Source of the DNA: Giardia intestinalis
Lineage: Eukaryota
Direction: 5' to 3' (one strand)
Assembly: GCA_000002435.2 (NCBI GenBank)
Contig: CM018791.1
DNA length: 64,000 nucleotides
Shown: positions 1 to 64,000 of the stretch, one piece after another
Layout of the letters: the number at the start of each line of letters is the position of its first letter
Position numbering within the stretch: the stretch's first letter is position 1
The notes under the pieces: generated by a model
Databases searched by the model: none
Told to the model about the DNA's origin: nothing
What the model saw: only the letters and a program-made list of their open reading frames with translations
Made by a program: the position numbers and the translations under genes

Positions 1-244
1 CCATGTGGAGGACCCGGTAGTAGAGGGCCGACCCCCGCAGCGTGGGCCCCAGGGCGCAGGCGGGGGAGAACGCGTAGAGCCCGCCCTCCTCGCTGTGGAA
101 GATGTCGCTGCTCTGGATGGCCGCCTCGAACGTGAAGCGGCGCCGGAAGACCTCCCGGAGGTACTCGTCGGGGGGCAGCGCGGCGAGGAACGCGGACGTC
201 CCCCGGCTCCCCCCGGCCGCGATGCTGTGGCCCACCGGGGGCAG
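1..244 (-). CDS. Hypothetical protein, N-terminal 81 codons (the gene runs off the left window edge). Extreme GC3 codon bias (MLPPVGHSIAAGGSRGTSAFLAALPPDEYLREVFRRRF...).
   Basis: Minus-strand frame from ATG at 244 is open to position 1, with third codon positions almost all G/C. An in-frame TGA at 278-280 lies just upstream of the ATG. The ~75% GC block ends exactly there. The competing plus-strand ORF 5..316 has mixed GC3 and runs into AT-rich spacer. Confidence 0.45.
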   Translation of the reverse strand, partial: MPPVGHSIAAGGSRGTSAFLAALPPDEYLREVFRRRFTFEAAIQSSDIFHSEEGGLYAFSPACALGPTLRGSALYYRVLHM

Positions 245-683
245 CATGTCCGAGACGTCCCGCGTGCTGAGGATGACTCTTCACCGATATTCCTTAGTAA
301 GCTTAGTCAATGGTAAGTATAACGTCTTGTAGACGACGAGTGACAGTAATTCACCGTGTTTTCCCAGGGCCTCTAAACTAAGAGAGCCTGACAACAAAGT
401 GCTCAAATTGCGGTTCAAGGCACGCATTATGAAGACATTGGCATCGCCGCTTTTTTAGGTTTCTGCGCCGGCCTACTAGGCAGTCAAAATAGTACAAAAA
501 TTTCCAAATTGATGTTTAAACAATTTTAGATGTGCAAAGACTTTCATCGACCTCTTACTGGTTGACAGCGAATAGCTGTTTACACACAGAAATTCCGTTA
601 TTGGTTTTCTTCGATAAATAAATTTCAAGAATCTTCGATTGCGCTGAATAAGTCAATGTTCCTTCAATCGTTGAGAAAAATAA

Positions 684-1478
684 ATGTGCTGTGATGAGGA
701 TGTCATTGCCCTCATCTGCGTGGGTGTCCCGATGGTTGTGTATGCCCTGATTGTAGGGTTCCAGAAAAGGAACCCAGCTGCTGTTGGTCAAGCGCTAAAG
801 ACTTGTTTTAATGACAACAAATCTATATGGAAAAAAGACCCTTTGAAGTGCCTTGCTGGTACTAAATATGGTGGCTTGTTTCTCTTCATAATGATCGTGG
901 CCGTGATCTGCATCATTTACGGGATTGTTGTTCAGATACTCAAATGTATTTTGTGTTGCTGTAATTGTTGTTGCGGGTGCTGCGGGTGCCTCGACTGCTT
1001 CCTCAAGTACGCGTTCCGCATCGGGGTCGGCGTCGGGTACCCCTCTTTGATGGATTTTCTTACATATTTGATCTCTGCTTCGGTAGCGAAGAATAACAAC
1101 TGGGTAGACAACAATCTCTCCAAGAGAGGCGCATTCAACAATGCAGTGGGAGGTTACAGTGGCATATCAATGCTATCTCTTGCGGCCGGTTGGGTCTTCA
1201 CTGTGGTCATCGGCTCATTTTTCATCCAGAAAGACAGCTGCGGCCTGAAATTCTTAGGGCTTATTCTAGGTTGTATCGTCGCCTTCGTCATTATCGCAGC
1301 TGTTGTCCCAGCAGATCCTCGTAATTTATACTCTGGTAAAGCCTTTAACAATCAGCTTTTCATTAGCAAGGAAGCCAGGTGGGGCGGCGTTCTCCTCGGC
1401 TTCATCAATGTAGGAGTTTTCACAGGCATGTATGCTGCTGCCCTGTGTTGCTTGAACGGCTGCTGCTGTTGCAAGTAA
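684..1478 (+). CDS. Polycysteine multi-pass membrane protein with about 5 predicted TM helices. Carries Cys tracts CILCCCNCCCGCCGCLDC and CCLNGCCCCK.
   Basis: 264-aa ORF with ATG at 684 in an AT-rich context (GAGAAAAATAAATG). Five hydrophobic 19-24-aa segments. Two juxtamembrane poly-Cys tracts. Confidence 0.6.
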   Translation: MCCDEDVIALICVGVPMVVYALIVGFQKRNPAAVGQALKTCFNDNKSIWKKDPLKCLAGTKYGGLFLFIMIVAVICIIYGIVVQILKCILCCCNCCCGCCGCLDCFLKYAFRIGVGVGYPSLMDFLTYLISASVAKNNNWVDNNLSKRGAFNNAVGGYSGISMLSLAAGWVFTVVIGSFFIQKDSCGLKFLGLILGCIVAFVIIAAVVPADPRNLYSGKAFNNQLFISKEARWGGVLLGFINVGVFTGMYAAALCCLNGCCCCK

Positions 1479-1531
1479 ATAGTGGTGTCCCCGTGCAGAC
1501 TTTTCTTTTTGACAAAAATCACGGTTGCTAG

Positions 1532-2524
1532 ATGGACATCGGGGTCGCAGTTCAGGCTCTAGAGGTGAGTCTGAGAGGCTTCTGCTACCCAGCGATGTAC
1601 CTCAACGCGGACAGATTCAGCACAGGAGCATCTGAGGACCTGGTGGCACTTGTCGCCCAGATTCTTGAGCGGTGCCACCCTTCCATCCAAGCGTACCTCT
1701 CAACGAAGGGTTATTATACACCACTAACTAAGTTCACTGGGCCCGACTGGTACAGGTGTTTTGAGTCATTCATGCGTGAAAACATCCATACTGTTGAAAA
1801 CTCATCATCTGTGCCTATACTCCCGTCATCGTCGTGGGAGAAGCATTCCTTTGCCGTCGCTAAGGTCAAGGAGGTACTGGGGTTTGTGCGGATACTCAAA
1901 GCAGCCGTGCCGAAGAAGAAGCGATCTCTTCAGGAGCACCGACCGACCTCCAGCCTGACTCAAGCACTGAAGACCAGTCGGGTTGGGCTAGAGGGCGTGG
2001 AGCTCACAACGCCTGAAGATTGCAACTCTAAGCAGATGCTCCGTTTTGCATTCGATGGAGCAGACTCAACAGATTCTCTCGAAGATGCAATAGATAACGA
2101 GAGTCATCACTATCACATGAGCAGTAGAATCACAGAATATCAAAGGAATAGCGATCAATCTAAGGCACCCAGTGGACAGTTCAGTGACAGCCATGATCGT
2201 GCCCGTTACAGAGGCAAGAGTGACAGAGACTCTGCTGATACTGCTCGCTCCCCTCGATCACTGCACTCACTTCAGGCCCCCAGCAACCTGAGTGCAAGAC
2301 GCAGTGCACAATCGTTGGATTGCCTACCGCAATATAGCCGGCCATCGTCTTCCAGGAGAGGCTCAGTCCTCACGGAGCTGAATGAGCATACTATCAGAGA
2401 TGTATTCTACGAGGTGGAGAAGGCTGTGCATGGAATCCAGGTCTTGAATGCAAAGGTGGATGCAGTATTTGGGAGACTCGATTTGCTGGAGCAGAGATTA
2501 GACCAAATATTCACTAAGCTCTGA
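1532..2524 (+). CDS. Hypothetical protein with a Ser/Arg-rich middle and a C-terminal coiled-coil.
   Basis: 330-aa ORF with ATG at 1532. The poly(A) signal AGTAAAT lies 20 nt after the TGA stop. Protein-like N-terminus and a heptad-patterned C-terminus. Confidence 0.55.
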   Translation: MDIGVAVQALEVSLRGFCYPAMYLNADRFSTGASEDLVALVAQILERCHPSIQAYLSTKGYYTPLTKFTGPDWYRCFESFMRENIHTVENSSSVPILPSSSWEKHSFAVAKVKEVLGFVRILKAAVPKKKRSLQEHRPTSSLTQALKTSRVGLEGVELTTPEDCNSKQMLRFAFDGADSTDSLEDAIDNESHHYHMSSRITEYQRNSDQSKAPSGQFSDSHDRARYRGKSDRDSADTARSPRSLHSLQAPSNLSARRSAQSLDCLPQYSRPSSSRRGSVLTELNEHTIRDVFYEVEKAVHGIQVLNAKVDAVFGRLDLLEQRLDQIFTKL

Positions 2525-2543
2525 TGGGCTCCTGTGAACCCAA

Positions 2544-2550
2544 AGTAAAT
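2544..2550 (+). promoter_or_regulatory. Giardia-type poly(A) signal AGTAAAT (AGTRAAY) for the 1532..2524 gene.
   Basis: Matches the Giardia AGTRAAY polyadenylation consensus 20 nt downstream of the stop. Confidence 0.45.
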
Positions 2551-2562
2551 CTCTAGTTAAAA

Positions 2563-3231
2563 ATGTCTGAGGAGTATGACATCCAAAAGGAAGTCGTGGA
2601 GGACGAGCTTGCCCAGTTCAAGCGGGACTATGATAAGGTGGCAGCCAATCCAGCCTTCTATTATGCCAGCTCCGCAGGTGACGCATTTCAAGTTATGAGG
2701 AAGGTACTTGTCAAGGCGGGCCGAGACCTCTCTCTCCTCGAAAAGGAGATACTTGGTGCGCGTGACCCTGCTGTCAGAGAGCAGCGGGAAATGGAGTACA
2801 GTAACCTAAAGAAGCTTTATGAAAGCTATAGAACCAAACTTAACGATCTTGAGGTGCAATCCCGAGAGGCTGCGATGAACTCTGGGGCCATCCAGGACGA
2901 GCCACTAACAGCTGAGCAGCGACTCGGCGCCGCAGTAGTCATACAGGAGGATACGAATGTTCGTGTAAAGGATACAATCAACATAATGCAGGAGGTCGTA
3001 GTGATGAATGATGCCATACTTGAATCGCTGGACCGTGATATGGAGCGTCTCAACCGCGTCTCTGAGGAGCTCGACGGGATTCAGGCAGACGCTGCGCTTG
3101 CTCGGCGGCAGCTTCGGAACGTCATGCGGGCCCTGGCCTCAAATAAGTGCATGCTCTGTGTCATGATGGTCATCTGCATCATTGTGCTAATAGTTAGCAT
3201 CGTAGACCTAGCACAGGCCACCAAGAAGTGA
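2563..3231 (+). CDS. Tail-anchored Qb-SNARE of the Vti1 family.
   Basis: C-terminal SNARE heptads NIMQEVVVMNDAILESLDRDMERLNRVSEEL...RRQLRNVMRALASNK align to the Vti1 motif (IGSQIMMDL...RETLENARQTL...TMTRRLVANK), including the zero-layer Q. These are followed by a single C-terminal TM (CMLCVMMVICIIVLIVSIV). 222 aa is the typical Qb-SNARE size. Confidence 0.7.
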   Translation: MSEEYDIQKEVVEDELAQFKRDYDKVAANPAFYYASSAGDAFQVMRKVLVKAGRDLSLLEKEILGARDPAVREQREMEYSNLKKLYESYRTKLNDLEVQSREAAMNSGAIQDEPLTAEQRLGAAVVIQEDTNVRVKDTINIMQEVVVMNDAILESLDRDMERLNRVSEELDGIQADAALARRQLRNVMRALASNKCMLCVMMVICIIVLIVSIVDLAQATKK

Positions 3232-3331
3232 AGGTGGTTTACTAGAGATAAATAGTACAAGTAAGTTATAGATCAACGTGACTGATGCTGGCTCTGCATC
3301 GGCCTACTGTAAATTCCATTATACTTTCTGC

Positions 3332-4267
3332 TCACTTGATCTTGCAGAGGAGCCTATTAGACATGTTGAAGAGCCGCTCCAGTCCCATCTTATCGTTCAT
3401 GGGATTATCAGGAATAAAGGAGGGCTTGTAAGGGAGAGCAGGGTATATTCTATCGCTGTGGATAAGGATTTCCCCGAAGACCTTGTTGAGGCTGTCGGCA
3501 GGGCCAGAATGGCGGACTTGGAAGTTGCTGGACGACCTCTGAACAAGAGATTGCGAGTTCAGCGGCCTGGCCGCTCTAGATGCTGCGTGCTGTGATGTAC
3601 TCTGTGCTCTGGTAACATCTGCCAGCGTAGGAAGTGGATCTAAGACACGGTCACTCCCACTTACACTATGTCGTAGGTGCTCGTCTGATGTGTGGCTGGA
3701 ATTAGGGCCGGAACCCCTGCTACTAAAGGCCCATGAGGGACGTGTGACACGCTCCGAAACAGGGAAAATGGGAAGCTGAAGGACGTCATTTGTTAAGATA
3801 GGAGGGATGGAGAGATTACATGACACCCGTAGCCTCTGCAGCGCATACACGAAGTTCTGGCTTTGCGCATGCCCAGACCAAACAAGTCGCTGCATGTGGT
3901 TGAATACCATTGTTGCTGGGAGAAGAGTAATACCATTTCGCTTCATGAATGCTGCAAAACAGCCTTGGACATCACTAGCAACGCTAATGCGATGAAGATA
4001 CGAAATTTTATGCACGGTGTCCTGTAAATCGGTCGGATGCTCAATAGAGATGGCGAGGAAGTAGACCATTGGCATCAGTTCACGAGCATTCGCGATCACA
4101 CGCAAGGAGTCTTGAGAGAAATTGGATCTGCTATTGAACATGATAACCACAATTGGATGGCCCATTCCTTCATAGACGCCTGACCGCTTTATATAAACGA
4201 GATCCTCCAAGCGAGGAAGGACTTTAAGTGAGTCCGCGTTTGTAGCGTTAGGCAGAGTAATCTTCAT
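3332..4267 (-). CDS. Hypothetical protein. The N-terminal ~140 aa may have a thioredoxin-fold/phosducin-like domain without a CxxC; the C-terminal half is Ser-rich and low-complexity.
   Basis: 311-aa minus-strand ORF with a verified ATG at 4267. The segment PIVVIMFNSRSNFSQDSLRVIANARELMPMVYFLAISIE resembles TXNDC9/phosducin-like beta-alpha-beta cores. Domain identity is tentative. Confidence 0.5.
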   Translation of the reverse strand: MKITLPNATNADSLKVLPRLEDLVYIKRSGVYEGMGHPIVVIMFNSRSNFSQDSLRVIANARELMPMVYFLAISIEHPTDLQDTVHKISYLHRISVASDVQGCFAAFMKRNGITLLPATMVFNHMQRLVWSGHAQSQNFVYALQRLRVSCNLSIPPILTNDVLQLPIFPVSERVTRPSWAFSSRGSGPNSSHTSDEHLRHSVSGSDRVLDPLPTLADVTRAQSTSQHAASRAARPLNSQSLVQRSSSNFQVRHSGPADSLNKVFGEILIHSDRIYPALPYKPSFIPDNPMNDKMGLERLFNMSNRLLCKIK

Positions 4268-4336
4268 TTTAAACCAATTTTAGATTTTTGACAATACACA
4301 AGTGCGAGTGAAAAACGTCAGATCATATACGAGGCA

Positions 4337-5251
4337 TCATTCATACAGGTCTATAGAGACATCACTGTTCAGAAGCTTTGGAAAGTCTTCTTGGAGAGCA
4401 GCGCAGACGTCGTCGAGCGATACACGAGACTCTTCCCAGTCCAGACACCTCAGGGCCAAACGGCCCAACTTGGCCCTCTCAGGATCAAGTGTCTTCACTA
4501 TTTGCTCAAAGGGCTCCCGGTCTCTGCCAGCCTCCTTGACGAGGGTCTTCACAGTGTCCGCCACTGACGAATCAACTCTTTTTAGAAACTCGTCGACTCC
4601 GCTTTTTGGCATGATGCGAATGCACTCGGAAAACGTAGCTATGCGGGGACGTGCGTGGATCAAATGGAGCAAAAAGGTCCCCAAAGCAAAAGTGTCCGAG
4701 GCGAAAGAGAAAGGAATACCGACCCACTGCTCCGGGGTACGTATCGACTTCGGTGATGCATATGGGTAACAGAGCGGATTAATTTGTCTTGCGGATCCTA
4801 AATCCCCCACAAGAGCTACCACTTTATAGCCTCCGCCCCTCTGAGAGATGCGAATCATGAAGTTTTGTGCTTTCGCATCTCGATGCACATACCCAGCCTT
4901 GTGTATTGCTTGTAAACCCATGGAAACATCTATAGCTATTCGCGCACAGCAATCGGCCGACAGCCTTCGTCCCTCCTTGAGGGGCGTTGCTATTAACTTG
5001 GCCGCATCGCACGTACACAGTGGTGTGACGATGGACAGAATCAGACGCTCATGCGATTTTGTAGCAAAAATCGTTTGGACAGGTAAAACATTTTTGTGCT
5101 TGACGGCTTGTGCCACAGTGACCTCTGCGGGAACAATTAGACAGCCCCGGCTGACGCGCTTCACGGCAACCCTGTTTCCCTCGGGCGTAACGCAACGAAA
5201 AACAACGCCGAATGAACCTGACCCTAGGAGCTTTTCAATTGTCAGCTTCAT
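4337..5251 (-). CDS. Ser/Thr protein kinase, small single-domain.
   Basis: Gly loop GSGSFGVV, VAVK lysine, catalytic loop HRDAKAQN, and DLG in place of DFG. Full kinase subdomain order in 304 aa. Confidence 0.8.
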   Translation of the reverse strand: MKLTIEKLLGSGSFGVVFRCVTPEGNRVAVKRVSRGCLIVPAEVTVAQAVKHKNVLPVQTIFATKSHERLILSIVTPLCTCDAAKLIATPLKEGRRLSADCCARIAIDVSMGLQAIHKAGYVHRDAKAQNFMIRISQRGGGYKVVALVGDLGSARQINPLCYPYASPKSIRTPEQWVGIPFSFASDTFALGTFLLHLIHARPRIATFSECIRIMPKSGVDEFLKRVDSSVADTVKTLVKEAGRDREPFEQIVKTLDPERAKLGRLALRCLDWEESRVSLDDVCAALQEDFPKLLNSDVSIDLYE

Positions 5252-5440
5252 TTTTATTATCGAATAACATCATTGGAGCGCAGGGAATGCTGACAGGGAA
5301 AGAGTGCTCATGTGAATGAACCGACTAGAGAAGGAGGGGCAGACATTAAAGGAGTATTGACGTTTAAGTGTCCAATTAATTATGGATAATTCATTTGTAT
5401 ACGCCAACTAAACGCTCTACAGTAGAGGCTGAAAATTAAA

Positions 5441-6424
5441 ATGCCGTTCAAGCAGACCCGCCACTTGCTCACTATCTCTGCCCTCTGCCCCAAGGAGCTT
5501 GCGTACCTTATCGACCGTGCGCTCGACATGAAGAAGAACCCCGCGAAGTACACTGCGCGTGCGGCCAACAAGACCCTGCTCGCCTTCTTCGCCAAGCCGT
5601 CACTCCGCACACGCGTCTCCTTGGAGACAGCCATGACGCGCCTTGGCGGGCACGCGATCTACTACGAGCTCGGCGCAAACTCCAACGTTGGCGGCAAGGA
5701 GACCGTCCAGGACACCGCTGAGGTCTTCTCGCGCATGGTGGACATCTGCACAGCCCGCCTGGCCACCAAGGAGATGATGAGGGAGATGGCCCAGCACGCT
5801 TCTGTGCCCTGCATCAACGCCCTTGACGACTTCGGCCACCCGCTCCAGATGGTCTGCGACTTCATGACCATCAAGGAGAAGTTCACGGCGGCAGGCGAGT
5901 TCTCCAACGGCTTCAAGGGCATAAAGTTTGCATACTGCGGGGACTCCATGAACAACGTCACATACGACCTCATGCGTGGCTGCGCCCTGCTTGGCATGGA
6001 GTGCCACGTTTGCTGCCCTGACCACAAGGACTTCAAGCCCATCAAGGAAGTCATCGATGAGTGCGAGGAGATCATCGCAAAGCACGGCACCGGCGGCTCC
6101 ATTAAAATCTTCCATGACTGCAAGAAGGGGTGCGAGGGCGTCGACGTCGTCTACACAGACTCGTGGATGAGCTACCACATCACCAAGGAGCAGAAGGAGG
6201 CCCGCCTCAAGGTTCTCACGCCGTTCCAGGTCGACGATGCCGTCATGGCCGTCACCTCCAAGCGCAGCATCTTCATGAACTGCCTTCCAGCGACCCGCGG
6301 TGAGGAGCAGACGGCGTCTGTCATTGACGGGCCCAAGTCCGTCTGCTACGACGAGGCCGGGAATCGCCTGCACTCGGCTATGGCGGTCCTCGACTTCTTC
6401 TTGCATGACTGCAAGATGGAGTGA
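5441..6424 (+). CDS. OCT: Ornithine carbamoyltransferase (arginine dihydrolase pathway).
   Basis: SLRTRVS (STRTR carbamoyl-phosphate motif), HPLQ (HPxQ), DSMNNV and NCLP (the HCLP ornithine-binding motif). It aligns along its length to OTC/ArgF. GC3-rich codon usage. Start context GAAAATTAAAATG. Confidence 0.93.
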   Translation: MPFKQTRHLLTISALCPKELAYLIDRALDMKKNPAKYTARAANKTLLAFFAKPSLRTRVSLETAMTRLGGHAIYYELGANSNVGGKETVQDTAEVFSRMVDICTARLATKEMMREMAQHASVPCINALDDFGHPLQMVCDFMTIKEKFTAAGEFSNGFKGIKFAYCGDSMNNVTYDLMRGCALLGMECHVCCPDHKDFKPIKEVIDECEEIIAKHGTGGSIKIFHDCKKGCEGVDVVYTDSWMSYHITKEQKEARLKVLTPFQVDDAVMAVTSKRSIFMNCLPATRGEEQTASVIDGPKSVCYDEAGNRLHSAMAVLDFFLHDCKME

Positions 6425-6443
6425 TTCTTCTGTGTCTTAGTAG

Positions 6444-6450
6444 AGTGAAT
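6444..6450 (+). promoter_or_regulatory. Poly(A) signal AGTGAAT (AGTRAAY) downstream of the OCT stop.
   Basis: Consensus match 20 nt after the TGA at 6422-6424. Confidence 0.45.
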
Positions 6451-6540
6451 GGTCCCGTTCTCTTTTTTCCTCTGTCTACATCTACAGCGGGCGACATTGC
6501 CTCAGTCCCGATGAAAAAACAAGCCGAGAGCCAAATTTTC

Positions 6541-9500
6541 ATGTACCTGTCAGGGGTGGAAATCAAGAACTTCCGCTCCATTGTCCATACATCTGTTACG
6601 GGACTCCATCCGGGAATCAACGTATTCATAGGTATCAATGGCGCAGGGAAATCGAATTTTTATAGTGCAATACTTTTTGCCCTGATGGACCCCCTCTACG
6701 ACCTGAAGACAATTAACAGGGCCCAGATACTATCCAATGACGCAAAAACTAAGTCCGGCTATGTAAAGCTAATTATAGATTTGGAAGGCGCTGCAGTAGG
6801 GGACTTCCAGGGAAGGGTATCCATCTCCAGACACTTCACAATAACTACAGACAGCTTCTATTTAAATGACGTACTGGTAACCAGCGATAAGGTTGCCAAT
6901 TTCCTTTCGATTATGGGATTTAACCCCAGTTCTCAAGGATACACCTTTGCAGTCCAACAGAGTAAGGTTACTAGCCTTGCAATGTCGGCCCCAAAGGCAC
7001 TCCTCGATGCATTTAACTCCAGCACTGGCACATGGGAGTACGATACGCGTAAGCAGGACGCTCTAGAAAAACTCAAAGCAGCAAGAGAAGAGAGGGAAGA
7101 GGCACAGCAAATTTATATGCAGCTTAAAGGACGATGCAGCAGACTAACCGAGCGGATGAATAAGAACAAGGAATACCTCAAGCTAATGGCAGAAAGGAGG
7201 GCTGCTGAGCACGCCCTTGCAACTCTTACTTATGATGCTCTCCAAGAGCAACGTGCACGATTAGAAACGCAAAAGGAAGCGCTCATAGAGGATTGCAAAG
7301 CCAAACGTACCCAAATAGATGCAATAAGAGCGGAGATTAATGTGCTTACAAACGAGCTCACTCCACTACAGCTTCAGGAGGATAAGGCCCTGGCAGCAGA
7401 AAGAGCGGTTAATGACCATGTTTACTACCTTGTCGATTCATGCCAATACCTAAGCTCTTTCTGCACTGCTAAGTCACAAAGGAGCCAAGAGCAGGAGGAC
7501 AGTGCAACCATAAGACGGCGTAGTGCACAGGACGCCCTTGAGGAAGCGATCTTACGCGAGCGATCTCTTTTGGATGAGCTAGCCACGCTCAGAAATGCAC
7601 AGTACTCTCTTTCATCATTTATAAGGAAGCAGAAGATCATGCTGGAAGGCCAGGAGGCTAATAAACGTGAGTCTCTCATTAAAGAGCTAGAGGATATCCT
7701 TCGAAATCTTATCAACGCAGAAGCAGAGCATGCAGCAATCAAGTCCTTGCAAGAAGAGGTTAAGCAGGAACTAGAATGCATCTCTAAGAAGCTAAATGTC
7801 TGTAAAATGCGAGAGACAGAGATCAATGCTAGTGAGCTCCTTCAGAGGTACACAGAATTCAGTGAGAAAAAGCAGCGACTGAATGTAGATCTATCCATGA
7901 AAGTAAAGAGCTTAAATGAGGCCGAAAACAAGGTTGTGCATGAAGAGTATCAGCTTTCGCAACTTACGCGTGAGTTTCTTGACCTGGCGCCTGCGAATCT
8001 GGCAGCTGGCGCTAACTTGTGCCTCTCTGCAATCAGGGAAGCAAAAATAAGCGGGTTCAGGGGGTTTCTTGCTGAACACATAAACGCAGCCGTGGGATCT
8101 TATCCAGCACTAGAGTCCGCTATAGGATCCACCGGGCTTTACTCCTTATTAGTAGAAAAACGCGAAACAGCTACAGAGATAATGCGGCACATTCGTCAGA
8201 GAACATCATCTTCGCCATTGTCTGGCAAAGCAAACTTTATTGTTCTTGATGCAGTCTCTCCGCCTTGTTTGCAGGAGATTAACAGTAACTGTGTTCCCTT
8301 GGCTTCTCTGGTAAGCACAGTGGATGACACTAGACCAGCAATCCTGCAAGCTTTGGGCACCAGTTACCTGACAAGATCATTGGAGGACGCAGCGAAGTAT
8401 TCCAGTGAGCATAATATCGATTGTTACACAGTCACTGGCGATGTCATACAAGGTTCTGGGGTTGCCATAGGTGGACACCGTAGCTTCAAAAGAATTAAGT
8501 GTGGTGTAGCTTTGGGAATCTCTCGTGAGGCTCTACTTGGAGCATCTCTCACAAAGGGACGAGTGAGCACTGAGATAGAAGAAATAAAGCAAGAGCTCCG
8601 CAATGTTGGTGCAGAGATAACCAAATTGGAGCCAATTGTTTCGCCCTTACAGGAAGAGCTAAGTGGTATTCGCGCAGAGATACTTCCCCTCTCCGGAGAA
8701 CTTACCAAACTGCAAAAGACGGAGACAAAATTGCATGCTGATGAGCAAGAGCTATGTGCGCGAATTAACACACTGTCCCAGATGAAGCAAAGCATGGAGG
8801 ACTCTGTGTCCTCTTTAACTGCAGGCAATAAATTGAACCCGGCAAAGGTGAAACTATTAAGACAGGAGCTGGCTAATAATGAAGCTAACGAAAAGGAGAT
8901 AGAAAAGAAGATAGACACCATCCAGGCTCTGGTAAATAAGGCAGCTGTTGATAGGATGAAAGCAGAGGCAAAAATGCAAAGCATAGACGCTAGTGGGACG
9001 CAGATTGAGTTGGGAATAAAAGAAAGAGGCGATGTTGATGCGCAGATGATGTCTTTGTTAACGGGGCTGGAGCAAGCTAACCTAGAGGCATTAGAGTTTC
9101 CGTCAGACAGAGATGGCTTAGCCCCCTTTGTAGAAAATCTTAGAACATTGAGCGAGAAGCTGAAGGACGCCATTAGCAACAAAGAGGAACTCGATGCTGT
9201 TGCACGATTGTCGGCTAAGTTTCTATCTGCCCTGACTGAGTTATCCGATAGTACAAAGGTGACTGTGGCCAATTGTAAAGAGACAACCAGTCGACAAAGG
9301 CAGAAAATAGTTAACAAGGAGGCAGAAATAGAAGATCTCAACCGTCAATTGGAGACAATTGCCATGGGATTTGAAGCCCTTGATCTGGAAAACAATGATG
9401 CTCTTCAGCATTATAAGAAGGCCGAGATTGCGCTAAGAGAGATAGCTGCCCCCACAGCAGATGAGATGGAGGCCCTTCAGCGCGAGAAAGCAGCAGCCAA

Positions 9501-10236
9501 GGTGTCGGATGAGCAAGAGCGCTCCTGGCTTGTTTCTTACATTGCTACAAAGTCCCAGCAGATGGGCGAAACTCCCCCAATTAGCCAACGTGTAATTGAT
9601 CAGTACGACAGAGCAGTCAGAGAGAAGGATCAACTCGAGAAGCAACTGGCTGATGTTGTTGAAGGGGAGCACGCTGTAGAAGATCTGGTGATGAAGCTGG
9701 ATGTTAGGCGAAAGGTGCACTTCGAGGAGCAATTCAAATTGGTTGATGCACGGTTTTCAGAGATCTTTCATAGAATCACGGGAGGCAAGGCTCGTCTCAC
9801 CTTGTCCACGCATGGAGATGAAGAGCCCGATGGAATCTTAGTGGACGCTACCTTTGCCAACCAGGCAACAAAAGATGTTCAAATGTCCGGTGGTCAGCGA
9901 ACGTTGACCAGTCTTTGCTTTGTTCTAGCCACAGAGCAAGCATCCAATAATTCCTTCCTTCTTCTGGATGAGCCAGACGCGTGCCTCGATGAGGCCTACA
10001 GAGCTGTGTTTGCCAGCCTCCTGGCAGAGCGTGCTGCACAAGGAATCCAGGTGTTTGTGATAACCTTCAGGACGGAGATTATTACGGTAGCAAACCAGTG
10101 TTTTGCAGTCAGCAGGGTGGAAGATCACACAACAATAGAGCCTGTTGCCAGCGCATATGCTTTGAGCGTAGCAGCAGACGCTACAACAGTTGGGCTATTT
10201 GCAGAGGGAGGGCACGATAAGCTCGCCGCTGTTTAA
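6541..10236 (+). CDS. SMC (structural maintenance of chromosomes) ATPase; the N-terminus is most similar to SMC3.
   Basis: N-terminal MYLSGVEIKNFRSI...GINGAGKSNFYSAILFAL (Walker A). A central hinge (GFRGFLAEHINAAVGSYPALESAIG...SLLVEKRETATEIMRHIRQ) is flanked by long coiled coils. C-terminal signature MSGGQRTLTSLCFVLAT and Walker B LLLDEPDACLD. The ORF track starts at a GTG (6421); in-frame ATGs are at 6511 and 6541. I chose 6541 because it is preceded by AT-rich sequence and gives the canonical SMC N-terminus. Confidence 0.85.
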   Translation: MYLSGVEIKNFRSIVHTSVTGLHPGINVFIGINGAGKSNFYSAILFALMDPLYDLKTINRAQILSNDAKTKSGYVKLIIDLEGAAVGDFQGRVSISRHFTITTDSFYLNDVLVTSDKVANFLSIMGFNPSSQGYTFAVQQSKVTSLAMSAPKALLDAFNSSTGTWEYDTRKQDALEKLKAAREEREEAQQIYMQLKGRCSRLTERMNKNKEYLKLMAERRAAEHALATLTYDALQEQRARLETQKEALIEDCKAKRTQIDAIRAEINVLTNELTPLQLQEDKALAAERAVNDHVYYLVDSCQYLSSFCTAKSQRSQEQEDSATIRRRSAQDALEEAILRERSLLDELATLRNAQYSLSSFIRKQKIMLEGQEANKRESLIKELEDILRNLINAEAEHAAIKSLQEEVKQELECISKKLNVCKMRETEINASELLQRYTEFSEKKQRLNVDLSMKVKSLNEAENKVVHEEYQLSQLTREFLDLAPANLAAGANLCLSAIREAKISGFRGFLAEHINAAVGSYPALESAIGSTGLYSLLVEKRETATEIMRHIRQRTSSSPLSGKANFIVLDAVSPPCLQEINSNCVPLASLVSTVDDTRPAILQALGTSYLTRSLEDAAKYSSEHNIDCYTVTGDVIQGSGVAIGGHRSFKRIKCGVALGISREALLGASLTKGRVSTEIEEIKQELRNVGAEITKLEPIVSPLQEELSGIRAEILPLSGELTKLQKTETKLHADEQELCARINTLSQMKQSMEDSVSSLTAGNKLNPAKVKLLRQELANNEANEKEIEKKIDTIQALVNKAAVDRMKAEAKMQSIDASGTQIELGIKERGDVDAQMMSLLTGLEQANLEALEFPSDRDGLAPFVENLRTLSEKLKDAISNKEELDAVARLSAKFLSALTELSDSTKVTVANCKETTSRQRQKIVNKEAEIEDLNRQLETIAMGFEALDLENNDALQHYKKAEIALREIAAPTADEMEALQREKAAAKVSDEQERSWLVSYIATKSQQMGETPPISQRVIDQYDRAVREKDQLEKQLADVVEGEHAVEDLVMKLDVRRKVHFEEQFKLVDARFSEIFHRITGGKARLTLSTHGDEEPDGILVDATFANQATKDVQMSGGQRTLTSLCFVLATEQASNNSFLLLDEPDACLDEAYRAVFASLLAERAAQGIQVFVITFRTEIITVANQCFAVSRVEDHTTIEPVASAYALSVAADATTVGLFAEGGHDKLAAV

Positions 10237-10319
10237 AGGGGAAATTTGATGTTCGTTGTAAACACCCATAAGAATTGTGTGCGGGAATGATACGGAAAAA
10301 TATAACATTACTCTAAAAA

Positions 10320-13148
10320 ATGCTGGATATGCTATGCTGCCTAGCCCTCCTGAACCTGGCTCTGGCGGTCCCCCAGGAGTGCATGTTTGGCGGGGAGGAG
10401 TGTGGTGGACATGGGAGGTGCCATGTAAGTACTGATGGCACTCCGAGCTATTGTGTCTGCGATAGCGACTACACCCTCTCTCCCACCATGGGCTGTGTCG
10501 TAACAGCTTGTTACAGTGAGGTCCTCGACGTAATGTGCAACAACGGGGAGTGCCAGCAGGTCGACGGCGTTTACAAGTGCGTCTGCCCTTCAGATCTTAT
10601 CTATGTAGGGGGCCAGTGCACAACGATGGACTGTATTTCTAAAGAGGACGACGGGAGATTCACCGTCTGCTCTAACAACGGATACTGTGGGTACGGCTTC
10701 TTTGGTGATTCTAAGTGCATGTGCCTGCCTGAGTATGATGACGACGGACTTTGCAAGACGTGTAACACAACCAATGCGGACCTGATCGACGGTAAGTGTG
10801 TTAGCAAGAAATGCTTAACAGGGCCTCCTGGCGAGGCAACTCAGCTCTGTGGCGGGTGCGGAGCGTGCGTGAGGACGGGTGCAGGCTACAATCTTGCCTA
10901 CACGTGCGCATGCTCGGGTACAGATGGCTGTAAGGAAGTGTCCGCTGGAGTGTGCGGCATTGATGCCTGCATTTCAGACAATCAGTTGGGAGTCGTGTGC
11001 AATGACGCCGGAGTTTGCGATAAGAACGGCTGTCACTGCAATGCAGGGTACTCGGGCCCAACTTGTCTGGTCAACGAGAATGATCCTAACGCGTGCCAGT
11101 CGCAGTATACGCGGATCAATGGAGAGTGTGTGCCGAAGATCTGCGTGCCGGCCATACCTGGCGACAACGTTTGTGGAGGTCCTGAAGCTGGTACCTGCCT
11201 CTTCAATAAAGATATCAAGAACTTCTTTTGCTACTGCTCCGATGGCTATATTAATGCTCTCGATAACAGGATCGACTTTAATTATCAATGTGTGCCATTT
11301 GGTTGCCTAGATGGCCTTGGCGTTTGCTACGAGGGTAAGTGTCTTCCGGGTCAAGGGCCCTATCCATGCATCTGTGACCCAGGCTTCCACAACGACCCTA
11401 GGTCTGGCTTCTGTGGATCCGACATCTGCCTAACGGGCGGACCGGACAACCCCGACGAGGCTTGCAGTGGCCATGGCCAGTGCATGTACTACGGGTGCTG
11501 GTGTGATCCAGGCTACGGTGGTGATACCTGCAATGAGGATGCGCCGGTTTACTGCTATGAAGGCCAGATTGCAGTCGGCAAGGAATGCGTCTTTACAGAT
11601 TGCGTGAGCTACACACCTGAAATGGGCGTTTGCGGAGGCTTCGGGACGTGCGTGCAGTTCACTGGATTCTACGGTTCGAGTGATTTTTACGAATGCCAAT
11701 GTGACCCAGGTACGATTTACGACCGCGACTATCTCTGTCTGCCATCTGTCTGTCTTACAAGTGACGGCCAGGTCTGCCCACACGGATCGTGCCAGAAGGT
11801 GGATGGAGAGGCGACTTGCGTTTGCAACAACGGATACAAGAGCATTAACAATGCTTGCTTCCCTCTTTCGTGTCTTGTGACCATCGACGGAGAGGAGCTT
11901 GTTTGTGCAAACAACGGTGAGTGTGACCTTGACTCAGGAATTTGCAACTGCAATGAACTTTTCCACGGCGAGCACTGCGATGTCCCCAAGGACCACGAGA
12001 TCGTTTGCAATTCTGACGAAACCTTGATTGGCGAGCGGTGTGTTTCTGACTACTGCATATTCGATGGCGTAGAATGCAACAACCACGGGCGCTGTGATAA
12101 GACATTCAGCGACGGGCCCAGGTGCGCTTGTGACTTGCTGTATATACTCTCCGCCCAGTATGGTTGCGTTCCTCTGAACTGTTACGATCAAGACACGGAT
12201 TCCGTTTGCCCCGATGGCCGGTGCGTGGGTGAGGGCAAAGATATTCATTGTGAGTGTAACCCGGACTTTACCCTCATTAATTCTGTCTGTGTTCACAGCA
12301 ACTGTCTAGCAGATGATACGATTTGCTCAGGAAACGGCTACTGCGCGCAGAGTGTGTCTGGGGAGTACAAATGCCAGTGTGACTATCTTCATAGTGGTAG
12401 TCTCTGTAATGCGTGTTCGTCTGACGCGGTCCTTATAGATGGCTTGTGTGCCAGTGACAGCTGCATCACAGTAGATGCTTCTGGGAAGAAAACTGTTTGC
12501 TCTGGAATGGGTGTCTGTAAGAAGGATTCTTCTATCAGTAGCGCCTATTGTTCCTGCAGAGCTCCTTTTGCACTCGTCTCCGGAAAGTGTGTCTCTGCTG
12601 ATTGCTATGCTGGAGAGCCCATTGGTGCTCCCTGCAACGGCCGGGGCTACTGTGGCTTGAGCACTTTCTGCACAGATCCATCGACCTGTAACACGGGGCA
12701 ATGCTTCTGTAATGAGGAATACGAGGGCAGTCTTTGCGAGAGCTGCTCCTTCAACTATATCGACGTGCCAACCTACGGGTGTGTCGCCAGGGCATGTTAC
12801 AAGGATGGCTTGGTATGCAGCTCTGCCGGAGACTGCATTGATGGCCAGTGTCAGTGCGCGAGCGGCTATACTGCTTCCGGAGCCGAGTGTTTGATGCCTT
12901 CAGCCACAAAGAACGGAGTCCTGATTGGAACTAGCGTGGGCGGTGTCGTCTTACTCATAGCAATCATTGTCGGTGTATTCTTCTGCGTCAAGAAAGCGCG
13001 GAAAGGAAAGGCTCCTGAAGGGCGCGCAGGAAAGAAGACAAGAGCACTGCTGTCTGACGGTGACGACGAGGATGAGGACCTTTTGGTTCCTTCGGAGTCT
13101 GAGTCCGGGTCTGCCTCCGCTGCAACAGGCACAGATGAGATTCCTTAA
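10320..13148 (+). CDS. High-cysteine membrane protein (HCMP), EGF-like group, type I membrane topology.
   Basis: Signal peptide MLDMLCCLALLNLALAV. About 940 aa of repeated CxxC, GxC and EGF-like Cys spacings. One C-terminal TM (VLIGTSVGGVVLLIAIIVGVFFCV). A ~55-aa cytoplasmic tail lacks the VSP CRGKA terminus and contains the acidic dileucine DDEDEDLLVP. Confidence 0.85.
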   Translation: MLDMLCCLALLNLALAVPQECMFGGEECGGHGRCHVSTDGTPSYCVCDSDYTLSPTMGCVVTACYSEVLDVMCNNGECQQVDGVYKCVCPSDLIYVGGQCTTMDCISKEDDGRFTVCSNNGYCGYGFFGDSKCMCLPEYDDDGLCKTCNTTNADLIDGKCVSKKCLTGPPGEATQLCGGCGACVRTGAGYNLAYTCACSGTDGCKEVSAGVCGIDACISDNQLGVVCNDAGVCDKNGCHCNAGYSGPTCLVNENDPNACQSQYTRINGECVPKICVPAIPGDNVCGGPEAGTCLFNKDIKNFFCYCSDGYINALDNRIDFNYQCVPFGCLDGLGVCYEGKCLPGQGPYPCICDPGFHNDPRSGFCGSDICLTGGPDNPDEACSGHGQCMYYGCWCDPGYGGDTCNEDAPVYCYEGQIAVGKECVFTDCVSYTPEMGVCGGFGTCVQFTGFYGSSDFYECQCDPGTIYDRDYLCLPSVCLTSDGQVCPHGSCQKVDGEATCVCNNGYKSINNACFPLSCLVTIDGEELVCANNGECDLDSGICNCNELFHGEHCDVPKDHEIVCNSDETLIGERCVSDYCIFDGVECNNHGRCDKTFSDGPRCACDLLYILSAQYGCVPLNCYDQDTDSVCPDGRCVGEGKDIHCECNPDFTLINSVCVHSNCLADDTICSGNGYCAQSVSGEYKCQCDYLHSGSLCNACSSDAVLIDGLCASDSCITVDASGKKTVCSGMGVCKKDSSISSAYCSCRAPFALVSGKCVSADCYAGEPIGAPCNGRGYCGLSTFCTDPSTCNTGQCFCNEEYEGSLCESCSFNYIDVPTYGCVARACYKDGLVCSSAGDCIDGQCQCASGYTASGAECLMPSATKNGVLIGTSVGGVVLLIAIIVGVFFCVKKARKGKAPEGRAGKKTRALLSDGDDEDEDLLVPSESESGSASAATGTDEIP

Positions 13149-13175
13149 GTTAACGAGTGTAAATCCAACTTTTCC

Positions 13176-15311
13176 TCAGTGCCGTTTGCTTCGAGCACTG
13201 GACGGTTTTGTGGGGGCGAGCGATCTTACGTGGGGCTGGTGGTGGATCTGCTGGTGCTCACTATCCTTGCGCGAAGGCTTACTAGGTATTTCCAGAGCCT
13301 CAGAATTGCGAGAGACAGGCAATTCATACTTTCGCTTCGCAGTAAGCTGCGGCTGCAGGGCTGTCTGCATCTTAACTGTGTTCTGGGACTCTCGACCCGG
13401 AGAAGGAAGATTGCCTGAGGGCTCAACAAATTCAGTTATGGACTCTGACTCTGCATAGCGGATGCGTAGAACTGGCTTTGCGGAGAGCAGCGTTAGGAAG
13501 AGATGATACGCAACAGATGAGGTTCCGACGGCTCTGATGTCAAGTAGCACTGTTTTGCGCAACAACCGATTCAGAACCGGAGAAAGGGCGGCGTCTCTGG
13601 CATTTAGTTCAATGTAGCCTTTGTGAAGCAGAGATATCTCCTTCGGAGCCATATTCAGCATCCCGTTTATATAAAGCCCTGCCGGTAGAATACAGGTAGG
13701 TGATATGGGTCCTCTCTCGCTGTTGTTCCGGCGTGTCTCTTGTTCGCAGAGCATGTGATCTAGGATCTCGTTGCTTGAACCTACGAGCTCGAGTAGTGCC
13801 CGCTTGAGCCTTGATGATCTAACTATCTCTTTCTTAAGAATAGACTCTAATCTACTATTGCGATGCTCTGCCAATCGCGTTTGTTCTTCCTGGACCTCCA
13901 GTTTCTTTTCTACATCTCGTAGTTTTGCTTCCAAGGCCCTTGCTTCCTTTTCAAATGCTAAAGCTTTTGTGCTGCTCTCTACCGAATGCTTACCTTGATA
14001 GCAAACAGTGTCCAGTTCTTCCCTACTAAGCATGCCATCTTTAAGCGTCACATCAAAGGCGTCAGCCGGGCCTCCATTTTCCAGAAAGACAAGGCAGTGG
14101 CGGCCCAAGGTGGCGCCAATAAGCTCGTAATCGTCGGCGTCTATATGCCGTATAGCTCGCTTGAGCAACCTGGTAAATGAGAGACTTTCTTTGAGCCAGA
14201 AGCAAAGCGCTACGGTAGTGATATCTTGTTGGTACCCTTGGGGTGATGCGTCAGTCGATACAGACACTACCGAGTATTGTATTGTCGCCAGTGCCAACAG
14301 AAACCTTGTTATATGTGCAGCCACTTCCGGTTTACCATGAGCGATCCCACAGTCGATCAAGGCATCCAGATTTAGTGCACCGCAGCGTTTGGTACTGACA
14401 AGAAGCCGCTGAGCAGCACACGAAATTGCCACGGCATCCTCATATGGAAGAGTTGTGAATACCGATGCACTGACCTGGATTGTCACGGCTCCCGCTGTAG
14501 TTGCGTAATTTCTTTGAGGGTCAAATAGGACCGACCGTGGCCCTATTGGTATGTTATAGCAGCCACCGCCGCGAGAAAATGTGTGTATACATTCGTATGT
14601 CCTGCTTTTCTCGGGACATTGATTGATGACCGTGATGCTGAACTTTACTGAGAGAGGGCTTAACTGTGCAGTGTAGTTGGGTAAGCACCCTTTATGGACG
14701 AACATGAGGCCCATGAACGCCGTTTGTGTTCTATGCCGAGGAACTAAAACCACTTCAATGCTGCTGGTGAACCGAGTTAGGCATAGGGTCTTGCGCTCGA
14801 TTTCAGAGGATGGTCCCATGGACAGCACACGCTTATCGCAAACCAGTACAAACTCTCCGCAAAAGAAGGGACCACAAAGTGCCTCTCCCAGGTATTTGTC
14901 CCATTGATGTGAAATTTCTCCAGTCCTCTCAGAGCTTGGCGGAACGGGATGTTGCTGGCAGATGTCATAGCTCTTAGCGTCAGAGACCTGAGCCTGTCGA
15001 TATCCACGTGCAACTTTATTTAGAGCCGAGTTCAAATACGGTCTGGATACAACCAATGTGTGGCAGACAAAGCACCGCATATATCTATTCTGGGTGATCT
15101 CGCGCTCGTAGCACCACTGGCATACATTGTGGGAGCAGCTGAGACAATATGCCACTTCATAAACCATGCCGCAGCCAGGGCAAAGAAGAGCTCGAGGAAT
15201 TTCCTGAATTGGAAGAATGGCCTTCAACGCCGTTGTCTTCAGAAGATCGGAGTCTGTCGATTGGCCGTCTGACTCGTTAATCCCGCCTGTCGAAAGAGCA
15301 TATGCATTCAT
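13176..15311 (-). CDS. RING-finger (C3HC4) protein with a B-box-like Cys/His cluster and a coiled-coil (TRIM/RBCC-like architecture); putative E3 ubiquitin ligase.
   Basis: CPGC-x11-C-x-H-x2-C-x2-C-x13-C-x2-C fits the RING-HC spacing. It is followed by CQQHP...CGPFFCGEFVLVC and a predicted coiled-coil (ALEAKLRDVEKKLEVQEEQTRLAEHRNSRLESILKK). Confidence 0.7.
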   Translation of the reverse strand: MNAYALSTGGINESDGQSTDSDLLKTTALKAILPIQEIPRALLCPGCGMVYEVAYCLSCSHNVCQWCYEREITQNRYMRCFVCHTLVVSRPYLNSALNKVARGYRQAQVSDAKSYDICQQHPVPPSSERTGEISHQWDKYLGEALCGPFFCGEFVLVCDKRVLSMGPSSEIERKTLCLTRFTSSIEVVLVPRHRTQTAFMGLMFVHKGCLPNYTAQLSPLSVKFSITVINQCPEKSRTYECIHTFSRGGGCYNIPIGPRSVLFDPQRNYATTAGAVTIQVSASVFTTLPYEDAVAISCAAQRLLVSTKRCGALNLDALIDCGIAHGKPEVAAHITRFLLALATIQYSVVSVSTDASPQGYQQDITTVALCFWLKESLSFTRLLKRAIRHIDADDYELIGATLGRHCLVFLENGGPADAFDVTLKDGMLSREELDTVCYQGKHSVESSTKALAFEKEARALEAKLRDVEKKLEVQEEQTRLAEHRNSRLESILKKEIVRSSRLKRALLELVGSSNEILDHMLCEQETRRNNSERGPISPTCILPAGLYINGMLNMAPKEISLLHKGYIELNARDAALSPVLNRLLRKTVLLDIRAVGTSSVAYHLFLTLLSAKPVLRIRYAESESITEFVEPSGNLPSPGRESQNTVKMQTALQPQLTAKRKYELPVSRNSEALEIPSKPSRKDSEHQQIHHQPHVRSLAPTKPSSARSKRH

Positions 15312-15357
15312 GGAGTAACCAAGAGTTATAATGCCACGGTTTACTGTATGCTGTTGA

Positions 15358-17700
15358 CTACTTCAACTGTTCCCGTAAAGAGTCGGGAGAAATAGGCCCA
15401 TACTCTGTTATGATACAACTGATTAGCTTGGTATCGACGGTGTCGTACAGTGGTTTAATTATCTGTATCTTGTCTGTCTGACCCAGTGTGAAGGTGCCCG
15501 TGTCTTGTAAGACATTGTTTGACAGAGCATTTATGTAAATCTGATCGGTGACTTTATAGGTCTCACACCCAACGATGAGAGGTATTCTGTAGAACTTTGC
15601 AATATTGGCTATAAGGGACGCGCCAGCACGACCTTGAATGCTCCCGTTGAGGCTCACACTATGTGCTCCCATGATCACCTTTGTTGCGTGCTTGATGAAC
15701 AACGGTAAGGACGTCAGCAGCCCATAGAAGCAGGGGATCCCGGCCTGCGAAAGTTTCTTGATAATGTCCAAGCCACACTGACACTCCGAAGCATCAATGC
15801 AGATGACCTCAAAGCACGCTTTACTATCCGTCTCTGCCTGGAGACGGAGGTGCGCCAATATCAGGGCCTTAAGTACTATGCGTGACTTACCAAAGACTAT
15901 CACGCAATCGTTCTGCTTTATCCGTCTGCTGAGCTCAACATAGATGTCATTGGATGCCTTGACAATCCTCTCATTGTACAGAAGCTTCACAAAGTCGAGC
16001 ATGTTATGTATAACTCCCTCTGCAGACGTAAGCGCTGCGCCACACAGGTCTGGAGTCTTCTGGGCAATATCATCCATTCCGTTTCTGCCTTCTTCAAAAA
16101 GGTATGTTGCAGGATCATCGTTGGGTGCAGTGGCTTTAGCCTTTCTTGGGTTCAGTTGATTGCCCATCTTGTTACCAGTATCATCACCGCTCATGTCCAT
16201 CGGAGGGCTCGTAATCATTTGTGGCTCTACCACGCGACCAGGAAGTCCCGGAATTGAACAGATTTTAGTGAGTGTTATGACGTCGGATGTACCCTTCTGT
16301 ATTGGCGGGCTATCAGGTAGCAGGAGGCTTGCGGTGTTAATCATAGTGCTAGTAGTAGTATTATGGCTACCATAGACTTGACCCTCCACGTTCTCTACTG
16401 ACTCGCTGGTTGCTTCTGTGTGAGAAATAGCAACTGTCTTAAGTACGTCTACAGAAGAGCACTTATCGTTTTCCCTTTCTCTCTCCTTTTCTCTCTCTTT
16501 CTCTTTCTCTTTACATTTGTCAGACAAGTCCGTCGGTTCATTGAATAAATTAAAGTTTGAGCTGGTTTGATCTGTGCAGCTCTTCTCAGAGGTACAGCAA
16601 CCGGGGATGCTCGTTATTTTCTTAAGGAAAAGCTGCCTATCCGGTCTGTCGCACGACTCATTCCATTCGTCGGCCTTGACAATGGATCGAGGCATAGAGT
16701 AGAGGGTCTGAGCCATGTTTGTGGTGCTATACCGGATGCTGGGAGTGAGCGGTGTGTATAGAGCCTGGTCTATGTTGTTGTGGCTAAGTCTCGAAATTAC
16801 ATCCATCGTGCTTGTGGGCCCAATGGTTAAGTTACTAGCAAAGCTATTAGAGATCGGGGGTGTAATATTGTGTGCATCGCTTTCAACCAGGCTTGTGCTG
16901 TCCTTGTACATTAAACTAATTTGATCTTCAAGGTAGTCGCAGTGCTCCATCACACTCTGAACAATGAACTGAATGGTCGTAGGAACAGAAGGATAGAACG
17001 CGCTCACTATAGTGACAAGCATCGTCAGATTGCCACGCAGCTGAGAGAGGACGCCACCAAGTGAGATTGGAACCGCAGACCCAATAACAGAGCCTTGGTG
17101 AGAAGCTATCTCTGGATGCAGCTCATGCACACCTGATGTATTAAGGGGCGTCTGATGGTTGGATGAAAAAGTATAATTCGCAAAAAGAGCCTCCAGTTGA
17201 CTCTCATATGCCCGCAAAAAGGCAACAGCACGTGCTGTGGCAGACTCGCGGATGTCGCTGATGTTATCTATGTAACAGCGAGCATCTGTTGATAGTATGT
17301 TGAGAGGTTGCTTTATAGCGTGTTCAAACCTGGCTATCTGATCGGATGAGAGGGACTCCACGCTGCTGGTGTGTTTACCTTTCTGATCACTGAAGTTAAT
17401 ACTGGGATGGCGATGCTGTCCAAACGATGCATAAAAGTCGTCGTCTGCTTGTCCAGATATGTAGAGGGGAGAAAACTTACGATACAAAGACATATTGACT
17501 GCTCCACTATCTCGTGCATCTCGCGAAGAGTCATCAATGTCCAAGTGCAAAGGGTTTTCACACTTGCTGGGGTACTTCATCAAATGTTTTTTGAAACGAG
17601 ATGCCTCTGTCTGTGGCAAAACAAACGTCTCATCCAGCAAAATACTCGAACAGTGCATGATGTATGGACGGTCAGTATTTACTAGAGCGAATAGAATCAT
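15358..17700 (-). CDS. Translation initiation factor eIF2B subunit (IF-2B family, delta/beta-like) with a long low-complexity N-terminal extension.
   Basis: The C-terminal ~300 aa (VIVFGKSRIVLKALILAHL...GIPCFYGLLTSLPLFIKHATKVIMGAHSVSLNGSIQGRAGASLIANIAKFYRIPLIVGCETYKV) aligns with the IF-2B domain of eIF2B delta. Confidence 0.7.
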   Translation of the reverse strand: MILFALVNTDRPYIMHCSSILLDETFVLPQTEASRFKKHLMKYPSKCENPLHLDIDDSSRDARDSGAVNMSLYRKFSPLYISGQADDDFYASFGQHRHPSINFSDQKGKHTSSVESLSSDQIARFEHAIKQPLNILSTDARCYIDNISDIRESATARAVAFLRAYESQLEALFANYTFSSNHQTPLNTSGVHELHPEIASHQGSVIGSAVPISLGGVLSQLRGNLTMLVTIVSAFYPSVPTTIQFIVQSVMEHCDYLEDQISLMYKDSTSLVESDAHNITPPISNSFASNLTIGPTSTMDVISRLSHNNIDQALYTPLTPSIRYSTTNMAQTLYSMPRSIVKADEWNESCDRPDRQLFLKKITSIPGCCTSEKSCTDQTSSNFNLFNEPTDLSDKCKEKEKEREKERERENDKCSSVDVLKTVAISHTEATSESVENVEGQVYGSHNTTTSTMINTASLLLPDSPPIQKGTSDVITLTKICSIPGLPGRVVEPQMITSPPMDMSGDDTGNKMGNQLNPRKAKATAPNDDPATYLFEEGRNGMDDIAQKTPDLCGAALTSAEGVIHNMLDFVKLLYNERIVKASNDIYVELSRRIKQNDCVIVFGKSRIVLKALILAHLRLQAETDSKACFEVICIDASECQCGLDIIKKLSQAGIPCFYGLLTSLPLFIKHATKVIMGAHSVSLNGSIQGRAGASLIANIAKFYRIPLIVGCETYKVTDQIYINALSNNVLQDTGTFTLGQTDKIQIIKPLYDTVDTKLISCIITEYGPISPDSLREQLK

Positions 17701-17844
17701 GTGTTAAGCCAGCGATATGTCTCTTGAGCAGTCTTACAAAATGCTAATTACATGTCTGACCATGTTATTAAACATTTGAGTCTGAGGTACAAGCTTAGCG
17801 AGTCGTTAACAAAGGCTATTGTTAATGTACTGCGAGAAAAATAA

Positions 17845-20800
17845 ATGCTCCTATTCGCTCTTAACTTTTTGGCGAACCTTTTGGCAGACTGTGGGCCAGG
17901 TAGCGATTGCGTTCATGGGGTGTGCGGTACCACTGACGGATCCTTTGTCTGTCTGTGCAAGCGGGGCTGGACAGGCACTGCATGCGATGTGGTTGCACCT
18001 AATTTTAAACTGATTAGCTCCGGCAGTGATCCGAAGATAGAGAAAGCGGTCAACTTCGCGTGTTTAGTCAATGGTACAGAGTGTGATACCAAAAGGACAG
18101 AAACATGTCTTTATCACAATGGTGCATATTCATGTCAGAATAAATGCCCTGATGGATTCGTCATATACGATGGAGAATGTATCTCTAAGAGATGCTATTC
18201 GTCCAGTTCTGTATCGTCAGATACTCCCCAATCCAACCCCCCGTGTAATGGGAAGGGGAAGTGTGTCCTCAAGGACTTGGCGAAACTTGATCGTGCCGAT
18301 GAGGCAGACTACGTGTGCAGCTGTTTTCCAATTTATAGAGGAGATCTCTGTGACACCTGCAACCTAGAGAACTCCGTTGAGTCCGAAGCAGACAAAGGAA
18401 AATGCAATCCAAGATCCTGTCAGGATAGCGACGGGCTTGTCTGCTCTGGCAAGGGAAAGTGCGAGTTGGACTTTGGCTACAACCTCACTCACTATAGCTA
18501 CCAGTGCATATGCGATGCTGGATATACGCGTGTTGGCCACTCTTGCATCCCGTCAGCTTGTGTAGTGTACCTAAGCGGTACCCCTGTGACCTGTGGGGGC
18601 TTCGGTGAGTGTAAGGAGAACCCCGAGGGTTCAAATAGCTTCTCCTGTGCCTGCTATGAGGGCACTGTAAAAGTAGGAAATGGATGCACATACCGCACCT
18701 GCACCGAAAGCGAAAGTGCAAGCAAGATATGCGGAGGCATCGGTGTCTGTGTGCGTGATGACACAGAATACAAGTGTGACTGCAAAGGGTTTGCTACCGG
18801 CAGCTTATGCGATAGCTGCGTTTCTGAAAATGCAACCTCTGTGGGCAATCAATGTATACCAAATGAGTGCCTCGACGAAGCAGGCACGACGGTTTGTAAG
18901 GGCAATGGAAAGTGCATCCGAGCAAGTGGAAGGTACTATTGCCAGTGCCCCAACATGACTACATTCTTCAACAAACAGTGCATCTCGGTTAACTGCATTG
19001 ATCAGGAACTCAACCTCATATGCTCTGGTCACGGAACTTGTGACACCACCAGTCCCAAGGATATGAAGTGCACTTGTGAAAGTGGCTATGAATATATTGC
19101 GCCGGGTCGCTGCATTTCAAGCACACTGTTGGGAACGGACAAAAGGGTTTGCAATGGTAACGGATACGTGGCTATTTCTTCTACTAATACTATTGGTAGC
19201 GCGCCAAATCTTGTCTGCATCTGCTCTCCTATTTACACAGGAGAGAACTGCAGTACGTGCAACACTACAGGGGAAAACGCTCCTGCTGAACAAGTGGACA
19301 GTAACTGCGTACCAAAAAGTGTCATTGTTAAGTCTACTCAGCTGCATGCAAAGGAAGTAACTACAAAAGTATGCGATGAACAGACAGAGTACGTAATATA
19401 TGGAGATACTACACGTCCGTACATGACGTGTAGGGTGAAGAATACAGACGAAAAGAAAGTCATTGCCTATAATGCAACGCTTCTGGTGGAGCCAGACTGT
19501 ATGCACGTTAGTCAGGTTGATAGAACTAGGAGATTCTACTGTGGTTTTGCGGAAGGGTTGACAGACGGAATAACTACCAATGGGCCTAGCTGCAATACAA
19601 ATACAAATATTATTCCCTCTACTTCAACATGCGTATGTCCAACAAACTTTAAGCTCGTGGAGTTCATATACGGCAAGAACAAAGGAAAGCATACCTGCAT
19701 ACACGATGATTGCCATGATGGTAACCAAACTTACAACCAAAACAATTATTGTGGAGGCGTTGGGGACTGCATTAAGAAGCCCGGTGCAAGCAAATATGCA
19801 TGCGATTGTGGACAGGGTGCACGGTGGGACGAGACCATTAGGGAATGCGTGGCTGAGACATGCAAGATTGATAAACTTATATATGGCCCTAGCGAAAGAG
19901 AGTATTGCACAGAGATTAATATCGCGGCGAGCATCGACAACGTATGCCTCCCAGATGATAGCGGAAGGTGGGGATGCCACTGCACAGGGCGCTACATGAC
20001 ATATGGGAGCACGTGTACATCCTACGCAGCATATGCCACGGAAAAAGATGACCGCGCACGAGGCCCATGTGGCGGTCCTGGTGCGGGTTACATCAACGAC
20101 AGGAACAAATGTGTGTGCTATCCTGGGTTTGTGTCGATAGATGGGAAGTGCTACAGTAAGCAATGCTTGGCAATGGGCGTTATAGGATCCTACAATATAA
20201 GCCACGTATGCTCTGGACTTGGGGTATGTGCATACAACCCTGTCACTGGCTTCTATGGGTGCGAATGTCCCAAAGACACGGAATCATATGGGGCATACTG
20301 CACCCATACAGGATGTGTCGGACAAGTCTTTTCCGAAGGGGAGCTGAGATACGTACAGTGTGGTGTCCACACCAGAAGCATACAGTGCAAACAGAATAGC
20401 AAAGATAATACATATTCTTGTATCTGCTACACACCGTACAAGAAGATCGGTAACCTTTGCGTCCACCAACGGTGCATTAACGGTGACATATATTGCAGTG
20501 GAGATTTGCTTGCTAATTGTGAGCTCTTGGAGTCAATATATCAGTGTCAGTGCTCCGAAGGGTATGTGAAAGGTAGAAGCCCGCACGAATGCATCCCGAA
20601 GAAATGCACATATAGAAGATATGAGAGTGACCTGGTGACGGAGTGTGGCGGACTGGGTCGATGCGAGGGTGATAAACTTATCACCAAGAAATGTAAGTGT
20701 AACGATGGTGCTGAGCTGGTGTCTATGATCGACATAAGCGGTGAAATGCATGAAACATGTGTGTCCAAAAGCTGCATTTCTAAGCAGGATGATACAACGA

Positions 20801-22410
20801 TAGTTTGTGGCGGTTATGGACGGTGTGACGGCAACGCTTGCATCTGTGATGGAAATCTTGTCCCGGTTGGAAATGTTTGCGTAAGCAGTAAGTGCGTTGT
20901 TCAACTGGCAAGTGGAAGCACTTCTGTGTGTGGAGGTAGTACTGTGGGGACATGCACAAAGGGTCAAGGTGAAGACCACTACTCTTGCAAATGTGCAACA
21001 CCAGGGAAGACAGGCTTTAAAGAAGTTGATGGATACTGTCTCCCCAATAAATGTGTGTTCAACGTAAAGCAAAATGGAAAAGATGTTGACACGATGTGCG
21101 GCGGGGCAAGTCTTGGATCTTGCATTATCGACCCAACTGGCGATACTTCATACTGTAGTTGTCTAAGATGGTACAATATAACAACACTTAGTAGTGGCCA
21201 GTGTATTAGTACCAGGTGTGTTAATTCTGTTACCTCTGACAAGAAAGAGTGTGGAGGAAATGGAAGATGCGCTTACACAGATGGCACTGGGTATGAGTGC
21301 CAGTGTAATTCTGGATACAAAACGGTAACGGTCGGGCGTAACATTTATCCGTGCATCTCTGAAAACTGCCTAGCAGGTGAGTCAATGTGTAGTGGTCACG
21401 GGGAGTGCGTAAACAACGGCTGCAGCTGTAACAAAGGTTATACTGGTAGCAAGTGTGAGTCCTGTGCAACGGGGTATAGAGAGACTAACTCCGTCTGCTA
21501 TCTGGATGAGTGCCCACAAAGTGGCTGTGGACTAGCAGAAGCGGGAACCTGTGCGTTTACGGGCTTGCAATATCAATGTAGCTGTAATACTGGCTTCGTC
21601 TTAGATACCGAGACAAAGGCCTGTCGGCGTCCTCTTTGCACATATATAGATCCGTTTGACGGACAGGCGAAAATATGTTATAATATGGGAACATGCGCTC
21701 AGTCTGGAAGCACAGGAAAATGCGTATGTAATCAGGGAACTGTGGCTCTTAATGACAACATATGCGTCTTTGAAAACTGCATCACCAATAAGGATTCGTC
21801 CGAAATATGTGAAGGAAAGGGCGTGTGTGAGAGGAGTCCGGAGTCTAATACAGGCATTTGCGTGTGTAACACATCTCTTTATCGCACAGACAAGAAGAGT
21901 GGGCGTTGCTTCCCGGTGGGCTGCTTTTCCTCACAAGAGACTGGCCTGACTAATGTCTGTAATGGCGGTGGGACATGCAGCGTAACAGGGGTGGTTGGAA
22001 TTTGCAATTGTGATAGCGACTGGGTTACGATAGAGGGAATGTGTTACCCGGTTTCTTGCGTATTTGGAGGAGCCGTATGCAGCGGGTTTGGAAAGTGCAT
22101 CTTCTCTAGCAGCGGAGAGCACAGATGCCTTTGCGACCAAGGTTACGAGCCTGGTGAAGATTTAGGAACGTGCATCACTCGTTCTACAAAGGCAAAGCAA
22201 GGAGCGGCCGAGATATCGATAATTGTGGTGGTTGTGGTTGCTCTAGTGATTTTGGCAGTAGCCATATTCTTGATCTGGAAGTTCGTCATCAAACCTCGCT
22301 CCAAGTCACGCAAAAGAAGTAACAATGACCTCAATCAAAGATTGATCACGGTAGATGGCGAAGATGCTCCTGTGCTTTCTCCACGAGCTCGAGGACAGAC
22401 TCTGATGTAA
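17845..22410 (+). CDS. High-cysteine membrane protein (HCMP), EGF-like, 1521 aa.
   Basis: Signal peptide MLLFALNFLANLLADC. Dozens of EGF-like Cys modules (CxCxxGYxGxxC and CSGHGxC patterns). One TM (ISIIVVVVVALVILAVAIFLIW). A basic ~45-aa cytoplasmic tail without CRGKA. Start context GAGAAAAATAAATG. Confidence 0.85.
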   Translation: MLLFALNFLANLLADCGPGSDCVHGVCGTTDGSFVCLCKRGWTGTACDVVAPNFKLISSGSDPKIEKAVNFACLVNGTECDTKRTETCLYHNGAYSCQNKCPDGFVIYDGECISKRCYSSSSVSSDTPQSNPPCNGKGKCVLKDLAKLDRADEADYVCSCFPIYRGDLCDTCNLENSVESEADKGKCNPRSCQDSDGLVCSGKGKCELDFGYNLTHYSYQCICDAGYTRVGHSCIPSACVVYLSGTPVTCGGFGECKENPEGSNSFSCACYEGTVKVGNGCTYRTCTESESASKICGGIGVCVRDDTEYKCDCKGFATGSLCDSCVSENATSVGNQCIPNECLDEAGTTVCKGNGKCIRASGRYYCQCPNMTTFFNKQCISVNCIDQELNLICSGHGTCDTTSPKDMKCTCESGYEYIAPGRCISSTLLGTDKRVCNGNGYVAISSTNTIGSAPNLVCICSPIYTGENCSTCNTTGENAPAEQVDSNCVPKSVIVKSTQLHAKEVTTKVCDEQTEYVIYGDTTRPYMTCRVKNTDEKKVIAYNATLLVEPDCMHVSQVDRTRRFYCGFAEGLTDGITTNGPSCNTNTNIIPSTSTCVCPTNFKLVEFIYGKNKGKHTCIHDDCHDGNQTYNQNNYCGGVGDCIKKPGASKYACDCGQGARWDETIRECVAETCKIDKLIYGPSEREYCTEINIAASIDNVCLPDDSGRWGCHCTGRYMTYGSTCTSYAAYATEKDDRARGPCGGPGAGYINDRNKCVCYPGFVSIDGKCYSKQCLAMGVIGSYNISHVCSGLGVCAYNPVTGFYGCECPKDTESYGAYCTHTGCVGQVFSEGELRYVQCGVHTRSIQCKQNSKDNTYSCICYTPYKKIGNLCVHQRCINGDIYCSGDLLANCELLESIYQCQCSEGYVKGRSPHECIPKKCTYRRYESDLVTECGGLGRCEGDKLITKKCKCNDGAELVSMIDISGEMHETCVSKSCISKQDDTTIVCGGYGRCDGNACICDGNLVPVGNVCVSSKCVVQLASGSTSVCGGSTVGTCTKGQGEDHYSCKCATPGKTGFKEVDGYCLPNKCVFNVKQNGKDVDTMCGGASLGSCIIDPTGDTSYCSCLRWYNITTLSSGQCISTRCVNSVTSDKKECGGNGRCAYTDGTGYECQCNSGYKTVTVGRNIYPCISENCLAGESMCSGHGECVNNGCSCNKGYTGSKCESCATGYRETNSVCYLDECPQSGCGLAEAGTCAFTGLQYQCSCNTGFVLDTETKACRRPLCTYIDPFDGQAKICYNMGTCAQSGSTGKCVCNQGTVALNDNICVFENCITNKDSSEICEGKGVCERSPESNTGICVCNTSLYRTDKKSGRCFPVGCFSSQETGLTNVCNGGGTCSVTGVVGICNCDSDWVTIEGMCYPVSCVFGGAVCSGFGKCIFSSSGEHRCLCDQGYEPGEDLGTCITRSTKAKQGAAEISIIVVVVVALVILAVAIFLIWKFVIKPRSKSRKRSNNDLNQRLITVDGEDAPVLSPRARGQTLM

Positions 22411-22424
22411 ATTTGCGAGTGTGC

Positions 22425-23861
22425 CTACTGTGGCTCTGGCCCTTGTCTCTCCTGAATTCGTTGGAGAGTGGTATTGAGAACACTGGCTGAGTAGCGCAGG
22501 GGTGCACCTGGACGGTGGCCTGGAATGCCAAGAACAGATAGCTTGGAGCTTTCTAACGAAGAGCTGTTATTCATCTCTCGCTGAGTAATTGTAACCCCGG
22601 TAGCCAGCCAGTCATCTGAGTATTTATCGTAGTCAAGGGTCCCAGACCACCGGAGTAGATCATCAACACTCTCATCGTTCACAGAGGTAGCATAGCTCTG
22701 AACACTCTGCGAAAGCTTTTCAAGACTCGTTGGGGTGTCGTCCAAGAGAATGCTACATGTCGTTCTGAGGGATGGGTCGTGCTGGAGCGCAGAGCTGGCA
22801 ATCTGCTCTAGGTCATCAAGTCCCATATCCCTGAGTATTGAGATCTTCCGCATCTCTCTCATCCAAGCAAGGCGTTTTGCACGTCGGAGTTTCTCGAGCT
22901 CTCCCCTAGAATGGAAGACTGGACGCATCACTGCAGCCGAGGACTGAACTATGCTATCAGTTATTGAAGGATCTATGAGGCGCCACGGATTGTTCGTTAT
23001 GCGATGATACCAGAGGCGCTTATCGACGACTCCTGTCTCCTGCTCAACAGAATAGTTGCGTGGAGCCGTTATAGATACATCACAGACATGCTGATTCTTT
23101 AGGAAAACCTTCCAGTAGAGCCGTGGTGGCCATGGTGCATTGTCTGGGGTGCCAAGCCGAAAGCGAATAACAAAGTCCTCAGCCAATGCCTCTAGATTGC
23201 GAGCTCCGGTGGGGTCAAGGTTCCTCAAAAGCTGCATGGGTGATGAGCTAGTCTGCCTTGTTATCTCGGCAATGTGTGCTTGCAGGTGGAGAAACACGCG
23301 TCGATAAAGATTGCCGCGATATCTACTTTGAATCACTCTTGCGGCCCAGCGTGCTGCCCCAGTCTGGCCTTGCCCTTTCATGGTTTGGAAATGAAACAGG
23401 ATGCAGGAAGCCGCAATCTTGTAGATAGGATAAATGTGGAATGCCCGATAGATACGAGCGCGCTTTAGCCTGAATGCTTGCTGAATACGAGTGGCACAGA
23501 AAAGAGAAAACTCTTGGGCACGAGCATCCCTGCTGAGAGCTATGACCTGAACTTGCTCTCTGGCCTCAAACTGTGCTATAAATTTTGCAATAAGGGAAAT
23601 GCGGACCTGACGTGATTCTGGGACAGCCTCAAGCTTTGATATATTCGTATCTTGATTAACTACTGGACACCTCTGACAAAGACCCTTTGAGATCAATCTC
23701 CAGAGTCTCTGAATAGTTATAGTAGCACTCAAAATACCAAGAATAGAGTATTTGGATGGATGTTTAAGATAGTATCGACGAAGAAGAGGACAGTTGTAGA
23801 TTGTTCGGCGACGTGGAGCGGTGCAATCTTCATTTGCAGAACAGATGTCCCTTAAAATCAT
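22425..23861 (-). CDS. IQ calmodulin-binding-motif protein (hypothetical).
   Basis: Several IQ-like motifs: ITIQRLWRLISKG, RIQQAFRLKRARIYR and RVIQSRYRGNLYRR. 478-aa ORF with a verified ATG at 23861. Confidence 0.55.
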   Translation of the reverse strand: MILRDICSANEDCTAPRRRTIYNCPLLRRYYLKHPSKYSILGILSATITIQRLWRLISKGLCQRCPVVNQDTNISKLEAVPESRQVRISLIAKFIAQFEAREQVQVIALSRDARAQEFSLFCATRIQQAFRLKRARIYRAFHIYPIYKIAASCILFHFQTMKGQGQTGAARWAARVIQSRYRGNLYRRVFLHLQAHIAEITRQTSSSPMQLLRNLDPTGARNLEALAEDFVIRFRLGTPDNAPWPPRLYWKVFLKNQHVCDVSITAPRNYSVEQETGVVDKRLWYHRITNNPWRLIDPSITDSIVQSSAAVMRPVFHSRGELEKLRRAKRLAWMREMRKISILRDMGLDDLEQIASSALQHDPSLRTTCSILLDDTPTSLEKLSQSVQSYATSVNDESVDDLLRWSGTLDYDKYSDDWLATGVTITQREMNNSSSLESSKLSVLGIPGHRPGAPLRYSASVLNTTLQRIQERQGPEPQ

Positions 23862-23870
23862 TTTATTTGC

Positions 23871-24566
23871 ATGACTGACTCGCAGGTGTTCCAGCCCAAA
23901 TTTGACAGTGGAGCAGCTAGCACATCTCGCCTAATAGTCATTTTAGAGGGGGCCTTCCTAGAAACAGTCAAGAACAAGGATAGATATCAGCTTTTGAACG
24001 TTGACGATCATTTTACCATTCTGCGCAAGCACAAGCGTCAGGCAGATATTGCGCGCCCCGATATTACACACCAGACACTACTAACCCTTTTGGACTCTCC
24101 ACTGAACAAGGCCGGCCTACTAGAAGTGTGGATACATACCGAGAACAAAGTCCTGATCAAGATTGACCCCACCGTCCGTATACCGCGTACATTCAAGCGC
24201 TTTTGTGGCCTCATCGTCCAACTGTTATACAAGCTTACTATTCGTGCAGAGGACAGCAACCGGAAGCTCCTGCAAGTCGTCAAAGCAGACCTTAAGAAGC
24301 ATCTTCCGCCAGACATACGGATCGTGCTCCTCAGCAGAGTTGCTGGGAAGCCTCAATCGATGAAGCAACTTGCCACCGAACTTACAGGAGGGCTTTCCCC
24401 TCCGGACTGTAAGCCAGTGGGCGTGATCATTGGGGCCATTGCACATGGCCATGTAAGCGCAGACTATGCCACCGATCGAGCATGCATTTCACAATACGCC
24501 CTTTCTGCTGCAGCAGTGGCTGCCCGCGTGTGTGGTGCATTTGAGGACTTGTGGGGAATTCACTAA
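23871..24566 (+). CDS. EMG1: Ribosomal RNA small-subunit methyltransferase NEP1/EMG1 (SPOUT family).
   Basis: Strong alignment to human EMG1 across ILEGAFLE...ARPDITHQTLLTLLDSPLNKAGLLEVWIHT...VRIPRTFKRFCGLIVQLLYKLTIRA...GAIAHGHV...FEDLWGI. Confidence 0.88.
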   Translation: MTDSQVFQPKFDSGAASTSRLIVILEGAFLETVKNKDRYQLLNVDDHFTILRKHKRQADIARPDITHQTLLTLLDSPLNKAGLLEVWIHTENKVLIKIDPTVRIPRTFKRFCGLIVQLLYKLTIRAEDSNRKLLQVVKADLKKHLPPDIRIVLLSRVAGKPQSMKQLATELTGGLSPPDCKPVGVIIGAIAHGHVSADYATDRACISQYALSAAAVAARVCGAFEDLWGIH

Positions 24567-24711
24567 ACGTGCCAGCAGCATTGTGGAGGTGCATATAACC
24601 GAAAAGTAATCGAAGAGTAAACAGCGTCTCGTTATCTTTACCTCTAATGGAGCGTTTTTCAGCCACTCATCACACCCAACACGTTCAAAAACATTAAAAA
24701 AGAAAGGCTGG

Positions 24712-25392
24712 ATGGAAGAGATAGAATGTTCACTCATGGATATGGAGAACGCTCTTTCGGCATTCCAGAAGCACATCAGCGCCTATAAGTCTAACCCAAC
24801 AACTGCATCAGCCAAAGCATCACTCGCGTCTGCGGACACAGCTCTCTCCAAAGCCAAGAGCTTCCAGACACAAGTTGACAGCTTGCTCAAGGGAGTCACT
24901 GGCCTGGAAGCCCGTAGAGCACAGCAACAGTTTAAGCTTCTTCAAACAAAAATAGCAAATGCCTCACAAGAACTCGAGCAAGCAAAGCGCCGTGCAGACG
25001 CTAAAAAGGTATCCAGCAAGGCGAGCACAGTTGATGACCTCCTAACCATCGCTGCACAAAAGAAGCAAGAGAATGTCAATCTTCTAGAAGATGCAAATAG
25101 AAACTGCGATGAGGCAGGTACCATCGGAAATGCAATAGTTGAAGACTTGGGAAGACAGAATGAACAGCTGCGAGGAATAAGCAGCAGGGCAACAAAGATC
25201 CAAGCCAATGCGAGGGGCGGAGCGGAGATCACAAATAGAATGATCAAGTGTGAGAGAATAATTAAGATTGTTCTTTGGTCTGCATCTGTTCTCTTCCTCG
25301 GCTTATCTGCTTTAGGGTTCTATGTATACCACCACAATGTTCCTCACAACAATCCAGAGCCGGCTCCAGAGCCCTCAGAGATCAGATATTGA
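24712..25392 (+). CDS. Tail-anchored Qb-SNARE, GS28/Gos1-like.
   Basis: SNARE heptads TIGNAIVEDLGRQNEQLRGISSRATKIQANARGGAEITNRM parallel GS28 (VGTSILENLHMQRETLTRTQNRLNDTDSYLGKSNRMLKGM). C-terminal TM IVLWSASVLFLGLSALGFYVY. The poly(A) signal AGTGAAC lies 7 nt after the stop. Confidence 0.6.
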   Translation: MEEIECSLMDMENALSAFQKHISAYKSNPTTASAKASLASADTALSKAKSFQTQVDSLLKGVTGLEARRAQQQFKLLQTKIANASQELEQAKRRADAKKVSSKASTVDDLLTIAAQKKQENVNLLEDANRNCDEAGTIGNAIVEDLGRQNEQLRGISSRATKIQANARGGAEITNRMIKCERIIKIVLWSASVLFLGLSALGFYVYHHNVPHNNPEPAPEPSEIRY

Positions 25393-25398
25393 TCGTAG

Positions 25399-25405
25399 AG
25401 TGAAC
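25399..25405 (+). promoter_or_regulatory. Poly(A) signal AGTGAAC (exact AGTRAAY) for the 24712..25392 SNARE gene.
   Basis: Consensus match 7 nt downstream of the TGA at 25390-25392. Confidence 0.5.
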
Positions 25406-25463
25406 AGTAATCGTGTAAGACTGTCTATCCCTTTGTCCCCAGCTCAGTATGCAGCTGGTACGT

Positions 25464-28400
25464 CTAGGAGGCTTCGGGTGGACTACCTGGAGGACCGGGG
25501 CTAGGCAGCACAGTGAGTACCTCATCTAGCTCTGCGCTCGGGCTCCTCACATCATTGCTATCTTCTGGTGCTTTTGACGATGCTTTGAGTGTTCCGGTGG
25601 AGCCCTGCAGATTCGACCTATCCAGGGAACCTGCCCTGTTGACAAATACTTGACTGAAGCTGTCATTCACCGCCTCCGATCTTGAGGCAGATTTGCTTCC
25701 GTCTTGCTCTATCTTTCCGATGTATATCTCCATGTAGTTATTAAGGTCCTCTTCCTCCTCGGCCACCGGCCTACTCCGTTTGGGCGGAGAAGATACTAGC
25801 TCGCCAGATAAGTTGTAGACCCGCGCCGGTGTAATGCCATTAGTCCTCTTTGTAACACCTGGAGATGGCGCTGAAACAGTCGTTACATTTGTTCGAATGG
25901 ATTTAGGAGTTAATTCTTTGTCTGACGCAAACCGTACCTTGTTTGAGACCACTGTTACATCGTCTAATGTCACGGCGTTCCAACCGGGTCCCAAGCTTGC
26001 GTCCATGGATCCGTTGCTAGTTATAAACTCCAGCTGCGTGTCATCCTCTTTCCCGGCTGCTTCAATTATCGCCTTATGCTCATCTCTAGTGTAAACACCT
26101 ACCCGTGAGCCCTTGTACTTCTTTAGAACTGAAAGCATGCTAAAAATCTCTGTCCGGATGCACCGAAGCGCGTTAGCTGCGCTGGTCTGAGTGGCCTTAT
26201 CACCTATAGCTATCAAATAGAGCAGCTTGTCAATGCTTCTTTCCTTGTACATCAGGATAGCGTTCCTCCCCACAGTACTGAGAGCGTGTGCAACATACGC
26301 AGCCGCTCGAAGACACTGAAATTCCTGTAAAGATACTTTTTGAACATGTTCACCGAGACTAACAGGGGTCAAGAACGTGCAGACAGCCGATACGACTCCA
26401 CGTCTTCCGAACTCCACAATAACGTTACCATCTCCGTAGCACTGTCCATACTTTGCATATTCCTGCTGAAATAGATTGAACATCTGCTGCTGCTTGGCAG
26501 AACGTCGTTTGGGATGGCTGCTAGAATCTACCTGAGTATCACTGTCCTGTAAGTTTTGTCTTCCTTGACGGTAAAATGGGGAGCTGAAGCACAAGTTTGC
26601 AACTGCAAGACATACCTGCTCGCGGAACGTAAAGTCATATGAGTCTAATAGTTGAGAGGCTTCCAGGCACAAGAAGCTGAGGTAATCAACGGCCCTATGC
26701 TCCAACAGCACTATGCTATTATCACGCTCTTTAGCAAGCCGCGCAATGACACCACACAGCCATGCACGGGCAGTTCCGTTTGCAACAGTTTTTAGTCCTT
26801 GTATTAAGAGCCCAAAGATACCAGTCACGCTGCGCCCAGCTATAGCGGCAATCTTTGGGTCTTCTAAGACCCCAGTTAACGCCTCGGCAGCACTGGCCAC
26901 TATGGCGGCTTTGGCTAGTTTTCCATAGTCTTCTTCCAAGGCAGAGTTTTCAATGCACCGTTTCAGCACAGTGAAAAGGACGTCTAGCGAACCTATTTCA
27001 TATAAAATCTTGGCAATCTCGGGGTGCTTAGCAAGATTTGCCAAGCACTGGCAGGCCCACCGAATAACACAGGGATTACAGCTCCCAGTAAGACCAAGAA
27101 GGGTCCGAAGCATCTGGTTACTCTTCTTGAGAATAGGCACAATGTGCTCTGATGGGCATATGTTTGCAAGAGCATGCAAAAGCCACGACGTTAGATTGCT
27201 CCAGGTAGAGAGGGGCACTTCGTCATTAAGGGAAGTAGCGCCATTGTCTCTATGTCCTGAAGTCGACGCACTCAATAAGCTGGGGCCTTTTGTGAGTGCC
27301 CGGTCAGTGCCAGCTTTAGATGCACTAGACGGGGCGTCAAGCTGGTTGCCCTGCTGATTGAAGAGATCAGAACTGACGTTTTCCTTGAGCTTAAATAAAC
27401 GCGTACGCGGGTTACGCCTCACTTCTCTGCACTGGCCCGGGGCCACGTTAGAAGGGGGTGGTCCAGGTTCTTCCACTTCTATCCCGCAGCTGTCTAACAG
27501 CTCCTGAATATGAACCAGCACTTTGTTATTGATTAGCTCCTTTGCTATCATGTGATTCATCGAGAATATACTTGCCTCCGCAGTGTCAGGGTCCCCATCG
27601 TGAACACATGGCTTGGAGCTGATGCCAACTATGACCTGGCACGCTGCAAGTAGCGTGTTATTGTCGTTGACGGTCAACATGTTTATGAGGGGCTGGATGC
27701 CACCAGATGTTGTGACAACCACATCGCCACCGGGAACGTTCGCTACCTTCGCTAGCACCAGTGCAGCAGCCCGAAGAAACTGAGTAGATGCAGCTGGAAG
27801 GATCATGGAGCAGATGCGAGAAATAGAGTTTGCGGCGTGTATAAGCTCCTGCAGAACAGCCTGGTTGTTGTACTGTACCATTTTGCTGAGGCATAAGACG
27901 CATGGCTCATATATCTCCACGTCTATATAATCTAAGAGGGTGCAGAGAATGGAGACCAGTCCGTTTGTCCTAAGCTGATTACGCGCGGAAGCAGAGGAGC
28001 ACAGGTTGCAAACCATGTATATCATGGCAGATACCTCTTGTATAATGGCAGGCTCAACGGTTTTGTTTGGCTTCAGTTGATTGGTGAAAATGTTGCCGGT
28101 GAAAAGAAGAGGAATGGCTGCAGACAGGCGCTTAACCACGCTGGCAGGACCTTCCAGGTAGTGGAAGACCCGCCGGGGAAGTGCACACAAGAAAAGCTCG
28201 GTTAAAATTTGCATTGCACGGACCCGGATATCCGGTTCCACCTGCTGGTTTAAAAGAATAGAGAGGTAGATAGGGACACCAGCATCTAGCGTGACATAAT
28301 TATAATCGTCATAGTTTATAGAACGGGGATCTGTTCGCCGCTGGTAGGCCGCCTTGTTGTATTGCTCTGGGGTTTGTGACACAGGCCCGGCAAAAAGAAC

Positions 28401-28787
28401 GCGGGACACATCATCATATTGCACAAGCTTTTTAATAAGCCCAAGACACTCCGAGAGAATCAAAGCGGTTATGTGAAGGGGAGCATGGCCCAAGTCGGCT
28501 TGCCGGTTGAGAGTCAGCAGAGAGATGAGGGCCTGATGCCCGCCAACCTGATAAAAAAGTGATCTGCTGCGTTCTGTACTGAAATCGGCGCTATGCAGAG
28601 TGCTAAGGGCAAGCATGATGGAGTTTGGACTGCCCGTAGAGATTGCTTGCACATGTTTTTCAAAGAGGTTGACGCCTGTCTTAAACGAGATCGTCTCCTC
28701 GGGGACATCAGGATCCGAATCAGATAGGGGAAAGGTCATCTGTGGATGGGACAGAACTGCCCAGAATTTTGCATTCCATATTTCCAT
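25464..28787 (-). CDS. Armadillo/HEAT-repeat protein (hypothetical), 1107 aa.
   Basis: Repeated ~42-aa ARM-like units (GGHQALISLLTL..., NGLVSILCTLLDYID..., SGGIQPLINMLTVNDNNTLLAACQVIVGIS). A long alpha-solenoid prediction. ATG verified at 28787. Confidence 0.6.
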   Translation of the reverse strand: MEIWNAKFWAVLSHPQMTFPLSDSDPDVPEETISFKTGVNLFEKHVQAISTGSPNSIMLALSTLHSADFSTERSRSLFYQVGGHQALISLLTLNRQADLGHAPLHITALILSECLGLIKKLVQYDDVSRVLFAGPVSQTPEQYNKAAYQRRTDPRSINYDDYNYVTLDAGVPIYLSILLNQQVEPDIRVRAMQILTELFLCALPRRVFHYLEGPASVVKRLSAAIPLLFTGNIFTNQLKPNKTVEPAIIQEVSAMIYMVCNLCSSASARNQLRTNGLVSILCTLLDYIDVEIYEPCVLCLSKMVQYNNQAVLQELIHAANSISRICSMILPAASTQFLRAAALVLAKVANVPGGDVVVTTSGGIQPLINMLTVNDNNTLLAACQVIVGISSKPCVHDGDPDTAEASIFSMNHMIAKELINNKVLVHIQELLDSCGIEVEEPGPPPSNVAPGQCREVRRNPRTRLFKLKENVSSDLFNQQGNQLDAPSSASKAGTDRALTKGPSLLSASTSGHRDNGATSLNDEVPLSTWSNLTSWLLHALANICPSEHIVPILKKSNQMLRTLLGLTGSCNPCVIRWACQCLANLAKHPEIAKILYEIGSLDVLFTVLKRCIENSALEEDYGKLAKAAIVASAAEALTGVLEDPKIAAIAGRSVTGIFGLLIQGLKTVANGTARAWLCGVIARLAKERDNSIVLLEHRAVDYLSFLCLEASQLLDSYDFTFREQVCLAVANLCFSSPFYRQGRQNLQDSDTQVDSSSHPKRRSAKQQQMFNLFQQEYAKYGQCYGDGNVIVEFGRRGVVSAVCTFLTPVSLGEHVQKVSLQEFQCLRAAAYVAHALSTVGRNAILMYKERSIDKLLYLIAIGDKATQTSAANALRCIRTEIFSMLSVLKKYKGSRVGVYTRDEHKAIIEAAGKEDDTQLEFITSNGSMDASLGPGWNAVTLDDVTVVSNKVRFASDKELTPKSIRTNVTTVSAPSPGVTKRTNGITPARVYNLSGELVSSPPKRSRPVAEEEEDLNNYMEIYIGKIEQDGSKSASRSEAVNDSFSQVFVNRAGSLDRSNLQGSTGTLKASSKAPEDSNDVRSPSAELDEVLTVLPSPGPPGSPPEAS

Positions 28788-28880
28788 TTAGTATTTGCCA
28801 TTTGACTTATAATTTTACAAAGCTGCAAAAACCAATTTTGCTTGGCGGATAGTCGGCCTTGCCAAAAATCCAAAAATAAG

Positions 28881-31505
28881 ATGTCCATCGGTCGCGCCAT
28901 CAACGCTCGCTTTCCCGAGTCTCAGTCCGGGTACACACGAGCTACAGGGCCAGAGTTTGCCTTCCAGGCGGATCCCATCCGCAGGCAGCAAACGACCTCT
29001 GAGGCTGTGGCTCGCGATCTCGATCCGAATGTAATGCGTCTGGATACAGAGTACAACGATCAGTACTGCGGTCCGAGTGGCATGATTCCAGATGCAACGA
29101 TTAAGCAATGTTTCACAAATCCTTACACGGGACTTCCGTGCGGCAGTCAAATGCTAAGCACGGGGCAGGTATACAATACCCAAAACTTCCCGCATGTAGG
29201 AGTTACTGATCCTAACCTACCCACTACGGAGGGTGCACCGCGTGTACTAATCCCGGGCTCCCAACCGGGAAGTAACGAAGGAACTAGAGCAATCTATAAT
29301 CAGGATATCCCTAAGACATATGAGTTCAACCCGGATCAGTCCTTTGGGCGGCGAACTGGCGCTGCCCTCCCAGTCACAGGCTCGGGTCGCTTGGATGGCT
29401 TGCAGCGCACAGGGAATTTGGGTGTCAGCATGAGCCGGACGGAAGTGTTGGCCAGAACGATGAGTACGACCCAGCCGGAGCTGGCGGCTTCATTTAGAGC
29501 ATCTCAGGGAATCATTCCTGGAAGCGTTGGTGACCTCGAGCAGATGAAGGAGCAGGGTGTTGTAGGCATGGGAAATAACCAATATCCTGAATGGCATGCG
29601 CCAGAGTGTGATCAGCAGGCCTATTGCATGAGTCAATCTATGAAGCATGGGGCGTGCCCGCAGAAATGTACCAACAGAGAGATTATTCCTGGCTCGCAAC
29701 CAGGGAGCAATGAGGGAACAAGGGCGCTCTGTGGTACTGGAACAGGGAGAACCATCCCATTCAATCGTACTGGTATAAGCACCATTGGGGGCGCCAAACG
29801 GCTATACCAGACTGGTCAGATAGCTTCAGGAGCCACGCCAATGAATCAAACACTGGACGGGACTATGCTGCCTGCTACTCTGAGTAAGAGCATGAACCTA
29901 TCCCAACTCAACAAAAGTGGTGCTGTCCCAGAGCTTCCTGCTATCAAATCTCCTATTGGCTCGTCAAGGGTTCCAGCCAAGGCATCGTCAACTCAAGATC
30001 GCCGAGAAGAAGCTCAGGCTGAGATCCAAGCCGCGCTGCAGTTTGGACAGCAATTGGAGAATCCTCAGTGCACAGCGGACATCCCTCAGGCAGTCTCTGA
30101 TGTAGCCCATAATGTTGTTAATTCGGCGCAGGTCTTCCAACCTCCTCCTCAACAGGAAAACCAGGAGCAAGGCCAAGATTATGTGCAGCATGTAGCTCAT
30201 GAAGCCATGGCACGATCTCACCCTAACCCTACCACACTGGCAGGAACGGCATCGTCTACAGCTCTGGCTCATGACAACCTTTACTCTTCAGTCAAAAACC
30301 CATCTCCAGAGTATGATACTGGGCTGCCAACAAATAACGTCAACGAGGGGGCCTTCAACAGAACCGCAACGCCTTCATCTATAACAACCACCACCCGACC
30401 CAACTCTATTCCTGGCGTAACCCGCCTGCCAGGGCCTAGCGGTGACGCTGTTGCTTCCTCAGATTCGATAAACGAACGAGGTTTCAACGAGCCGCCCATG
30501 GCTGGGACAAACGTCTATGCAAACACAGTCAACTCTCAGCAGCTTTATCAGCCGCAGAACCTGGCGTACAATCCATCACACTCGTACTCTGCGTTCTCAA
30601 ATAATCCATCATTCCCGTCATCGAGTCGTTGCTGCACAAGGACTACCAACGGATGCATTCCTCCTGGCGGCTGTCAGTGTGGAATTGCATCATCAAGAAC
30701 GCGCTGGGACGCAGCAAAGACCATGGGAATTACCGAAGCAGGTGTGGAGTATGTCAAGCCACCCCACACTACATTTTGCGATGCCCCTGTGGCTCGGAAC
30801 TTTCTAGGTGCTCAGAGACACCAGTATCCACATACCGCGTCGAATGGAGCATACACTAACACGGCTGAAATGGCGGCAGCAGGATTTTGCGATAAGAGCC
30901 TCTGTCAAACAACCAGGATGTATTCTAAGGGTGGCGGAGCTCCTTCATACAAGACCCTTAATGCATACATTCCAGCATATTCTGCATACAGGAGGCCATG
31001 GCCAGGTAACTACAATGAGAAGTTCTCCTCAGGCGCAGTCGGACTAGGGAACACGCAGACCGGCGAGCCTCACAAGGTAACAGACGAGACTGCCTCATCG
31101 AAGGAATCCGGCTTTGTCGAGAATTGTAAGTTTGACACCAAACCATTTAATTTCATCCCTGGAGAGAGACCAATAGGATTTACAGAGACCTTTGCCCCGG
31201 AGGAGGGCAATAAGGTAGGAGGAGGCGGTAATGCCCCAGAAAACCCTAACGAATTCCTGACTACACACAACGATCACTTTAGGGCAATCTACGAACCACA
31301 GTACGGAAAGCTGCACCAAAATAAGAACGATGGTCAGGTTCCCCCAGAGGGCAGTACTACCGATGGGAGATTTAGTGGGCTTCTGTCATCGAGCAAGATA
31401 AAGGCCAACGTCACATTTAAGCCTGGACGCGAGCCCATCAACGGGACAGCCACAGGCCCACGTAGATGCACGTGCTACGATAGGGTCAATAATGTGTGGA
31501 TGTAA
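28881..31505 (+). CDS. Low-complexity G/S/T/N/P/Q-rich protein with an exact internal 14-aa repeat (IPGSQPGSNEGTRA, twice).
   Basis: The ORF track begins at a TTG (28842). The first ATG (28881) has an AT-rich context (CAAAAATAAGATG). It is 874 aa from that ATG. The composition is strongly biased yet the frame stays open for 2.6 kb. Confidence 0.55.
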   Translation: MSIGRAINARFPESQSGYTRATGPEFAFQADPIRRQQTTSEAVARDLDPNVMRLDTEYNDQYCGPSGMIPDATIKQCFTNPYTGLPCGSQMLSTGQVYNTQNFPHVGVTDPNLPTTEGAPRVLIPGSQPGSNEGTRAIYNQDIPKTYEFNPDQSFGRRTGAALPVTGSGRLDGLQRTGNLGVSMSRTEVLARTMSTTQPELAASFRASQGIIPGSVGDLEQMKEQGVVGMGNNQYPEWHAPECDQQAYCMSQSMKHGACPQKCTNREIIPGSQPGSNEGTRALCGTGTGRTIPFNRTGISTIGGAKRLYQTGQIASGATPMNQTLDGTMLPATLSKSMNLSQLNKSGAVPELPAIKSPIGSSRVPAKASSTQDRREEAQAEIQAALQFGQQLENPQCTADIPQAVSDVAHNVVNSAQVFQPPPQQENQEQGQDYVQHVAHEAMARSHPNPTTLAGTASSTALAHDNLYSSVKNPSPEYDTGLPTNNVNEGAFNRTATPSSITTTTRPNSIPGVTRLPGPSGDAVASSDSINERGFNEPPMAGTNVYANTVNSQQLYQPQNLAYNPSHSYSAFSNNPSFPSSSRCCTRTTNGCIPPGGCQCGIASSRTRWDAAKTMGITEAGVEYVKPPHTTFCDAPVARNFLGAQRHQYPHTASNGAYTNTAEMAAAGFCDKSLCQTTRMYSKGGGAPSYKTLNAYIPAYSAYRRPWPGNYNEKFSSGAVGLGNTQTGEPHKVTDETASSKESGFVENCKFDTKPFNFIPGERPIGFTETFAPEEGNKVGGGGNAPENPNEFLTTHNDHFRAIYEPQYGKLHQNKNDGQVPPEGSTTDGRFSGLLSSSKIKANVTFKPGREPINGTATGPRRCTCYDRVNNVWM

Positions 31506-31518
31506 ATCGAGTAGTTGT

Positions 31519-31956
31519 TTATTCTTCCATAGCGCTGATCTTTGCGATGCGCGCCGCGTGTCGGCCGCCCTCAAAGTTCGTGCTAAGGAATCGTGAGAGA
31601 ATGGATGCAGCAACTTCCGGTCCAGTGGTTCGGCCGCCAAGAGCAAGCGCGTTTGCATTGTTGTGCTTTCTTGCCATTTCCGCATCATATTCCGTAGAGC
31701 ATAAAGCACAGCGAATCCCCTTCATCTTGTTGGCTGCTATACTTATCCCTATGCCTGTTCCGCAGACTAGAATGCAGCAGTCAGCCCTGCCGGAGGTGAC
31801 GGCTTCACAGCCAATTTTGGCAAAGTCAGGATAGTCCACTGAAGCATCGCTCTCTGTGCCCAGATCCATCACTTCATAACCGTGTGCACTTGCACGCTGC
31901 TGCAGGAACATGCGAAGGTCCCTACCACCGTGATCAGAAGCAAAGGCAACCTTCAT
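31519..31956 (-). CDS. rpiB: Ribose-5-phosphate isomerase B (RpiB/LacAB family).
   Basis: MKVAFASDHGG...CGTGIGISIAANK...EGGRHAARI aligns along its length to E. coli RpiB. The ORF track start at 31995 is a TTG; the ATG at 31956 gives the canonical 146-aa protein. Confidence 0.9.
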   Translation of the reverse strand: MKVAFASDHGGRDLRMFLQQRASAHGYEVMDLGTESDASVDYPDFAKIGCEAVTSGRADCCILVCGTGIGISIAANKMKGIRCALCSTEYDAEMARKHNNANALALGGRTTGPEVAASILSRFLSTNFEGGRHAARIAKISAMEE

Positions 31957-31987
31957 ACTTTTGTTCACTGAACAGGGCCAAGAAAGC

Positions 31988-32797
31988 TTACTCAACGCAA
32001 GAAGCAGACCCTACTACATGCGTAATCGCAACGGGTGGAAGGCCCATTGTTCTACTTCCGGTCGCAAATGCGATGGATAAGGACTGGTTGTCATGCACAC
32101 AATCAACAGAAAGAATCCCAGGGGTTCTACGAGATGTCACACCAAACGCCCTGTCCACACTGCTGGCACAGGAAGAAGGTGTGCTGGTTCCGCACGAAGG
32201 CGTGCTAAAAGAGGCAGACGGGGTTAAGCGGGGAGGGGATTGGGCACTAGAGATTCCTGAGCCTATCGTGCTGCCAGGCAGCTTCGAATGAGGCCTTGGC
32301 GCGTACTTATATCTGCTCTTGATCGAGTGGAGTTGTATGCTATACGTAGGCAAAGCGTCGGACTTGCATGAGCCAAGGTGAACATACATGGGCGCTGTAA
32401 ACGAGGGCAGAGCAGCAAAGTAAGAACGGGTTAGGGCAGGAACTCTGCATCCCTGTATCCCTGCACTAATTGCACGGCAATATACGGGCCTCAGAGGTAT
32501 ACACGTGTCTACAGCCGTAGCAGAGAGAGTAGACTTGCCACACAGAGACCTGGAGGAGAGATCAGGCTCAGCCGAAGGCGAAAGTTTGTTATCATCGAGC
32601 AGCGGCAAGATGGGCCTTTGCTCTCCATCGCATACAAGGTGACTGCTGTATGTGTGACTGACGTCGCTTCTAGAGCGCTTGTGAAGGGCCATCGTCTTAG
32701 GAGATACTACTCCGTCAACCACGGCTGACCGAGGAAGGCCAAAGAGGCCTTTTTTCGCATCCCCAGAGGGTGCCCCGTCGGCAAAATCAACTACCAT
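31988..32797 (-). CDS. Hypothetical Ser/Pro-rich protein.
   Basis: 269-aa ORF with a verified ATG at 32797. Low complexity and no recognisable domain. Confidence 0.4.
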   Translation of the reverse strand: MVVDFADGAPSGDAKKGLFGLPRSAVVDGVVSPKTMALHKRSRSDVSHTYSSHLVCDGEQRPILPLLDDNKLSPSAEPDLSSRSLCGKSTLSATAVDTCIPLRPVYCRAISAGIQGCRVPALTRSYFAALPSFTAPMYVHLGSCKSDALPTYSIQLHSIKSRYKYAPRPHSKLPGSTIGSGISSAQSPPRLTPSASFSTPSCGTSTPSSCASSVDRAFGVTSRRTPGILSVDCVHDNQSLSIAFATGSRTMGLPPVAITHVVGSASCVE

Positions 32798-32823
32798 TTT
32801 AAAAATTCAAAAACAACCAGTAG

Positions 32824-33114
32824 ATGGCTCTACCTCCCATGCCCACCCTGAGATCGCCTGGTGCACGAGCACGCTCCCTGATGGCTCACAAGAGCATCAT
32901 ATCCAAGGAGTTGCCAGGTCAGGGCTCCTCAGCGCCACTCCGCCCGAGACAGCTACCCCCTCTTGCACTCGCACCAGAGAAACCCCGGTCCTCATCTCCT
33001 ATCAGGGCAAAGTCCCAACTAGCCGCAGCCTCGGCACTTTCCAATCACCCTCCATTGGGGAATCCCGGCAATCCCAGGCCCCTGAACTCCGGGACCACAT
33101 CGAGAGCCTTTTAA
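32824..33114 (+). CDS. Small Pro/Ser-rich hypothetical ORF (doubtful).
   Basis: 96-aa ATG ORF in an otherwise unassigned 380-bp gap. Compositionally biased. Confidence 0.2.
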   Translation: MALPPMPTLRSPGARARSLMAHKSIISKELPGQGSSAPLRPRQLPPLALAPEKPRSSSPIRAKSQLAAASALSNHPPLGNPGNPRPLNSGTTSRAF

Positions 33115-33181
33115 AAAGAAAAACACTACTTTCAAATGTTCACAACAGACTTTAAAACGCGGGCCTTTTTATAATCCGCGC

Positions 33182-33841
33182 ATGAGCTGTAATGGCATTG
33201 TGTCTGTCTCTCGCATTCTTGGCCACGATTATGACGACGTGAATCCTGTCGATAGTCCTGAGCACCCTTGGAGGCGGCGCGTCAGGGGCCACTGCGGAAT
33301 CCTCCCCCCGGTGGAGAGCACGCTCAGCGTCGCCCCGTTCTCTTCTAATTATGGGGCGCTTTCTCCTGTAAGCGGAAGGTTCTCACGGGCGTGCTTCAGA
33401 AACATGGGCGACCTGTTTGATCCTTCGACGAGGATGTACGCAGACAGGCTCAGCAGCTTTGTCCATTTCGGGGAGGCACTCAAGATGGACCCAGGGGTGG
33501 AGGTTACCTACTACAGCGTGGATGCTCCCGTGACAGACCTTATAAGCAGGGTTTACGATCCAACAAGCCTATGGAGCGACTTACACTATAAAGCTGGTAG
33601 AAGACATTACAAACTTGGTGAATACAGTGACGAGCAACGGATTAGGAACCGGATACCCCCCTCGTTGGACTACGAAATGCAACCCCAACACTGCAACAGG
33701 GAGTGCTGCAAGCACCTGAACATCCGCTATAGAGACGAAAGCGGGGATAGGACCAGTCCCATGTGCACCTCGTGTGGGAAAGGTCTTGGAACTTTCGTTC
33801 CGTCGTCCACCAACTCAAGCATATCCAACAGCCAGTGGTGA
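33182..33841 (+). CDS. Hypothetical protein with a C-terminal Cys cluster (CNRECCKH...CTSCGKG).
   Basis: 219-aa ORF with ATG at 33182. Non-repetitive, protein-like composition. Confidence 0.4.
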   Translation: MSCNGIVSVSRILGHDYDDVNPVDSPEHPWRRRVRGHCGILPPVESTLSVAPFSSNYGALSPVSGRFSRACFRNMGDLFDPSTRMYADRLSSFVHFGEALKMDPGVEVTYYSVDAPVTDLISRVYDPTSLWSDLHYKAGRRHYKLGEYSDEQRIRNRIPPSLDYEMQPQHCNRECCKHLNIRYRDESGDRTSPMCTSCGKGLGTFVPSSTNSSISNSQW

Positions 33842-33922
33842 AGGCTGAAACGCTACCAGAAGGGCTCGACCTTGGCTTCAGCTCTATACATATGTCAGTG
33901 TGGTTTGCCGCATGCTCTTCGG

Positions 33923-34648
33923 TCACTCGCCGGCTATAATAAGGGACTTGAGGTTGGATATGTGTGATTTCAGGCCGAGTATTTCGGCCGTAAGTAAATC
34001 AAACTCCTGTATCCTGTTGGCGAGCCGCTTCTCCCACGTCTCTATTGATGTGACGTACCGGGAGATCTCATCATTTAGCTCAACAAGCCGCGCGGCTAAG
34101 TTCTTCACATCCACCTGGGTTTCCAAAAGGGGGTTCGCCGCCAGTTGATCTGCCTCGCCTATAGACACGTGGGAGAGGACATCGACAACCTGGCTCATTA
34201 CATTGAAGAGTGAGGGCCGCTGGGCTGCGATGCCCGCAGCTATTGCACAATAGATCGTAACTTCCAGGTCACGTTGGGCCTCTGGGCTCACTCGCTCAGT
34301 AGATACCGACGCTAGGTTTTCGGATAGCCATGTTTCTAGGGCCAGGATATTGCTTTTGTAGGTTCGGCGACCCACCGCCCGCACGGGAACGACAACATCA
34401 TTTGTTGAGACGTCCACAGCCGCCTTGATGAGTTGATAGCGATTGAAGTGGGAGGACAGCCCATGCAGGTAGCCTTTGCTGAAGCTTAGTCTTGAAAGAA
34501 CATTGTCTCCCGCGGAAAGCGTGGCATCCAGCGGCTCTTGTCTAGCAGTCATCATGGTGTTCAGAGACAGCCTTGCTAGAGTAGGGTCCTGGGTAGAAGA
34601 GGACTTTCTGGTGCGATCGCGAAATGCAGAACGGATAACGGAGCTCAT
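33923..34648 (-). CDS. Hypothetical coiled-coil protein.
   Basis: The ORF track start (34822) is a TTG followed by AT-rich non-protein-like sequence. The first ATG at 34648 (MSSVIRSAF...) has an AT-rich upstream. C-terminal heptads are LVELNDEISRYVTSIETWEKRLANRIQEFDLLTAEILGLK. Confidence 0.5.
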   Translation of the reverse strand: MSSVIRSAFRDRTRKSSSTQDPTLARLSLNTMMTARQEPLDATLSAGDNVLSRLSFSKGYLHGLSSHFNRYQLIKAAVDVSTNDVVVPVRAVGRRTYKSNILALETWLSENLASVSTERVSPEAQRDLEVTIYCAIAAGIAAQRPSLFNVMSQVVDVLSHVSIGEADQLAANPLLETQVDVKNLAARLVELNDEISRYVTSIETWEKRLANRIQEFDLLTAEILGLKSHISNLKSLIIAGE

Positions 34649-34740
34649 TATTTTTATAGTGAATTGAGAGTCTGTAGAGCAACCCTGGTCATTGTGGTTC
34701 AATAGAAATTTACAATTGATCAACCGAAAGGTAAGCTGTA

Positions 34741-34785
34741 AGATATTATGAAATAAGGTATTATGAAGTAAGGTATTATAAAAAT
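34741..34785. repeat. Three imperfect tandem copies of a ~15-nt unit (A)AGGTATTATGAA(R)T in a divergent intergenic region.
   Basis: agatattatgaaat / aaggtattatgaagt / aaggtattataaaaat, read directly from the sequence. It lies between the starts of the minus gene at 34648 and the plus gene at 34877. Confidence 0.6.
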
Positions 34786-34876
34786 GACTAAAATGCCAAA
34801 GGCACTCTGCCGGCAGCCTCAAGCAAATCGAAATTTTAGTAAATTAAAATCTAGCATTCAGAGGATCCCAGCCTGA

Positions 34877-37800
34877 ATGTATGCTGATCGCCAGCGGAAA
34901 AAGGTAATGGAGCGCGATGCGCAGATCAAGCTGGCCCAGGGGGATAAGCTTGCAAAGCGGGGGCTCTGGCTGGAGGCTGTGGCACTATACACAGAATCCA
35001 TTGACTTAATCCCGACCAACGCCATGACATTTTTTAATCGAGCAAAGTGCTACTTTGAGATGCATGACTATCATAGGTATGTCTTCGATATATCACTAGC
35101 AATTCACATTGAACCGACAAATTATGTATTCTACGTTGCGCGCTCGCATGGGTTCTACATGCTTAAGAAGGTTCAGGAAGCGCTAAAGGACTTAGACTAT
35201 GCTATTTCCGAGACAGGTTCCTCTGCAGACCTATTCTTTAGGAGAGGTGTCTGCTACTATGATCTGCGTCGCTGGAGTGATTCCATAAGCGATTTCTCCA
35301 GATGTCTAGAGATCAATCCGGCCCATCCCAGTGCATACTCACGGCGCGGAGCAGCCTACCTCAAGCTTAAGAACGGCGCTTTAGCAATAGATGACCTTCG
35401 GAAATCTGTCAACGTCTCTAGTCGCTCTCTACAGCACAAAAATTACTTCAAACTTGCAATAGCAAACCTTATCATAGGAGACGCGCTCGCGGCTGTAGAG
35501 GCTTTCAGTGCCGCTTTGGAAATAGCAAGAAACTACCGCGCAGAACTTATTTCCAAGCAGAAGGCCAAGGCTTCTAAAGTAGCCACCTATGGGATATCAG
35601 GAATAGCTCAAAAGGAGGAAGAAGAGAAAATAGATATTAAGCGAGTCATCATGACTGTGGACAAGGTGCGCTATCAACTGATAGCGTTTGAGGATAATGA
35701 AACATTCAACATATTTGACGATGCCGTGAATGCAGAGCCGCCCAAGTATACACCTATGGCCATCTACACCCCCAGTAACAAGAAGCTCGAGCAGCTGTCT
35801 TCCGAGAAAGCAGAACTGGAGGCCACGGAGAAGTGCTTTCCCGAGTATCTGGCCAGTAGAGGCAAGGCAAAGGCTCTCCTTGGTAGACACTCGGAGGCCC
35901 TGCAAGACTTCTCGGAGTCAATCTCCTATTCTCCTAACAATCCCCAAACGTATTATGAACGCTCTAATGCCTTTAGAATCATGGGGTTTTATGAAAATGC
36001 CCTCAGAGACATCGAATTCTGTGCCCACAGGAAGCTTAATGCAGATATCGCCTATGCGAAAGCAATAATCTGTGAGAATATTGGAGAGCTGGAAGAGTCT
36101 TTGGTGATTTACGAGGCGATCCTCGCTGGACTGTTCTCTAAACCATATACTACGGACTACCTCCAGTCTCTTGGTGACAGGGGACAGTCCAGCATAGACG
36201 CCATCGTTGAGCTTAGTCTACGGGGAGCAGATGAAACAATGATAGCAGCAGAGCAGTTAATCAACGAGACGAGGTTTGTTAAGATGATCGAATTAGATGC
36301 ATACGTAGATGACCTGACTGAACGGAGCAAGCGTGTGACTAACTATCCTGGCAATACCACCAGGCCAAACCTAAGTATCAGCACTGGGATTTCAAGTGAT
36401 CACGAGGGGAGCAAAGACAGTCCTAATGACAAGTCTGGATTACCCAGCGCGCTTATCAGCAACACCACACCACATGCACAGGAACAGATATTTGGAAAGT
36501 CCCAGCGTTCAACTGTGACAGCTGATGGGAAGGTCTTCCCCAAGCCTCGGTTCTTCCATCTTCCGAGTCTTTACCACGCTGCTCTTTTATATAGGCAAAA
36601 GCTGAACTTCGAGCGTGCAACTGAACTTATAAGATATGCTCTCTCGTTAGATCCCTTGGATGACAAATTATATGAGCTACTTGCAATCCTGCATTATGAC
36701 GCCCTTGACTATCATAACGGAATAGCCTGCGTCGAGAAAGTCATTGAGATTCAGTCCACTAGTCCCACAGGAGTCTTTTGGGAAACTTACTACCTTCTGG
36801 GAATGTGCCACATGAAGCTACAGAACTATAGTAAGGCTTTGGAGTGCATGATACTGGCGCAGAAACAGCCCGCTGGTGGCGCAAAGGAACCGCTTTACAA
36901 GCAGATTGAGGCAGAGAAAATTAATGGGGTGCTAGCTTCTCTTCCGCCGGGCAGCAATATCGCAATTGCGTATCTGACATATGCGGGGAGCTCTGCTATA
37001 CCGCGGGATCCCTTAAGCCCCACCTCTGCAGCGCGTGGATACCGTGCCGGGCAGTCTACACAGACAGAGCAGAGAGATACCTCACCCAATTCTGTCATCT
37101 TCCCTCTCCTGGATTTGTCTGGAGCGCTTCCAGGATGCAACAATCTGCACGTTCTACTCCGGAAAGCAGAGTGTCTCTTCTATCTCTCAGACTATATAGG
37201 TTGTGTCAGAAGCTGCTCTCTGGCCCTTAAAGAATTCAACTTTTCACAGTACACCCACCGCGGTGTTCGGCTCATCTCAACTGTTGCCAACTTGATTAGA
37301 AATAATAAGCCCTTACGTCAGTATGACCTTGCACAGGTTGTGAAAACTAATGGGAACGTGATGAGCCAAGAGGAGATAGCGTCTCTTTCAACGATGGTTG
37401 AGGTTCCGCTAAATGGAAGCGATAAGGAGTATCTTTTTAATGTCTACTTTCTTCGTGCACGGGCTCTGGCCATCATCAACCGTCTGGAACGCGCTGTGAA
37501 GGACGCATTCCGGGCCCGGCACGTTTACCTTAATCTAGGAACCATGGCGACGACTGGTATTGGTGCTTTACTTTACTTTATGAGCAGAACCTACGCCTTT
37601 CTACGCCTGTACACCAAATCCTATCACTGCGCAAGAGATGCTATCAAGGCCGGTCTCCCATACTATGCTATTTCGCGTGCACACTACATGCAAGGAGTAG
37701 CGCTTATGTACACAAATAGAAAAGAGCTAGCGGCCAAGTGTTTTTCCCTTGCACTCAAAACCTCCTTTACGGCAAAATTTGCAGGCCCGATCTTTGAGAA

Positions 37801-39004
37801 GCTCCGCGGAGAAGGCATAATTGTGTTACCATCTTTGGAAGAAGTTGCACACTTTGTAGAGCTTTATAAGGAGTATGACCCCTCTGACTATGAGCATTTT
37901 CCTAAAGTGATTGAGAAGGGCAAGAAGAAGATCCTCCTCAATAGCTTTGGTAAAGAGTCGAAGGGTCCTGTCAGCAGATTTGTCGTTCGCACTCCGTCGT
38001 CAAGCAATCCGGGGAGTACTCCTGGAAGCAGGCCCAACACAGGCCGCCGCTTGGCATCAAGTAGTATCATTGAAACGTTTGGAACCGTAGAGCCACAGGC
38101 GGCTCCCCTAGAGAACCGGGACACTGTAGTCAATCGCATGCCAACAATGCAGTGTCTGCCCATCACGGGGACTGAAGCAGAGTTTACTAATAAAATCACA
38201 GCATGCCACAGCCAGCGGATTGATTCTTTAGAGAAACAACTCGTTAACAGTAGGCTTTGGACCCTCGCAGCACAACTAGACACGGAGACTCAAAACTTCG
38301 ACGAGTTTCTGATACTGACGAATCGGCTCCATCAGCCCGAAAACGAGCACATCCTTCGTGGCCCACTTCGCTTTGCCACCACCAATTCCTGGGTCACGAA
38401 AGATAATGTCTTTTATTTGCACGAACGGGCAAAGTGTCTTCAGGAGCTGGGGCTGCACGAACTTGCGACAGATGACTTCACATCAGTATTGCGGTTTCAG
38501 CCAACAAACGATCGGGCATTTTTCAGACGCGGTTTCAGCCTTCGTGCGCTTGGAATGATTGATGAGGCGGCTCTAGACTTCGAAAAAGCAAAGAAGTTGC
38601 GACCAGATGTGAGCCAATATCATCTAGATTATGAAAACATGAGCCAGATTGGCTATCTAGAGCTTGTTCCATATGGACAAGAGGAGTTTTACACTGGGGA
38701 GGCCAGTACAGACATCCAGAAGTCGGATCCTGAGGGCCTTTACAACAGTGACACGTATCCACCGCTTCCGGACGAGCAGTACCTTCAGACTCGCCTGCAG
38801 AACACGCACTTCTATTATATTAATACGCAAGATGTCTTTGACATGGTGCGTACGTTAAACGATTCGATACGGCTTCGCCGGCAGGTTGAGTCACCCACCA
38901 TTCCTCTCACTGAAGAAGACACCGCATTATTGAACAATGACGTAGACGACATACCTCCAGACGCCAGTGTATCAATTGATGGGCCTACACAAGCAGCCCA
39001 ATGA
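34877..39004 (+). CDS. Tetratricopeptide-repeat (TPR) protein, 1375 aa.
   Basis: Many 34-aa TPR units with the W-LG-Y / A-F-A-P signature (AKRGLWLEAVALYTESIDLIPTNAMTFFNRAKCYFEM..., FFRRGVCYYDLRRWSDSISDFSRCLEINPAHPSAYSRRGAAYLKL..., and C-terminal FFRRGFSLRALGMIDEAALDFEKAKKLRPD). Confidence 0.8.
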   Translation: MYADRQRKKVMERDAQIKLAQGDKLAKRGLWLEAVALYTESIDLIPTNAMTFFNRAKCYFEMHDYHRYVFDISLAIHIEPTNYVFYVARSHGFYMLKKVQEALKDLDYAISETGSSADLFFRRGVCYYDLRRWSDSISDFSRCLEINPAHPSAYSRRGAAYLKLKNGALAIDDLRKSVNVSSRSLQHKNYFKLAIANLIIGDALAAVEAFSAALEIARNYRAELISKQKAKASKVATYGISGIAQKEEEEKIDIKRVIMTVDKVRYQLIAFEDNETFNIFDDAVNAEPPKYTPMAIYTPSNKKLEQLSSEKAELEATEKCFPEYLASRGKAKALLGRHSEALQDFSESISYSPNNPQTYYERSNAFRIMGFYENALRDIEFCAHRKLNADIAYAKAIICENIGELEESLVIYEAILAGLFSKPYTTDYLQSLGDRGQSSIDAIVELSLRGADETMIAAEQLINETRFVKMIELDAYVDDLTERSKRVTNYPGNTTRPNLSISTGISSDHEGSKDSPNDKSGLPSALISNTTPHAQEQIFGKSQRSTVTADGKVFPKPRFFHLPSLYHAALLYRQKLNFERATELIRYALSLDPLDDKLYELLAILHYDALDYHNGIACVEKVIEIQSTSPTGVFWETYYLLGMCHMKLQNYSKALECMILAQKQPAGGAKEPLYKQIEAEKINGVLASLPPGSNIAIAYLTYAGSSAIPRDPLSPTSAARGYRAGQSTQTEQRDTSPNSVIFPLLDLSGALPGCNNLHVLLRKAECLFYLSDYIGCVRSCSLALKEFNFSQYTHRGVRLISTVANLIRNNKPLRQYDLAQVVKTNGNVMSQEEIASLSTMVEVPLNGSDKEYLFNVYFLRARALAIINRLERAVKDAFRARHVYLNLGTMATTGIGALLYFMSRTYAFLRLYTKSYHCARDAIKAGLPYYAISRAHYMQGVALMYTNRKELAAKCFSLALKTSFTAKFAGPIFEKLRGEGIIVLPSLEEVAHFVELYKEYDPSDYEHFPKVIEKGKKKILLNSFGKESKGPVSRFVVRTPSSSNPGSTPGSRPNTGRRLASSSIIETFGTVEPQAAPLENRDTVVNRMPTMQCLPITGTEAEFTNKITACHSQRIDSLEKQLVNSRLWTLAAQLDTETQNFDEFLILTNRLHQPENEHILRGPLRFATTNSWVTKDNVFYLHERAKCLQELGLHELATDDFTSVLRFQPTNDRAFFRRGFSLRALGMIDEAALDFEKAKKLRPDVSQYHLDYENMSQIGYLELVPYGQEEFYTGEASTDIQKSDPEGLYNSDTYPPLPDEQYLQTRLQNTHFYYINTQDVFDMVRTLNDSIRLRRQVESPTIPLTEEDTALLNNDVDDIPPDASVSIDGPTQAAQ

Positions 39005-39043
39005 AGAGTAACGCATGCATACGTAAATTTACGTTAAGATAGG

Positions 39044-42000
39044 CTAAATACCGTGCTTATAAATAGAAGCTATACGGTTTGCTACGTCGCGCTTGGCCGT
39101 TCTTTGGTTGAGAAAAATCTGCAGCTCATCAACGATGTCCTTGTGGCCTTCTCGCAAAGCAACATCTAGGGCTTCGAGACCGTACGTCTCTCCCTCGTAT
39201 GGCAATATCTTACGTAGGGACTCTACATGGCCTTTCCGGGCAGCTATCTTGAGGGCAGAGCTGAAGAACGAGCCTTTTCTATTACCCTCAACTGGCGCAA
39301 GAACTTCACAGCATTCTGCACGATTGTATGTGGCAGCAATCATCAAAGCTGTTCTTCCGTCCTTGTCACAAGACCCGTGCTCAGCACCTAGGAGGATCTT
39401 ACACACTTCTGGGTGTCCGTTCATGGCTGCATACATAAGTCCCGTGTAGCTGCGTGCATCTGACATTGACGCCTCATGTGGAGCTAGTAGCTGGACAAGC
39501 GCGGGATTTCCCTTACTTGCAGCAAAGATCAGAGCAGTCTTCCCGTCCTTATTTATCATTCTAGATTCATACTGACACAAGATCTTGGCACACGCAAGCT
39601 TCCCTTGTAGTGACGCCTCCATAAGAGCTGTTTTCCCGTCTTTGTTTTGCATCTTGCTTTCGTGGGCAGACAGTATTTTGACTATGTCGTCATACCCTCG
39701 TGTTGCTGCCATGATCAGGGACGTAGACCCATCGTGCCGTGAAAGCGTTGCTTCAACGGGGGCAAGAAGTTCCACGCACTTAGTGTGGTGGTTCATCGTA
39801 GCAAACATAAGGGCTGTGAGCCCATCACTGTTGTGCATTCTTCCTTCGTAATTAAGCAATAGCTCAACTGTCGAAGTGCTTCCGTGACCAGCAGCCTTCA
39901 TAAGCGCTGTGGTACCGTCCTTTGTCGTCAGCTTCGCTTCTTTGTCTACCAAGAGCCGACACAGGTCGCTGTTATTAAAGAATGCAGCCCACAACAGAGC
40001 AGTTTCACCCTTCTTGTTCTGTGCCCCTGCTTGAACAAGATTTGAAATAGCATCAGTATAGGAGCTGCGCTTGCAGGCCCGGATGAGACGCGTATTTCCT
40101 TCCGGATCAACCAAGTTCTCAGGGTGTACAACGGATGCCAACTCTTCGTTCATGTGTACAACGGATGCCGTGTTAGATCTTAGTGGAAACACACCAGGTA
40201 ACTGTACAACAGATGGAGTTCGCTGAGTTGGTGTGAAAGAGCGTCCTGTAACTGCACTATAGACACGCTCTGGTGTCCCGACGGAATTGGTGATGATCCC
40301 GGCCACTTCATAAAGGCTTGTTATACGCCTGTTTTGCAAAGCCTTGGTAACCATCTGGTTTATCTCACTTTCTGCTGAAACATTTGCAGGTGCTGAATCA
40401 GCTTGTGGTGCCGAAGGCTGATCTGTAACACTTGTAGCCTGACCTGTTCGCATGTTTATTGCTGAGTTTTTATTCCCAGCTGAGACAAGTAGCCGGTGGA
40501 CGCTCTTGCTTTGTGCAAGGACCCGTTCTCTCTGATCTTCTAGTAGGTTATTTATTGGCTGCTTCTCATAGTTTTCTACCATCACAGGTGGTGTCGGGGC
40601 ACTCGGCTTATCCTCTATATGTGTCGAGTGCCTTATTGGATGCTTGGATCGCGAAGGAGTAGGATTGCGTGTAGAGTTTGAAAATATCCTCGGCTTTGCT
40701 GTCTTCGGAAGAACAGACGTGGGCATGGGCTTAACTCGAGGAACCTCATTTATTTTACTACTAAGGGGGTCAAATCGATTCCGTGCTTGAGAGGCATGAC
40801 CAGACGAATCTTCATTTGCAGTGTGCTCTTGAGATTTATAGGCCTGTGCTGGAGGATCACTGGATCCCGAAATGCTCATTGTTCCGGTGTTAGTACCAGA
40901 GTTAGAATGGTCGAAGTGACCAGAATTAGCGGAGGGTACTGATATGCCCGTTGCTTCTATGCTGTTAATCGAACAAGTGGCAGCCGGGGAGATAGATGCA
41001 ATACCATGACTCTCCTCTCTATGGAGTTCTCCACTGGCTACACACAAGTCCGAGCTGTGATGCTTGGCTACATCTCGGATGTCTTTACCACTAGATACAG
41101 TAGAAGAGGTTGATGATCTTTTGGGTACAACAGGAGCGCTATTGCTGCCTGCGATATCTGCTCCGCTGGGAGGAATGGTGGAGCTAGGAAGCGCCAGTGT
41201 AGCACTCAATGATACGGTCTGGCAGGGGTGCTCTGAAGTTATTGCAACCTTTCTAGACATGGCATCAAGTGCCTCGACAATCCTGTTATGCTGAAGCAGA
41301 TCAGCTGTGCTAATTCGACACGCGGGCTTCGGCCGTATCATATTCTCTATCACTTCGTGTAGTTCCTTGCTATAGAATTGGGGCATTTCCGGGTATACAC
41401 CACTCCGGATCATACGAATGAGCGGGCCCATCCCAACAGCTACAAAGGGAGGTCGGAGGGCACACACGTGATAGATTGTGCACCCAAGAGACCAGATATC
41501 TACTGCACCACCATGGTACTCCCGTACACCCTCATGAATCTCAGGCGGGGCGTATAGAGGCGTTCCGCACTTGGTTGAGTTCAGCTTGTCGCCTTTAATG
41601 GCGGTAGAAACATTAAAATCTGCTAGCTTTATGTTCCCCTCTTTATCTAAAAGAAGATTCGCCGGCTTAATGTCCCGGTGATAAACCTTTCCGATATTGT
41701 GTGTTACCCCCTCCTCGTCTTGATACTTTTTGTTGAAGGGGCTGTGTAAATAGGTGAGCGCTTGGATGGCCTGCGCAAGAAAGCCCCATATAGCTGCCTC
41801 TGGGACCATTCTTTTCTTTGACTTGCTATCGTCGATCAAGCGCTGAAGATCTGACTCACAAAGCTCCATGAAGACATACAGCGTACAGTTCTCCTTATCA
41901 TCAATGACGTCATAGCACTGAACAATGTGCGGGTGGTGCATGTGCTTAAGTATGCGGGATTCTTTGAACATAGACTCGGGGTCCTTCACTCCCTCATAGC

Positions 42001-42121
42001 TGACTATCTTACACGCCACCTCCGTAGTGGTGTCGGTATTCCGCGCCTTCACTACCCGACCAAACGCCCCTTGCCCTATGCTTCCTATGTATTCATAGGG
42101 GTGGGGGAGACTCACCGACAT
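39044..42121 (-). CDS. NEK-family Ser/Thr kinase with a C-terminal ankyrin-repeat array.
   Basis: N-terminal kinase (GQGAFGRVV, ACKIV, YHRDIKPANLLL, DFN, PPE). C-terminal multiple 33-aa ankyrin repeats (G-TALM-AA--GH---V-LL). Confidence 0.85.
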   Translation of the reverse strand: MSVSLPHPYEYIGSIGQGAFGRVVKARNTDTTTEVACKIVSYEGVKDPESMFKESRILKHMHHPHIVQCYDVIDDKENCTLYVFMELCESDLQRLIDDSKSKKRMVPEAAIWGFLAQAIQALTYLHSPFNKKYQDEEGVTHNIGKVYHRDIKPANLLLDKEGNIKLADFNVSTAIKGDKLNSTKCGTPLYAPPEIHEGVREYHGGAVDIWSLGCTIYHVCALRPPFVAVGMGPLIRMIRSGVYPEMPQFYSKELHEVIENMIRPKPACRISTADLLQHNRIVEALDAMSRKVAITSEHPCQTVSLSATLALPSSTIPPSGADIAGSNSAPVVPKRSSTSSTVSSGKDIRDVAKHHSSDLCVASGELHREESHGIASISPAATCSINSIEATGISVPSANSGHFDHSNSGTNTGTMSISGSSDPPAQAYKSQEHTANEDSSGHASQARNRFDPLSSKINEVPRVKPMPTSVLPKTAKPRIFSNSTRNPTPSRSKHPIRHSTHIEDKPSAPTPPVMVENYEKQPINNLLEDQRERVLAQSKSVHRLLVSAGNKNSAINMRTGQATSVTDQPSAPQADSAPANVSAESEINQMVTKALQNRRITSLYEVAGIITNSVGTPERVYSAVTGRSFTPTQRTPSVVQLPGVFPLRSNTASVVHMNEELASVVHPENLVDPEGNTRLIRACKRSSYTDAISNLVQAGAQNKKGETALLWAAFFNNSDLCRLLVDKEAKLTTKDGTTALMKAAGHGSTSTVELLLNYEGRMHNSDGLTALMFATMNHHTKCVELLAPVEATLSRHDGSTSLIMAATRGYDDIVKILSAHESKMQNKDGKTALMEASLQGKLACAKILCQYESRMINKDGKTALIFAASKGNPALVQLLAPHEASMSDARSYTGLMYAAMNGHPEVCKILLGAEHGSCDKDGRTALMIAATYNRAECCEVLAPVEGNRKGSFFSSALKIAARKGHVESLRKILPYEGETYGLEALDVALREGHKDIVDELQIFLNQRTAKRDVANRIASIYKHGI

Positions 42122-42135
42122 ATATTTTTCACTAT

Positions 42136-43089
42136 TTACAGATCAAGGAATTCCGCGAGTATATCAAAGTGACTGGCCGGTTGGCTATCCGCCACGGTAG
42201 AGTTCGTTGTCGACTGCTCAGTTGTGCGGGTAGCACGGAGGTCACAGTCTTGAGATAGGCCAGGCACCGCATCGGGAAAGCTATCTTCGGAGTTTATAGT
42301 TATCGTTCGACACTCCCGCTCATAGGCCAATAATCTATTTATGTGCTGGATCTCTTCCTGGAAGCAGTCATTCCCAGCGCTAGAGTCCGGGCCTTGCTCC
42401 TTTAGAGAGCTCATTCGGGAGTTAAACTCGTCCAGCGCTCTGAGAAGTCCGCTGTGCCTGCTCTTGTAGAGCCGCTTGAAGTACGCCGTAATGCATCGCT
42501 TAGGGCGCGTTGGAAAGTGTATGGCAATAGGATCAAAGCTGATCCCAAATCTGCGGACAAGATCTATGAGCCTCTCTATTTCCGAAACCTTCCACTGGCG
42601 ACCATGGGTAACTAGAAACGTCGAATCATCTGCTTCTTCATAATTCTTTGCTAACCTGTTGGTGCGAAGCCGTGCCTTGATGGCTTCTGCTTCTTTATCA
42701 CGCCGGGACCTGGTGCGGTAATTGATCCCGAGCTTTGTTGGATACTTAACAGCCACCGAGTAGTCATTGGAGTGCTGCTCATCGAACATGACCAAGTAAT
42801 CATCTACGCAATCGTCGTCAAAGTCCAGAAGATTGCCATCGGAAGGGTTGTTATCGTGGGTTCCGGGTACTACATTGGAAAGGTCCGCTTCGGTAGCAAA
42901 GTAGTTCTCTATGTCGAGTAAAGAGCCCTTTTCGCTCTCATCGGGGACTACGTTACGCAACTCGTCGATACTTTGCTGATCACGCTCCCGTGCTTCGCGC
43001 GCCGTGCGACGCCTATAGTCTGCGTAGGCTTCATCTTCCTTCGTATCATAGGCTATCAGGTCAGCAATGCTCATGTGAAGGTTGGGCAT
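42136..43089 (-). CDS. Hypothetical protein with a SANT/Myb-like domain.
   Basis: WKVSEIERLIDLVRRFGISFDPIAIHFPTRPKRCITAYFKRLYK fits the SANT/Myb helix pattern. The TAA stop is only 14 nt from the downstream NEK ATG. Confidence 0.5.
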   Translation of the reverse strand: MPNLHMSIADLIAYDTKEDEAYADYRRRTAREARERDQQSIDELRNVVPDESEKGSLLDIENYFATEADLSNVVPGTHDNNPSDGNLLDFDDDCVDDYLVMFDEQHSNDYSVAVKYPTKLGINYRTRSRRDKEAEAIKARLRTNRLAKNYEEADDSTFLVTHGRQWKVSEIERLIDLVRRFGISFDPIAIHFPTRPKRCITAYFKRLYKSRHSGLLRALDEFNSRMSSLKEQGPDSSAGNDCFQEEIQHINRLLAYERECRTITINSEDSFPDAVPGLSQDCDLRATRTTEQSTTNSTVADSQPASHFDILAEFLDL

Positions 43090-43196
43090 TGAATCCTGCC
43101 GTCAAGAATAGCTGTCAATATCGCAATTGAACTCAAGCCAGGATTAAAATAAATGGAAAGACGCACTGAAAAAAATACCAGGTCTGGCGCTACTAC

Positions 43197-44570
43197 ATGT
43201 CCATAAACCCCGATGCACCCCAGTCCAACGGAGAGCAGGAGCGACAGATAGCAATCTGGCAACTAAAGAGAACAATAGAAAAGCTGGAGTCGTACACAGG
43301 ATCTGGAACATCCGTCATCTCTCTCCTAATTCCCCCCGGCGAACAGCTGAGTAGCGTTACTGGGATGCTAACCAATGAGTATGGGACAGCAAGCAATATC
43401 AAATCTCGCGTTAATAAGAACGCTGTGCTCTCGGCGATCACTTCAGCCATGAGCCGCCTTAAGTTGTATAACCGTCTCCCACCGAACGGTCTTGCAGTTT
43501 ACTGCGGCGAGATCGAAGAAGACGGCAAGAACACCAAGGTTGTAATAGACTACACCCCATATAAGCCCATATCAAACTTCATCTACCTTTGTGACAGCAA
43601 GTTCCACACCGAGCACTTGCGCGAGCTTCTCACCAATGACGATACCTTCGGATTCATTATAATGGACGGTAAGGAGACGCTCATGGCCACACTGTCAGGT
43701 ACTGTCAGGACGATTCTGGATCGATTCACCGTAGACCTGCCGAAGAAGCATGGGCGTGGAGGTCAGTCATCGGTTCGCTTTGCTAGGCTTCGTGAGGAAG
43801 CGAGGCACAATTACGTCCGCAAGGTCGCAGAAAGAGCGAACAGCCTTTTCATCAGCTCAGGGCCAACAGGAACTAACAAGCCCATTGTTTCTGGACTCAT
43901 TCTCGGCGGGTCAGCTGATTTCAAGAATGTACTCTCAACCTCCGCCATCTTTGACCAGCGTTTGCAGAGCATAGTCATGAAGCAGATAGACATCAACTAT
44001 GGGGGAGAGCAGGGCTTCAACCAAGCTATCGAAATGGCTGGGGACACACTTAAGGACGTCAAGCTTATTCAGGAGGTCAAGCTCCTTACGGAATTCACAG
44101 AGAACATTGCAAAGGACACCAAGCGCGTCTGTTTCGGAATAACTGACACCATTCGCTGTCTTGAAATGTCTGCAGTTGAGAAGCTAATTGTTTGGGACGA
44201 TCTCCCTTATCACCGGGTCACCCTCCAATGTGTTATCAATGGTGAAACCAGTGCCCCCGTGATAAAGTACCTCTTGAAGTCTCAGATGAGCAACCCAAAG
44301 TACCTAAGAGAGGTCATCAACGGAGAGGAGGTGCAGCTAGACATCATGGGCGATCAGTTACTCTTAGAGTGGTTTGTTGACAACTACAAGAATTATGGCG
44401 CAAGCTTGGAGTTTATAACAAACAGAAGCGCAGAGGGCACCCAGTTCTGCTCTGGATTTGGTGGAATTGGCGGACTCTTAAGGTGGCAGGTGGATCTGGT
44501 AGAGGCAGCAAGGTTTATGCAAGAGAGTGATGAGGACAGTTTCATGGACGATCTCGAGGACTTCATTTAA
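43197..44570 (+). CDS. ERF1: Eukaryotic peptide chain release factor subunit 1 (eRF1).
   Basis: TASNIKS motif, GGQ motif and YLCDSKF. High identity to human eRF1 throughout (GTSVISLLIPP..., LKLYNRLPPNGLAVYCGEI). The poly(A) signal AGTAAAT lies 7 nt after the stop. Confidence 0.95.
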   Translation: MSINPDAPQSNGEQERQIAIWQLKRTIEKLESYTGSGTSVISLLIPPGEQLSSVTGMLTNEYGTASNIKSRVNKNAVLSAITSAMSRLKLYNRLPPNGLAVYCGEIEEDGKNTKVVIDYTPYKPISNFIYLCDSKFHTEHLRELLTNDDTFGFIIMDGKETLMATLSGTVRTILDRFTVDLPKKHGRGGQSSVRFARLREEARHNYVRKVAERANSLFISSGPTGTNKPIVSGLILGGSADFKNVLSTSAIFDQRLQSIVMKQIDINYGGEQGFNQAIEMAGDTLKDVKLIQEVKLLTEFTENIAKDTKRVCFGITDTIRCLEMSAVEKLIVWDDLPYHRVTLQCVINGETSAPVIKYLLKSQMSNPKYLREVINGEEVQLDIMGDQLLLEWFVDNYKNYGASLEFITNRSAEGTQFCSGFGGIGGLLRWQVDLVEAARFMQESDEDSFMDDLEDFI

Positions 44571-44576
44571 CTTAGT

Positions 44577-44583
44577 AGTAAAT
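44577..44583 (+). promoter_or_regulatory. Poly(A) signal AGTAAAT after the eRF1 stop.
   Basis: AGTRAAY match 7 nt after the TAA at 44568-44570. Confidence 0.45.
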
Positions 44584-44628
44584 GCTACAGCCAGCACAGC
44601 CCCTAATACAGGAGTATTACCAGAGGTA

Positions 44629-45735
44629 TTACTCTGCAGCGTCTATTATTCCCTCTGCGGCTATGCTGTAGGATGCTTCTCCTTCCGCAAGAGACGGTGA
44701 GTCATAAATCTTAGCAACACGAGTATCTCCGCGGCCCTTGCGGAGGTACAAACGGGTGGTGCTGGCGTGGGCGAGGATGTGACCCCCAATCGGCTTCTTG
44801 GGATCGGCAGTGAACATCGCTGCACCGTCAACCTGCGCCATGACCTGATTAGTAACAAAAACGGCGAGGTTGAATTCGTCTGCAAGCTTTGCTAGGCCAG
44901 AAAGGTGTTGCCCGAGCTTCTGTTGCCTATCTGCAAGTTCTCCCCTGCCTGTGAAGTCCACCCTGAACAGCGCTGTGAGTGAGTCGACAATCACCAAAGA
45001 AAACTGATTCTCTACCATCAGCTTTGGTAACGCAGTAATGCACTCTATTTGCTGCTCATGTGTGTACACTCTTGCGACCATGATGTTATCCAATGCTTTT
45101 TTGGGGTTGAGCCCGAACCGCTCAGCAATGGGAGCAACCTTCTCTGGCCGAAAAGTGCCCTCCGTGTCTATGTAAACGGTCTTGCCTCCACCGCCGCCCT
45201 TGCTGACTGGAAGCTGGGCCGTAACGGCAAGTGTGTGACACAGCTGCGTCTTTCCAGTACGAAATTCCCCAAACACTTCAGTAATCGACATGGTCTCAAC
45301 TCCACCACCCAGCAGTGCATTGAAATCCGCACAGCCCGTGGATAGTCGCTTCACCTGCTGTCTTTTCTTGAGGGCTTCGCTGCCCGTGATGAATGTCTTC
45401 CCACACATCTCGGTTGCGACAGATAAGATCTTGTCGACTTTGGCCTCAGATATCCCCTTCACGTTTCCAAGAGCCTTTTTCGTGTGCATAAGAAGCGACT
45501 GAATTGTGTGAATCCCTGCCTCCTTGAGGCGCTTAATATCCATTGTTGCAATTCCACTCTTTGTAAGGTCGTCTATCGGGCTGACTATGTGCTTGGTTTG
45601 AGTGACATCTGCCATCGTCAAGTCCCCCTCCGTAGCCTCCTCTGTACCTGCAGAGGCTGCATCTACCACATCCGTCGCCTCAGTGCCCTCCGTAACGTCA
45701 CTCTCACTAACTTCAGCAGCTTTCCTGGGAGGCAT
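44629..45735 (-). CDS. Rad51/Dmc1-family recombinase (Giardia DMC1-type).
   Basis: GEFRTGKTQLCHTLAVTAQLP (Walker A), IDTEGTFRPE, LVIVDS (Walker B), and the ATP cap. About 70% identical to human RAD51 over the core. The ORF track start (45828) is a GTG; the first ATG at 45735 (MPPRKAAEV) has an AT-rich context. Confidence 0.9.
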   Translation of the reverse strand: MPPRKAAEVSESDVTEGTEATDVVDAASAGTEEATEGDLTMADVTQTKHIVSPIDDLTKSGIATMDIKRLKEAGIHTIQSLLMHTKKALGNVKGISEAKVDKILSVATEMCGKTFITGSEALKKRQQVKRLSTGCADFNALLGGGVETMSITEVFGEFRTGKTQLCHTLAVTAQLPVSKGGGGGKTVYIDTEGTFRPEKVAPIAERFGLNPKKALDNIMVARVYTHEQQIECITALPKLMVENQFSLVIVDSLTALFRVDFTGRGELADRQQKLGQHLSGLAKLADEFNLAVFVTNQVMAQVDGAAMFTADPKKPIGGHILAHASTTRLYLRKGRGDTRVAKIYDSPSLAEGEASYSIAAEGIIDAAE

Positions 45736-45775
45736 GTCTTGGACTTTCAAATAAATTAAAAACCCAAAGAATTGG

Positions 45776-46840
45776 ATGGAAATACACGAGGACTTGAAGC
45801 CGATATCTGACTTCTTGAAGCAGTACACAGCCTATGATGTAATGCCCACCAGTGCGAAGTGCATTGTCATCGAGTCTGGAATTAGCGTCTACCGGGCGTA
45901 TCGAATAATGGGCGAGAACAGGACCTCCGTTGCCTATATTTGGCACGCCACGAACCAAACATTAATAGGTGTCTTGACCATTAACGATATAATGTCTGCC
46001 ATATTATCCCTTCATAAGTATTTCTTTGGGCAGAACAAGGTGCAGGACGTACAAACATTTATGCGATCTGTTTATCCTCAGGCCCTCCAGATCCATGAAA
46101 ATATAACGATACTCCACCTACTTAACTATGTAACCATTAATTCCATCAAATCGGGAGGTACATTTCTGCACGCTCCTCCAGAAATTACGCTATTTGATAC
46201 GCTGAGGTTGCTCAGGTCCCACTCTGTGCACAGATTGCCAATCATTGATGACGGTGGCAGTGTTCTTTGTAGCATGACATACAGGAGCCTTTGCAAATTT
46301 CTGGTCGGCAAGTTCCGCTTGCCATCCAAGATCCTCCAAACCCCGGTTCTATCCTTAATATCAGGGGATCGCTCCCCTTGTGTCGTTCGACCTGAGAGCA
46401 CCTTTGAAGAGGCTCTAGAGCAGATGCTTGCGCACCATCTCTCCAGTATACCCGTGGTGAACGCCGAGACACAAGAAATAATAGAAGTCTTTAGCAAGTA
46501 CGATGTGGCGGCGCTATCTATGACACCAGAAAACATCTCGTTGGACGCCCGGGTTATTGATTTGATAAACACTAGACCGCCACAGGTAGAGGGACTTAGC
46601 TTGATGCCAGAGACAGCTACTTGTGGAGATATACTCAAGGAGATTGCCACAAGGAATATCCATCGTGTTGTGTTGGTTGACGAGGCAACACGCAAGCATA
46701 TAGTCGCGGTTGTCTCTCTTAGGCATATCCTTGATTTCATGTCTGACACTATTGCCTCGGAGAAACTAAAACCAATCGAGCAAATAACCCTGCAGTCAAC
46801 TATAAGTGCATGCCCCACAGATAGTGACCAGTCTCTTTAG
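45776..46840 (+). CDS. AMPK gamma / SNF4-like regulatory subunit (four CBS domains).
   Basis: Aligns to PRKAG1 across all four CBS repeats (YDVMPTSAKCIVIE..., HRLPIIDDGG..., IPVVNAETQEIIEVFSKYDV..., IHRVVLVDEATRKHIVAVVSLRHILDF). Confidence 0.85.
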   Translation: MEIHEDLKPISDFLKQYTAYDVMPTSAKCIVIESGISVYRAYRIMGENRTSVAYIWHATNQTLIGVLTINDIMSAILSLHKYFFGQNKVQDVQTFMRSVYPQALQIHENITILHLLNYVTINSIKSGGTFLHAPPEITLFDTLRLLRSHSVHRLPIIDDGGSVLCSMTYRSLCKFLVGKFRLPSKILQTPVLSLISGDRSPCVVRPESTFEEALEQMLAHHLSSIPVVNAETQEIIEVFSKYDVAALSMTPENISLDARVIDLINTRPPQVEGLSLMPETATCGDILKEIATRNIHRVVLVDEATRKHIVAVVSLRHILDFMSDTIASEKLKPIEQITLQSTISACPTDSDQSL

Positions 46841-46907
46841 TGTAGCAGCATAACCTGCAATCTGTAAACCTCAGTGGAGAGAATGTGTGCTTCTCTATTG
46901 ATGCAGA

Positions 46908-49900
46908 CTATGTGTACTTACCTATGAGCTCGTCAATGTCTGTGTCTACGCATAATTCGTGACTGTTGCTCAGGATGTCCACGGTGTCTACAACATTAAT
47001 ACCTTCTTCCTCTACTCCAAGCGTGTTAGGAAGGCTTGGTTGCAGCACAGAACTAGCAACCTCTAATTCTTGTAGATTAGTATCCACATCTATTACATTA
47101 ATAGATGCAGATATCTGTGACGAATTGTCATTTGCATATGTCTCAATAAGAGAGTTAACATCCGGTGGAAGATCTAAGTCCTTATAAATATCTATTTGTG
47201 GTGCCCCTTTGCCAGCAGGTTTCACGCCCACAGCACAGTTCCCAGCTTGCAATCTAGTTGCCTGATTGGCCTGCGTAATGGGCCTGTAAGGTGGCAAAGA
47301 TGATGTTGTGACACTCGCTGAACCGGCTAGATCAACTACAGAGTCAGAAATGGTCAGCCCTGAGTCTATTTCGCCTCCTGTTCTGCTCTGCAACGCCGAG
47401 AGGGTCACCGGTGCATCATTTGTAGGGTACTGTTGGTGTAAGATGTGTGGCGGAAGAGACGCTTGTTGAGGTAATCCTTGCTGGACGGTCGCGGTAGTGG
47501 ACAGGCGCATAGCTGAAGGTAAAGGCGGAAATGCTCCACTGGCAGGGACAGGTGTCAGAGTAGAAGAAGGAGTGGACTGGAACTGTACACGTGCTTGCTT
47601 GTGCATAGTTTGAGCCTCAAGAACTGCCAATCGCTCCATTAAACGTTCGTTTTCGAACTGTAGCTTGGAAATTTCGTTAACGTGTAAAGAAACAGCGGTT
47701 TCTACCCCAAGCTTCTCTCTCTGTAGCTCTTGGATGCGTCTATCATAGTCGAGCATCATGGTCTGGAGGTCTAGCTGATGTTTCGAAGACTGTTGCTCAA
47801 GGGAAAGGTGCGCGTCGTGGTTCTGCTGTGTGATCTCTCGTAATTCCATCCGCAGGTTGGTGATCTCTTGCGTTAGCTGTGCTTTCTCCTCCGTCAACCT
47901 CTTCTTTGACTCAGTGGACCTCAAGAGCTCGGAGGATAGCTTGCGCAGCTCCTCCTCATAGGTTTCCTTAATCTGCTCAAGGGCATCCTCCTGGTCTTTG
48001 AGCGAGCGTCCAGAGGCAGTCATGCTTTCCATTAAGTCCTTCGAAAGATTTTGTCTCTGCGCAAGCACTTCCTTCTGGTTGGCTACTGTCATACTTAACT
48101 CCTCCTTCTCTTCCGTGAGGATTTTGATGCGGTTGCTAGCAATTGCGAGATCACTTTCTAACCGAGTAGCACGGGTTTGCTCTGTGATATAATCCGAGTT
48201 TAAATTGGCAACCTGCTTATTTAAAGCTTCATTCTCCATCCTCATGTCATCAAGTTGTGATCGTAACTGTTTCAATTCCACTTCAATCTTCTCTTTGCTG
48301 ATTGCGATAAACTTCATCTCATCAGCTGTGGCTCTGCAGTCTTCTTCACTATCCCTCAGACGCTCCTTGAGAAGGTCAATCTCTCGCTGTGCCTCTGTGC
48401 AGGAGGCCAGCTTTACTTTGCAAGCGGTGAGTTCTGTTCTTACTGTCTCGAAATCTCTGCTCACCTCTTCGCTTGCGCTCTTGAATGCTGCGTACTCGCT
48501 GCTGAGAGAGTCCTTATCATTGGTTAACCGTGCAATGTCTAACTTCTGTGTTTCTCCCCACAACTGAAGCCTCTCTATTTCCGCCTGGAGGGCTATTTGC
48601 TTTGTCACCAGGTCTGAATTCTCCTGCTGGAGCTTTACGCCCTTGGCCCGCAGGGCGTCCTTTTCTGCAGTCAAGTGCGAGACCTCGGCCTCTGCCGTCT
48701 TGAGAGAAGACTCCTGCTCCATTACTGTCATCTCCATCTTGGATATGTCTCGTGTAGCTTTCGTAAACGATGCTGTAACAGAATTTAGCTTATCTATAAG
48801 GTCCTTGACTTTAGCTGTCAGTTCCACTTTCTCTTGTGTGACTATTCCAAGGTTCTCTTTCAGGAGGTCGAGTGCGGCGTTCTTCTCGGCTACCATCTGT
48901 TTCATGGAGCTCTCAGAGCCATCGATTCGTAGTAACTGGGCTTCCAGCTCTACAATTCTAGCTGTCTTTTCTGCCAATTGCTGAGCAAGAAGGCTCAGTT
49001 CGCTTTCCTTTGCCAGTAGTAGGGCCTCCTTGTCTTGAACGGAGGACAGCAACTCCGTACACTTCTCATTAAGGCCACCAATTTGTTGCTTTTGGTCAGC
49101 GACAACAGAAGTGAGATTTGCATTTGCATGTGATAAGCGCAATATTTCATGCTCTGCCTCAGACATCTTGGCATGGGCCTCTGCAACGCCATTAATCGCG
49201 GCCTGATAATTCTCCTGCAAGGTCTCTAACTGTTTTCGAAGAATACCTGCCTCTTCTGCTGCGGTCGAGAGCTCCTGATGCTTCTCTTGAAGTGACACCC
49301 TCTCTCGATCTCCATCTGCGCATTGTTCAAGCAGAATTGAATACTCTCCGGATAACTTCGTGTACTGTGCAGTCATATCTGCGCTATGCGCCTTGGCTTG
49401 CTTGAGCTCTAGAATAGCCTGCTCGTTAAGTGTCTTGAGGTTCTGAATCACCATATCGAACTTCTTTATCATGACGTCCAGCATCCGAAGGATTGCTATG
49501 CGGTCCAGAATAATGGACTGCTCGCCTTCCTTTTTCTCCCAAGATGACTCTGTGGCGTCGCCTTCTTTGGTACTGAAAGAGACGGACTTCTGCGACTTAG
49601 CTAGGACTATCTGGCTGGTTGGCTGCTTCATTGATCCACCCAGAGCAGCACCATCACTGACTGAGCGGAATGGATTGAACGAGCTTGCTTTGATATAATT
49701 TGATGTACTTTTACCCACACCTTCTGCCTTGAGAGGCCCTACCAATCCCTCGCTATTAAGAGAGTACGTTAATACAAAGCTAGTAGTCGCGAGTGCACTT
49801 CTTGTCACGGCTTTTCCACCAGATACAATGGAAATAGAATCTAGTTGATATTCTAATTTGTATGCATTATAAAGGAGAACGATCTTGTCAAATAGAGAGT

Positions 49901-52900
49901 GCAAATCTGTTTCTCGCTCATCAACCAGACGGCCCTTCTCTCTAATTTCTGAAGCCCAGCGCTCTTCAGCTTCCTTGAGCAAACATCGCGTGTTCTCGTA
50001 CTCTATGCTTAGCGAATTAAACTCTTTGAGAGTCACTGTGTACTGATCTTCCTTTTCTTTGAGTTTCTCTTCTAGTGCTATAACTGTGTTAGACTCGGTA
50101 ATGTTGGCATCCTGCAGCTTAATCGTTAATAGCTTGTTATTGTCCTCAAGCGCCTTTACCTTGTGGTTCAGCTCTGAGGCCAGGGAGTCTGCAATGTAGT
50201 ACTCTGAACTTAGTCTAGATATCTCTGCTTTAGCCCTTTCTAACTCCATTGCCTTCTCAGCCGCCTCTTCACTGACAACAGACACCCTCTGCTCTAGCTG
50301 CACAATGAAGCCACACTTTTCTTCATAGTCTGTCTGCAGTGCTCCAAACGCGGATGAAAGGTTGTTGTGCTCATCTATAAGATTATTCAGATCTGCTTGC
50401 AGAGTACTTGCAAGAATTGTGCACTGGACAGCTTGAGCCCTGGCTACTGTCTTCTTTACGGGGAGAGACCCTGCTAGCTGTGGCGATCTAACAGTGACAG
50501 GATCATCTACATAATTTAGTGATCGACTTTTGCGAGAATTATCTTTTGGTGGCATGGCATTCTGAAATTCATCCACTGAATTACGAACGCTTTTGACGGT
50601 CATGGTTTGTATCCCTGGACTGCCTATTGTTGGTGTTGTAGGATAGTCAGATGTATTAGCCTTCCGTTGACTGCCGATCTCACTAGTCCTCTGAGATGGC
50701 TGAACTAACATGAGTGATGCTGTCAGCGTATCGTTGCGGCTGCGCTCAAACTCAACTTGGCGCTGCAGATCTTCCACTTTGGACTCCAGAGTCTCTTGCT
50801 TCAATTTCCAGTCCTGCTCTGTTTTTCTGATCTGCTCCTCCATTACTCTTCTCTCCTGCTCGGCTGCTACCTGGTACTGATGCTTCATTACCAAGTACTC
50901 CTCAGACTGGCTCTGTATCTCTTGACGCATCTTTGCATCCTGTGTTCTCAACGACTCTTCTGCCAAAGTAAGCCTGTCCACTAGTTGTCTTATCTCAGCA
51001 TCCTTCTCACCAATCACCACCTCTACCTCCTTCCTTGCCTTCTCAAGCAGACCCTTGTTCGCTGTAGCCTCTGTGTAATCCGTCTCTAGAGCTTTGTATT
51101 GAGCCACCAATTGCTCGTGGCTGGCTGTAAGCGACTCATACTTTTTGTGAGCGTTGCTCAATGCGACAGTGATTGTCTTATTTCGTTCCTGGAGCCTTGT
51201 GATTGCATTTGTTTGGTCTTCGCGGCTCTCAGAAAAGGCGGAAAGTTGCTGTTCAAGGTCGAGGTACGCTTGCTGCTGAACGCCTGCATCAATCTCCATG
51301 CGAGTAAGTTTCTCCTGAAGTGATTGAATAGTCGACTTGTATGATGTAATGGTTGTGTTGGCGTTTGCAAGCTCCATGTCCTTGTTCTCTAGCCTGATGA
51401 TTGTCAGCTCCAATTCCCCGATACGGGACACCTTTTCTGCACCATCTCGTTTAGCTTTTGTTAAGTCTTCCTGGAGTGTTGTGATAGCAGACTGTAGCTT
51501 TGACACTGTCCGTTTGGACTCTTCCAGCTCTGACTGGCACGCACTTATAGTGGCCATCTTCTTATCTAGCTCCCCCTCGAGCTCTATATGAGCCTTTAGC
51601 GCTGACGCCTTTTCATCTGTCAATCTCTTTAGGGACGTAGCCAGTTCAGAAGACTTAGCCTTGATAGCCTCGTAGCTAGCCAGCAAGTCGGCATTTTTCG
51701 CTGTGAGCAAGCTTATCTCTGCGCGGTGCTCATGCTCGAGTTTGTTATACTTTTGTTTGATGCTTGAAAGCTCTACTTCCCGCTCCATAAGCTGCTTCTT
51801 TGTCGCCTGCGATGTTATGACGTCATCGGACGCCTTAAAACCCTCAAACTCCCTATATAATTGGTCCCTATCCTCTTCCAGCTTTTTGTTCAATTGAGTA
51901 AGCTCTTGTACCTTCTGTCGCTGCTCACTTATTATAACATCTCGTTGCGAAAGTTGCTCCTGAGCTTGGGTGAATGATTGAATAGACTGAGCTAGCTTTT
52001 GTTCTAATTCCTGCAGAGCTTCTCTTCTATTAGCTTCACTCTTGCGTACCTGATGAATCTCCTCGCTGAGCTTTTGGTTTGTTTCCGACAGCGAAAGACC
52101 ATAGTTATATGCATCTGTGTATTGAGCTTTCAGTGTCTCGTACGTGACCTCTAAGCATCGGGCTTTTTCCTCCTCCTTTGCAAGGGCATTAAGTAGCTCC
52201 TTACGCTCTGCTGCCTGTCTTTCTGCATCTATGCTATGTTGTTTCAGCTGGGATTCCTGGAGCGAGAGCTTAGTCAGCAGGTCATTATGCTCTACTGTCA
52301 GCTTCCCGTGCTGCTTCTGGATTTGTAGGCTCTCCTCGCGCAGCGTGTTAAAGGAGTCATGCTGAAGTTGAAGTTCATGCTTCAATTCCTGTATCTGAGA
52401 GGCTAAGCCAGAACATTTCCGCTCATACCCTTCAGTTAGCTGTGCCTTTCCACGCTCGTATACACTGGCATTGGACTCATGGTGAGCTAGCTGTGCCTGA
52501 GCGCTTTCATAGCTCTTGCTTAATGATGCATGCTGTTCACGGAGGTGATCAAGCTCCTGTTTAAGGGCTTCACAAGTGGAGTTAAGTGATGCAATTTGAA
52601 TGTTCAGTGAACCTAACTCTGAGGAAGCCTGCACCAAATGTGCGTCTTTTTCCTTTAGCCGTTTAGCGTACGTTTCAATAGTATCTGTCGCCTCTGCCAG
52701 TTCTGACTGTAAGCGAGCCTGACCAGCCTTGGCGCGGGACAGCTCCCCATTCAGGCTGGCAATCGACTCTTCGTTGGCTCTGTCAGCTGCAGACACGTCT
52801 CCCAGCGCTCTTTCTGCATTGAACCTTCGCTCGTTAGCTTTGCGAAGCTCTTCATGAAGTTTATCCGTCTGAAGAACGGCGTCAGAGAGCTGCTGCGAGA

Positions 52901-54074
52901 CGCTGCGAAGTTCACGCTCAGAAGCCTCTTTTGCCGCCTGTGCAACTCCCAGCTCAGACTGAAGCTGGTGTGTGCGAATTCGCAGCTCCTGTGTAGCCAG
53001 GAAGACCTCGTCTGTGTCGATGTAGGCCTGGACTCCCTTAGAACACTCTGCATAGGATGTCTCAGGGTTTGTGTACGCGCTCTTCATCAGTGCACGAATA
53101 CCCTCCTGATAAGCAGTCGGGTGGGAGTAGAGTCCAGCTACTTCTTTGGTGCCATGAATCGTCAGCGCAAGAGCCTCGGCAGCGCCCTCTCCTACCTCAA
53201 GGATAATGTTGTGCCTGTCAAGATTATCAATGGACAGGTGCGAGCATGCAGATATGTTGCCGTTTGGATTGCTCGGGTGGGGGAAGCTATCTTGGGTAAG
53301 ACTACCGCTGAGAGCGAGGCTGGAATTGCGCCTACTGCTTTGTGCTTGCTGTGGCGTTGCCATAGGCTCTGCACTCTTCCCTGAACTGTCGGGTTTTCTG
53401 CCAAGCGCCTCTAACTGCCCTCGCAACTTGGAGATCTCCTTTTCTTTCGCATTCAGCTCATCCTTTCGTGTTGCGAGGCGTGCTTTACATTCAACCATCA
53501 GTTCGTTATGTTTGTTTTTATATTTGCTTAGAGTGCTCTTCATCTGGCGGTTTTCCTCCACCATCAGGTTTAGCTTACAGTTCATCTCTTCCAGCTGACC
53601 TTCATAAACAGTAAGATCTGCGTTCAATTTAGCATTAGTCTTTAACAGCTCTGCTCTACCGTCCTCCTGAAGAAGTTGTGGCACCAACTTAAGCAGTGCT
53701 CCCAACTTAGTGGAGCTGAACTCTTCTTTATTGTCATTGCTCTGGTCTTCTAGATGCGCCTGCTTCCAATCCTGTCTGTCACCTTTGGCGGGATAAGATA
53801 AAAACTCAGGAATGTACGGGGCATAATCAAATTCCTTCGTGTTCAGCCGCCGAAATGACTCTACTTCTAGCACTAGCTGTGTTTTTGTAAAGCCATTTCC
53901 CTCCAACCAGTCAAAGACAAACGCAAACTCTGCGTTACTTGACTGCTTGAAAAAGTTTGCCTGCTGGGCTGTTCGTTCTGCTTTTTCGTTAATGGAGAGG
54001 AACATTTTGAACATCCGCATCCACTCCGTGTTCTCTAGGCGTTGCATATAGCCTTGAACGCCATCTTGTGTCAT
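46908..54074 (-). CDS. Giant coiled-coil protein (~2388 aa from the first ATG). It has a short globular N-terminus, about 1900 aa of heptad coiled-coil, and a Pro/Gln/Ser-rich C-terminus.
   Basis: Uninterrupted 7.4-kb frame. The ORF track start (54296) is a TTG; the first in-frame ATG is 54074 (MTQDGVQGYMQRLEN...). Heptad periodicity with abundant E/K/L/Q runs through most of it. Confidence 0.75.
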   Translation of the reverse strand: MTQDGVQGYMQRLENTEWMRMFKMFLSINEKAERTAQQANFFKQSSNAEFAFVFDWLEGNGFTKTQLVLEVESFRRLNTKEFDYAPYIPEFLSYPAKGDRQDWKQAHLEDQSNDNKEEFSSTKLGALLKLVPQLLQEDGRAELLKTNAKLNADLTVYEGQLEEMNCKLNLMVEENRQMKSTLSKYKNKHNELMVECKARLATRKDELNAKEKEISKLRGQLEALGRKPDSSGKSAEPMATPQQAQSSRRNSSLALSGSLTQDSFPHPSNPNGNISACSHLSIDNLDRHNIILEVGEGAAEALALTIHGTKEVAGLYSHPTAYQEGIRALMKSAYTNPETSYAECSKGVQAYIDTDEVFLATQELRIRTHQLQSELGVAQAAKEASERELRSVSQQLSDAVLQTDKLHEELRKANERRFNAERALGDVSAADRANEESIASLNGELSRAKAGQARLQSELAEATDTIETYAKRLKEKDAHLVQASSELGSLNIQIASLNSTCEALKQELDHLREQHASLSKSYESAQAQLAHHESNASVYERGKAQLTEGYERKCSGLASQIQELKHELQLQHDSFNTLREESLQIQKQHGKLTVEHNDLLTKLSLQESQLKQHSIDAERQAAERKELLNALAKEEEKARCLEVTYETLKAQYTDAYNYGLSLSETNQKLSEEIHQVRKSEANRREALQELEQKLAQSIQSFTQAQEQLSQRDVIISEQRQKVQELTQLNKKLEEDRDQLYREFEGFKASDDVITSQATKKQLMEREVELSSIKQKYNKLEHEHRAEISLLTAKNADLLASYEAIKAKSSELATSLKRLTDEKASALKAHIELEGELDKKMATISACQSELEESKRTVSKLQSAITTLQEDLTKAKRDGAEKVSRIGELELTIIRLENKDMELANANTTITSYKSTIQSLQEKLTRMEIDAGVQQQAYLDLEQQLSAFSESREDQTNAITRLQERNKTITVALSNAHKKYESLTASHEQLVAQYKALETDYTEATANKGLLEKARKEVEVVIGEKDAEIRQLVDRLTLAEESLRTQDAKMRQEIQSQSEEYLVMKHQYQVAAEQERRVMEEQIRKTEQDWKLKQETLESKVEDLQRQVEFERSRNDTLTASLMLVQPSQRTSEIGSQRKANTSDYPTTPTIGSPGIQTMTVKSVRNSVDEFQNAMPPKDNSRKSRSLNYVDDPVTVRSPQLAGSLPVKKTVARAQAVQCTILASTLQADLNNLIDEHNNLSSAFGALQTDYEEKCGFIVQLEQRVSVVSEEAAEKAMELERAKAEISRLSSEYYIADSLASELNHKVKALEDNNKLLTIKLQDANITESNTVIALEEKLKEKEDQYTVTLKEFNSLSIEYENTRCLLKEAEERWASEIREKGRLVDERETDLHSLFDKIVLLYNAYKLEYQLDSISIVSGGKAVTRSALATTSFVLTYSLNSEGLVGPLKAEGVGKSTSNYIKASSFNPFRSVSDGAALGGSMKQPTSQIVLAKSQKSVSFSTKEGDATESSWEKKEGEQSIILDRIAILRMLDVMIKKFDMVIQNLKTLNEQAILELKQAKAHSADMTAQYTKLSGEYSILLEQCADGDRERVSLQEKHQELSTAAEEAGILRKQLETLQENYQAAINGVAEAHAKMSEAEHEILRLSHANANLTSVVADQKQQIGGLNEKCTELLSSVQDKEALLLAKESELSLLAQQLAEKTARIVELEAQLLRIDGSESSMKQMVAEKNAALDLLKENLGIVTQEKVELTAKVKDLIDKLNSVTASFTKATRDISKMEMTVMEQESSLKTAEAEVSHLTAEKDALRAKGVKLQQENSDLVTKQIALQAEIERLQLWGETQKLDIARLTNDKDSLSSEYAAFKSASEEVSRDFETVRTELTACKVKLASCTEAQREIDLLKERLRDSEEDCRATADEMKFIAISKEKIEVELKQLRSQLDDMRMENEALNKQVANLNSDYITEQTRATRLESDLAIASNRIKILTEEKEELSMTVANQKEVLAQRQNLSKDLMESMTASGRSLKDQEDALEQIKETYEEELRKLSSELLRSTESKKRLTEEKAQLTQEITNLRMELREITQQNHDAHLSLEQQSSKHQLDLQTMMLDYDRRIQELQREKLGVETAVSLHVNEISKLQFENERLMERLAVLEAQTMHKQARVQFQSTPSSTLTPVPASGAFPPLPSAMRLSTTATVQQGLPQQASLPPHILHQQYPTNDAPVTLSALQSRTGGEIDSGLTISDSVVDLAGSASVTTSSLPPYRPITQANQATRLQAGNCAVGVKPAGKGAPQIDIYKDLDLPPDVNSLIETYANDNSSQISASINVIDVDTNLQELEVASSVLQPSLPNTLGVEEEGINVVDTVDILSNSHELCVDTDIDELIGKYT

Positions 54075-54153
54075 CAAAAGGGCGATTTTTGAATTTTTAC
54101 CATTCACTCCTACTGAACGATAGTCGATAACGACCGGCGGTCGCCTTCGCCTG

Positions 54154-54579
54154 CTAAGGAGCGCAGGCGCCAACTTTTTCACTGAGAGAATAAAGCTGCC
54201 GGTATATGGAGTTGAGATAGTCGGGATCGATACACCCCATAATTCGAACTGACGAGTCCGTGATGGTAAAGCTGGGACTGTGAGTGGTGCCTGCAATACG
54301 GTGGTTCAGGCAAATCATGGAGCTCTTCTCTGTTGGTCTATCTCTCCCGTTGAGCGTGAAGAGCCCTAACTCAGACAATATTACGTTGTAAAGTTTAAAT
54401 ACGTTGCACGGGTGAAGAGGCCCGTTTGCGATGAGATTATTAATCCGAGGCTGTGAAAACTCTAGCTTTGCGCCCCGAAAGTCCCTCACCACCTTTAGTA
54501 TGTCACGCAGACACTCCTTGAATGCATTGCACCAGGCATATACGGTGTCCAGCCTGTCCCCCTCGCAATCTACCACCAT
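54154..54579 (-). CDS. Hypothetical ORF immediately upstream of the giant coiled-coil gene; either an independent small gene or a frameshifted 5' part of it.
   Basis: The frame is open from 54774 (a GTG in the ORF track; first ATG at 54579) to the stop at 54154. It overlaps the upstream-open part of the giant gene's frame (54154-54296). Confidence 0.3.
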   Translation of the reverse strand: MVVDCEGDRLDTVYAWCNAFKECLRDILKVVRDFRGAKLEFSQPRINNLIANGPLHPCNVFKLYNVILSELGLFTLNGRDRPTEKSSMICLNHRIAGTTHSPSFTITDSSVRIMGCIDPDYLNSIYRQLYSLSEKVGACAP

Positions 54580-55077
54580 CTTCTTGTAGACTCGTAGTTT
54601 GATGTTGGAACTAGGGGTTATCAAAAGATAATTCTTTGCAAGCGCACTGTTCGGCGTGCTTAGTGAACCGTCCGATAAGGGGCTGTTGTCTAGGGGGTCC
54701 ACAGGATACGAAGCGTTGCGAAAATTCTTGGCGATGGATACGAAAGCGCTGGGTGTGAACTCTGTTGGCTGCACCTCGCCCGTTGGCTGGGTACTGGTGA
54801 TATCGAAAGTTAGGCGAAGGTTTCTGTGTGTTAGTCGTCATGCGAAACGTTCATACGTGATATTGACGAACCTGTTTGCCGTGCTCATCCTACTGTTTTT
54901 TATCAGCTAGTTTCAGCCCGATGGAATTAGAGTGTCTGGACTGACGTCTCTTTAACCACAATGGAGCATTTCTTCTGGTATAAACAGCTAGCTGTAGTAA
55001 CGCAGGACTCAGAGAGGTGCTGCATCCACTTGCTAAGATAATAACATGGGTTCACAGATCAAGGATGTACGGTGAAC

Positions 55078-57198
55078 CTAACACCGCTCCTCTGGATACT
55101 GAGAAAGAAGATTTACAACGTCGTAATGCTTTGCCGCCCTAGCTATGGAGAGGGCTGTACAGCTGCATGGGAAGAGGGAATCTGTAGATGTAGCTTTCAT
55201 CCCCTTTTCATAGTCTATGAGCATCTTCACCGCCTCTATTTTACCAGCTCGCGCGGCCTGCATAAGGGCTGTCTCACCAGTTCCAGTTTGCATCTTTGCC
55301 TCGCACTTAATGAGCTCGCTGATGATCTCCGTATTGCCTTGTTGTGCAGCGAACATCAGTGCTGTGTATCCTTTACCGCAGGAATAGCTTTCCGTCCCGA
55401 CTTCATAGGTGTAACAGTCGGTCGTCCGCATTCCTCCCTGGAGAGATACAAGGGCCTTCACTGTTTTGATGTCTCCAGACTTCACAGCCTGCATGAGAGC
55501 GGTGACACCCTTTTTGCTGGTGGGCTGAATAACCTCAACGATATTTCCAAATCCTGCCTTTCCAGCAATGATGAGTGCAGTGTCTCCGTTGGCATCTTTT
55601 CTACTCTTGATCCTGAGGTGCTTCTTGACGGTGGCTACGTCGCCCTTTGCAGCTGCACACATAAGGAAAGTCCACTTAAGAACATCCTTTTCGTGTTTGA
55701 TAAGACGCTTGACGATTGATAGATGACCATTTTCCAGTGCCATGTTGAGAGCTGACTGCCCTTTCTTGTCCGTTACACCCACTTCAAACCTACATAAAAT
55801 GGACACGGACTCTGCGTGTCCACCAAGTGCGGCATGCATGAGAGCAGTCATGCCTGTCTCGTCTTTGAGTCCAGACTCTTTGTTAGCAAGCATCCGGACG
55901 ATCTGCAAGTGCCCTCGCTGCGCAGCATGCATAAGGGCTGTCATTCCGTGTTCGTCACGCCTTCCTATGCTATTGCCCAGGCTCAAAAAGACCTTGATGT
56001 CGTTCACCTCGTTGTTACACGCAGCGGCTATCATTGTTGCATACTTAGGGTGGTTCTCATGCACTGAAGATTTCGCGAGTCGAGAAGGTGTTTCTGAAGA
56101 CACCCCCGTGTGCAACAGGTCAATGTTTGGACTGCTTGGAGACTCAGGCTTCGGTTTGGGTGTTGTATTCCGTGAGTTGTACGACGAGCAGGCACTCTTG
56201 AGGGACTGTATTTGTGCTTCTTGCTCCTCAATCTTGGACTGAGAGTTACTCAAAGTTACCCTGAGGGTTGCGCGCTCTGCCTCGAGCATTGCACACTTTC
56301 TTTCAAGTGTACTAATCCTTATTACAGAGTCATCGGTAGGCAGTGTCTTCCTAGCAACGCTCGTAGCATTACTTTTTAAATCTAACATATTCGCTAAGTC
56401 TATAGCAGAGAGGCGGTTGGTTGGATTCAGTACGAGAAGTCGTCGGAGTATATCTTTCAGAAAGCCATCAGCAATCTCACTGAGGTCCGGCCTCCAATCG
56501 CTAACGAAAACCTCCGTCGGCCTACAACCCCTTATGAAGTGTGGTCTACTCAAGCTGACCAGCTCATAGATGATGATTCCGAGGCTCCACATGTCAGAGG
56601 CCGTACTAGATTCTCCCCTCAAAAGCACTTCTGGAGCAGAGTAAGTTGAGCTACCAAAACCAGCAGGTGCACCCTCCAGAGCGCTCCTGCAGAGCCCACA
56701 GTCCGCCACAACAAAGAAGTTTGCGTTTTTGTTAGTTAATATGTTGTCTGTCTTGAGATTTTGATGAGTAAATACCGGTAGAGGTTCCCAGTTTTTACCC
56801 TGCTTATTTGGGTCATGAAGATAGGCAAGGGCAGAGGTGACGTGGTCGATGATAGTAAGAATAGTTGCCTCAGGTATGGGCCTTTTTTCTCGTTTGTGTT
56901 TCACAATCAAGGAAGCAAGGCTTTCGTGGTAGTGCCACATGGAAAGATAAACAAAATCATTAGCTTGTAGCGCCCAAAAATATTCGAGAACGTGGGGGTG
57001 ACTAACATGTTGAAATACGCAGAGTCTTTTAATAAGAACGTCTTTGGCATGCTCCTTCAATGTGTCCAGACGAATTTCCTTAATCGCCTGCTTCGGATCC
57101 TTTTTATATGTGTACACAGCGCCCAGAGAGCCCTCGCCAATGATCTCACCCAGGTTCTCTGACATCTTAGCGACACTATGGTCAACATTATTTGCCAT
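55078..57198 (-). CDS. NEK-like kinase-domain protein with C-terminal ankyrin repeats; predicted pseudokinase.
   Basis: Kinase fold (GEGSLGAVY, AIKEI, DCG, APE). The catalytic loop is HQNLKTDN where HRDLKPxN is expected, so the catalytic Asp is replaced by Asn. Then a coiled-coil and about 9 ankyrin repeats (GMTALMHAA--GH---V). Confidence 0.85.
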   Translation of the reverse strand: MANNVDHSVAKMSENLGEIIGEGSLGAVYTYKKDPKQAIKEIRLDTLKEHAKDVLIKRLCVFQHVSHPHVLEYFWALQANDFVYLSMWHYHESLASLIVKHKREKRPIPEATILTIIDHVTSALAYLHDPNKQGKNWEPLPVFTHQNLKTDNILTNKNANFFVVADCGLCRSALEGAPAGFGSSTYSAPEVLLRGESSTASDMWSLGIIIYELVSLSRPHFIRGCRPTEVFVSDWRPDLSEIADGFLKDILRRLLVLNPTNRLSAIDLANMLDLKSNATSVARKTLPTDDSVIRISTLERKCAMLEAERATLRVTLSNSQSKIEEQEAQIQSLKSACSSYNSRNTTPKPKPESPSSPNIDLLHTGVSSETPSRLAKSSVHENHPKYATMIAAACNNEVNDIKVFLSLGNSIGRRDEHGMTALMHAAQRGHLQIVRMLANKESGLKDETGMTALMHAALGGHAESVSILCRFEVGVTDKKGQSALNMALENGHLSIVKRLIKHEKDVLKWTFLMCAAAKGDVATVKKHLRIKSRKDANGDTALIIAGKAGFGNIVEVIQPTSKKGVTALMQAVKSGDIKTVKALVSLQGGMRTTDCYTYEVGTESYSCGKGYTALMFAAQQGNTEIISELIKCEAKMQTGTGETALMQAARAGKIEAVKMLIDYEKGMKATSTDSLFPCSCTALSIARAAKHYDVVNLLSQYPEERC

Positions 57199-57497
57199 GA
57201 CTCACTTTAAAAATTATTTTAATTAAAGAGATTGGAAGCGATTGTTTAGACCCAGAGAGTAGGCCAACGCATAAGTAGATCTCATCAGAGAGTCTCCAGT
57301 AGTCACCGAAGCCCGTCTGCTTGCAGTGATAGAAGCCGCGGGCTGGACTCCCAAGGGGTTTAAATGACGTGATCAAGTGCATGGACACGGCATTCACCTC
57401 GGAACACACAGTTCTGTACATTTTTTGCCCCTGATTCTCGGAGTACTTGAATTCAGAGAAGATTTGTGACTCTTAAAAAATTAGATTGTATAACAAA

Positions 57498-57896
57498 ATG
57501 TCAGCCAAAGTACCGCCAAATAGACCCGAGCTACTGGACACTCATGTGTGCTGGGAGGTGAAGACGGACTCTTTGGGCAAAGTCCTCAGGCTTCGCTCCC
57601 TGCCTGCTCCACTTTTGACAAGTAACTTCCTGGCTGTCCGTGGAGTGGTCGCTGCCCTAAGCTCTAATGGAAGGTACATAAAGCCAGAGGATCTTTCTAC
57701 GAATATCTTATCAACATCTCCGTTTTCTCGACCCTACTCCGGGTGCTTGTCTGCTAACACCAGAGCTTCGATTAACTCTCTTAACTCCCAAAGCTCCCCC
57801 AAAGACAAATCCAGGGCTCAGTCTACACCAAGTACAGCACCGGATATTGATGAATTAATGAACTGGTACACTTACCGTCGAGCTTGGCATAAGTAG
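57498..57896 (+). CDS. Small hypothetical protein (132 aa).
   Basis: The ORF track starts at a TTG (57486). The first ATG is 57498, in an AT-rich context (TAACAAAATG). Ser/Pro-rich. Confidence 0.35.
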   Translation: MSAKVPPNRPELLDTHVCWEVKTDSLGKVLRLRSLPAPLLTSNFLAVRGVVAALSSNGRYIKPEDLSTNILSTSPFSRPYSGCLSANTRASINSLNSQSSPKDKSRAQSTPSTAPDIDELMNWYTYRRAWHK

Positions 57897-57935
57897 CTGT
57901 CCACACCCTTATCAATTTTAAAAACCCTACTTCTC

Positions 57936-60900
57936 ATGAGGACTTCAGCTCTATGTCCTCTTCAGCCTATTGTGCGGCAATCAGATGCAGAACGGTCGCC
58001 CGTGGCACGAAAGTCACCTACCGTCCTTCCACCGCTTCGAGGTGTTGAGGCGATGAACTCCATGGGAGCGCGGCCAAGGCTTCCGTCCACCTCGCCTATG
58101 AGTCCTCGTGGCTCTAAATTATCTGAAAGGACACCTGATGATGACCGCAGCTCTGATTTGCAAAGGCAGGGATCGTCACTCTCCAAATTATCTGACTCCC
58201 TTTTTAAGGCCAGGAACGACTCTGTAAGGTGGCTCTTAAGCGACAACATGGAAATAGCAAATATAGACGACACATCCATGATTACCCCTAGTTGCCAAAC
58301 ACAGCCCCGTGAGGTGATTGTGAGCATACCGGGATACTTTTGTTATTGCAGCAGCTTTTCGCTTTTTATGTACAGGATCTTGTCCACTAAGAACGGCAGG
58401 GAGCCTGTTTTTCAATTGGTCCGGATCATCAACTTACCTGGGACCCACATCTTGTCATTGACTGCCGACAAGCAGACGATGCAGGTGGCCATCTCCAGCA
58501 TGGACCGCCGCATTCATCTATACTCCCTTGTTACAGGGGAGCCCACGCAAGATGTCATATTAGAGCTACAATCTCCCCCTGTCTCCATCAAGTTCCATCC
58601 CAGCATTCCGCATAGCTTGTTTCTCCTCCACTATTCAGCACAGAGCGAAGGAGAGCTTCGCCTACTTCACAGCATCACAGGAAAGTCCGTTGTCGTGAAG
58701 GCAGGCCTTGACAAAGCACTGGCACTGACATGCAGTCCATATAGCAAGGAACTAGCGGTCTCCTTTGAATCCGGAGAGATCTTTGTTATCGGACTATCTG
58801 CAGATGGAACCGAGGAGATCTATTCCCGTTCCTTGATTGCGGGTACCTTTACATCTAAGCTTCCAGACCTGGTTGCATGGAACTCCAAGCACAACGGTGC
58901 TAAAGCAAAGTCAGAAACTATCAAATCTAACATAAAGTACGTGCGCAAACTTTTAGACTATGTTTCCACGGTCTTGCTAAAGCCTGTCGAGCCCGTGTCA
59001 GTATCCTATGACCCCACCAATCATGAGACTCTGCTGGTAGTATTTGCGTTTGGGCTCCACTGCCTGTTCAACACTGCGACTGGCGACTGCTTAGTGATAT
59101 ACTTTGCTCGAGAAGGGAGACAGTTGGATACATCTAGGCTTAGGACAATCTTTAATATTGGCCTCATAGATACCACACTTAACAACGCTGACAGTAAGAA
59201 CATTTTCACTCCCGCTGGGACGCTTCCAAATGGGATTTCTTCGTGCATTTTTGTTCCTGGGCAGGCGGGAAGGTTCATCAGCACCGATTGTGACGCAGGA
59301 ATCGTGCGCATCTGGTCCGTGAACAATCCCCACGATCTGTCTGCGCGTCGTGTTGCTTCTACTGCACTATCTGGAGCATATATAGTAGAGTTGGATCCAT
59401 TTTTGCAAAATGAGCCCATAGCTTCTAATTGCCTTCCTACCGGCCTCACTGTCATCACCCCGACGACCACAACACTGTCTTCCTACGTAATAGCTCTAGT
59501 AGATTCATTTGGGGGCATATCGATTTATTCCAGTGACTTTCGTGCTCTTGTTCTAAGCATACCCTCGTCTCATTACGATAGGATTCTTTCATTGACCTAT
59601 GATCCCTTCAATCCTCTAGTATTTTGTACAGTAGGATGTGACGGGCTTGTCAAGCAATGGCGCACAGACTTTATAACAGAGCAGCACACAACTAGCGCCT
59701 CGGCGTTCAGTTGTAATAATAAGCAATACCAGCGGGTCTTAATACCGTACAACGGATCGGGACGCTTTAAGACGTGGAAAAGCAATGATCACGGGAAGAT
59801 TGCTGTGGCAAAGGCCCCTGCGTGTGTCTCGGTAATCTACGCGCCAGCAGAAGATCTACCGTACGTATTATGCTCATATATAAATGGTGACATACGCTTC
59901 TTTCAAAAGCACACTGGGCGACATACGTGCGACCTCATTTCTTCGTCTTCATTCTACGATTCAGGCCTCTTGATTCCCAAGAAGCACCACTTCTTCAGCA
60001 ATTATGACAAGGGGTTTCTCACCGGTCTATTCAGCTCCACCCTTAGGATCCCCCACGCGACAACCCTAGCCTGGTCTGATCTGAAGCCGCAGCTCATTGT
60101 CACCGGTTGGACGGATGGGTGTCTGCGTTTCTTCTTGTCTACCCGCGGTGTTCACGAATCAGTCGTCGATGCAGATGAATTGGTAATGTCTTTTCGACTT
60201 CTAGCCGTCTTTTCGGTTCCTTGGTTCTTCTCGGCACCAGATAACGACGGCTTCAGCATTCGTGCCACCAAATTCATTCCTAAGACATTAATCGTCGCTG
60301 CAGCCTTAGAGTCGGGCCATCTGCTATTCGTCAACGTGCGGCCGCTACTCTCAAAGACAATTCACTCTCTCTTTGACATGTGCTATGAATTCGACGCCGG
60401 CTTCTCGGCTGAATCCAACTACTCAGGCATAACTAACGATCAAGCAGCATTGGAGGCGGGCAAAAGTGACGCCCAAAACACAGACGAAAAGCTTTATAGA
60501 CAGCTTAAGCCTCTCTTTACAGAAACAGCTTCTGTTCTCGCTAATACTTCAAACATCTTTGTGTTTAACTTAACCATTTCATACAGATGCCACCTTGAGC
60601 ACAGGACAGTGATATTCCAGCACTCTTCGTACACCACGGCGCCCCTGCAACACCATGGTGGAACTCCAAGGAAGATCTGTTGCCTCGACATCCACCCACG
60701 TGCGGCGTCGTCGACTGACGCAGATGACTACAACCTGCTGGCTTTGGGGGATAACATGGGAGTAATGAGTATACTCCATATCGACTCTAATATTTGCACA
60801 GGAAACCTACCGGAGGGCCGCATTCTAATCAAGCACGTCTATACTTGTCTTGGAACCACCGGAAACCGTCCCACACATAGTCGGCGAGCGCCCTTAATTC

Positions 60901-63900
60901 GGGCGCTCAAGTTCACTCACGAAGTACCAACCTTTATCCTCCTTTCAGCATCGTCTGGCGATTTTCAGCTAATCGATTACACTCTGTCTCGCTGTGTAGC
61001 ACAAGCAAAGGCTATCAAGGTTCATAACTCTGAGGTGTTCTCGATGGATATACATCCCCTAAATCCGTACACCTGTATTGCTGCATGCCAAGATAATTCC
61101 ATCAGACAATTCAGCCTCTTGTCTTGCGGCCTTGGAATGTCTTTTTTGGGCTTTGTATCCTTGAAGTACCTCTGGTCTATATTCACTGATCGCTCGCCCA
61201 GTGCCTTTGCCACTTCTATCCTAGATGTGTGTCCCTTTAAAAACACTCTCTTCGACAACGAGGGTGTCCATGCAATTGGCTCTATCATTAGCAGTTGCTT
61301 GGGAGCCAGCGCAAGTACAAATGATGATCGTGAGACAAAGCTACCTTCCTACGTACTAGACCTCAATGCAGCATTCGCTTCTATCGGATCCTTTTTCCAC
61401 ACAAATCAATCTCTCTTTGCAGCTGTTGTTGCGCTAATACAGGGCAGGGTGACCCCGTACACGCCTTCTCCTGCATATGGATATTTGCATGTTGTCAGAC
61501 GCGTAGAGGCCATTGTCTCCGTGCTTCTCTCAGAAGTGATGCAGATCTGCCAGGTTCCCATGTTTGCTACTCTTGAGGAAGAAATTTCAAGGACATACCA
61601 ACACATATGTACTGATAGTACACTTTCCTCTGGTTCTGGAATAGGGCTGAATGAAATGATCTCACAAATCAAGCATGATCTAGGCGGGACGGTGACAATA
61701 TACACCTTGGGAACGGATGTATGCTTGAGGGACACGCCATTATCGGTGTCTAATAACATCACAAACAAGTTTAAATACGTTCTACAGCTACTTCTTCTGT
61801 CGCACAAGTATGCACTTCTCTCAGACGTTTTATGGCAGTTTGGGTTTCGTAACGAAGCTCTGCAGGTATCAATGTCAGTCAACGATAAGGAGCGCTGGTT
61901 TTCCCAACTTGTTCATGAAGCAGAAGAGGTCGCACGGCAAGGAGGCTTCCTTTTGCATGCAAGTATCTCCACCCCAACATCAACAGCCTCGGAGGCTCCC
62001 TTACGCGATGCTATCTCACAGACCAGAGCCCGGTACAACCTTGAAAGTGCAATCCCAGCTGATCTAGGCACGATTCTTCTCCAGAATGATCCTGCGGCTC
62101 TTGCACTCTATTTACTGTCTGTAGGAAAGTATGTCGAGGCCAAAATTGTGCTTTCTTTTGCCGTTTATAATCTGACTTCTACTCACCACCTCTATGAGTT
62201 CGATACCTTATATGGCGGGTCAAGCTCAGTTCGAGTGGCTGCACTACCTTGTCCTGCATCGTCTGAAAACTTCCCCCTGGGCCTAGACACTCTCAATACC
62301 TTGTACGCGATAACGTCCTTAAACATCGCTGCCACTTATTGTGACGCCCGCCAGCCTCTAGCAGCGGTTTGTGAACTGCTTGTGTGCAGAAGCTATGACC
62401 AAGCCACAAGGCTACTCCTTCTGAACAGGAGTGTCACTCTACTTATTTTATTATTAACCATGCTCATTAAAGCAGGAGAAGAAAATCCACGGCTACTTAC
62501 ACCACAAAAGCTATATCCTGCATCTTACCTACATGGCGAGAAGTCCTCGGTTGATGGTACAGACGACTGGGTTCCAGTCAATGCCATTCAGCGATACAAG
62601 GCCTTGCTGGTGACTATGACGATAGAATTATATTACTCATACGTTCATGGAAGCGTATTTCTTTCTGACGAGGCTCATACTATGGCAGAAGATGATGCGG
62701 GACCTAACTATCAACTTGAGCCGCTACTATCAGCATCCATAGGAAGCTTATACAAAGAGGTCGAAGATACTTCATTTGACAAGTCCGGTGTCCTTGCGCC
62801 CAAGTGCCTAACCGTAAGGGATGTTGTTATGCGCTATACGGGCAACTATGACGTGGAGTGCGCAGCACAACTAGATGAGAGCAGGCTAGCAGAGCATCTA
62901 TCAAGTATTCAGGGTCGCATTGAATTCAGCGACGAACCAGACGCGTTTTCCTCGCTGACGGGGTCTGTGTGCAAGGTCTCATTCCGCTCCCTTGTACACT
63001 TTATAGTGAAGAAACTCTTAGATGAGTTTCGCGGGCATTCAGAGGCGTATAGCATGTCGCCACAAGATGCCTATGGCACCTGCAGAGACGCTGGGGCAGA
63101 GGCGCCAGAGTCTGCTGAGGCTGTACCGATCAGTAATTCTGCGGCGGAGCTTGCTGCCAAGCCTGTTTTACCAGTCTGGAAATCAATATCCAAACTGCCC
63201 AAGGCGGCTTCGGAACAAGTCGTAGCGTCTGAGAAAGCAGAGGACCACGAAAAGATGGATGCTGGTAGTGACGGCATGCACCTAGAGCAACAGTCTGCAG
63301 TAGTAATGCAGTCAAACACGGCACCGAACGACGATGAGCTTGGCGACAACGACGTATTCCGGCTGGATATAGACCCCGGATATGGATGTCCCAGCGATGA
63401 TGATTATGTCCACTCTGTGCATGACGTATACCGACACCAGTTAGTCCCCGTGCTGCATCAAGCTAAGGACGGGGCCGCCCTATCTGATGCGTCCAAGAAG
63501 ACCAGCTGTGTAGCAGCCGAAACCTATGATCTTATATCTAAGCTTATCCTGAAACTACCGGTGACGGATGCCAATTGGGATACTCTATCACCCTATATCT
63601 CTTTCCTCGCCAAATGTCTTCCGTGTACAGGCGCTCAGAGGGTGCATCTACCATCAACGATGCCGCACATTTGCATCTGCTTTTTGGCAGCAGCCGGCTG
63701 CTCCTTCCTCTATGGACAACACAAGACAGCTAGAACAATTACTTTGGCTTTGAACAAAACTGTCACCAAGCACCCGGAAACGGAGGTGTTTTCAATAAAG
63801 GAGATCGTGAATGGGATACTAGACAAGAGGATATCGGTTCTGCCTGTCAGCATTAATGGAGACCAGCCCCTGTTGTACAAGGGAGAAACGTTCTTTGACA

Positions 63901-63977
63901 ACTCCGACGGACGTTGCTTCTCCCTCTTCCTATTCTTTGATAAGTATATGCACTGGAGCACCTCTGTTCTTATATAG
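57936..63977 (+). CDS. Large (2013 aa) hypothetical protein with N-terminal WD40-like beta-propeller repeats and a C-terminal alpha-helical region.
   Basis: ATG verified at 57936. WD-like strands ending in W/F-[ST/R] (IVRIWSVNNPHD, GLVKQWRTDF, TGWTDGCLRFF). A continuous 6-kb frame. Confidence 0.7.
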   Translation: MRTSALCPLQPIVRQSDAERSPVARKSPTVLPPLRGVEAMNSMGARPRLPSTSPMSPRGSKLSERTPDDDRSSDLQRQGSSLSKLSDSLFKARNDSVRWLLSDNMEIANIDDTSMITPSCQTQPREVIVSIPGYFCYCSSFSLFMYRILSTKNGREPVFQLVRIINLPGTHILSLTADKQTMQVAISSMDRRIHLYSLVTGEPTQDVILELQSPPVSIKFHPSIPHSLFLLHYSAQSEGELRLLHSITGKSVVVKAGLDKALALTCSPYSKELAVSFESGEIFVIGLSADGTEEIYSRSLIAGTFTSKLPDLVAWNSKHNGAKAKSETIKSNIKYVRKLLDYVSTVLLKPVEPVSVSYDPTNHETLLVVFAFGLHCLFNTATGDCLVIYFAREGRQLDTSRLRTIFNIGLIDTTLNNADSKNIFTPAGTLPNGISSCIFVPGQAGRFISTDCDAGIVRIWSVNNPHDLSARRVASTALSGAYIVELDPFLQNEPIASNCLPTGLTVITPTTTTLSSYVIALVDSFGGISIYSSDFRALVLSIPSSHYDRILSLTYDPFNPLVFCTVGCDGLVKQWRTDFITEQHTTSASAFSCNNKQYQRVLIPYNGSGRFKTWKSNDHGKIAVAKAPACVSVIYAPAEDLPYVLCSYINGDIRFFQKHTGRHTCDLISSSSFYDSGLLIPKKHHFFSNYDKGFLTGLFSSTLRIPHATTLAWSDLKPQLIVTGWTDGCLRFFLSTRGVHESVVDADELVMSFRLLAVFSVPWFFSAPDNDGFSIRATKFIPKTLIVAAALESGHLLFVNVRPLLSKTIHSLFDMCYEFDAGFSAESNYSGITNDQAALEAGKSDAQNTDEKLYRQLKPLFTETASVLANTSNIFVFNLTISYRCHLEHRTVIFQHSSYTTAPLQHHGGTPRKICCLDIHPRAASSTDADDYNLLALGDNMGVMSILHIDSNICTGNLPEGRILIKHVYTCLGTTGNRPTHSRRAPLIRALKFTHEVPTFILLSASSGDFQLIDYTLSRCVAQAKAIKVHNSEVFSMDIHPLNPYTCIAACQDNSIRQFSLLSCGLGMSFLGFVSLKYLWSIFTDRSPSAFATSILDVCPFKNTLFDNEGVHAIGSIISSCLGASASTNDDRETKLPSYVLDLNAAFASIGSFFHTNQSLFAAVVALIQGRVTPYTPSPAYGYLHVVRRVEAIVSVLLSEVMQICQVPMFATLEEEISRTYQHICTDSTLSSGSGIGLNEMISQIKHDLGGTVTIYTLGTDVCLRDTPLSVSNNITNKFKYVLQLLLLSHKYALLSDVLWQFGFRNEALQVSMSVNDKERWFSQLVHEAEEVARQGGFLLHASISTPTSTASEAPLRDAISQTRARYNLESAIPADLGTILLQNDPAALALYLLSVGKYVEAKIVLSFAVYNLTSTHHLYEFDTLYGGSSSVRVAALPCPASSENFPLGLDTLNTLYAITSLNIAATYCDARQPLAAVCELLVCRSYDQATRLLLLNRSVTLLILLLTMLIKAGEENPRLLTPQKLYPASYLHGEKSSVDGTDDWVPVNAIQRYKALLVTMTIELYYSYVHGSVFLSDEAHTMAEDDAGPNYQLEPLLSASIGSLYKEVEDTSFDKSGVLAPKCLTVRDVVMRYTGNYDVECAAQLDESRLAEHLSSIQGRIEFSDEPDAFSSLTGSVCKVSFRSLVHFIVKKLLDEFRGHSEAYSMSPQDAYGTCRDAGAEAPESAEAVPISNSAAELAAKPVLPVWKSISKLPKAASEQVVASEKAEDHEKMDAGSDGMHLEQQSAVVMQSNTAPNDDELGDNDVFRLDIDPGYGCPSDDDYVHSVHDVYRHQLVPVLHQAKDGAALSDASKKTSCVAAETYDLISKLILKLPVTDANWDTLSPYISFLAKCLPCTGAQRVHLPSTMPHICICFLAAAGCSFLYGQHKTARTITLALNKTVTKHPETEVFSIKEIVNGILDKRISVLPVSINGDQPLLYKGETFFDNSDGRCFSLFLFFDKYMHWSTSVLI

Positions 63978-64000
63978 CGAAGACCGCTCTTGAAGCATCT

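Follow-up and report, generated by a model that had tools for sequence, protein, structure and literature searches.

A truncated PIP5K duplicate with near-complete GC3 saturation in Giardia intestinalis, probably shaped by GC-biased gene conversion

GC-biased gene conversion has been described in mammalian histone and Hsp70 paralogues, in sex-chromosome palindromes, and in rDNA arrays. With regard to Giardia, the term has reportedly been used in a paper on the ribosome of this organism, in connection with its GC-rich rRNA. The Giardia WB genome contains near-identical genes in inverted pairs, arranged either tail-to-tail or head-to-head; according to the quoted text of bioRxiv 10.1101/2022.03.07.483299, which cites the 2020 WB reassembly, these are mainly VSP and Cys-rich genes. 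Moreover, assemblage A genes located in inferred gene-conversion tracts are enriched in GC (median GC 0.541 vs. 0.488; PMC12669663). Both the published inverted pairs and the GC-enriched tracts fit a reading of the locus described below in terms of GC-biased conversion.

The locus lies at the left edge of a 64,000-nucleotide stretch of Giardia intestinalis DNA (contig CM018791.1 of assembly GCA_000002435.2), which is referred to here as the window. Its first approx. 275 nucleotides form a sharply bounded GC-rich block. This block is a truncated duplicate of the gene for phosphatidylinositol-4-phosphate 5-kinase (PIP5K), situated at the edge of a segmental duplication that is kept homogeneous in assemblages A and E, and we consider it probable that its third codon positions have been saturated with G and C by GC-biased gene conversion.

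The GC-rich block and the identity of its reading frame

Window positions 1–270 contain 73.3% GC (73% for positions 1–275) vs. 49.0% in the whole window. The maximum for 270 nt elsewhere, 0.644, lies in the ornithine carbamoyltransferase (OCT) gene at approx. position 5539, so that a value of 0.68 is found nowhere outside the block. The initial annotation had pointed to a block of approx. 280 nt in surroundings of approx. 50% GC and to minus-strand third codon positions that are nearly all G or C, and both observations hold. In particular, the proportions of G/C in the three phases of the block are 0.66, 0.99, and 0.53; the 0.99 phase has G or C at 92 of its 93 sites and corresponds to third codon positions in the minus-strand frame. 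By our arithmetic, the chance of such a count at 73% GC is approximately 0.73 to the power of 92, or about 1e-13. The GC3 of window genes is 0.45–0.64, with a maximum of 0.87 in OCT (5441–6424), whose best stretch of 93 codons reaches 0.90. As the block thus exceeds even the most biased gene nearby, it has to be regarded as an outlier. The neighboring genes in the window are of a kind typical of Giardia; besides OCT, they encode a kinase, an SMC protein, and an EGF-like high-cysteine protein.

The minus-strand frame has an ATG at 244–246, as had been read correctly, along with strand and frame, in the initial annotation. An in-frame TGA upstream, which had also been proposed, is indeed present and closes the frame immediately beyond the duplication, in unique flanking sequence (see below), but it is located at 281–283 and not at 278–280, which reads AGA. 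High-GC3 codons extend for 10 codons upstream of the ATG and reach approx. 275–277; the compositional block therefore begins before the ATG. The part of the open reading frame (ORF) visible in the window (1–246, minus strand) belongs to a 157-amino-acid ORF that was formerly annotated as GL50803_112368 (XP_001709973.1). On the plus strand, the ORF at 5–316 (103 amino acids, GTG start), which had been put forward as an alternative gene, is an antisense shadow and no gene, as its first and not its third codon positions are 99% G/C.

Two further explanations of the block were rejected. An artifact of a single assembly can be dismissed since the junction recurs in four independent assemblies: it is present with 0 mismatches in a Logan contig (window 210–1689), in an ENA metagenome contig (L012) from another A-type Giardia, which is identical to the window over 135–284 and carries 10 mismatches over 285–400, in the NCBI assembly of DH, and, as an orthologous junction, in P15. 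Exact-match scans of JGI metagenome contigs with the junction and with conserved block sequence gave no match. The second candidate, a truncated unit of GC-rich rDNA or another structured RNA, was rejected because an Rfam search of the whole window returned nothing at the gathering threshold; a permissive search of positions 1–600 produced only a chance miRNA match (E=3), and no tRNAs were found in the window. An rRNA would also be an unfit reading because the strict 3-nt periodicity would stay unexplained.

The sequence to the left of the window was taken from other assemblies through exact look-up of neighboring proteins. In DH (assemblage A2), the locus lies on contig AHGT01000002.1 (locus L011, in which the position equals the window position + 7438). 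Here, the minus-strand ORF comprises 157 codons (L011 7212–7685), and the same ORF was once annotated in WB; the expectation that the frame would not close just beyond the window edge was thus borne out. A full-length PIP5K gene encoding 506 amino acids is found on the other strand of the same contig (L011 2959–4479), 2.7 kb from the 157-amino-acid ORF, and the C-terminus of its product has the same sequence as that ORF. Window positions 1–275 align in inverted orientation with L011 3978–4252 of this gene at 99.6% identity (1 mismatch), and the homology ends at 275. The 82 amino acids encoded from the ATG onward in the window are identical to residues 350–431 of WB PIP5K, and the ATG itself corresponds to PIP5K Met350. 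The block is consequently an internal piece of a truncated PIP5K copy and not, as had been supposed, the 5' end of a gene. The truncated copy starts at PIP5K residue 341, so that residues 341–431 lie within the window, and continues past its left edge. In WB, the products of the truncated and full-length genes (the latter KAE8303018.1 / XP_001710017.1) match at 156 of 157 residues, and a Gly/Glu codon tells the two WB copies apart. These alignments identify the minus-strand ORF as a 5'-truncated duplicate that derives from the final 166 codons of the resident PIP5K gene.

How the ORF relates to the kinase family can be seen from its domain content. The 157-amino-acid product (DH copy) matches PF01504 with E=3.4e-12 and 46.7 bits (cut-off, 27 bits), but the match is limited to residues 76–128 of the 157 and to profile positions 234–286 of 288. 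In the parent PIP5K, the catalytic core, as aligned to solved PI5P4K structures, spans residues 131–289 and is absent from the truncated copy. A complete PIPK catalytic domain, with an N-lobe, an ATP-binding segment, and a core containing DLKGS and MDYSLL-type motifs, is therefore lacking; as the copy starts at residue 341 and the core lies at 131–289, the ORF is a fragment of a family member and no functional member. The visible 92–93 amino acids alone have no significant sequence match in Pfam or PDB, since the sole Pfam-matching stretch lies beyond the window edge. Similarly, a word-index search of 5.8 billion proteins with these 92–93 amino acids returned no match, which is a false negative because the identical 157- and 506-amino-acid proteins are contained in that collection. 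The remark of the initial annotation that the encoded N-terminus matched nothing recognizable is understandable in this light.

The possibility that the block is a compositionally foreign segment, acquired by horizontal transfer or introduced by a contaminant or a chimeric assembly join, had also been raised. A sharp compositional boundary, a GC3 resembling that of high-GC bacteria, and 92 visible amino acids that match nothing on their own might all be taken in its favor. However, what is encoded here is the C-terminal end of a kinase native to Giardia, its vertically inherited PIP5K: the closest relatives of the protein are Giardia PIP5K proteins (100% identity in assemblage A, 79% in assemblage B, 44% in G. 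muris), and the PHTB1-domain neighbor upstream of the gene is shared by assemblages A, B, and E and by G. muris (a 119-amino-acid neighbor is shared by A, B, and E, not by G. muris). As the gene is thus Giardia's own and has conserved upstream neighbors, and as the junction recurs across assemblies and the word-index result was spurious, we assign this explanation a negligible probability.

It has further to be considered whether the truncated copy has a function of its own, for instance as a gene for a 157-amino-acid regulatory or dominant-negative fragment comprising the PIP5K activation loop and C-terminus, with its frame under selection. Such a function would be compatible with conversion. 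The frame is intact in WB and DH and over the 205 nt seen in P15; 157-amino-acid products have been called on 11–13 Logan contigs; and the ORF is deposited in DH as "Phosphatidylinositol-4-phosphate 5-kinase" (ESU39537.1), while it appears in WB as "Hypothetical protein GL50803_112368". Nevertheless, an intact frame is to be expected anyway if a full-length donor under selection keeps overwriting the copy, and the only listing of the WB ORF has no current NCBI source. Moreover, the ATG does not appear to have a promoter-like AT-rich context next to it, the catalytic core is missing, and 53 residues only match Pfam. A functional gene therefore seems quite unlikely to us, and the truncated copy is most likely a gene relic, presumably nonfunctional, whose open frame from the internal Met350 has been kept passively.

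Duplication architecture and concerted evolution of the PIP5K copies

In DH, the duplicated unit is approx. 1.27 kb long, and its two arms (L011 3978–5252 and 7713–6451) are inverted with respect to each other and lie approx. 1.2 kb apart. Each unit contains the last 166 codons of PIP5K, a GC-rich 12-nt intergenic spacer, and a convergent gene for a Cys-cluster transmembrane (Cys-TM) protein of 248–252 amino acids. The outer approx. 1,070 bp of the arms show 93–100% identity per 100 nt (99–100% in most of these 100-nt intervals) at a GC content of 61–77%, and the inner approx. 200 bp show an identity of 67–74% and an ordinary GC content. The combination of a homogeneous outer part and a diverged inner part indicates that the duplication is old and that its outer part has been kept homogeneous. 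The inter-arm spacer in DH contains a block of 77–80% GC with a GC3-like phase of 0.90.

In the window, the outer end of the duplicated segment with the 5'-truncated PIP5K copy occupies positions 1–275 (minus strand, as defined by homology to the full-length DH gene), and the outer edge of the duplication at 275 coincides with the GC boundary. From this edge to the start of the next gene, positions 276–683 form a unique flank of ordinary composition (GC 0.33–0.50); it can be aligned with the corresponding P15 and DH flanks, nothing equivalent adjoins the full-length PIP5K copy, and the outer flanks of the two DH copies are unrelated to each other. The next gene (684–1478, plus strand) encodes a diverged third member of the Cys-TM family, termed P3, whose 264-amino-acid product (684–1475) is identical to KAE8302979.1 / XP_001709974.1 of WB (ATCC 50803). 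Its GC3 is 0.56 vs. 0.79–0.87 for the two Cys-TM copies inside the arms. A search for other repeats within the window that might serve as further test cases found none.

The same arrangement is seen in assemblage E, where the truncated copy of P15 lies beside the orthologue of the 264-amino-acid gene (L024 1–219) and is 99.5% identical to the full-length gene of its own genome. The distance between the copies may differ among isolates. In WB, as judged from the order of accessions, a Cys-TM gene (KAE8303016) and PIP5K (KAE8303018) lie approx. 37 genes beyond the 264-amino-acid gene (KAE8302979), and an ENA contig extends for 75,975 nt from inside the block. The WB copies may thus be approx. 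76 kb apart and differ from those of DH by an inversion; alternatively, the DH sequence may be mis-joined.

In assemblage B, the 18-kb locus consists of PIP5K followed by a single Cys-TM gene, with no repeat of the PIP5K 3' end. The B contig BAH15c1 begins exactly at the flank boundary beside the P3 orthologue. In the B isolate GS, 240 nt of unrelated 68%-GC sequence without codon periodicity abut the same flank boundary, after which the contig ends. Neither this GC-rich flank nor the GC-rich spacer of DH could be identified in Rfam or Pfam, and comparison of the two with one another and with the B locus likewise revealed no homology.

The relationship between the copies was examined over the 205 nt common to five sequences, three from assemblage A and two from P15. 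The truncated and full-length copies of P15 have 0 differences, the three assemblage A sequences differ from one another at 1–2 positions, and any A sequence differs from any E sequence at 9–10 positions. The copies thus group by genome and not by copy type, though the duplication predates the split between A and E; in other words, the two PIP5K copies evolve in concert. Two independent signs suggest that ectopic conversion takes place at this locus: P3 of DH carries a patch of approx. 40 nt with the sequence of the arm copy, and the Cys-TM paralogues of assemblage B, which are near-identical, have identical halves even though they are located on different contigs. A further sign is seen in the ENA contig of another A-type Giardia, in which perfect agreement with the window over 135–284 gives way to 10 differences in 285–400.

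Substitution pattern and the origin of GC3 saturation

The full-length PIP5K gene allows the composition of the duplicated part to be compared with that of the rest of the same gene. In DH (A2) and P15 (E), GC3 is approx. 0.5 over the first approx. 230 codons, 0.6–0.8 over the following approx. 100, and 0.97–1.0 in the duplicated part. For the same codons, GC3 is 0.43–0.70 in assemblage B, where the orthologue has an overall GC3 of 0.50, approx. 0.37 in L021, a Giardia lineage rich in AT, and 0.57–0.83 in G. muris. When the changes in the A lineage are polarized against B and L021, the duplicated part shows 67 W>S and 0 S>W substitutions, a count obtained by parsimony in which the AT-rich outgroup inflates W>S somewhat; the remainder of PIP5K, polarized in the same way, shows a ratio of 66:26. 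The 67 changes are distributed over codon positions 1, 2, and 3 as 17, 10, and 40. Accordingly, the composition of the protein differs as well: GARP residues make up 31% of the duplicated part in A vs. 22% in B, and FYMINK residues 20% vs. 29%, with no difference between A and B in the remaining protein. An excess of W>S changes at all codon positions that is confined to the converted tract, as observed here, is expected under GC-biased gene conversion.

These data bear directly on the proposal of the initial annotation that a real gene with very high expression starts in the block and owes its GC3 to translational selection. Two facts make the idea understandable, namely, that GC3 does rise in a highly expressed Giardia gene (0.87 in OCT) and that the block has an ORF that opens with an ATG and formerly carried an annotation. 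Yet the bias is not a property of a whole gene: GC3 approaches 1.0 in the duplicated part of the full-length PIP5K only, so that the step coincides with the duplication edge, which lies well inside the parent gene, and the orthologues of assemblage B, L021, and G. muris are not saturated. Furthermore, the 27 W>S and 0 S>W changes at codon positions 1 and 2 have altered amino acids, the 12-nt intergenic spacer of the arms is GC-rich too, and the ORF encodes a fragment of a kinase without its catalytic core. Giardia genes typically have an AT-rich initiator context; the 30 nt that precede the ATG of this frame (244–246) are instead GC-rich and derived from coding sequence. As translational selection cannot yield a step within a gene, GC gains that change amino acids, and a lineage pattern tied to the duplication edge, we regard this explanation as highly improbable.

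The homology of the block, its boundaries, the near-identity of the copies within each genome, the restriction of saturation to A and E, and the direction of the substitutions can be read directly from the alignments. According to the mechanism that we favor, the concerted evolution of the two PIP5K copies would result from recurrent gene conversion between ectopic sites, with non-reciprocal transfer of sequence from one copy to the other. If such conversion is biased toward GC, the bias would accumulate with each round until GC3 approaches 100% and the protein shifts toward Gly, Ala, Arg, and Pro. The position of the GC step, exactly at the duplication edge, would follow from the confinement of the bias to the homogenized tract. 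GC-biased transfer between the copies would thus explain together the saturation, the sharp edge, the drift in amino acid composition, and the identity within genomes. As to its source, we infer that the bias is located in heteroduplex repair or in transmission and not in mutation.

Some observations in the region point beyond conversion between the two copies alone. In the PIP5K genes of both A and E, a shoulder of intermediate GC3 (0.6–0.8) precedes the duplication edge over approx. 300 nt, a region that is out of reach of inter-copy conversion. The Cys-TM gene beside PIP5K in assemblage B has a GC3 of 0.80, with no repeat visible in the 18-kb locus; B does have paralogues on other contigs, however, and conversion among them may explain this value. 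Finally, the 68%-GC sequence of GS at the same breakpoint would be compatible with a regional process that raises GC.

Such a process, acting at a rearrangement-prone breakpoint and independently of conversion between the copies, might be a hotspot of recombination or double-strand breaks at which allelic conversion among the four genome copies favors GC, or a recombination-associated mutation bias. It would accommodate the GC3 shoulder, the GC-rich block in the DH spacer with its periodic composition, and the GC-rich sequence that adjoins the same flank boundary in GS. Against it, the saturated tract corresponds to the near-identical part of the arms and ends at the outer edge of both copies, whose outer flanks are unrelated, and the diverged inner part of the arms has an ordinary GC content. 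In addition, no enrichment is seen at the single-copy PIP5K 3' end of assemblage B, which borders on a GC-rich Cys-TM gene at the orthologous position. For these reasons, we consider a regional process unlikely, though less so than the other alternatives, and retain GC-biased conversion between the copies as the preferred reading.

A broader form of the preferred reading can be put forward tentatively. It is possible, though we would not presume it, that the GC bias of ectopic, probably mitotic, conversion drives any homogenized duplicate in Giardia to a GC3 of approx. 100% and remodels its protein, and that this has been achieved here since the divergence of A/E and B.

Implications and comparison with known systems

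For annotation purposes, both GL50803_112368 and the corresponding DH entry, which is named as a PIP5K, are best recorded as a truncated PIP5K duplicate, neither as an orphan protein nor as a second kinase. The locus also amounts to a natural experiment, as the same codons have a GC3 of approx. 0.5 where they are single-copy (assemblage B, in the contigs seen) and approx. 1.0 where they are duplicated (A and E), with substitutions in the ratio of 67:0. A conversion bias of such strength would bear on the use of GC3 as a proxy for expression in Giardia and on the debate over recombination in this organism, and it would call for caution in duplicated regions, where horizontal transfer or positive selection might otherwise be inferred wrongly. 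If the bias is general, it would account for the anomalously GC-rich rDNA and the GC-rich VSP regions, and loci of this kind would allow recombination to be quantified directly in a lineage that is the subject of dispute as to its sexuality.

With respect to Giardia PIP5K (PF01504), the block is a near-exact copy of codons 341–431, and the copy runs to the stop codon beyond the window; as it is devoid of residues 1–340, it is a fragment and not a second kinase gene. The inverted gene pairs of WB, as they are described in the quoted text of bioRxiv 10.1101/2022.03.07.483299, resemble this locus, seen here in DH, in that near-identical inverted copies are separated by a short spacer with gene remnants. 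They differ in their content: the unit described here consists of a fragment of a housekeeping kinase gene and an uncharacterized Cys-cluster transmembrane gene, contains no VSP gene, and has one copy in which a gene is truncated. The quoted text of that report draws no link between the pairs and GC3 saturation.

A further resemblance is to the gene families and palindromes that are subject to GC-biased gene conversion. As in those systems, paralogues are more similar within than between lineages, W>S changes accumulate at all codon positions, the GC enrichment is confined to the converted tract, and the protein drifts toward GARP residues. The Giardia case is more extreme (GC3 of 0.97–1.0 and a substitution ratio of 67:0), its bias is deduced from the substitution pattern, and its host is an organism in which meiosis has been documented scarcely, if at all. 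The locus is thus an instance of a known evolutionary process, of which it provides a clean case in Giardia, and does not represent a new kind of element.

The cysteine-cluster family and a patch in the 264-amino-acid gene

The 264-amino-acid gene (window 684-1478, plus strand) belongs, by sequence comparison, to a small, Giardia-restricted family of transmembrane proteins of approx. 245-265 amino acids, the Cys-TM proteins, which carry a conspicuous cysteine cluster (CCCxCCCGCCGCLDC) and end in CC(C)K. The family has no entry in Pfam, and a search of 5.8 billion proteins returned only 21 matches; one assemblage B member bears the incorrect name 'Cell division protein kinase 2'. In isolate DH (assemblage A2; contig L011), the same comparison places two paralogues, one on each duplication arm, at L011 4492-5250 (minus strand) and 6453-7199 (plus strand). 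Within the 264-amino-acid gene, differences between WB and DH form a dense cluster at window ~852-892 (L011 ~8290-8330). Because the DH sequence there is that of the DH arm Cys-TM copy, rather than that of the WB or P15 (assemblage E) orthologue, the cluster indicates a short ectopic gene-conversion patch in DH.

The assemblage B breakpoint and the outgroup

In assemblage B, the orthologue of the 264-amino-acid gene is preceded by approx. 423 nt of flank, upstream of which the sequence switches abruptly to 68% GC. In isolate GS, this GC-rich flank (L026 1-240) exhibits neither codon periodicity nor similarity to PIP5K, the gene of whose 3' end the GC-rich block at window 1-275 carries a copy. 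Comparison of the flanks shows that the equivalent point in isolate BAH15c1 is the start of contig L025; since this assembly breaks exactly at the switch point, a repeat at the assemblage B breakpoint is suggested. A single breakpoint is thus joined to different GC-rich sequences in assemblages A and E versus B. The outgroup of the analysis was L021, a 4.5-kb contig (Logan SRR17450158) from a Giardia-like lineage with a GC content of only 38%; its PIP5K shares 74% identity with the assemblage A counterpart and shows synteny with the PHTB1 and 119-amino-acid genes.

Composition and the reading of coding signals

The 92-amino-acid fragment encoded by the block found no match in a word-indexed protein search, though the same collection holds exact matches of 157 and 506 amino acids. 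Short queries skewed by GC pressure can evidently escape such a search, and its null result is therefore not to be taken to mean 'orphan'. Among the complete genes of the window, GC3 is highest (0.87) in the ornithine carbamoyltransferase gene (5441-6424, plus strand). A 268-amino-acid open reading frame on the minus strand (5600-6406; GC1 0.87) is the antisense shadow of the latter and is not to be read as a gene.

Arrangement of the PIP5K 3' copies and the DH spacer

The order of the WB accessions, together with the length (75,975 nt) of an ENA contig beginning within the block, suggests that the two PIP5K 3' copies may lie approx. 76 kb apart in WB-like genomes, as against inverted and 1.2 kb apart on the DH contig. 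The difference could reflect an A1/A2 inversion polymorphism, or one of the two could be misassembled. In DH, a block of the spacer between the arms (L011 5880-6400, outside the window) is 77-80% GC with a codon-like periodicity (G/C up to 0.90 in one phase). Pfam and Rfam searches with this spacer block gave no match, and no homology to the assemblage B locus was found. On its minus strand, an open reading frame rich in CxxC motifs (L011 5858-6151) recalls VSP or high-cysteine proteins.

Follow-up and report, generated by a model that had tools for sequence, protein, structure and literature searches.

A Giardia-restricted family of six-helix membrane proteins with clustered cysteines on one membrane face

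The gene and its cysteine clusters

Cysteine-rich, palmitoylated proteins dominate the surface and endomembrane biology of Giardia, and to our knowledge few polytopic membrane proteins of this parasite have been characterised. We analysed a gene near the start of a 64-kb stretch of Giardia DNA (the window). Its product is 100% identical to G. duodenalis WB XP_001709974.1 (UniProt A8B2H5, KAE8302979.1), which carries just the database label 'Transmembrane domain-containing protein'. The features of the gene are listed below, with the basis of each assignment in brackets; entries without brackets are read directly from the sequence.

673-683, plus strand: A-rich stretch GAGAAAAATAA directly 5′ of the ATG, a putative Giardia-type initiator/promoter
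684-1478, plus strand: complete open reading frame (ORF), ATG to TAA, 264 amino acids plus stop
687-692, plus strand: N-terminal Cys pair (M-C-C-D-E-D), four residues before TM1 (MCC(C)DED kept in 21 of 21 close relatives)
702-761, plus strand: TM1, aa 7-26 (hydropathy; AlphaFold helix 5-25)
762-869, plus strand: loop 1, aa 27-62, hypervariable except for R29 and a Cys pair (family alignment; AlphaFold)
870-944, plus strand: TM2, aa 63-87 (hydropathy; AlphaFold helix 63-91)
945-998, plus strand: central poly-Cys tract C88-C105 (CILCCCNCCCGCCGCLDC) in the TM2-TM3 loop, 11 Cys in 18 residues
999-1088, plus strand: juxtamembrane amphipathic segment and TM3, aa 106-135 (AlphaFold helix 103-137)
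1089-1148, plus strand: loop 3, aa 136-155, hypervariable and Cys-free (37% identity; 0.03 Cys per member)
1149-1226, plus strand: TM4, aa 156-181, with near-invariant Y158 and invariant W170 (1191-1193) (family alignment; AlphaFold)
1227-1247, plus strand: loop 4, aa 182-188 (QKDSCGL), with conserved C186 (1239-1241) (family alignment)
1248-1313, plus strand: TM5, aa 189-210 (hydropathy; AlphaFold)
1314-1379, plus strand: loop 5, aa 211-232, hypervariable and Cys-free (27% identity; 0.03 Cys per member)
1380-1445, plus strand: TM6, aa 233-254 (hydropathy; AlphaFold)
1446-1475, plus strand: C-terminal Cys tract CCLNGCCCCK, aa 255-264
1474-1479, plus strand: AGTAAA over the TAA stop, a dual stop/poly(A) signal of the kind typical of Giardia

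A8B2H5 contains 25 cysteines in its 264 residues (9.5%) and no histidine. The original prediction, made from the DNA alone, had singled out two poly-Cys tracts, CCCNCCCGCCGC and CCLNGCCCCK, and both are present: the former spans aa 91-102, within the wider block C88-C105, and the latter forms the C-terminal end of the protein. It had not mentioned two further juxtamembrane Cys sites, M-C-C at the N-terminus and C186 between TM4 and TM5. Nine cysteines within 12 residues (CCCNCCCGCC GC) had been called highly unusual, and this was borne out both by shuffling and by the other ORFs of the window. When the residues of A8B2H5 itself were shuffled, at least nine Cys in 12 residues arose in 1 of 100,000 trials, and no other ORF of the window goes above four per 12 residues, even in two classical high-Cys proteins (11-13% Cys); Cys makes up 3.1% of the remaining long ORFs overall. 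The clustering is far beyond chance. Because TGT (10) and TGC (15) codons are mixed, the tract is not a pure trinucleotide repeat.

The signals that flank the ORF look like those of an ordinary Giardia gene. Upstream, GAGAAAAATAAATG also precedes the middle paralogue of a cluster in isolate DH (see below). Downstream, all assemblage A and B copies end in AAGTAA and the copy in a more distant Giardia-like genome (ERR3333381) ends in AAGTGA, and AGTRAA is absent from the interior of the ORF at 684-1478. The AGURAA poly(A) signal and its dual use as NAG-UAA have been described for Giardia (PMC9014877). Accession text searches and the published proteomic supplements that we searched returned neither a transcript nor a peptide record for A8B2H5.

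AlphaFold supplied with close homologues only gave a model with a pLDDT of 57, which was discarded; with divergent paralogues added, the pLDDT was 85 and the pTM 0.84. The long helices of the latter model span residues 5-25, 63-91, 103-137, 147-181, 186-210 and 229-254, the fourth being split at the single residue 158 into 147-157 and 159-181. Hydropathy and the model agree on six hydrophobic helices, as expected for the multi-pass membrane protein that had been predicted, and the two tracts do adjoin transmembrane helices, at the ends of TM2 and TM6. All four Cys clusters lie on one membrane face of the modelled bundle. The only parts of low confidence are residues 94-97, the variable loops and the eight C-terminal residues; the pLDDT below 50 at residues 94-97 suggests a flexible loop in the centre of the Cys tract.

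A six-helix family and the selection on its cysteines

An exhaustive profile search of 1.84 billion representative proteins returned only 16 relatives, all named ones from Giardia and the remainder from read-archive assemblies, with E-values for family members from 1e-102 to 4e-6. A second, word-indexed homology search added only one more paralogue group, and a third, also word-indexed and using a profile of divergent members, returned just two already known G. muris proteins. No relative outside Giardia came up at HMMER sensitivity, and so no orthologue in Spironucleus, where the original prediction had proposed to look. The family is thus restricted to Giardia at that sensitivity, and has had no earlier name.

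Its assignment to any known family also failed, as had been anticipated. Scans of A8B2H5 and of 20 family members against Pfam yielded nothing but sub-threshold noise, such as DUF998 at E = 0.015. Sequence searches of the PDB, with a single query or a profile, gave no meaningful match, and a fold search of the PDB with the model found no relative. An internal 3+3 repeat was also considered and rejected (hhalign probability 2%).

Copies at least 90% identical to A8B2H5, in the same cluster, are present in isolates DH (A2) and P15 (E), and the assemblage B orthologue (GS, BAH15c1) is 78% identical. The family holds several divergent paralogue groups, among them GL50803_12830, GL50581_921, GLP15_818 and GLP15_2362 of G. 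duodenalis. Two G. muris members carry long tracts: the central tract of TNJ26955.1 is longer still (CACCCSCCGCGCCGCCDCLGDCC), and GMRT_12676 has a run of nine Cys in its tail. Members have in common their six helices, a G-F-x-x-R-x-P motif following TM1, two paired cysteines in loop 1, Cys where TM2 ends, an aspartate in mid-TM3 and Y-S-G...W in TM4. Two residues besides W170 are invariant in 32 of 32 members, namely R29 in loop 1 (768-770) and D124, mid-membrane in TM3 (1053-1055); C56, C88, C91, Y158 and G196 are near-invariant. The tail L-C-C-L-x-G-x-C-C-K is conserved in close relatives, and most divergent paralogues keep a CC[GRK] tail. GenBank and UniProt list two assemblage B members (P0011 and P0033 in our set; ESU41458.1, KWX12253.1) under the name 'Cell division protein kinase 2'. 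This is likely to be an annotation error, as they are six-helix membrane proteins that have no kinase domain.

We then compared the WB gene with its assemblage B orthologue codon by codon. Synonymous divergence is saturated (dS ∼1) and the overall dN/dS is 0.14, with values of 0.037 for the four Cys-bearing segments, 0.07 for the transmembrane helices and 0.19 for loops 1, 3 and 5. The strongest constraint therefore falls on the Cys-bearing face. Cysteine is kept at 23 of the 25 positions in assemblage B, six of them through TGT/TGC swaps, and at 21 of 25 in ERR3333381, 13 with codon changes. Because Cys is retained despite these swaps and dN/dS is low, we conclude that selection acts on the cysteine itself. 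The tracts, which would have been incidental had orthologues lacked them, are instead kept in G. duodenalis assemblages A, B and E and in G. muris under strong purifying selection.

Paralogue cluster and gene conversion

The genes around A8B2H5 follow the same order in isolate DH and in BAH15c1 (assemblage B), an arrangement that anchors the window to the WB chromosome. Among the neighbours, all on the plus strand, 5441-6424 encodes ornithine carbamoyltransferase, and the DH and assemblage B orthologues of 6421-10236 carry SMC domains.

In isolate DH (GCA_000498715.1, L003 6335-10759), three family paralogues lie within 4.4 kb, the A8B2H5 orthologue being the last. The other two are a 252-aa copy on the opposite strand and the middle copy, of ∼248 aa, which runs from L003 8797 down to 8053 and is absent from the called genes. 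Between the middle copy and the A8B2H5 orthologue sits a GC-rich PIP5K-like fragment. The equivalent in the window is positions 1-280 (minus strand), where GC content rises abruptly to 66-78%; this segment corresponds to a 157-aa DH gene fragment with PIP5K (PF01504) matches (L003 7566-8039), and its identity is taken from the DH annotation, a Pfam scan of the 93-aa fragment encoded in the window having given no match. In assemblage B the contig stops 423 nt upstream of the A8B2H5 orthologue, near the expected start of the GC-rich block, which suggests that the region is hard to assemble. A tblastn search found no second family copy within the window, and any WB paralogues would lie just outside it.

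The paralogues appear to exchange sequence. One feature of the gene carries this argument:

969-1045, plus strand: 77-nt patch that matches both DH paralogues with one mismatch at most and takes in the 3′ half of the Cys tract as well as the start of TM3 (flanking identity 0.6-0.8)

Against the assemblage B orthologue, comparable runs reach 41 nt at most. A near-identical patch of 77 nt indicates gene conversion over the part of the gene that it covers, and DH-specific patches in loop 1 and TM4 point the same way. So do two proteins from ENA metagenome contigs (P0003 and P0004) that look like mosaics of the assemblage B A8B2H5 orthologue and its shorter paralogue, and are either real recombinants or assembly chimeras.

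Sidedness and possible roles of the cysteines

Cysteines were counted loop by loop across 32 family members. The mean number per member is 1.6 at the N-terminus, 7.7 in loop 2, 1.3 in loop 4 (many relatives have CC in place of C186) and 3.4 at the C-terminus, against 0.03 in each of loops 3 and 5 and exactly two in loop 1 of almost all members. The two faces also diverge at different rates: in the close family, pairwise identity is 72-90% in the Cys-bearing (even) segments and 27-37% in loops 3 and 5. Loop 1, in which the conserved pair is C41 (804-806) and C56 (849-851), has a mean pairwise identity of 34% and forms two short helices in the model. The number of Cys in the central tract position ranges from one to 12 or more across paralogues, with no fixed spacing, and the tracts of A8B2H5 all lie within about 10 residues of a helix end. 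With its fixed Cys pair in loop 1 and variable, Cys-free loops 3 and 5, the odd face looks exoplasmic, and the Cys runs next to helix ends, with their variable and often odd counts, look like cytosolic S-acylation sites. Divergent paralogues extend beyond TM6 in long hydrophilic tails that start RRKH or QKKK, or in a C9 run followed by KK, and such tails are typical of the cytosol. From the Cys pattern by face, these tails and the CC-G/R/K ending, we infer that both termini and the four Cys clusters are cytosolic.

Orientation is the main uncertainty, since the positive-inside rule points the opposite way for A8B2H5. In its subfamily, 15 Lys and Arg lie on the odd loops and six on the Cys face. 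Across TM1 the charge difference amounts to +5, and by charge rules the N-terminus would be outside and the Cys face on the exoplasmic side. These rules give contradictory answers between subfamilies and the family average is neutral. N-glycosylation sequons are too few in the family to inform on sidedness.

On balance we lean towards a proteolipid-like protein, with a cytosolic, multiply S-acylated Cys-rich face and variable loops facing outward. In such a protein of six helices with both termini in the cytosol, Cys clusters would stand at every cytosolic helix end: MCC at the N-terminus, 11 Cys in the TM2-TM3 loop, C or CC in the TM4-TM5 loop and six Cys after TM6. The ∼20 thiols would be substrates for Giardia DHHC S-acyltransferases, which would turn the protein into a proteolipid bearing many thioester-linked fatty acids. 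This acyl array would hold the flexible loops against the inner leaflet, extend the effective hydrophobic length, govern sorting and exit from the ER (and, by analogy, stability) and promote entry into ordered, raft-like membrane. All three variable loops would face outward, loop 1 being braced by a putative C41-C56 disulfide. The helix bundle, with its invariant D124, W170 and R29, probably has an activity of its own, for example the binding or transport of a small cation or lipid.

The enzymes that such acylation requires are present, Giardia having nine DHHC acyltransferases (PMC4109852). The literature that we searched held neither a Giardia palmitoyl-proteome nor an acylation experiment on any family member. 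In one proteomic data set a divergent paralogue, A8BA73 (GL50803_12830), turned up in the purified lipid-raft fractions alone, with no detection in either large or small vesicles (PMC9445159, Supplementary Table 1), but it is only 26% identical to A8B2H5 and those fractions also contain many cytosolic contaminants. The support for S-palmitoylation, metal binding or a raft or scaffold role of A8B2H5, as put forward in the original prediction, is indirect.

Three other readings of the tracts were weighed against S-acylation. The most plausible of them, which we nevertheless regard as unlikely, is that the tracts form a membrane-tethered thiolate array, a membrane metallothionein for soft metals (Zn, Cu(I), Fe, Cd, As) or a thiol shield buffering oxidants and NO for a microaerophilic parasite without glutathione, possibly on the exoplasmic or luminal face. 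The density of Cys and the lack of His recall metallothionein, the charge rules put the Cys face of the A8B2H5 subfamily outside, and Cys-rich Giardia VSPs are reported to bind metals. However, the cysteines are consecutive (CCC, CCCC and the nine of GMRT_12676) and number from one to 12 or more per position, and such variable numbers without fixed spacing make a count-tolerant modification likelier than a defined metal site. Moreover, variable, often odd numbers of Cys would be unusual on an exoplasmic face, the classical exoplasmic pattern, with one Cys pair in loop 1 and with loops 3 and 5 Cys-free, is found on the opposite face, the distance of the tracts from the helix ends is that of S-acylation sites, and Pfam gave no match to any metal-binding family. 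Somewhat less probable again is that the cysteines are unmodified structural elements at or in the membrane, their small hydrophobic side chains serving tight packing or oligomerisation, as has been proposed for CYSTM-type modules, with function residing wholly in the six-helix core, for example in a transporter or channel acting via D124. Cysteine does score as hydrophobic, so that the hydropathy windows continue through both tracts, the modelled TM2 reaches residue 91 and TM3 begins at 103, and the three invariant residues stay fixed while tract length varies. But AlphaFold makes the middle of the tract a loop of low confidence and not a helix, the strongest purifying selection lies on the Cys face, Pfam found no CYSTM match, and free juxtamembrane cysteines are efficient DHHC substrates in other eukaryotes.

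We give very little weight to the remaining reading, that the tracts are incidental low complexity generated by slippage on TGC/TGT repeats in a fast-evolving or non-functional ORF. Part of the tract does contain a (TGC)n-like run in paralogues, and copies differ in tract length by one or two codons. The conservation data contradict this reading: such a process would hardly leave a full-length ORF conserved in assemblages A, B and E, the Giardia-like genome and G. muris, with a dN/dS of 0.04 on the Cys face at dS ∼1, Cys preserved through TGT/TGC swaps, promoter-like and poly(A) signals intact, and a clustering that shuffling reproduced once in 100,000 trials.

Several known systems each resemble A8B2H5 in part. 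The transporter NaPi2b (NaPi-IIb, SLC34A2) has a cytosolic polycysteine stretch by its last transmembrane domain that is putatively palmitoylated and affects sorting (PMC9335355). Like A8B2H5 it is multi-pass with consecutive Cys directly after the last helix, but the two share neither sequence nor fold, and one tract on a known transporter contrasts with four clusters on an orphan six-helix core. In cysteine-string protein (DNAJC5) and the coronavirus spike endodomain, ∼10-14 Cys within ∼20-25 residues are multiply S-acylated and fix the segment to the cytosolic leaflet. Their Cys density is comparable to that of the central tract of A8B2H5; DNAJC5 is, however, a peripheral J-domain protein and spike is single-pass, and of the three only A8B2H5 has its tract in an inter-helix loop. 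A cysteine-string protein proper (N-terminal J domain, Cys string, no transmembrane helix) was rejected as an identity for A8B2H5, which has neither a DnaJ nor a spike domain match in Pfam and has six transmembrane helices.

In general layout A8B2H5 also resembles myelin proteolipid protein (PLP/DM20), the tetraspanins and the claudins. These small polytopic proteins keep both termini in the cytosol, carry palmitoylated cysteines at the N-terminus, intracellular loop and tail, have disulfide-braced extracellular loops and organise membrane domains; they have four helices and few acylation sites, whereas A8B2H5 has six helices. Membership of a four-helix tetraspan family (tetraspanin, claudin/PMP22, MARVEL, PLP), which would call for four helices and a signature such as CCG in EC2 or W-GLW-C-C in ECL1, was rejected on helix number, on the lack of a match to PF01275, PF00335 or PF00822, and on the lack of a PDB fold match. 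Within Giardia, the TM-CC-G/R/K tail of the family resembles the CRGKA tail that follows the last helix of VSPs, the Cys of which is palmitoylated. VSPs and high-cysteine membrane proteins (HCMPs) likewise combine high Cys content with a short Cys-bearing tail, but they are single-pass proteins with a signal peptide and a large CXXC-rich ectodomain, whereas the cysteines of A8B2H5 stand in runs at helix ends. A8B2H5 has no ectodomain, CXXC repeats or PF03302 match and was rejected as a VSP or HCMP, only the short Cys tail being reminiscent of them. The DHHC S-acyltransferases carry a zinc-binding, Cys/His-rich domain of ∼50 aa with the DHHC motif in the cytosolic TM2-TM3 loop, the same position as the Cys loop of A8B2H5, which is only ∼18 aa long; A8B2H5 itself, having neither a DHHC motif nor His, and with no Pfam match to PF01529 among 20 members, is not such an enzyme. 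Modules of CYSTM or PLAC8 type (PF12734, PF04749), found in small proteins that have one Cys-rich hydrophobic module, were likewise rejected, with no Pfam match at E up to 10 for A8B2H5 or up to 1 for 20 members.

Polytopic proteins with polycysteine, presumably S-acylated juxtamembrane tracts are thus a known kind, and what is new is the orphan, Giardia-restricted six-helix fold. The family is under strong purifying selection and has no host homologue, and its parasite-specific loops, if they do face outward, could serve as diagnostic or vaccine epitopes. Should A8B2H5 prove to be multiply acylated, it would rank among the most densely lipidated polytopic proteins described and would offer a handle on how raft-like domains are built in Giardia, domains that have been connected with encystation signalling and with the release of vesicles. 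Free thiols would instead make the protein relevant to the handling of metals and oxidants, and possibly to the adduct chemistry of nitro drugs. A more far-reaching proposal, which we put forward with considerable reserve, is that the family comprises either Giardia-specific six-helix proteolipids whose exceptionally dense acyl array (∼20 thiols) nucleates ordered domains, or an exoplasmic or luminal thiolate buffer for metals or redox at the parasite surface, in which case the clustered, gene-converting paralogues, with hypervariable loops facing outward, would constitute a second, non-VSP variable surface family.

Other membrane proteins may be encoded nearby. Two large plus-strand ORFs, at 10320-13148 and 17845-22410, contain 12.8% and 11.0% Cys respectively, never with more than three Cys per 12 residues, and the assemblage B counterpart of the former has faint EGF-type Pfam matches, consistent with a high-cysteine membrane protein. 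Two genes downstream of A8B2H5, the plus-strand ORF at 2563-3231 encodes 222 aa with a C-terminal transmembrane helix and a sub-threshold match to a SNARE domain (E = 0.007), and its product is probably a tail-anchored SNARE.

Follow-up and report, generated by a model that had tools for sequence, protein, structure and literature searches.

The window analysed here, a 64,000-nucleotide stretch of Giardia intestinalis WB chromosome 3, contains two open reading frames on the plus strand that exact-sequence look-up identifies as known, already annotated HCMP genes. The first, GL50803_24880 (positions 10320..13148; XP_001709981.1; UniProt A8B2I7), encodes a type I membrane protein of 942 aa annotated as 'HCMP Group 2', and the second, GL50803_16936 (17845..22410; XP_001709985.1), a protein of 1521 aa annotated as 'HCMP EGF-like', in line with a preliminary description of this DNA that took both for HCMPs without VSP identity; all features of the two proteins given below also lie on the plus strand. 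These coordinates agree exactly with that description, which had placed the genes 4.7 kb apart on one strand, the measured gap being 4,696 nt. Between them lie two minus-strand genes that serve as synteny anchors, one coding for the RING-type protein GL50803_4837 (13176..15311), which neighbours GL50803_24880 convergently and is itself 76% identical to the closest non-A relative found for it, and the other for eIF2B-delta (15358..17700). The surroundings of GL50803_24880 are of a housekeeping, syntenic kind, as opposed to a variable VSP-rich region. GL50803_24880 is a conserved, well-expressed Giardia type I membrane protein and GL50803_16936 is a paralogous EGF-like HCMP; the transmembrane and tail sequences of both were printed in Table 1 of Davids et al. 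(2006).

HCMPs were defined as proteins of at least 400 aa with at least 10% cysteine and at least 20 CxC plus CxxC motifs (Davids et al., 2006). GL50803_24880 has 12.8% cysteine, 17 CxC and 5 CxxC motifs over its 942 residues, and GL50803_16936 has 11.0% cysteine, 26 CxC and 4 CxxC motifs over its 1521. Neither protein ends in CRGKA, as had been observed before, their C-termini being ...TDEIP and ...GQTLM, respectively. The signal peptide and single transmembrane segment proposed for each are borne out by hydropathy: each protein begins with a hydrophobic leader and has a single further hydrophobic segment towards its C-terminus (aa 866-890 in GL50803_24880; aa 1459-1478 in GL50803_16936). 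Both features are given for both proteins in Table S1 of a preprint (Rodriguez-Walker et al., 2022). An older published table marks GL50803_24880 as having no predicted signal peptide; its hydrophobic leader (MLDMLCCLALLNLALA; 10320..10367) has a comparable counterpart in the Giardia muris orthologue. The transmembrane segments are GVLIGTSVGGVVLLIAIIVGVFFCV (12915..12989; also in Table 1 of Davids et al., 2006) and IIVVVVVALVILAVAIFLIW (22219..22278), the latter identical at 19 of its 20 residues in an orthologue that is 70% identical overall.

The ectodomain of GL50803_24880 (10368..12914) is built of ~6 diverged super-repeats, with internal repeats that are 30-40% identical, and comprises ~16-20 EGF-like modules. 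The 'hundreds' of such modules ascribed to each protein were too many by an order of magnitude, since there are 121 cysteines in GL50803_24880 and 168 in GL50803_16936; the C-x-C...aromatic...C signature occurs 16 and 22 times, respectively, which corresponds to roughly 16-20 and 22-28 modules. Pfam scores agree with the EGF-like assignment, GL50803_24880 reaching 34.6 bits for EGF_2 (cut-off 22.1) and 33.0 for EGF_Teneurin (24.3), and GL50803_16936 28.0 bits for EGF (cut-off 21.5) and 24.9 for EGF_Teneurin (24.3).

The cytoplasmic tail of GL50803_24880, KKARKGKAPEGRAGKKTRALLSDGDDEDEDLLVPSESESGSASAATGTDEIP, had been described as unusually long at ~55 aa; it is indeed long, but at 52 aa it falls within the family range of 1-60 aa, and 8 of 61 HCMP tails have at least 52 residues. 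It consists of a basic membrane-proximal part (KKARKGKAPEGRAGKKTRA; 12990..13046) and a distal part (LLSDGDDEDEDLLVPSESESGSASAATGTDEIP; 13047..13145), and carries an acidic cluster, 7 D/E in 10 residues, that is the densest among HCMP tails. The dileucine recognized earlier in this cluster does fit [DE]xxxL[LI]: EDEDLL (aa 917-922; 13068..13085) is canonical, the only such match in the tail, and lies on the cytosolic side of the transmembrane segment and its basic, positive-inside stretch, separated from the membrane by 26 residues and from the C-terminus by 20. A motif scan of the same tail for YxxPhi returned no match. As a pattern alone the dileucine is weak and not significant, because 6.7% of shuffled GL50803_24880 tails contain a canonical motif, and across shuffled tails its chance rate is 3-7%. 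Of 28 non-redundant HCMP tail families, 3 have the canonical motif, where 0.6 would be expected (P ~0.02), and 8 have an L[LI] with an acid up to 5 residues upstream, a pattern chosen post hoc, where 2.25 would be expected (P ~0.0003).

The evidential weight of the motif, as judged from aligned sequences, therefore rests on its conservation and not on the pattern. Conservation of the tail in orthologues had been set beforehand as a check, and the distal tail proved invariant in A1, A2 and E: its identity to WB is 33/33 in A2 and E and 30-31/33 in B, which has a 2-aa deletion. Over the whole protein, assemblages A and B are 84% identical. EDEDLL itself is present in five lineages, A1, A2, B, E and the divergent syntenic ERR33333 lineage. 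Nei-Gojobori comparison of WB with the last of these (L004), in which dS is saturated throughout at 1.6-2.2, put dN/dS at 0.054 in the ectodomain, 0.13 in the transmembrane segment and 0.10 in the proximal tail. In the distal tail it was 0.018, at a dS of 1.6, and no other part of the gene is as constrained. These ratios show that purifying selection is stronger on the distal tail than on the ectodomain.

Within G. intestinalis the entire 33-residue distal tail is conserved, and it is only the comparison with G. muris that singles out the motif. The G. muris protein TNJ28428.1 is the positional orthologue of GL50803_24880, with the order HCMP, RING, eIF2B-delta kept, and the two are 39% identical, with 117 of 121 cysteines aligned with cysteines. 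Its tail retains ENKELL and TDEIP; the proximal tail is unalignable, with 3 of 19 residues identical. The sequences thus show two tail elements, and only two, persisting at the level of the genus, namely the acid at -4 with the LL, and the C-terminal TDEIP (13131..13145), which is the same in assemblages A, B and E of G. intestinalis, in the ERR33333 lineage and in G. muris. The motif is therefore conserved, by alignment, between human-infecting and mouse-infecting Giardia, and a G. muris paralogue, the tail of which is different, nonetheless has a canonical EAQRLL. The shuffling result above is what would speak for a meaningless match that arose by chance in an acidic tail of low complexity. 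Set against conservation in five lineages at saturated synonymous divergence, and the motif's survival amid unalignable flanks in the syntenic orthologue of G. muris, such a match is strongly disfavoured, and we consider it extremely improbable.

Three further sequences were considered as counterparts of GL50803_24880 and set aside. The G. muris 'notch-like' protein P0003 (27% identical) lies at a non-syntenic locus and has no transmembrane segment. P0002 (1114 aa) has a transmembrane segment and an acidic tail with YARL, and was kept only as a lead, its orthology being unproven because it sits on a contig of 62% GC between unrelated neighbours. A variant tail (P0121/L007) has lost the second LL, and its first has become canonical. 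It also stems from a sequence of 62% GC, lacks a RING gene on its downstream side and shares its sample with L003; it might be paralogous, belong to another genome or be chimeric.

We consider EDEDLL a candidate AP-1/AP-2 sigma-hemicomplex sorting signal, a reading to which we would give an even chance. An E-x-x-x-L-L sequence within an acidic cluster with CK2-type serines would constitute a classical [DE]xxxL[LI] sorting signal, whose reader might be the AP-2 sigma hemicomplex (alpha-sigma2) where the plasma membrane meets the peripheral vesicles (PVs), and/or that of AP-1 (gamma-sigma1) on the ER-to-PV route. AP-1 and AP-2 are both present in Giardia, as its only adaptors, and a sigma subunit has been detected in the GlAP2 complex (PMC4954726). 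Clathrin assemblies in this organism are static and coated vesicles have not been seen, so that canonical working of AP-2 endocytosis cannot be assumed. Dileucine-dependent sorting was not found demonstrated in the Giardia literature searched, in which all proven signals are tyrosine-based, and the ~17 kb portion of text from the GlCHC/GlAP2 co-immunoprecipitation supplement makes no mention of GL50803_24880.

The conserved acids of the tail could also act in another way. In a reading that we hold to be unlikely, the acidic stretch and the C-terminus form an ER-export or forward-transport signal of the di-acidic [DE]x[DE] type, bound by COPII Sec24 and possibly involving TDEIP, with the LL being structural or incidental; since Giardia has no Golgi, sorting would be limited by how efficiently the protein leaves the ER. 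The tail contains several D-x-E and E-x-D triplets, acids persist in G. muris (TEDENKELL...TDTDEIP) and its paralogue (ADEEAQRLL...SVEDVI), other HCMP tails end in a mix of acidic and hydrophobic residues (GSVDDF and GSVDEF, for example), and N-terminally tagged HCMPs stay in the ER, which shows ER exit to be a sensitive step in this family (PMC7461913). However, what is conserved by position between species is the acid at -4 with the LL and not any given DxE triplet, the LL is invariant at saturated dS, and the literature searched yielded no di-acidic export signal in Giardia. The freezing of the full 33-residue block within G. intestinalis, beyond the motif, would in turn suit a phospho-regulated docking module for the cytoskeleton, an annexin-like giardin or a 14-3-3-type reader, in which the distal tail, through CK2-site serines, signals or anchors but does not sort. 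S-D-G-D and S-E-S-E fit the CK2 pattern S-x-x-[DE], CK2 is encoded by Giardia, and homologues from a 62%-GC organism retain an acidic, Ser-rich tail without the LL; those homologues nevertheless carry YARL or YAQM, adaptor-type YxxPhi motifs that again point to sorting. The Ser-rich segment is moreover lost in G. muris (GSETD in place of VPSESESGSASAA), where the LL and the acid at -4 are kept, and the Giardia literature searched contained neither a phosphoproteome nor phosphoproteomic evidence for the tail serines; we regard docking as rather unlikely.

If EDEDLL were indeed read by a sigma hemicomplex, GL50803_24880 would be expected to partition or cycle between the surface and PVs, instead of staying fixed at the surface as a VSP does, with part of its ectodomain released. 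The preliminary description had predicted endosomal or peripheral-vesicle traffic in place of stable surface display, and only the first half of this finds a published, weak, link. Gl24880 is among 82 PV candidates from flow-sorted fractions, with very low spectral counts (ESV 0,0,0; PV 1,1,0), but the same list includes VSPs, whose place at the surface is genuine (Wampfler, 2014; PMC3986054). The secretome is rich in peptides of the 24880 ectodomain (10 peptides, 56 PSMs), so that a large share of this protein ends up outside the cell. The published secretome contained, in both WB and GS isolates, ectodomain peptides only, with no tail peptides found, which would be expected if GL50803_24880 were mainly the precursor of a released, tenascin-like EGF-array factor, its anchor and tail serving delivery or cleavage and the dileucine having no sorting role. 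The closest ectodomain relatives, which include TM-less secreted tenascin-like, notch-like and EGFCP proteins, would fit such a precursor, whereas a functionless tail would have neither a dN/dS of 0.018 nor a counterpart surviving in G. muris. Many cytosolic proteins occur in the same secretome, and the presence of GL50803_24880 there is thus no proof of specific shedding; a role mainly as a precursor seems to us very unlikely.

The tail of GL50803_16936 (22279..22407; 43 aa) had been described as basic and without the motif. It is net basic (10 K/R against 4 D/E) and has no canonical match, but it does contain a conserved near-motif, DLNQRLI (22327..22347), with the acid at -5 and not -4, which reads DLNQMLI in the orthologue. 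This tail is weakly constrained: 22 of 43 residues are identical to those of an orthologue (P0084), with a dN/dS of 0.19, and over the whole protein the identity to the assemblage-B-type orthologue is 70%, against the 84% between A and B for GL50803_24880. DLNQxLIT and LSPRAR are retained within the tail, and paralogues of GL50803_16936 retain [AV]PLL. The preliminary description held that the two proteins probably differ in sorting; from these sequences this is plausible, with indirect support from the weaker constraint on the GL50803_16936 tail, although that tail and those of its paralogues do retain motifs. Any adaptor dependence of GL50803_16936 would be weaker than, or different from, that of GL50803_24880, because its tail is loosely constrained and holds a near-motif only.

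GL50803_24880 is the most strongly induced gene when the iron in the medium is reduced. It could conceivably, though we think this improbable, be a nutrient-responsive endocytic receptor that shuttles between surface and PVs by the first functional sigma-hemicomplex (dileucine) signal in Giardia, with TDEIP as a second, so far undescribed, signal. The bulk of HCMPs is treated as variable, stress-induced surface proteins, and GL50803_24880 stands apart from most of them in being genus-conserved, syntenic, iron-responsive and receptor-like. In an endocytic system as minimal as that of Giardia, a conserved, well-expressed cargo with a canonical dileucine would offer a handle on whether the sigma-hemicomplex binding mode functions in a reduced system, and on how surface proteins reach or leave PVs. 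Should the receptor reading be true, the family-wide excess of acid-preceded L[LI] would suggest that many HCMPs are adaptor cargo and not a passive coat; should the motif be inert, the finding would come down to two known, annotated genes.

GL50803_24880 shares with the HCMP family, renamed CRMP in the recent preprint, the signal peptide, cysteine content, C-terminal transmembrane segment and non-CRGKA tail (Davids et al., 2006; Rodriguez-Walker et al., 2022), but is atypical in its syntenic housekeeping region, its 84% identity between assemblages A and B, its G. muris positional orthologue and its most acidic tail cluster. VSPs are likewise Cys-rich type I surface proteins; unlike them, GL50803_24880 has neither CRGKA nor the conserved VSP transmembrane segment, has more CxC than CxxC motifs (17 vs 5), and its gene does not vary between isolates. 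The secreted tenascin-like, EGFCP and notch-like Giardia proteins, its closest ectodomain relatives at 26-28% identity, have the same EGF-type modules but lack the transmembrane segment and the tail.

Signals of the [DE]xxxL[LI] type are found in CD3-gamma, LIMP-II, Nef and GLUT8. The dileucine pocket of human sigma2 is reportedly formed by V88, V98 and L103, and the acid at -4 is said to contact R15 of sigma2 and R21 of alpha. The sequence of human sigma2 agrees with PDB 2JKR. As in the acidic dileucine signals read by AP-1 (gamma-sigma1), AP-2 (alpha-sigma2) and AP-3 (delta-sigma3), the motif of GL50803_24880 is an E-x-x-x-L-L with acids and serines around it, situated in a type I protein's unstructured cytosolic tail, and the acid at -4 and the LL are the conserved positions; as a candidate signal it differs in its distances of 26 residues to the membrane and 20 to the C-terminus, and in belonging to an organism that has AP-1 and AP-2 only and no clathrin-coated vesicles. 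Its acidic-cluster dileucine, SDGDDEDEDLLVP, is also similar to the DXXLL signals of mannose-6-phosphate receptors and sortilin, which are read by GGA VHS domains, and resembles the ...DDSDEDLL... tails of CI-MPR and sortilin. DEDLL of WB does fit DXXLL, but the D at -3 is not conserved (NKELL and AQRLL in G. muris) and the acid at -4 is, which favours the AP-type over the GGA-type reading, and the latter was rejected; Giardia has no GGA homologues (PMC3423367). The proven tyrosine-based cargo of Giardia comprises ESCP (YRPI), GlVps (YQII) and GlLRP (FxNPxY), in which tyrosine signals drive PV delivery (PMC6115752), and the GlAP2 interactor Gl7188 (YLRV). These are type I proteins that are placed at PVs through short motifs in their cytosolic parts, recognized by AP-1 or AP-2, as is proposed for GL50803_24880, but their signals bind mu, whereas the dileucine of GL50803_24880 would use the sigma hemicomplex.

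Exact-sequence look-up placed the window on chromosome 3 of Giardia intestinalis WB (assemblage A1), with six of its ORFs matching WB RefSeq proteins. The two high-cysteine membrane proteins (HCMPs) lie where the preliminary description had put them, on one strand with 4,696 nt between them: GL50803_24880 at 10320..13148 (+, 942 aa) and GL50803_16936 (XP_001709985.1, 'HCMP EGF-like') at 17845..22410 (+, 1521 aa). Two minus-strand genes, encoding a RING-type protein (GL50803_4837) and eIF2B-delta, separate them, and the wider surroundings are housekeeping in character (ornithine carbamoyltransferase, SMC, NEP1, eRF1, a Rad51-type recombinase, NEK kinases, TPR and ARM proteins), with no variant-specific surface protein (VSP) genes in the wider neighbourhood of both HCMPs. 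The eIF2B-delta gene (15358-17700, -) has two starts in public records, giving 780 aa (XP_001709984.1) or 740 aa (XP_001709984.2); counted from the first ATG the ORF is 780 aa. A 226-aa ORF (24712-25392, +) some 2 kb beyond 16936 has a sub-threshold V-SNARE_C match (23.4 bits, cut-off 27.1) and may be a candidate SNARE. Two very large ORFs encode 2462 aa with no Pfam match (46908-54296, -) and 2013 aa with weak WD40-type matches only (57936-63977, +).

Both proteins possess the predicted N-terminal hydrophobic leader and single C-terminal TM segment, and neither has a CRGKA tail. They are indeed EGF-like, with Pfam EGF-type matches exceeding threshold in both and cysteine contents of 12.8% (24880) and 11.0% (16936), but the 'hundreds' of modules first described was a large overestimate, since 24880 has 121 cysteines with 16 C-x-C...aromatic...C signatures and 16936 has 168 with 22, which indicates roughly 16-20 modules in the former, laid out as about six diverged super-repeats, and 22-28 in the latter. 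Several Logan and ENA assemblage-B orthologues of 24880 carry Met22-start models (window 10320-10385) of 919 aa without a signal peptide. NCBI records of A, B and E all conserve the leader upstream of Met22, and G. muris has a comparable one, a sequence pattern that supports Met1 as the probable start.

The cytoplasmic tail of 24880, KKARKGKAPEGRAGKKTRALLSDGDDEDEDLLVPSESESGSASAATGTDEIP, is 52 aa rather than ~55 aa and is not exceptional in length as had been thought (HCMP tails span 1-60 aa, 8 of 61 being at least 52 aa), while its acidic cluster is the densest among HCMP tails. Our motif scan confirmed the acidic dileucine in this tail, which includes the peptide ALLSDGDDEDEDLLVPSESESGSASAATGTDEIP: EDEDLL (aa 917-922; nt 13068-13085, +) is its sole canonical [DE]xxxL[LI] match. 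A di-acidic ER-export signal is another possible reading of this tail, and a rather improbable one. Taken alone, the EDEDLL pattern is no more than chance, the canonical motif arising in 6.7% of shuffles of the 24880 tail, so it is conservation that lifts the motif beyond chance. The preliminary description had made its proposal depend on conservation of the tail in orthologues, and this holds in A2, E and B and, for two elements of the tail, in G. muris. The A2, E and B orthologues share the 90% cluster of 24880, and their distal tails (the last 33 residues) are identical or have a 2-aa deletion only. A divergent syntenic lineage (Logan samples ERR3333380 and ERR3333383), with a RING neighbour of just 69% identity, retains the eIF2B-delta / RING / HCMP order and has the orthologous tail KKARKGEASGRAAKRERKALLSDGDDEDEDLLVPSESESASASAPTGTDEIP. 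Between WB and this lineage (Nei-Gojobori), dS is saturated throughout (1.6-2.2), and dN/dS values for 24880, read with that saturation, are 0.054 (ectodomain), 0.13 (TM segment), 0.10 (proximal tail, the basic, membrane-adjacent 19 residues) and 0.018 (33 distal codons).

Related tails were also seen at 62% GC. A 1.35-kb, 62%-GC contig of ERR3333380 (locus L007, protein P0121), a sample in common with locus L003, encodes a C-terminal fragment, 75% identical, with a tail in which the second LL is gone (EDVPVPSEP), the first is canonical (EKRALL) and a long acidic stretch has been inserted. Downstream of it on this contig there is no RING gene, and the fragment may be a paralogue, a second genome or a chimera. 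The homologous EGF-array membrane proteins P0002 (locus L001, SRR14944320) and P0111, also of 62% GC, have tails with YARL or YAQM (YxxPhi) and then an acidic Ser-rich cluster, with LL absent, and may have swapped one adaptor-type motif for another.

An exhaustive HMMER search recovered the G. muris protein TNJ28428.1 (923 aa), overlooked by a word-indexed search. Its overall identity to 24880 is 39%, with 117/121 cysteines aligning, and it is the positional orthologue, since its locus has the HCMP(+) / RING(-) / eIF2B-delta(-) arrangement of the window and five further window-gene orthologues nearby; its identification appears to be new. The proximal part of its 38-aa tail, KRVRSQRRGSIPAESHETPTEDENKELLGSETDTDEIP, is unalignable with that of 24880 (3/19), and the islands in common are ENKELL, in which LL follows an acid at -4, and TDEIP at the C-terminus. 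Of the whole tail, G. intestinalis and G. muris thus share just the motif and TDEIP, which also appears to be a new observation. With the motif thus selectively conserved in G. intestinalis, the divergent syntenic lineage and G. muris, we consider a chance match extremely unlikely, even at the frequency seen in the shuffles. TDEIP (window 13131-13145, aa 938-942) is identical in G. intestinalis A, B and E and the G. muris orthologue; other HCMP tail ends are likewise acidic-hydrophobic (GSVDDF, GSVDEF, SVEDVI), and we know of no C-terminal motif that it fits.

A G. muris paralogue, TNJ27967.1, is shortened to 650 aa, without roughly residues 529-796, and shares with TNJ28428.1 a 198-residue block of perfect identity, which suggests that the two have probably undergone recent gene conversion. 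The paralogue's tail bears no relation to that of the orthologue, yet contains a canonical EAQRLL. Compared with G. muris CM016926.1, the region of window 1-22410 is rearranged in G. intestinalis: the OTC, kinase and three hypothetical genes form a block on the opposite side of the HCMP-RING-eIF2B-delta trio, and GL50803_16936 and the SMC gene have no counterpart at the syntenic G. muris locus.

The tail of 16936 (43 aa) is net basic and contains no canonical motif, in agreement with the preliminary description. Its orthologue P0084, 70% identical and found in one of the clinical-isolate samples of Klotz 2023, has the tail WRFIIKARSNARRWRNDDLNQMLITATDGDSPPLSPRAREHANIR, in which 22/43 residues are identical; dN/dS is 0.19 in the tail, 0.08 in the ectodomain and 0.03 in the TM segment. 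DLNQxLIT, with DLNQRLI in WB, and LSPRAR are retained between the two tails; where the paralogues have APLL, WB has the decayed form APVLS and P0084 has PPLS. Judged by tail dN/dS and identity, the tails of 24880 and 16936 are under very different constraint, and the proposed difference in sorting would be compatible with this.

Leucine-pair elements appear to recur among HCMP tails and not to be peculiar to 24880, as suggested by their enrichment across the family and by [AV]PLL[SNG] near the C-terminus, which is kept across assemblages in the EGF-like subgroup (paralogues P0085-P0093). When the tails in Table 1 of Davids et al. were grouped into 28 non-redundant families and compared with shuffles, L[LI] pairs occurred in 11/28 (6.2 expected, P about 0.015) and the canonical motif in 3/28 (0.6 expected, P about 0.02), namely 24880, 16318 (DSTSLL) and 112432/137715 (EEPDLL). 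L[LI] with an acid <=5 positions upstream, a pattern chosen post hoc, occurred in 8/28 (2.25 expected, P about 0.0003).

Earlier papers already report both genes and their tails, the candidacy for peripheral vesicles (PVs) and the response to iron. Davids et al. (2006; PMC1762436) included both among 61 HCMPs, Table 1 giving the sequence of each TM segment and tail, and the Rodriguez-Walker preprint lists both again, as CRMPs, giving 52 aa for the 24880 tail. Gl24880 is among 82 PV candidates from flow-sorted organelles, with spectral counts of 0,0,0 in ESV and 1,1,0 in PV fractions (Wampfler et al., 2014; PMC3986054); since two VSPs stand in its block of the list, the fraction may contain carried-over plasma membrane, and this evidence for PVs is thin. 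In the secretome of Ma'ayeh et al. (2017; PMC5739509), which also has 16936 and the GS orthologue of 24880, 24880 is represented by 10 unique peptides (56 PSMs), all mapping to the ectodomain, which clearly reaches the medium. This would suit a shed-ectodomain precursor whose motif is otherwise inert, a reading we regard as very unlikely. In low-iron medium 24880 was the most up-regulated gene (2.4-fold, FDR 0.03) and 16936 rose 1.7-fold (Peirasmaki et al., 2020; PMC7461913). The same study reports that N-terminal tags trap HCMPs in the ER. In its Table S6 the two strongest inductions are those of GL50803_24880 and of GL50803_13922, a type I membrane protein recovered with GlAP2 by co-immunoprecipitation (Zumthor, 2016), a hint that a set of endocytic membrane proteins responds to iron.

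We give about an even chance to the tail element of 24880 being an adaptor sorting signal. By analogy with the general model of hemicomplex reading (PMC6115752), E-x-x-x-L-L would be read by the alpha-sigma2 (AP-2) and/or gamma-sigma1 (AP-1) hemicomplex, which would place 24880 at, or cycle it between, the plasma membrane and PVs. In human AP-2 (PDB 2JKR) the hydrophobic LL pocket and the basic residues in contact with the -4 acid reportedly comprise sigma2 R15, V88, V98 and L103 and alpha R21 (Kelly et al., 2008). Giardia has AP-1 and AP-2, with sigma detected in GlAP2; its clathrin is static and coated vesicles have not been seen. A GGA-type DXXLL reading was rejected: the D at -3 is not conserved and Giardia is reported to be without GGAs, so an AP-type reading fits. 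Giardia also encodes a CK2, which could phosphorylate the serines flanking the motif; that the tail is instead a phospho-regulated docking site for a non-adaptor partner is unlikely. In the literature searched we found no dileucine cargo in Giardia and no discussion of a dileucine motif in any HCMP, and the proposal that the 24880 tail carries an acidic dileucine signal of AP type appears to be new. The Giardia sorting signals shown experimentally in that literature are all tyrosine-based, namely ESCP YRPI, GlVps YQII, GlLRP FxNPxY and Gl7188 YLRV. The 24880 tail is a further candidate for a familiar type of signal, here on a protein already described, useful for the study of Giardia trafficking and unsurprising in general.

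Follow-up and report, generated by a model that had tools for sequence, protein, structure and literature searches.

Organization of the locus

The window analysed here, a 64-kb stretch of DNA, is part of Giardia intestinalis WB chromosome 3. Its junction region carries two tandem genes on the minus strand, the small gene GL50803_0015525 (orfB) and, downstream of it, the giant gene GL50803_0017189 (Table 1); gene identity and exon-intron structure were computed here. Both genes, as well as the intron of orfB, are already annotated in the NCBI reference and published. The genes of the window are eukaryotic in type (Rad51, eRF1, and NEK-ankyrin kinases).

In the list of open reading frames (ORFs) for the window, the giant frame extends over 46908..54296 (-) (2462 aa, TTG start) and the small frame over 54154..54774 (-) (206 aa, GTG start), giving an overlap of 143 nt (54154-54296). 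The ORF caller used the bacterial code and so accepted TTG and GTG as starts; because the organism is a eukaryote, these starts are meaningless for both frames. The small frame is open to 54837, beyond the listed 54774, and the ATG of the real gene is at 54888. Its stop codon is a TAG at 54156-54154, from which 79 nt separate it from the ATG of the giant gene at 54074. An earlier note on this DNA had all of its coordinates correct: the first ATG of the giant frame (54074), the 143-nt overlap, the 54774-54154 frame, and the 79-nt spacer. No plus-strand gene is found beneath the junction, where the only ORFs (54431-54589 and 54656-54910) are short chance frames; likewise, an antisense ORF or transcript is not reported for the orfB intron in PMC6545626.

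Table 1. Features of the GL50803_0015525/GL50803_0017189 junction region
Feature	Position	Strand	Description
CDS of GL50803_0017189	46908..54074	-	2388-aa coiled-coil hypothetical protein, ATG 54074 to stop
Intergenic spacer	54075..54153	-	79 nt
Open extension of giant frame	54075..54305	-	77 codons, non-coding, includes TTG 54296
AT-rich block TAAAAATTCAAAAAT	54085..54099	-	Putative initiator/core promoter of GL50803_0017189
AGTGAAT	54102..54108	-	Fits AGTRAAY; putative 3'-end signal of GL50803_0015525
Exon 2 of GL50803_0015525	54154..54823	-	Includes stop TAG 54156-54154
Spliceosomal cis-intron of GL50803_0015525	54824..54856	-	33 nt, GT-AG, phase 2
Exon 1 of GL50803_0015525	54857..54888	-	32 nt: ATG at 54888 plus 29 nt; 10 codons plus 2 nt
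A-rich block GATAAAAAACAG	54893..54904	-	Putative initiator, just 5' of the GL50803_0015525 ATG

The small gene GL50803_0015525

The spliced GL50803_0015525 coding sequence (CDS) is 702 nt in length, and its 233-aa product is identical to KAE8303007.1 / XP_037901842.1. This gene is orfB (GL50803_15525, same locus) of Kamikawa, Inagaki and Hashimoto 2014 (BMC Res Notes 7:413, PMC4085374), where it carries the designation ORF AACB02000001-6-305427-304747. The window shows no difference from the published orfB locus, and both RT-PCR primers of PMC4085374 match it exactly (the forward primer at 54877-54857, the other at 54703-54722). In PMC4085374, 5' RACE located the 5' end of this mRNA, and RT-PCR also detected the transcript. 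One of the possibilities listed in the earlier note was that the upstream frame is a small gene in its own right, set off by a 79-bp spacer: this gene is GL50803_0015525, and its own transcript is published (PMC4085374, PMC10711314). The extent proposed for that gene, 54774-54154, is indeed the 3' part of exon 2, but the start at 54888 and the 33-nt intron, which lies just beyond that extent, were missed.

Exon 1 (ATG, 32 nt) is kept in five G. intestinalis lineages, and GGTA-AAAAA is kept in all lineages 5-16 nt 5' of the ATG. In exon 2, substitutions relative to four orthologues affect 11%, 8% and 45% of codon positions 1, 2 and 3, respectively. Amino acid identity is 75-94% among the G. intestinalis lineages; homologues are also present in G. 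muris (38% identity, E = 8e-35) and in the Giardia relative L008 (31% identity, E = 1e-16). A profile search of 1.84 billion representatives gave three matches, all of the Giardia lineage, and on the basis of sequence comparison the family is restricted to this lineage. A Pfam search of the protein identified no domain, and an AlphaFold2 model of the exon 2 product from a five-sequence alignment was of very low confidence (pLDDT 38, pTM 0.34). The L008 homologue has an S-adenosylmethionine synthetase gene on one side and an unrelated opposite-strand gene on the other, and no giant gene follows it; because its L008 homologue has unrelated neighbours, GL50803_0015525 is regarded as an independent unit.

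The 33-nt intron

The intron of GL50803_0015525 has the sequence GTATGAACGTTTCGCATGACGACTAACACACAG, with an in-frame TGA inside. Its 5' end (GTATG at 54856-54852 (-)) satisfies the Giardia 5' splice-site motif STATG, as defined in PMC4085374, and is kept in three further G. intestinalis lineages (L004-L006). At its 3' end, ACTAACACACAG (54835-54824 (-)) is the sole match in the 64-kb window to the Giardia 3' motif HCTRACMCVCAG, and a scan of the whole window for further Giardia 3' intron motifs found no others; the 3' motif of the L005 intron is CTAACACGCAG. Removal of the intron restores the conserved frame from the upstream ATG, yielding the 233-aa reference protein. In strain P15 (assemblage E; contig ACVC01000101), the same 33 nt are precisely missing. 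The intron is 34 nt in length in L004-L006: because this is not a multiple of three, exon 1 joins exon 2 in frame in these lineages only via splicing.

The evidence for splicing and for transcripts is taken from the literature. RT-PCR produced clones both with and without the intron, 3/8 of them spliced (PMC4085374). The same intron is intron 22 of PMC10711314, with its junction observed in 59/70 RNA-seq data sets and approximately 42% splicing.

The locus holds one of approximately eight confirmed cis-spliced Giardia introns. Others are those of ferredoxin (35 nt), dynein light chain (32 nt), PSMD4 (29 nt), GL50803_86945 (36 nt), GL50803_37070/Sec61beta (41 nt), Rpl7a (109 nt), and GL50803_35332 (220 nt). 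The orfB intron resembles these in its 5' GTATG, its fused branch-point/3' splice-site motif (ACTAACACACAG), its small size, and its position near the 5' end of the gene. In contrast to the others, its length in WB is a multiple of three and it contains an in-frame stop, and it is the only one for which polymorphism between G. intestinalis assemblages has been reported (assemblage E has lost it). To the published description of this intron we add the 34-nt form in L004-L006, from public read assemblies, and a candidate homologous intron in L008 (discussed below).

The giant gene GL50803_0017189

The protein read from ATG 54074 exactly matches XP_001710004.1 / KAE8303006.1. Relative to XP_001710004.1, the ORF call made with the bacterial code is 74 codons too long, and these codons, from TTG 54296 on, are spurious. 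ATG 54074 and the sequence MTQDG(V/I)QGYMQRLENTEWMRMFKMF that follows it are kept in all five G. intestinalis lineages compared, and the N-terminal region can also be recognised at the G. muris-like locus. From ATG 54074 on, substitutions affect 10%, 6% and 36% of codon positions 1, 2 and 3, respectively. In the P15 annotation, the start is instead placed 13 codons upstream, at an ATG that is absent from the other lineages. A Pfam search of the giant protein returned only sub-threshold coiled-coil noise and no SMC domain; the label of the DH (A2) entry for this gene, 'Chromosome segregation protein SMC, partial', probably reflects coiled-coil similarity alone.

The spacer between the genes

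The spacer shows little conservation and contains indels of lengths not divisible by three, including one of 8 nt. It measures 72-90 nt in G. intestinalis lineages other than that of the window, and its length at the G. muris-like locus is 0 nt. We infer roles for two motifs within it. AGTRAAY is the Giardia poly(A) signal consensus; the putative 3'-end signal AGTGAAT lies 46 nt past the GL50803_0015525 stop and 34 nt 5' of ATG 54074, and an RGTRAAY motif (AGTGAAT, AGTGAAC, AGTAAAT or GGTAAAT) is present 32-34 nt before the giant ATG in five lineages. The only well-conserved stretch of the spacer is the AT-rich block 11-25 nt 5' of ATG 54074, which reads TAAAAATTCAAAAAT in four lineages and TAAAAATCAAAAAAT in L004. 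Giardia genes have AT-rich initiators and very short 5' UTRs and, by analogy, this block most likely acts as the GL50803_0017189 initiator. The 79-nt length of the spacer is in line with the median intergenic size in G. intestinalis, 81 bp (PMC7641422).

The overlap and the open extension

Six loci were compared: the window, P15, L004, L005, L006, and the G. muris-like locus. From these loci we computed that stops, ATGs and frames are conserved and that the extension is not. P15, L004-L006 and G. muris all terminate the small gene at a stop of its own and keep ATG 54074. The earlier note had proposed testing whether orthologues encode the two parts in one frame; a stop follows the small gene in all six loci.

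The 77-codon extension of the giant frame contains no in-frame ATG, and it resembled a gene start because the bacterial ORF caller takes TTG and GTG. Outside the window's lineage, the giant frame, followed upstream from the conserved ATG, always runs into a stop after 0-24 codons (7-24 codons in the remaining G. intestinalis lineages, 0 at the G. muris-like locus), and the orthologues have 1-6 stops in this frame within 80 codons of the ATG. In the small gene's frame, substitutions in the 143-nt overlap affect 12.5%, 6.9% and 43% of codon positions 1, 2 and 3. The variable third position of the small frame (43%) is position 2 of the giant frame, the translation of which is not conserved. Neither purifying selection on the giant frame in 54154-54296 nor a dual-coding signal was found in the orthologue substitutions.

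Open frames of this length are common in the window: there are 157 non-genic stop-to-stop intervals of 77-249 codons, and at approximately 4.8% of the codon positions of non-genic frames, 77 or more open codons precede. For the approximately 35 genes of the window, chance would supply one or two extensions of this kind. The 77-codon extension is a chance open frame of this lineage.

The 206-aa product of the small frame (P0023), complete with C-terminus and stop, is encoded on 109 independently assembled Logan contigs. Such exact recurrence speaks against the sequencing or assembly error at the junction suggested in the earlier note. In a lone 1.6-kb Logan contig (P0027), which has two frameshifts, the small gene reads into the upstream frame of the giant gene.

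In L006 and in the G. muris-like locus, both genes share one frame, with one or several stops between them. In hexamitid diplomonads TAA and TAG encode Gln, and this code was considered for the G. muris-like locus; it was rejected because no in-frame TAA or TAG interrupts the long ORFs of that locus and the code of Giardia is the standard one.

Two independent tandem genes

We interpret the locus as two independent tandem genes, each with its own start, the overlap of their frames being due to chance (probability approximately 0.96). GL50803_0015525 transcription would start at the A-rich initiator just 5' of ATG 54888; the 33-nt GT-AG intron (54856-54824) is spliced out, and translation stops at TAG 54154. 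The AGTGAAT poly(A)-type signal 46 nt past this stop would end the upstream gene, and GL50803_0017189 starts separately at ATG 54074, approximately 11-25 nt past the AT-rich block. Read-through or bicistronic 15525-17189 transcription may also occur. The overlapping starts are an artefact of bacterial start-codon rules applied to a Giardia chromosome: when run on a compact, almost intron-free eukaryote, a prokaryotic ORF caller reports overlapping starts that do not exist and conceals a real gene of two exons.

It is extremely improbable that the junction instead represents a single gene with an N-terminal domain of approximately 200 aa, split by a sequencing/assembly frameshift or by a recent pseudogenising indel in 54154-54296. 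The frames do overlap for 143 nt, such that a single +1 shift would join them, and Logan contig P0027 reads through. This contig, however, is a single one of 1.6 kb and has another frameshift at a different place in the gene, whereas the window sequence is reproduced on 109 contigs. Assemblage E, the three further G. intestinalis lineages, and the G. muris-like locus all have a stop and then the conserved ATG, the translation of the extension is not conserved and meets stops in the orthologues, and in L008 the small gene adjoins no giant gene. The frameshift, pseudogenised junction or fused N-terminal domain proposed in the earlier note is refuted by the criterion which that note set: in the orthologues the two genes stay separate, with a stop and a conserved ATG for each. 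Programmed +1 ribosomal frameshifting, or read-through of the stop, on a read-through transcript could give a fused 15525-17189 polyprotein as a minor product; this would account for the giant frame being +1 relative to the small frame and open across the junction in WB, and for the lone TAA between the in-frame genes of the G. muris-like locus. Yet the open overlap is confined to the assemblage A lineage, with 1-6 stops within 80 codons in the orthologues, and the codon positions show no dual coding. The poly(A)-type signal and AT-rich block conserved in the spacer are, furthermore, what is expected between separate transcription units, and we consider a fused product just as improbable as a split gene.

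Only slightly more credence, and still very little, is given to the possibility that the small ORF does not encode a protein, being either a chance ORF or the 5' UTR/promoter region of the giant gene. Its lack of a Pfam domain and the pLDDT of 38 for its AlphaFold model are consistent with this explanation. Against it stand the strong purifying selection (third positions 45% variable, compared to 8-11% for first and second positions), the 75-94% amino acid identity among G. intestinalis lineages, and the homologues in G. muris (E = 8e-35) and L008 (E = 1e-16). The intron is also conserved, its removal restores the frame, and a spliced cDNA is published (PMC4085374).

Age of the intron

Public read assemblies make a small addition to what is known of this locus, a hint that the orfB intron may predate genus-level splits. 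L008 (Logan SRR31929897) appears to branch outside G. intestinalis plus G. muris on two proteins. Its homologue of GL50803_0015525 contains a candidate 41-nt intron (GTATGC...CCTAACACCCAAG) that agrees with the WB intron in phase and in aligned codon position and is preceded by a short exon 1 beginning with ATG, upstream of which lies an AT-rich element. Should the L008 intron be real, the WB intron is older than the split between G. intestinalis and G. muris. The GL50803_15525 intron has been classed as 'later-evolved' (PMC6545626), a classification that a real L008 intron would contradict. Judging from these sequences, we see an even chance that the GL50803_15525 intron is older than the literature assumes and was precisely lost at least twice; a real L008 intron would imply separate losses in G. 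muris and in assemblage E.

Two overlapping frames at the junction

Two minus-strand ORFs overlap at this junction: one of 2462 aa from a TTG codon (46908..54296) and one of 206 aa from a GTG codon (54154..54774). The ORF list of the window bears out the coordinates of both as given in an earlier note on this DNA, along with their overlap of 143 nt. The same holds for the earliest in-frame ATG of the large frame, at 54074, and for the 79 nt that separate this ATG from the stop of the small ORF (TAG, 54156-54154). Because the window is from Giardia, a eukaryote, the TTG and GTG "starts" are meaningless and are a product of the use of table 11. Upstream of ATG 54074, 77 codons are open, as far as 54305, without any ATG. 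This is nothing unusual for the window: 157 of its non-genic stop-to-stop intervals span 77-249 codons, and approximately 5% of positions in non-genic frames are preceded by 77 or more open codons.

The window has a eukaryotic gene content (Rad51, eRF1, a pair of ankyrin-repeat NEK kinases, and an AMPK gamma subunit that carries CBS domains), and its ORFs are dense, intron-free, and on both strands. Exact look-ups assign it to Giardia intestinalis WB: they give "Kinase, NEK" XP_001710006.1 for the 706-aa kinase, the AMPK gamma-1 subunit for the 354-aa protein, and, for the 2388-aa translation from ATG 54074, an exact match to GL50803_0017189 (XP_001710004.1). By two junction coordinates in PMC10711314, the window corresponds to about 1,024,001-1,088,000 of NC_051858.1. 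The NEK-type kinases (39044-42121 and 55078-57198, both minus strand) carry long tails of ankyrin repeats; that two of them lie within 15 kb is typical of Giardia, in which the NEK/ankyrin family is expanded.

GL50803_0015525 and its intron

The small upstream frame belongs to a genuine two-exon gene that has its own annotation. A protein search with this frame matched only Giardia proteins of 206-233 aa, including GLP15_2037 of strain P15 (94% identity). The P15 protein reads MSTGNRCVNIT directly followed by NLRLTFDITS, and the window reads MSTANRFVNIT and NLRLTFDITS with YERFA*RLTHR between them. The extra segment carries the Giardia 5' splice motif GTATG and, found nowhere else in the window, the 3' motif HCTRACMCVCAG. 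The spliced product is an exact match to GL50803_0015525 (KAE8303007.1 / XP_037901842.1). The gene's true start and the intron fall just beyond the interval given in the earlier note.

Features of the junction between GL50803_0015525 and GL50803_0017189
Feature	Position	Strand	Remarks
Exon 1 of GL50803_0015525	54888-54857	minus	joined to exon 2, gives 233 aa
Intron, 33 nt	54856-54824	minus	GTATGAACGTTTCGCATGACGACTAACACACAG; extra in window relative to P15 protein
Exon 2 of GL50803_0015525	54823-54154	minus	joined to exon 1, gives 233 aa
AGTGAAT, putative poly(A) signal	54108-54102	minus	fits Giardia AGTRAAY
AT-rich block, putative initiator	54099-54085	minus	conserved before giant ATG

This intron has been described previously in "orfB", for which both spliced and unspliced cDNA were found and the 5' end was mapped by RACE; it is missing from P15 (Kamikawa et al. 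2014, PMC4085374). Both RT-PCR primers from that study match the window exactly. A 2023 re-analysis numbers it intron 22 and gives it a length of 33 nt and phase 2; it follows CDS position 32 and was present in 59 of 70 RNA-seq sets, with approximately 42% of reads spliced (PMC10711314). According to the literature, GL50803_0015525 has its own capped, partly spliced transcript. In WB, the intron length is divisible by three, and within the intron lies an in-frame TGA at which translation of unspliced RNA would end after 16 codons; in three other G. intestinalis lineages the intron is 34 nt. With about 40% splicing as published, most WB transcripts would give a 16-residue peptide unless translation re-initiates downstream. 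No Pfam domain was found in GL50803_0015525, structure prediction gave no usable model, and a profile search found homologues in the Giardia lineage only.

Orthologues separate the two frames

The earlier note had raised the possibility that a frameshift divides a single fused gene. We compared the locus in P15 (L001; also L002 and L003), in three more G. intestinalis lineages drawn from publicly available read assemblies (L004, L005, and L006; protein identity 89%, 82%, and 77%), in a G. muris-like contig (L007) whose small-gene protein clusters with GMRT_11904, and in a Giardia relative (L008). The proposal fails. The small gene is ended by its own stop in every lineage aligned, with the stop position shifting by a few codons. 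Conservation restarts exactly at ATG 54074 (MTQDG(V/I)QGYMQRLENTEWMRMFKMF). The open stretch of the giant frame upstream of this ATG spans 24, 23, 7, and 9 codons in the four other G. intestinalis lineages and 0 codons at the G. muris-like locus. Within the overlap, differences from the orthologues amount to 12.5%, 6.9%, and 43% at positions 1, 2, and 3 of the small gene's frame. Position 3 of that frame is position 2 of the giant frame, whose translation of the overlap is not conserved, so selection here acts on the small gene's frame alone. In L008, the small-gene homologue has a gene for S-adenosylmethionine synthetase as its neighbour, and no giant gene follows downstream; therefore, the small and giant genes are separable units.

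An assembly error in the window is very unlikely. The exact 206-aa ORF product occurs on 109 independently assembled contigs, and a single Logan contig (1597 nt; window approximately 54841-54080, minus strand) differs. That contig carries two frameshifts, the second elsewhere, and its protein runs from the small gene into the giant's upstream frame. Its read-through is the fusion imagined in the earlier note, in one contig versus 109 with the window's sequence, and is most likely a sequencing error.

There are two genes here, the first of them split into two exons; stop, ATG, and reading frames are all conserved, in contrast to the overlapping extension. The alternative listed last in the earlier note, a small upstream gene independent of the giant one and separated from it by 79 bp, is correct. 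The observation is confirmed, ordinary, and already explained. The locus is wholly covered by the reference annotation and two papers.

The intergenic spacer

Across the aligned lineages, no part of the locus is less conserved than the 79-nt spacer, which carries an 8-nt indel and ranges from 72 to 90 nt. It contains one conserved block, RGTRAAY-GRTAAAAATTCAAAAAT, with RGTRAAY 32-34 nt and the AT-rich part 11-25 nt before the ATG. AGTRAAY is the Giardia poly(A) signal, and the AT-rich initiators of Giardia genes lie upstream of the start codon by a few to a few tens of nt. By these motifs, AGTGAAT would end the GL50803_0015525 mRNA and the AT-rich block would start that of GL50803_0017189; the putative signals would wholly take up the spacer. 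Its size is typical for the species, in which the median spacer is 81 bp (PMC7641422).

Age of the intron

The L008 homologue (Logan SRR31929897, L008:5882-6636) has a 23-nt exon 1, an AT-rich stretch before its ATG, and a candidate intron of 41 nt (L008:5905-5945, GTATGC...CCTAACACCCAAG) whose phase and aligned position are those of the WB intron. For S-adenosylmethionine synthetase, L008 has 63% identity to G. intestinalis and 60% to G. muris; between the latter two the identity is 67%, and the matches that rank next are at about 50%. For orfB, WB and G. muris share 38% identity, and either shares 31-32% with L008. On this crude evidence, L008 would branch outside G. intestinalis and G. muris, and its candidate intron suggests that the orfB intron predates their split. 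If L008 is outermost and its intron real, the intron would be ancestral, lost in G. muris and lost again in assemblage E. G. muris keeps three of eight cis-introns (PMC7641422).

On the G. muris-like contig (L007:5300-6000), the homologue is intronless. Its TAA stop is followed at once by the giant homologue's ATG in the same frame; this 0-nt spacer shows the compaction of the G. muris genome at its extreme.

Elsewhere in the window, "GT-GG intron 21" (6061-6129, plus strand, 69 nt) is described as rarely used, in ornithine carbamoyltransferase GL50803_10311 (PMC10711314). The direct repeat GTGCGAGG bounds each end, which is the signature of a reverse-transcriptase template-switching artefact and not of splicing.

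The giant gene

GL50803_0017189 encodes a long coiled-coil protein, presumably cytoskeletal, a guess from composition alone. Its N-terminal region of approximately 90 aa (53800-54074, minus strand; MTQDGVQGYMQRLENTEWMRMFKMFLSINEKAE...FVFDWLEGNGFTKTQLVLEVESF) is non-coiled, conserved, and recognisable in G. muris; it has no Pfam match and may represent a domain for targeting or anchoring that has yet to be characterised. The DH (A2) entry is labelled "Chromosome segregation protein SMC, partial"; Pfam found no SMC domain in the giant protein. The P15 annotation begins the gene 13 codons before the conserved start, at another ATG (L001:10745-10784 versus window 54113-54074, minus strand), and gives a protein of 2402 aa. 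This model is probably too long, because its ATG is missing in WB and the other lineages.
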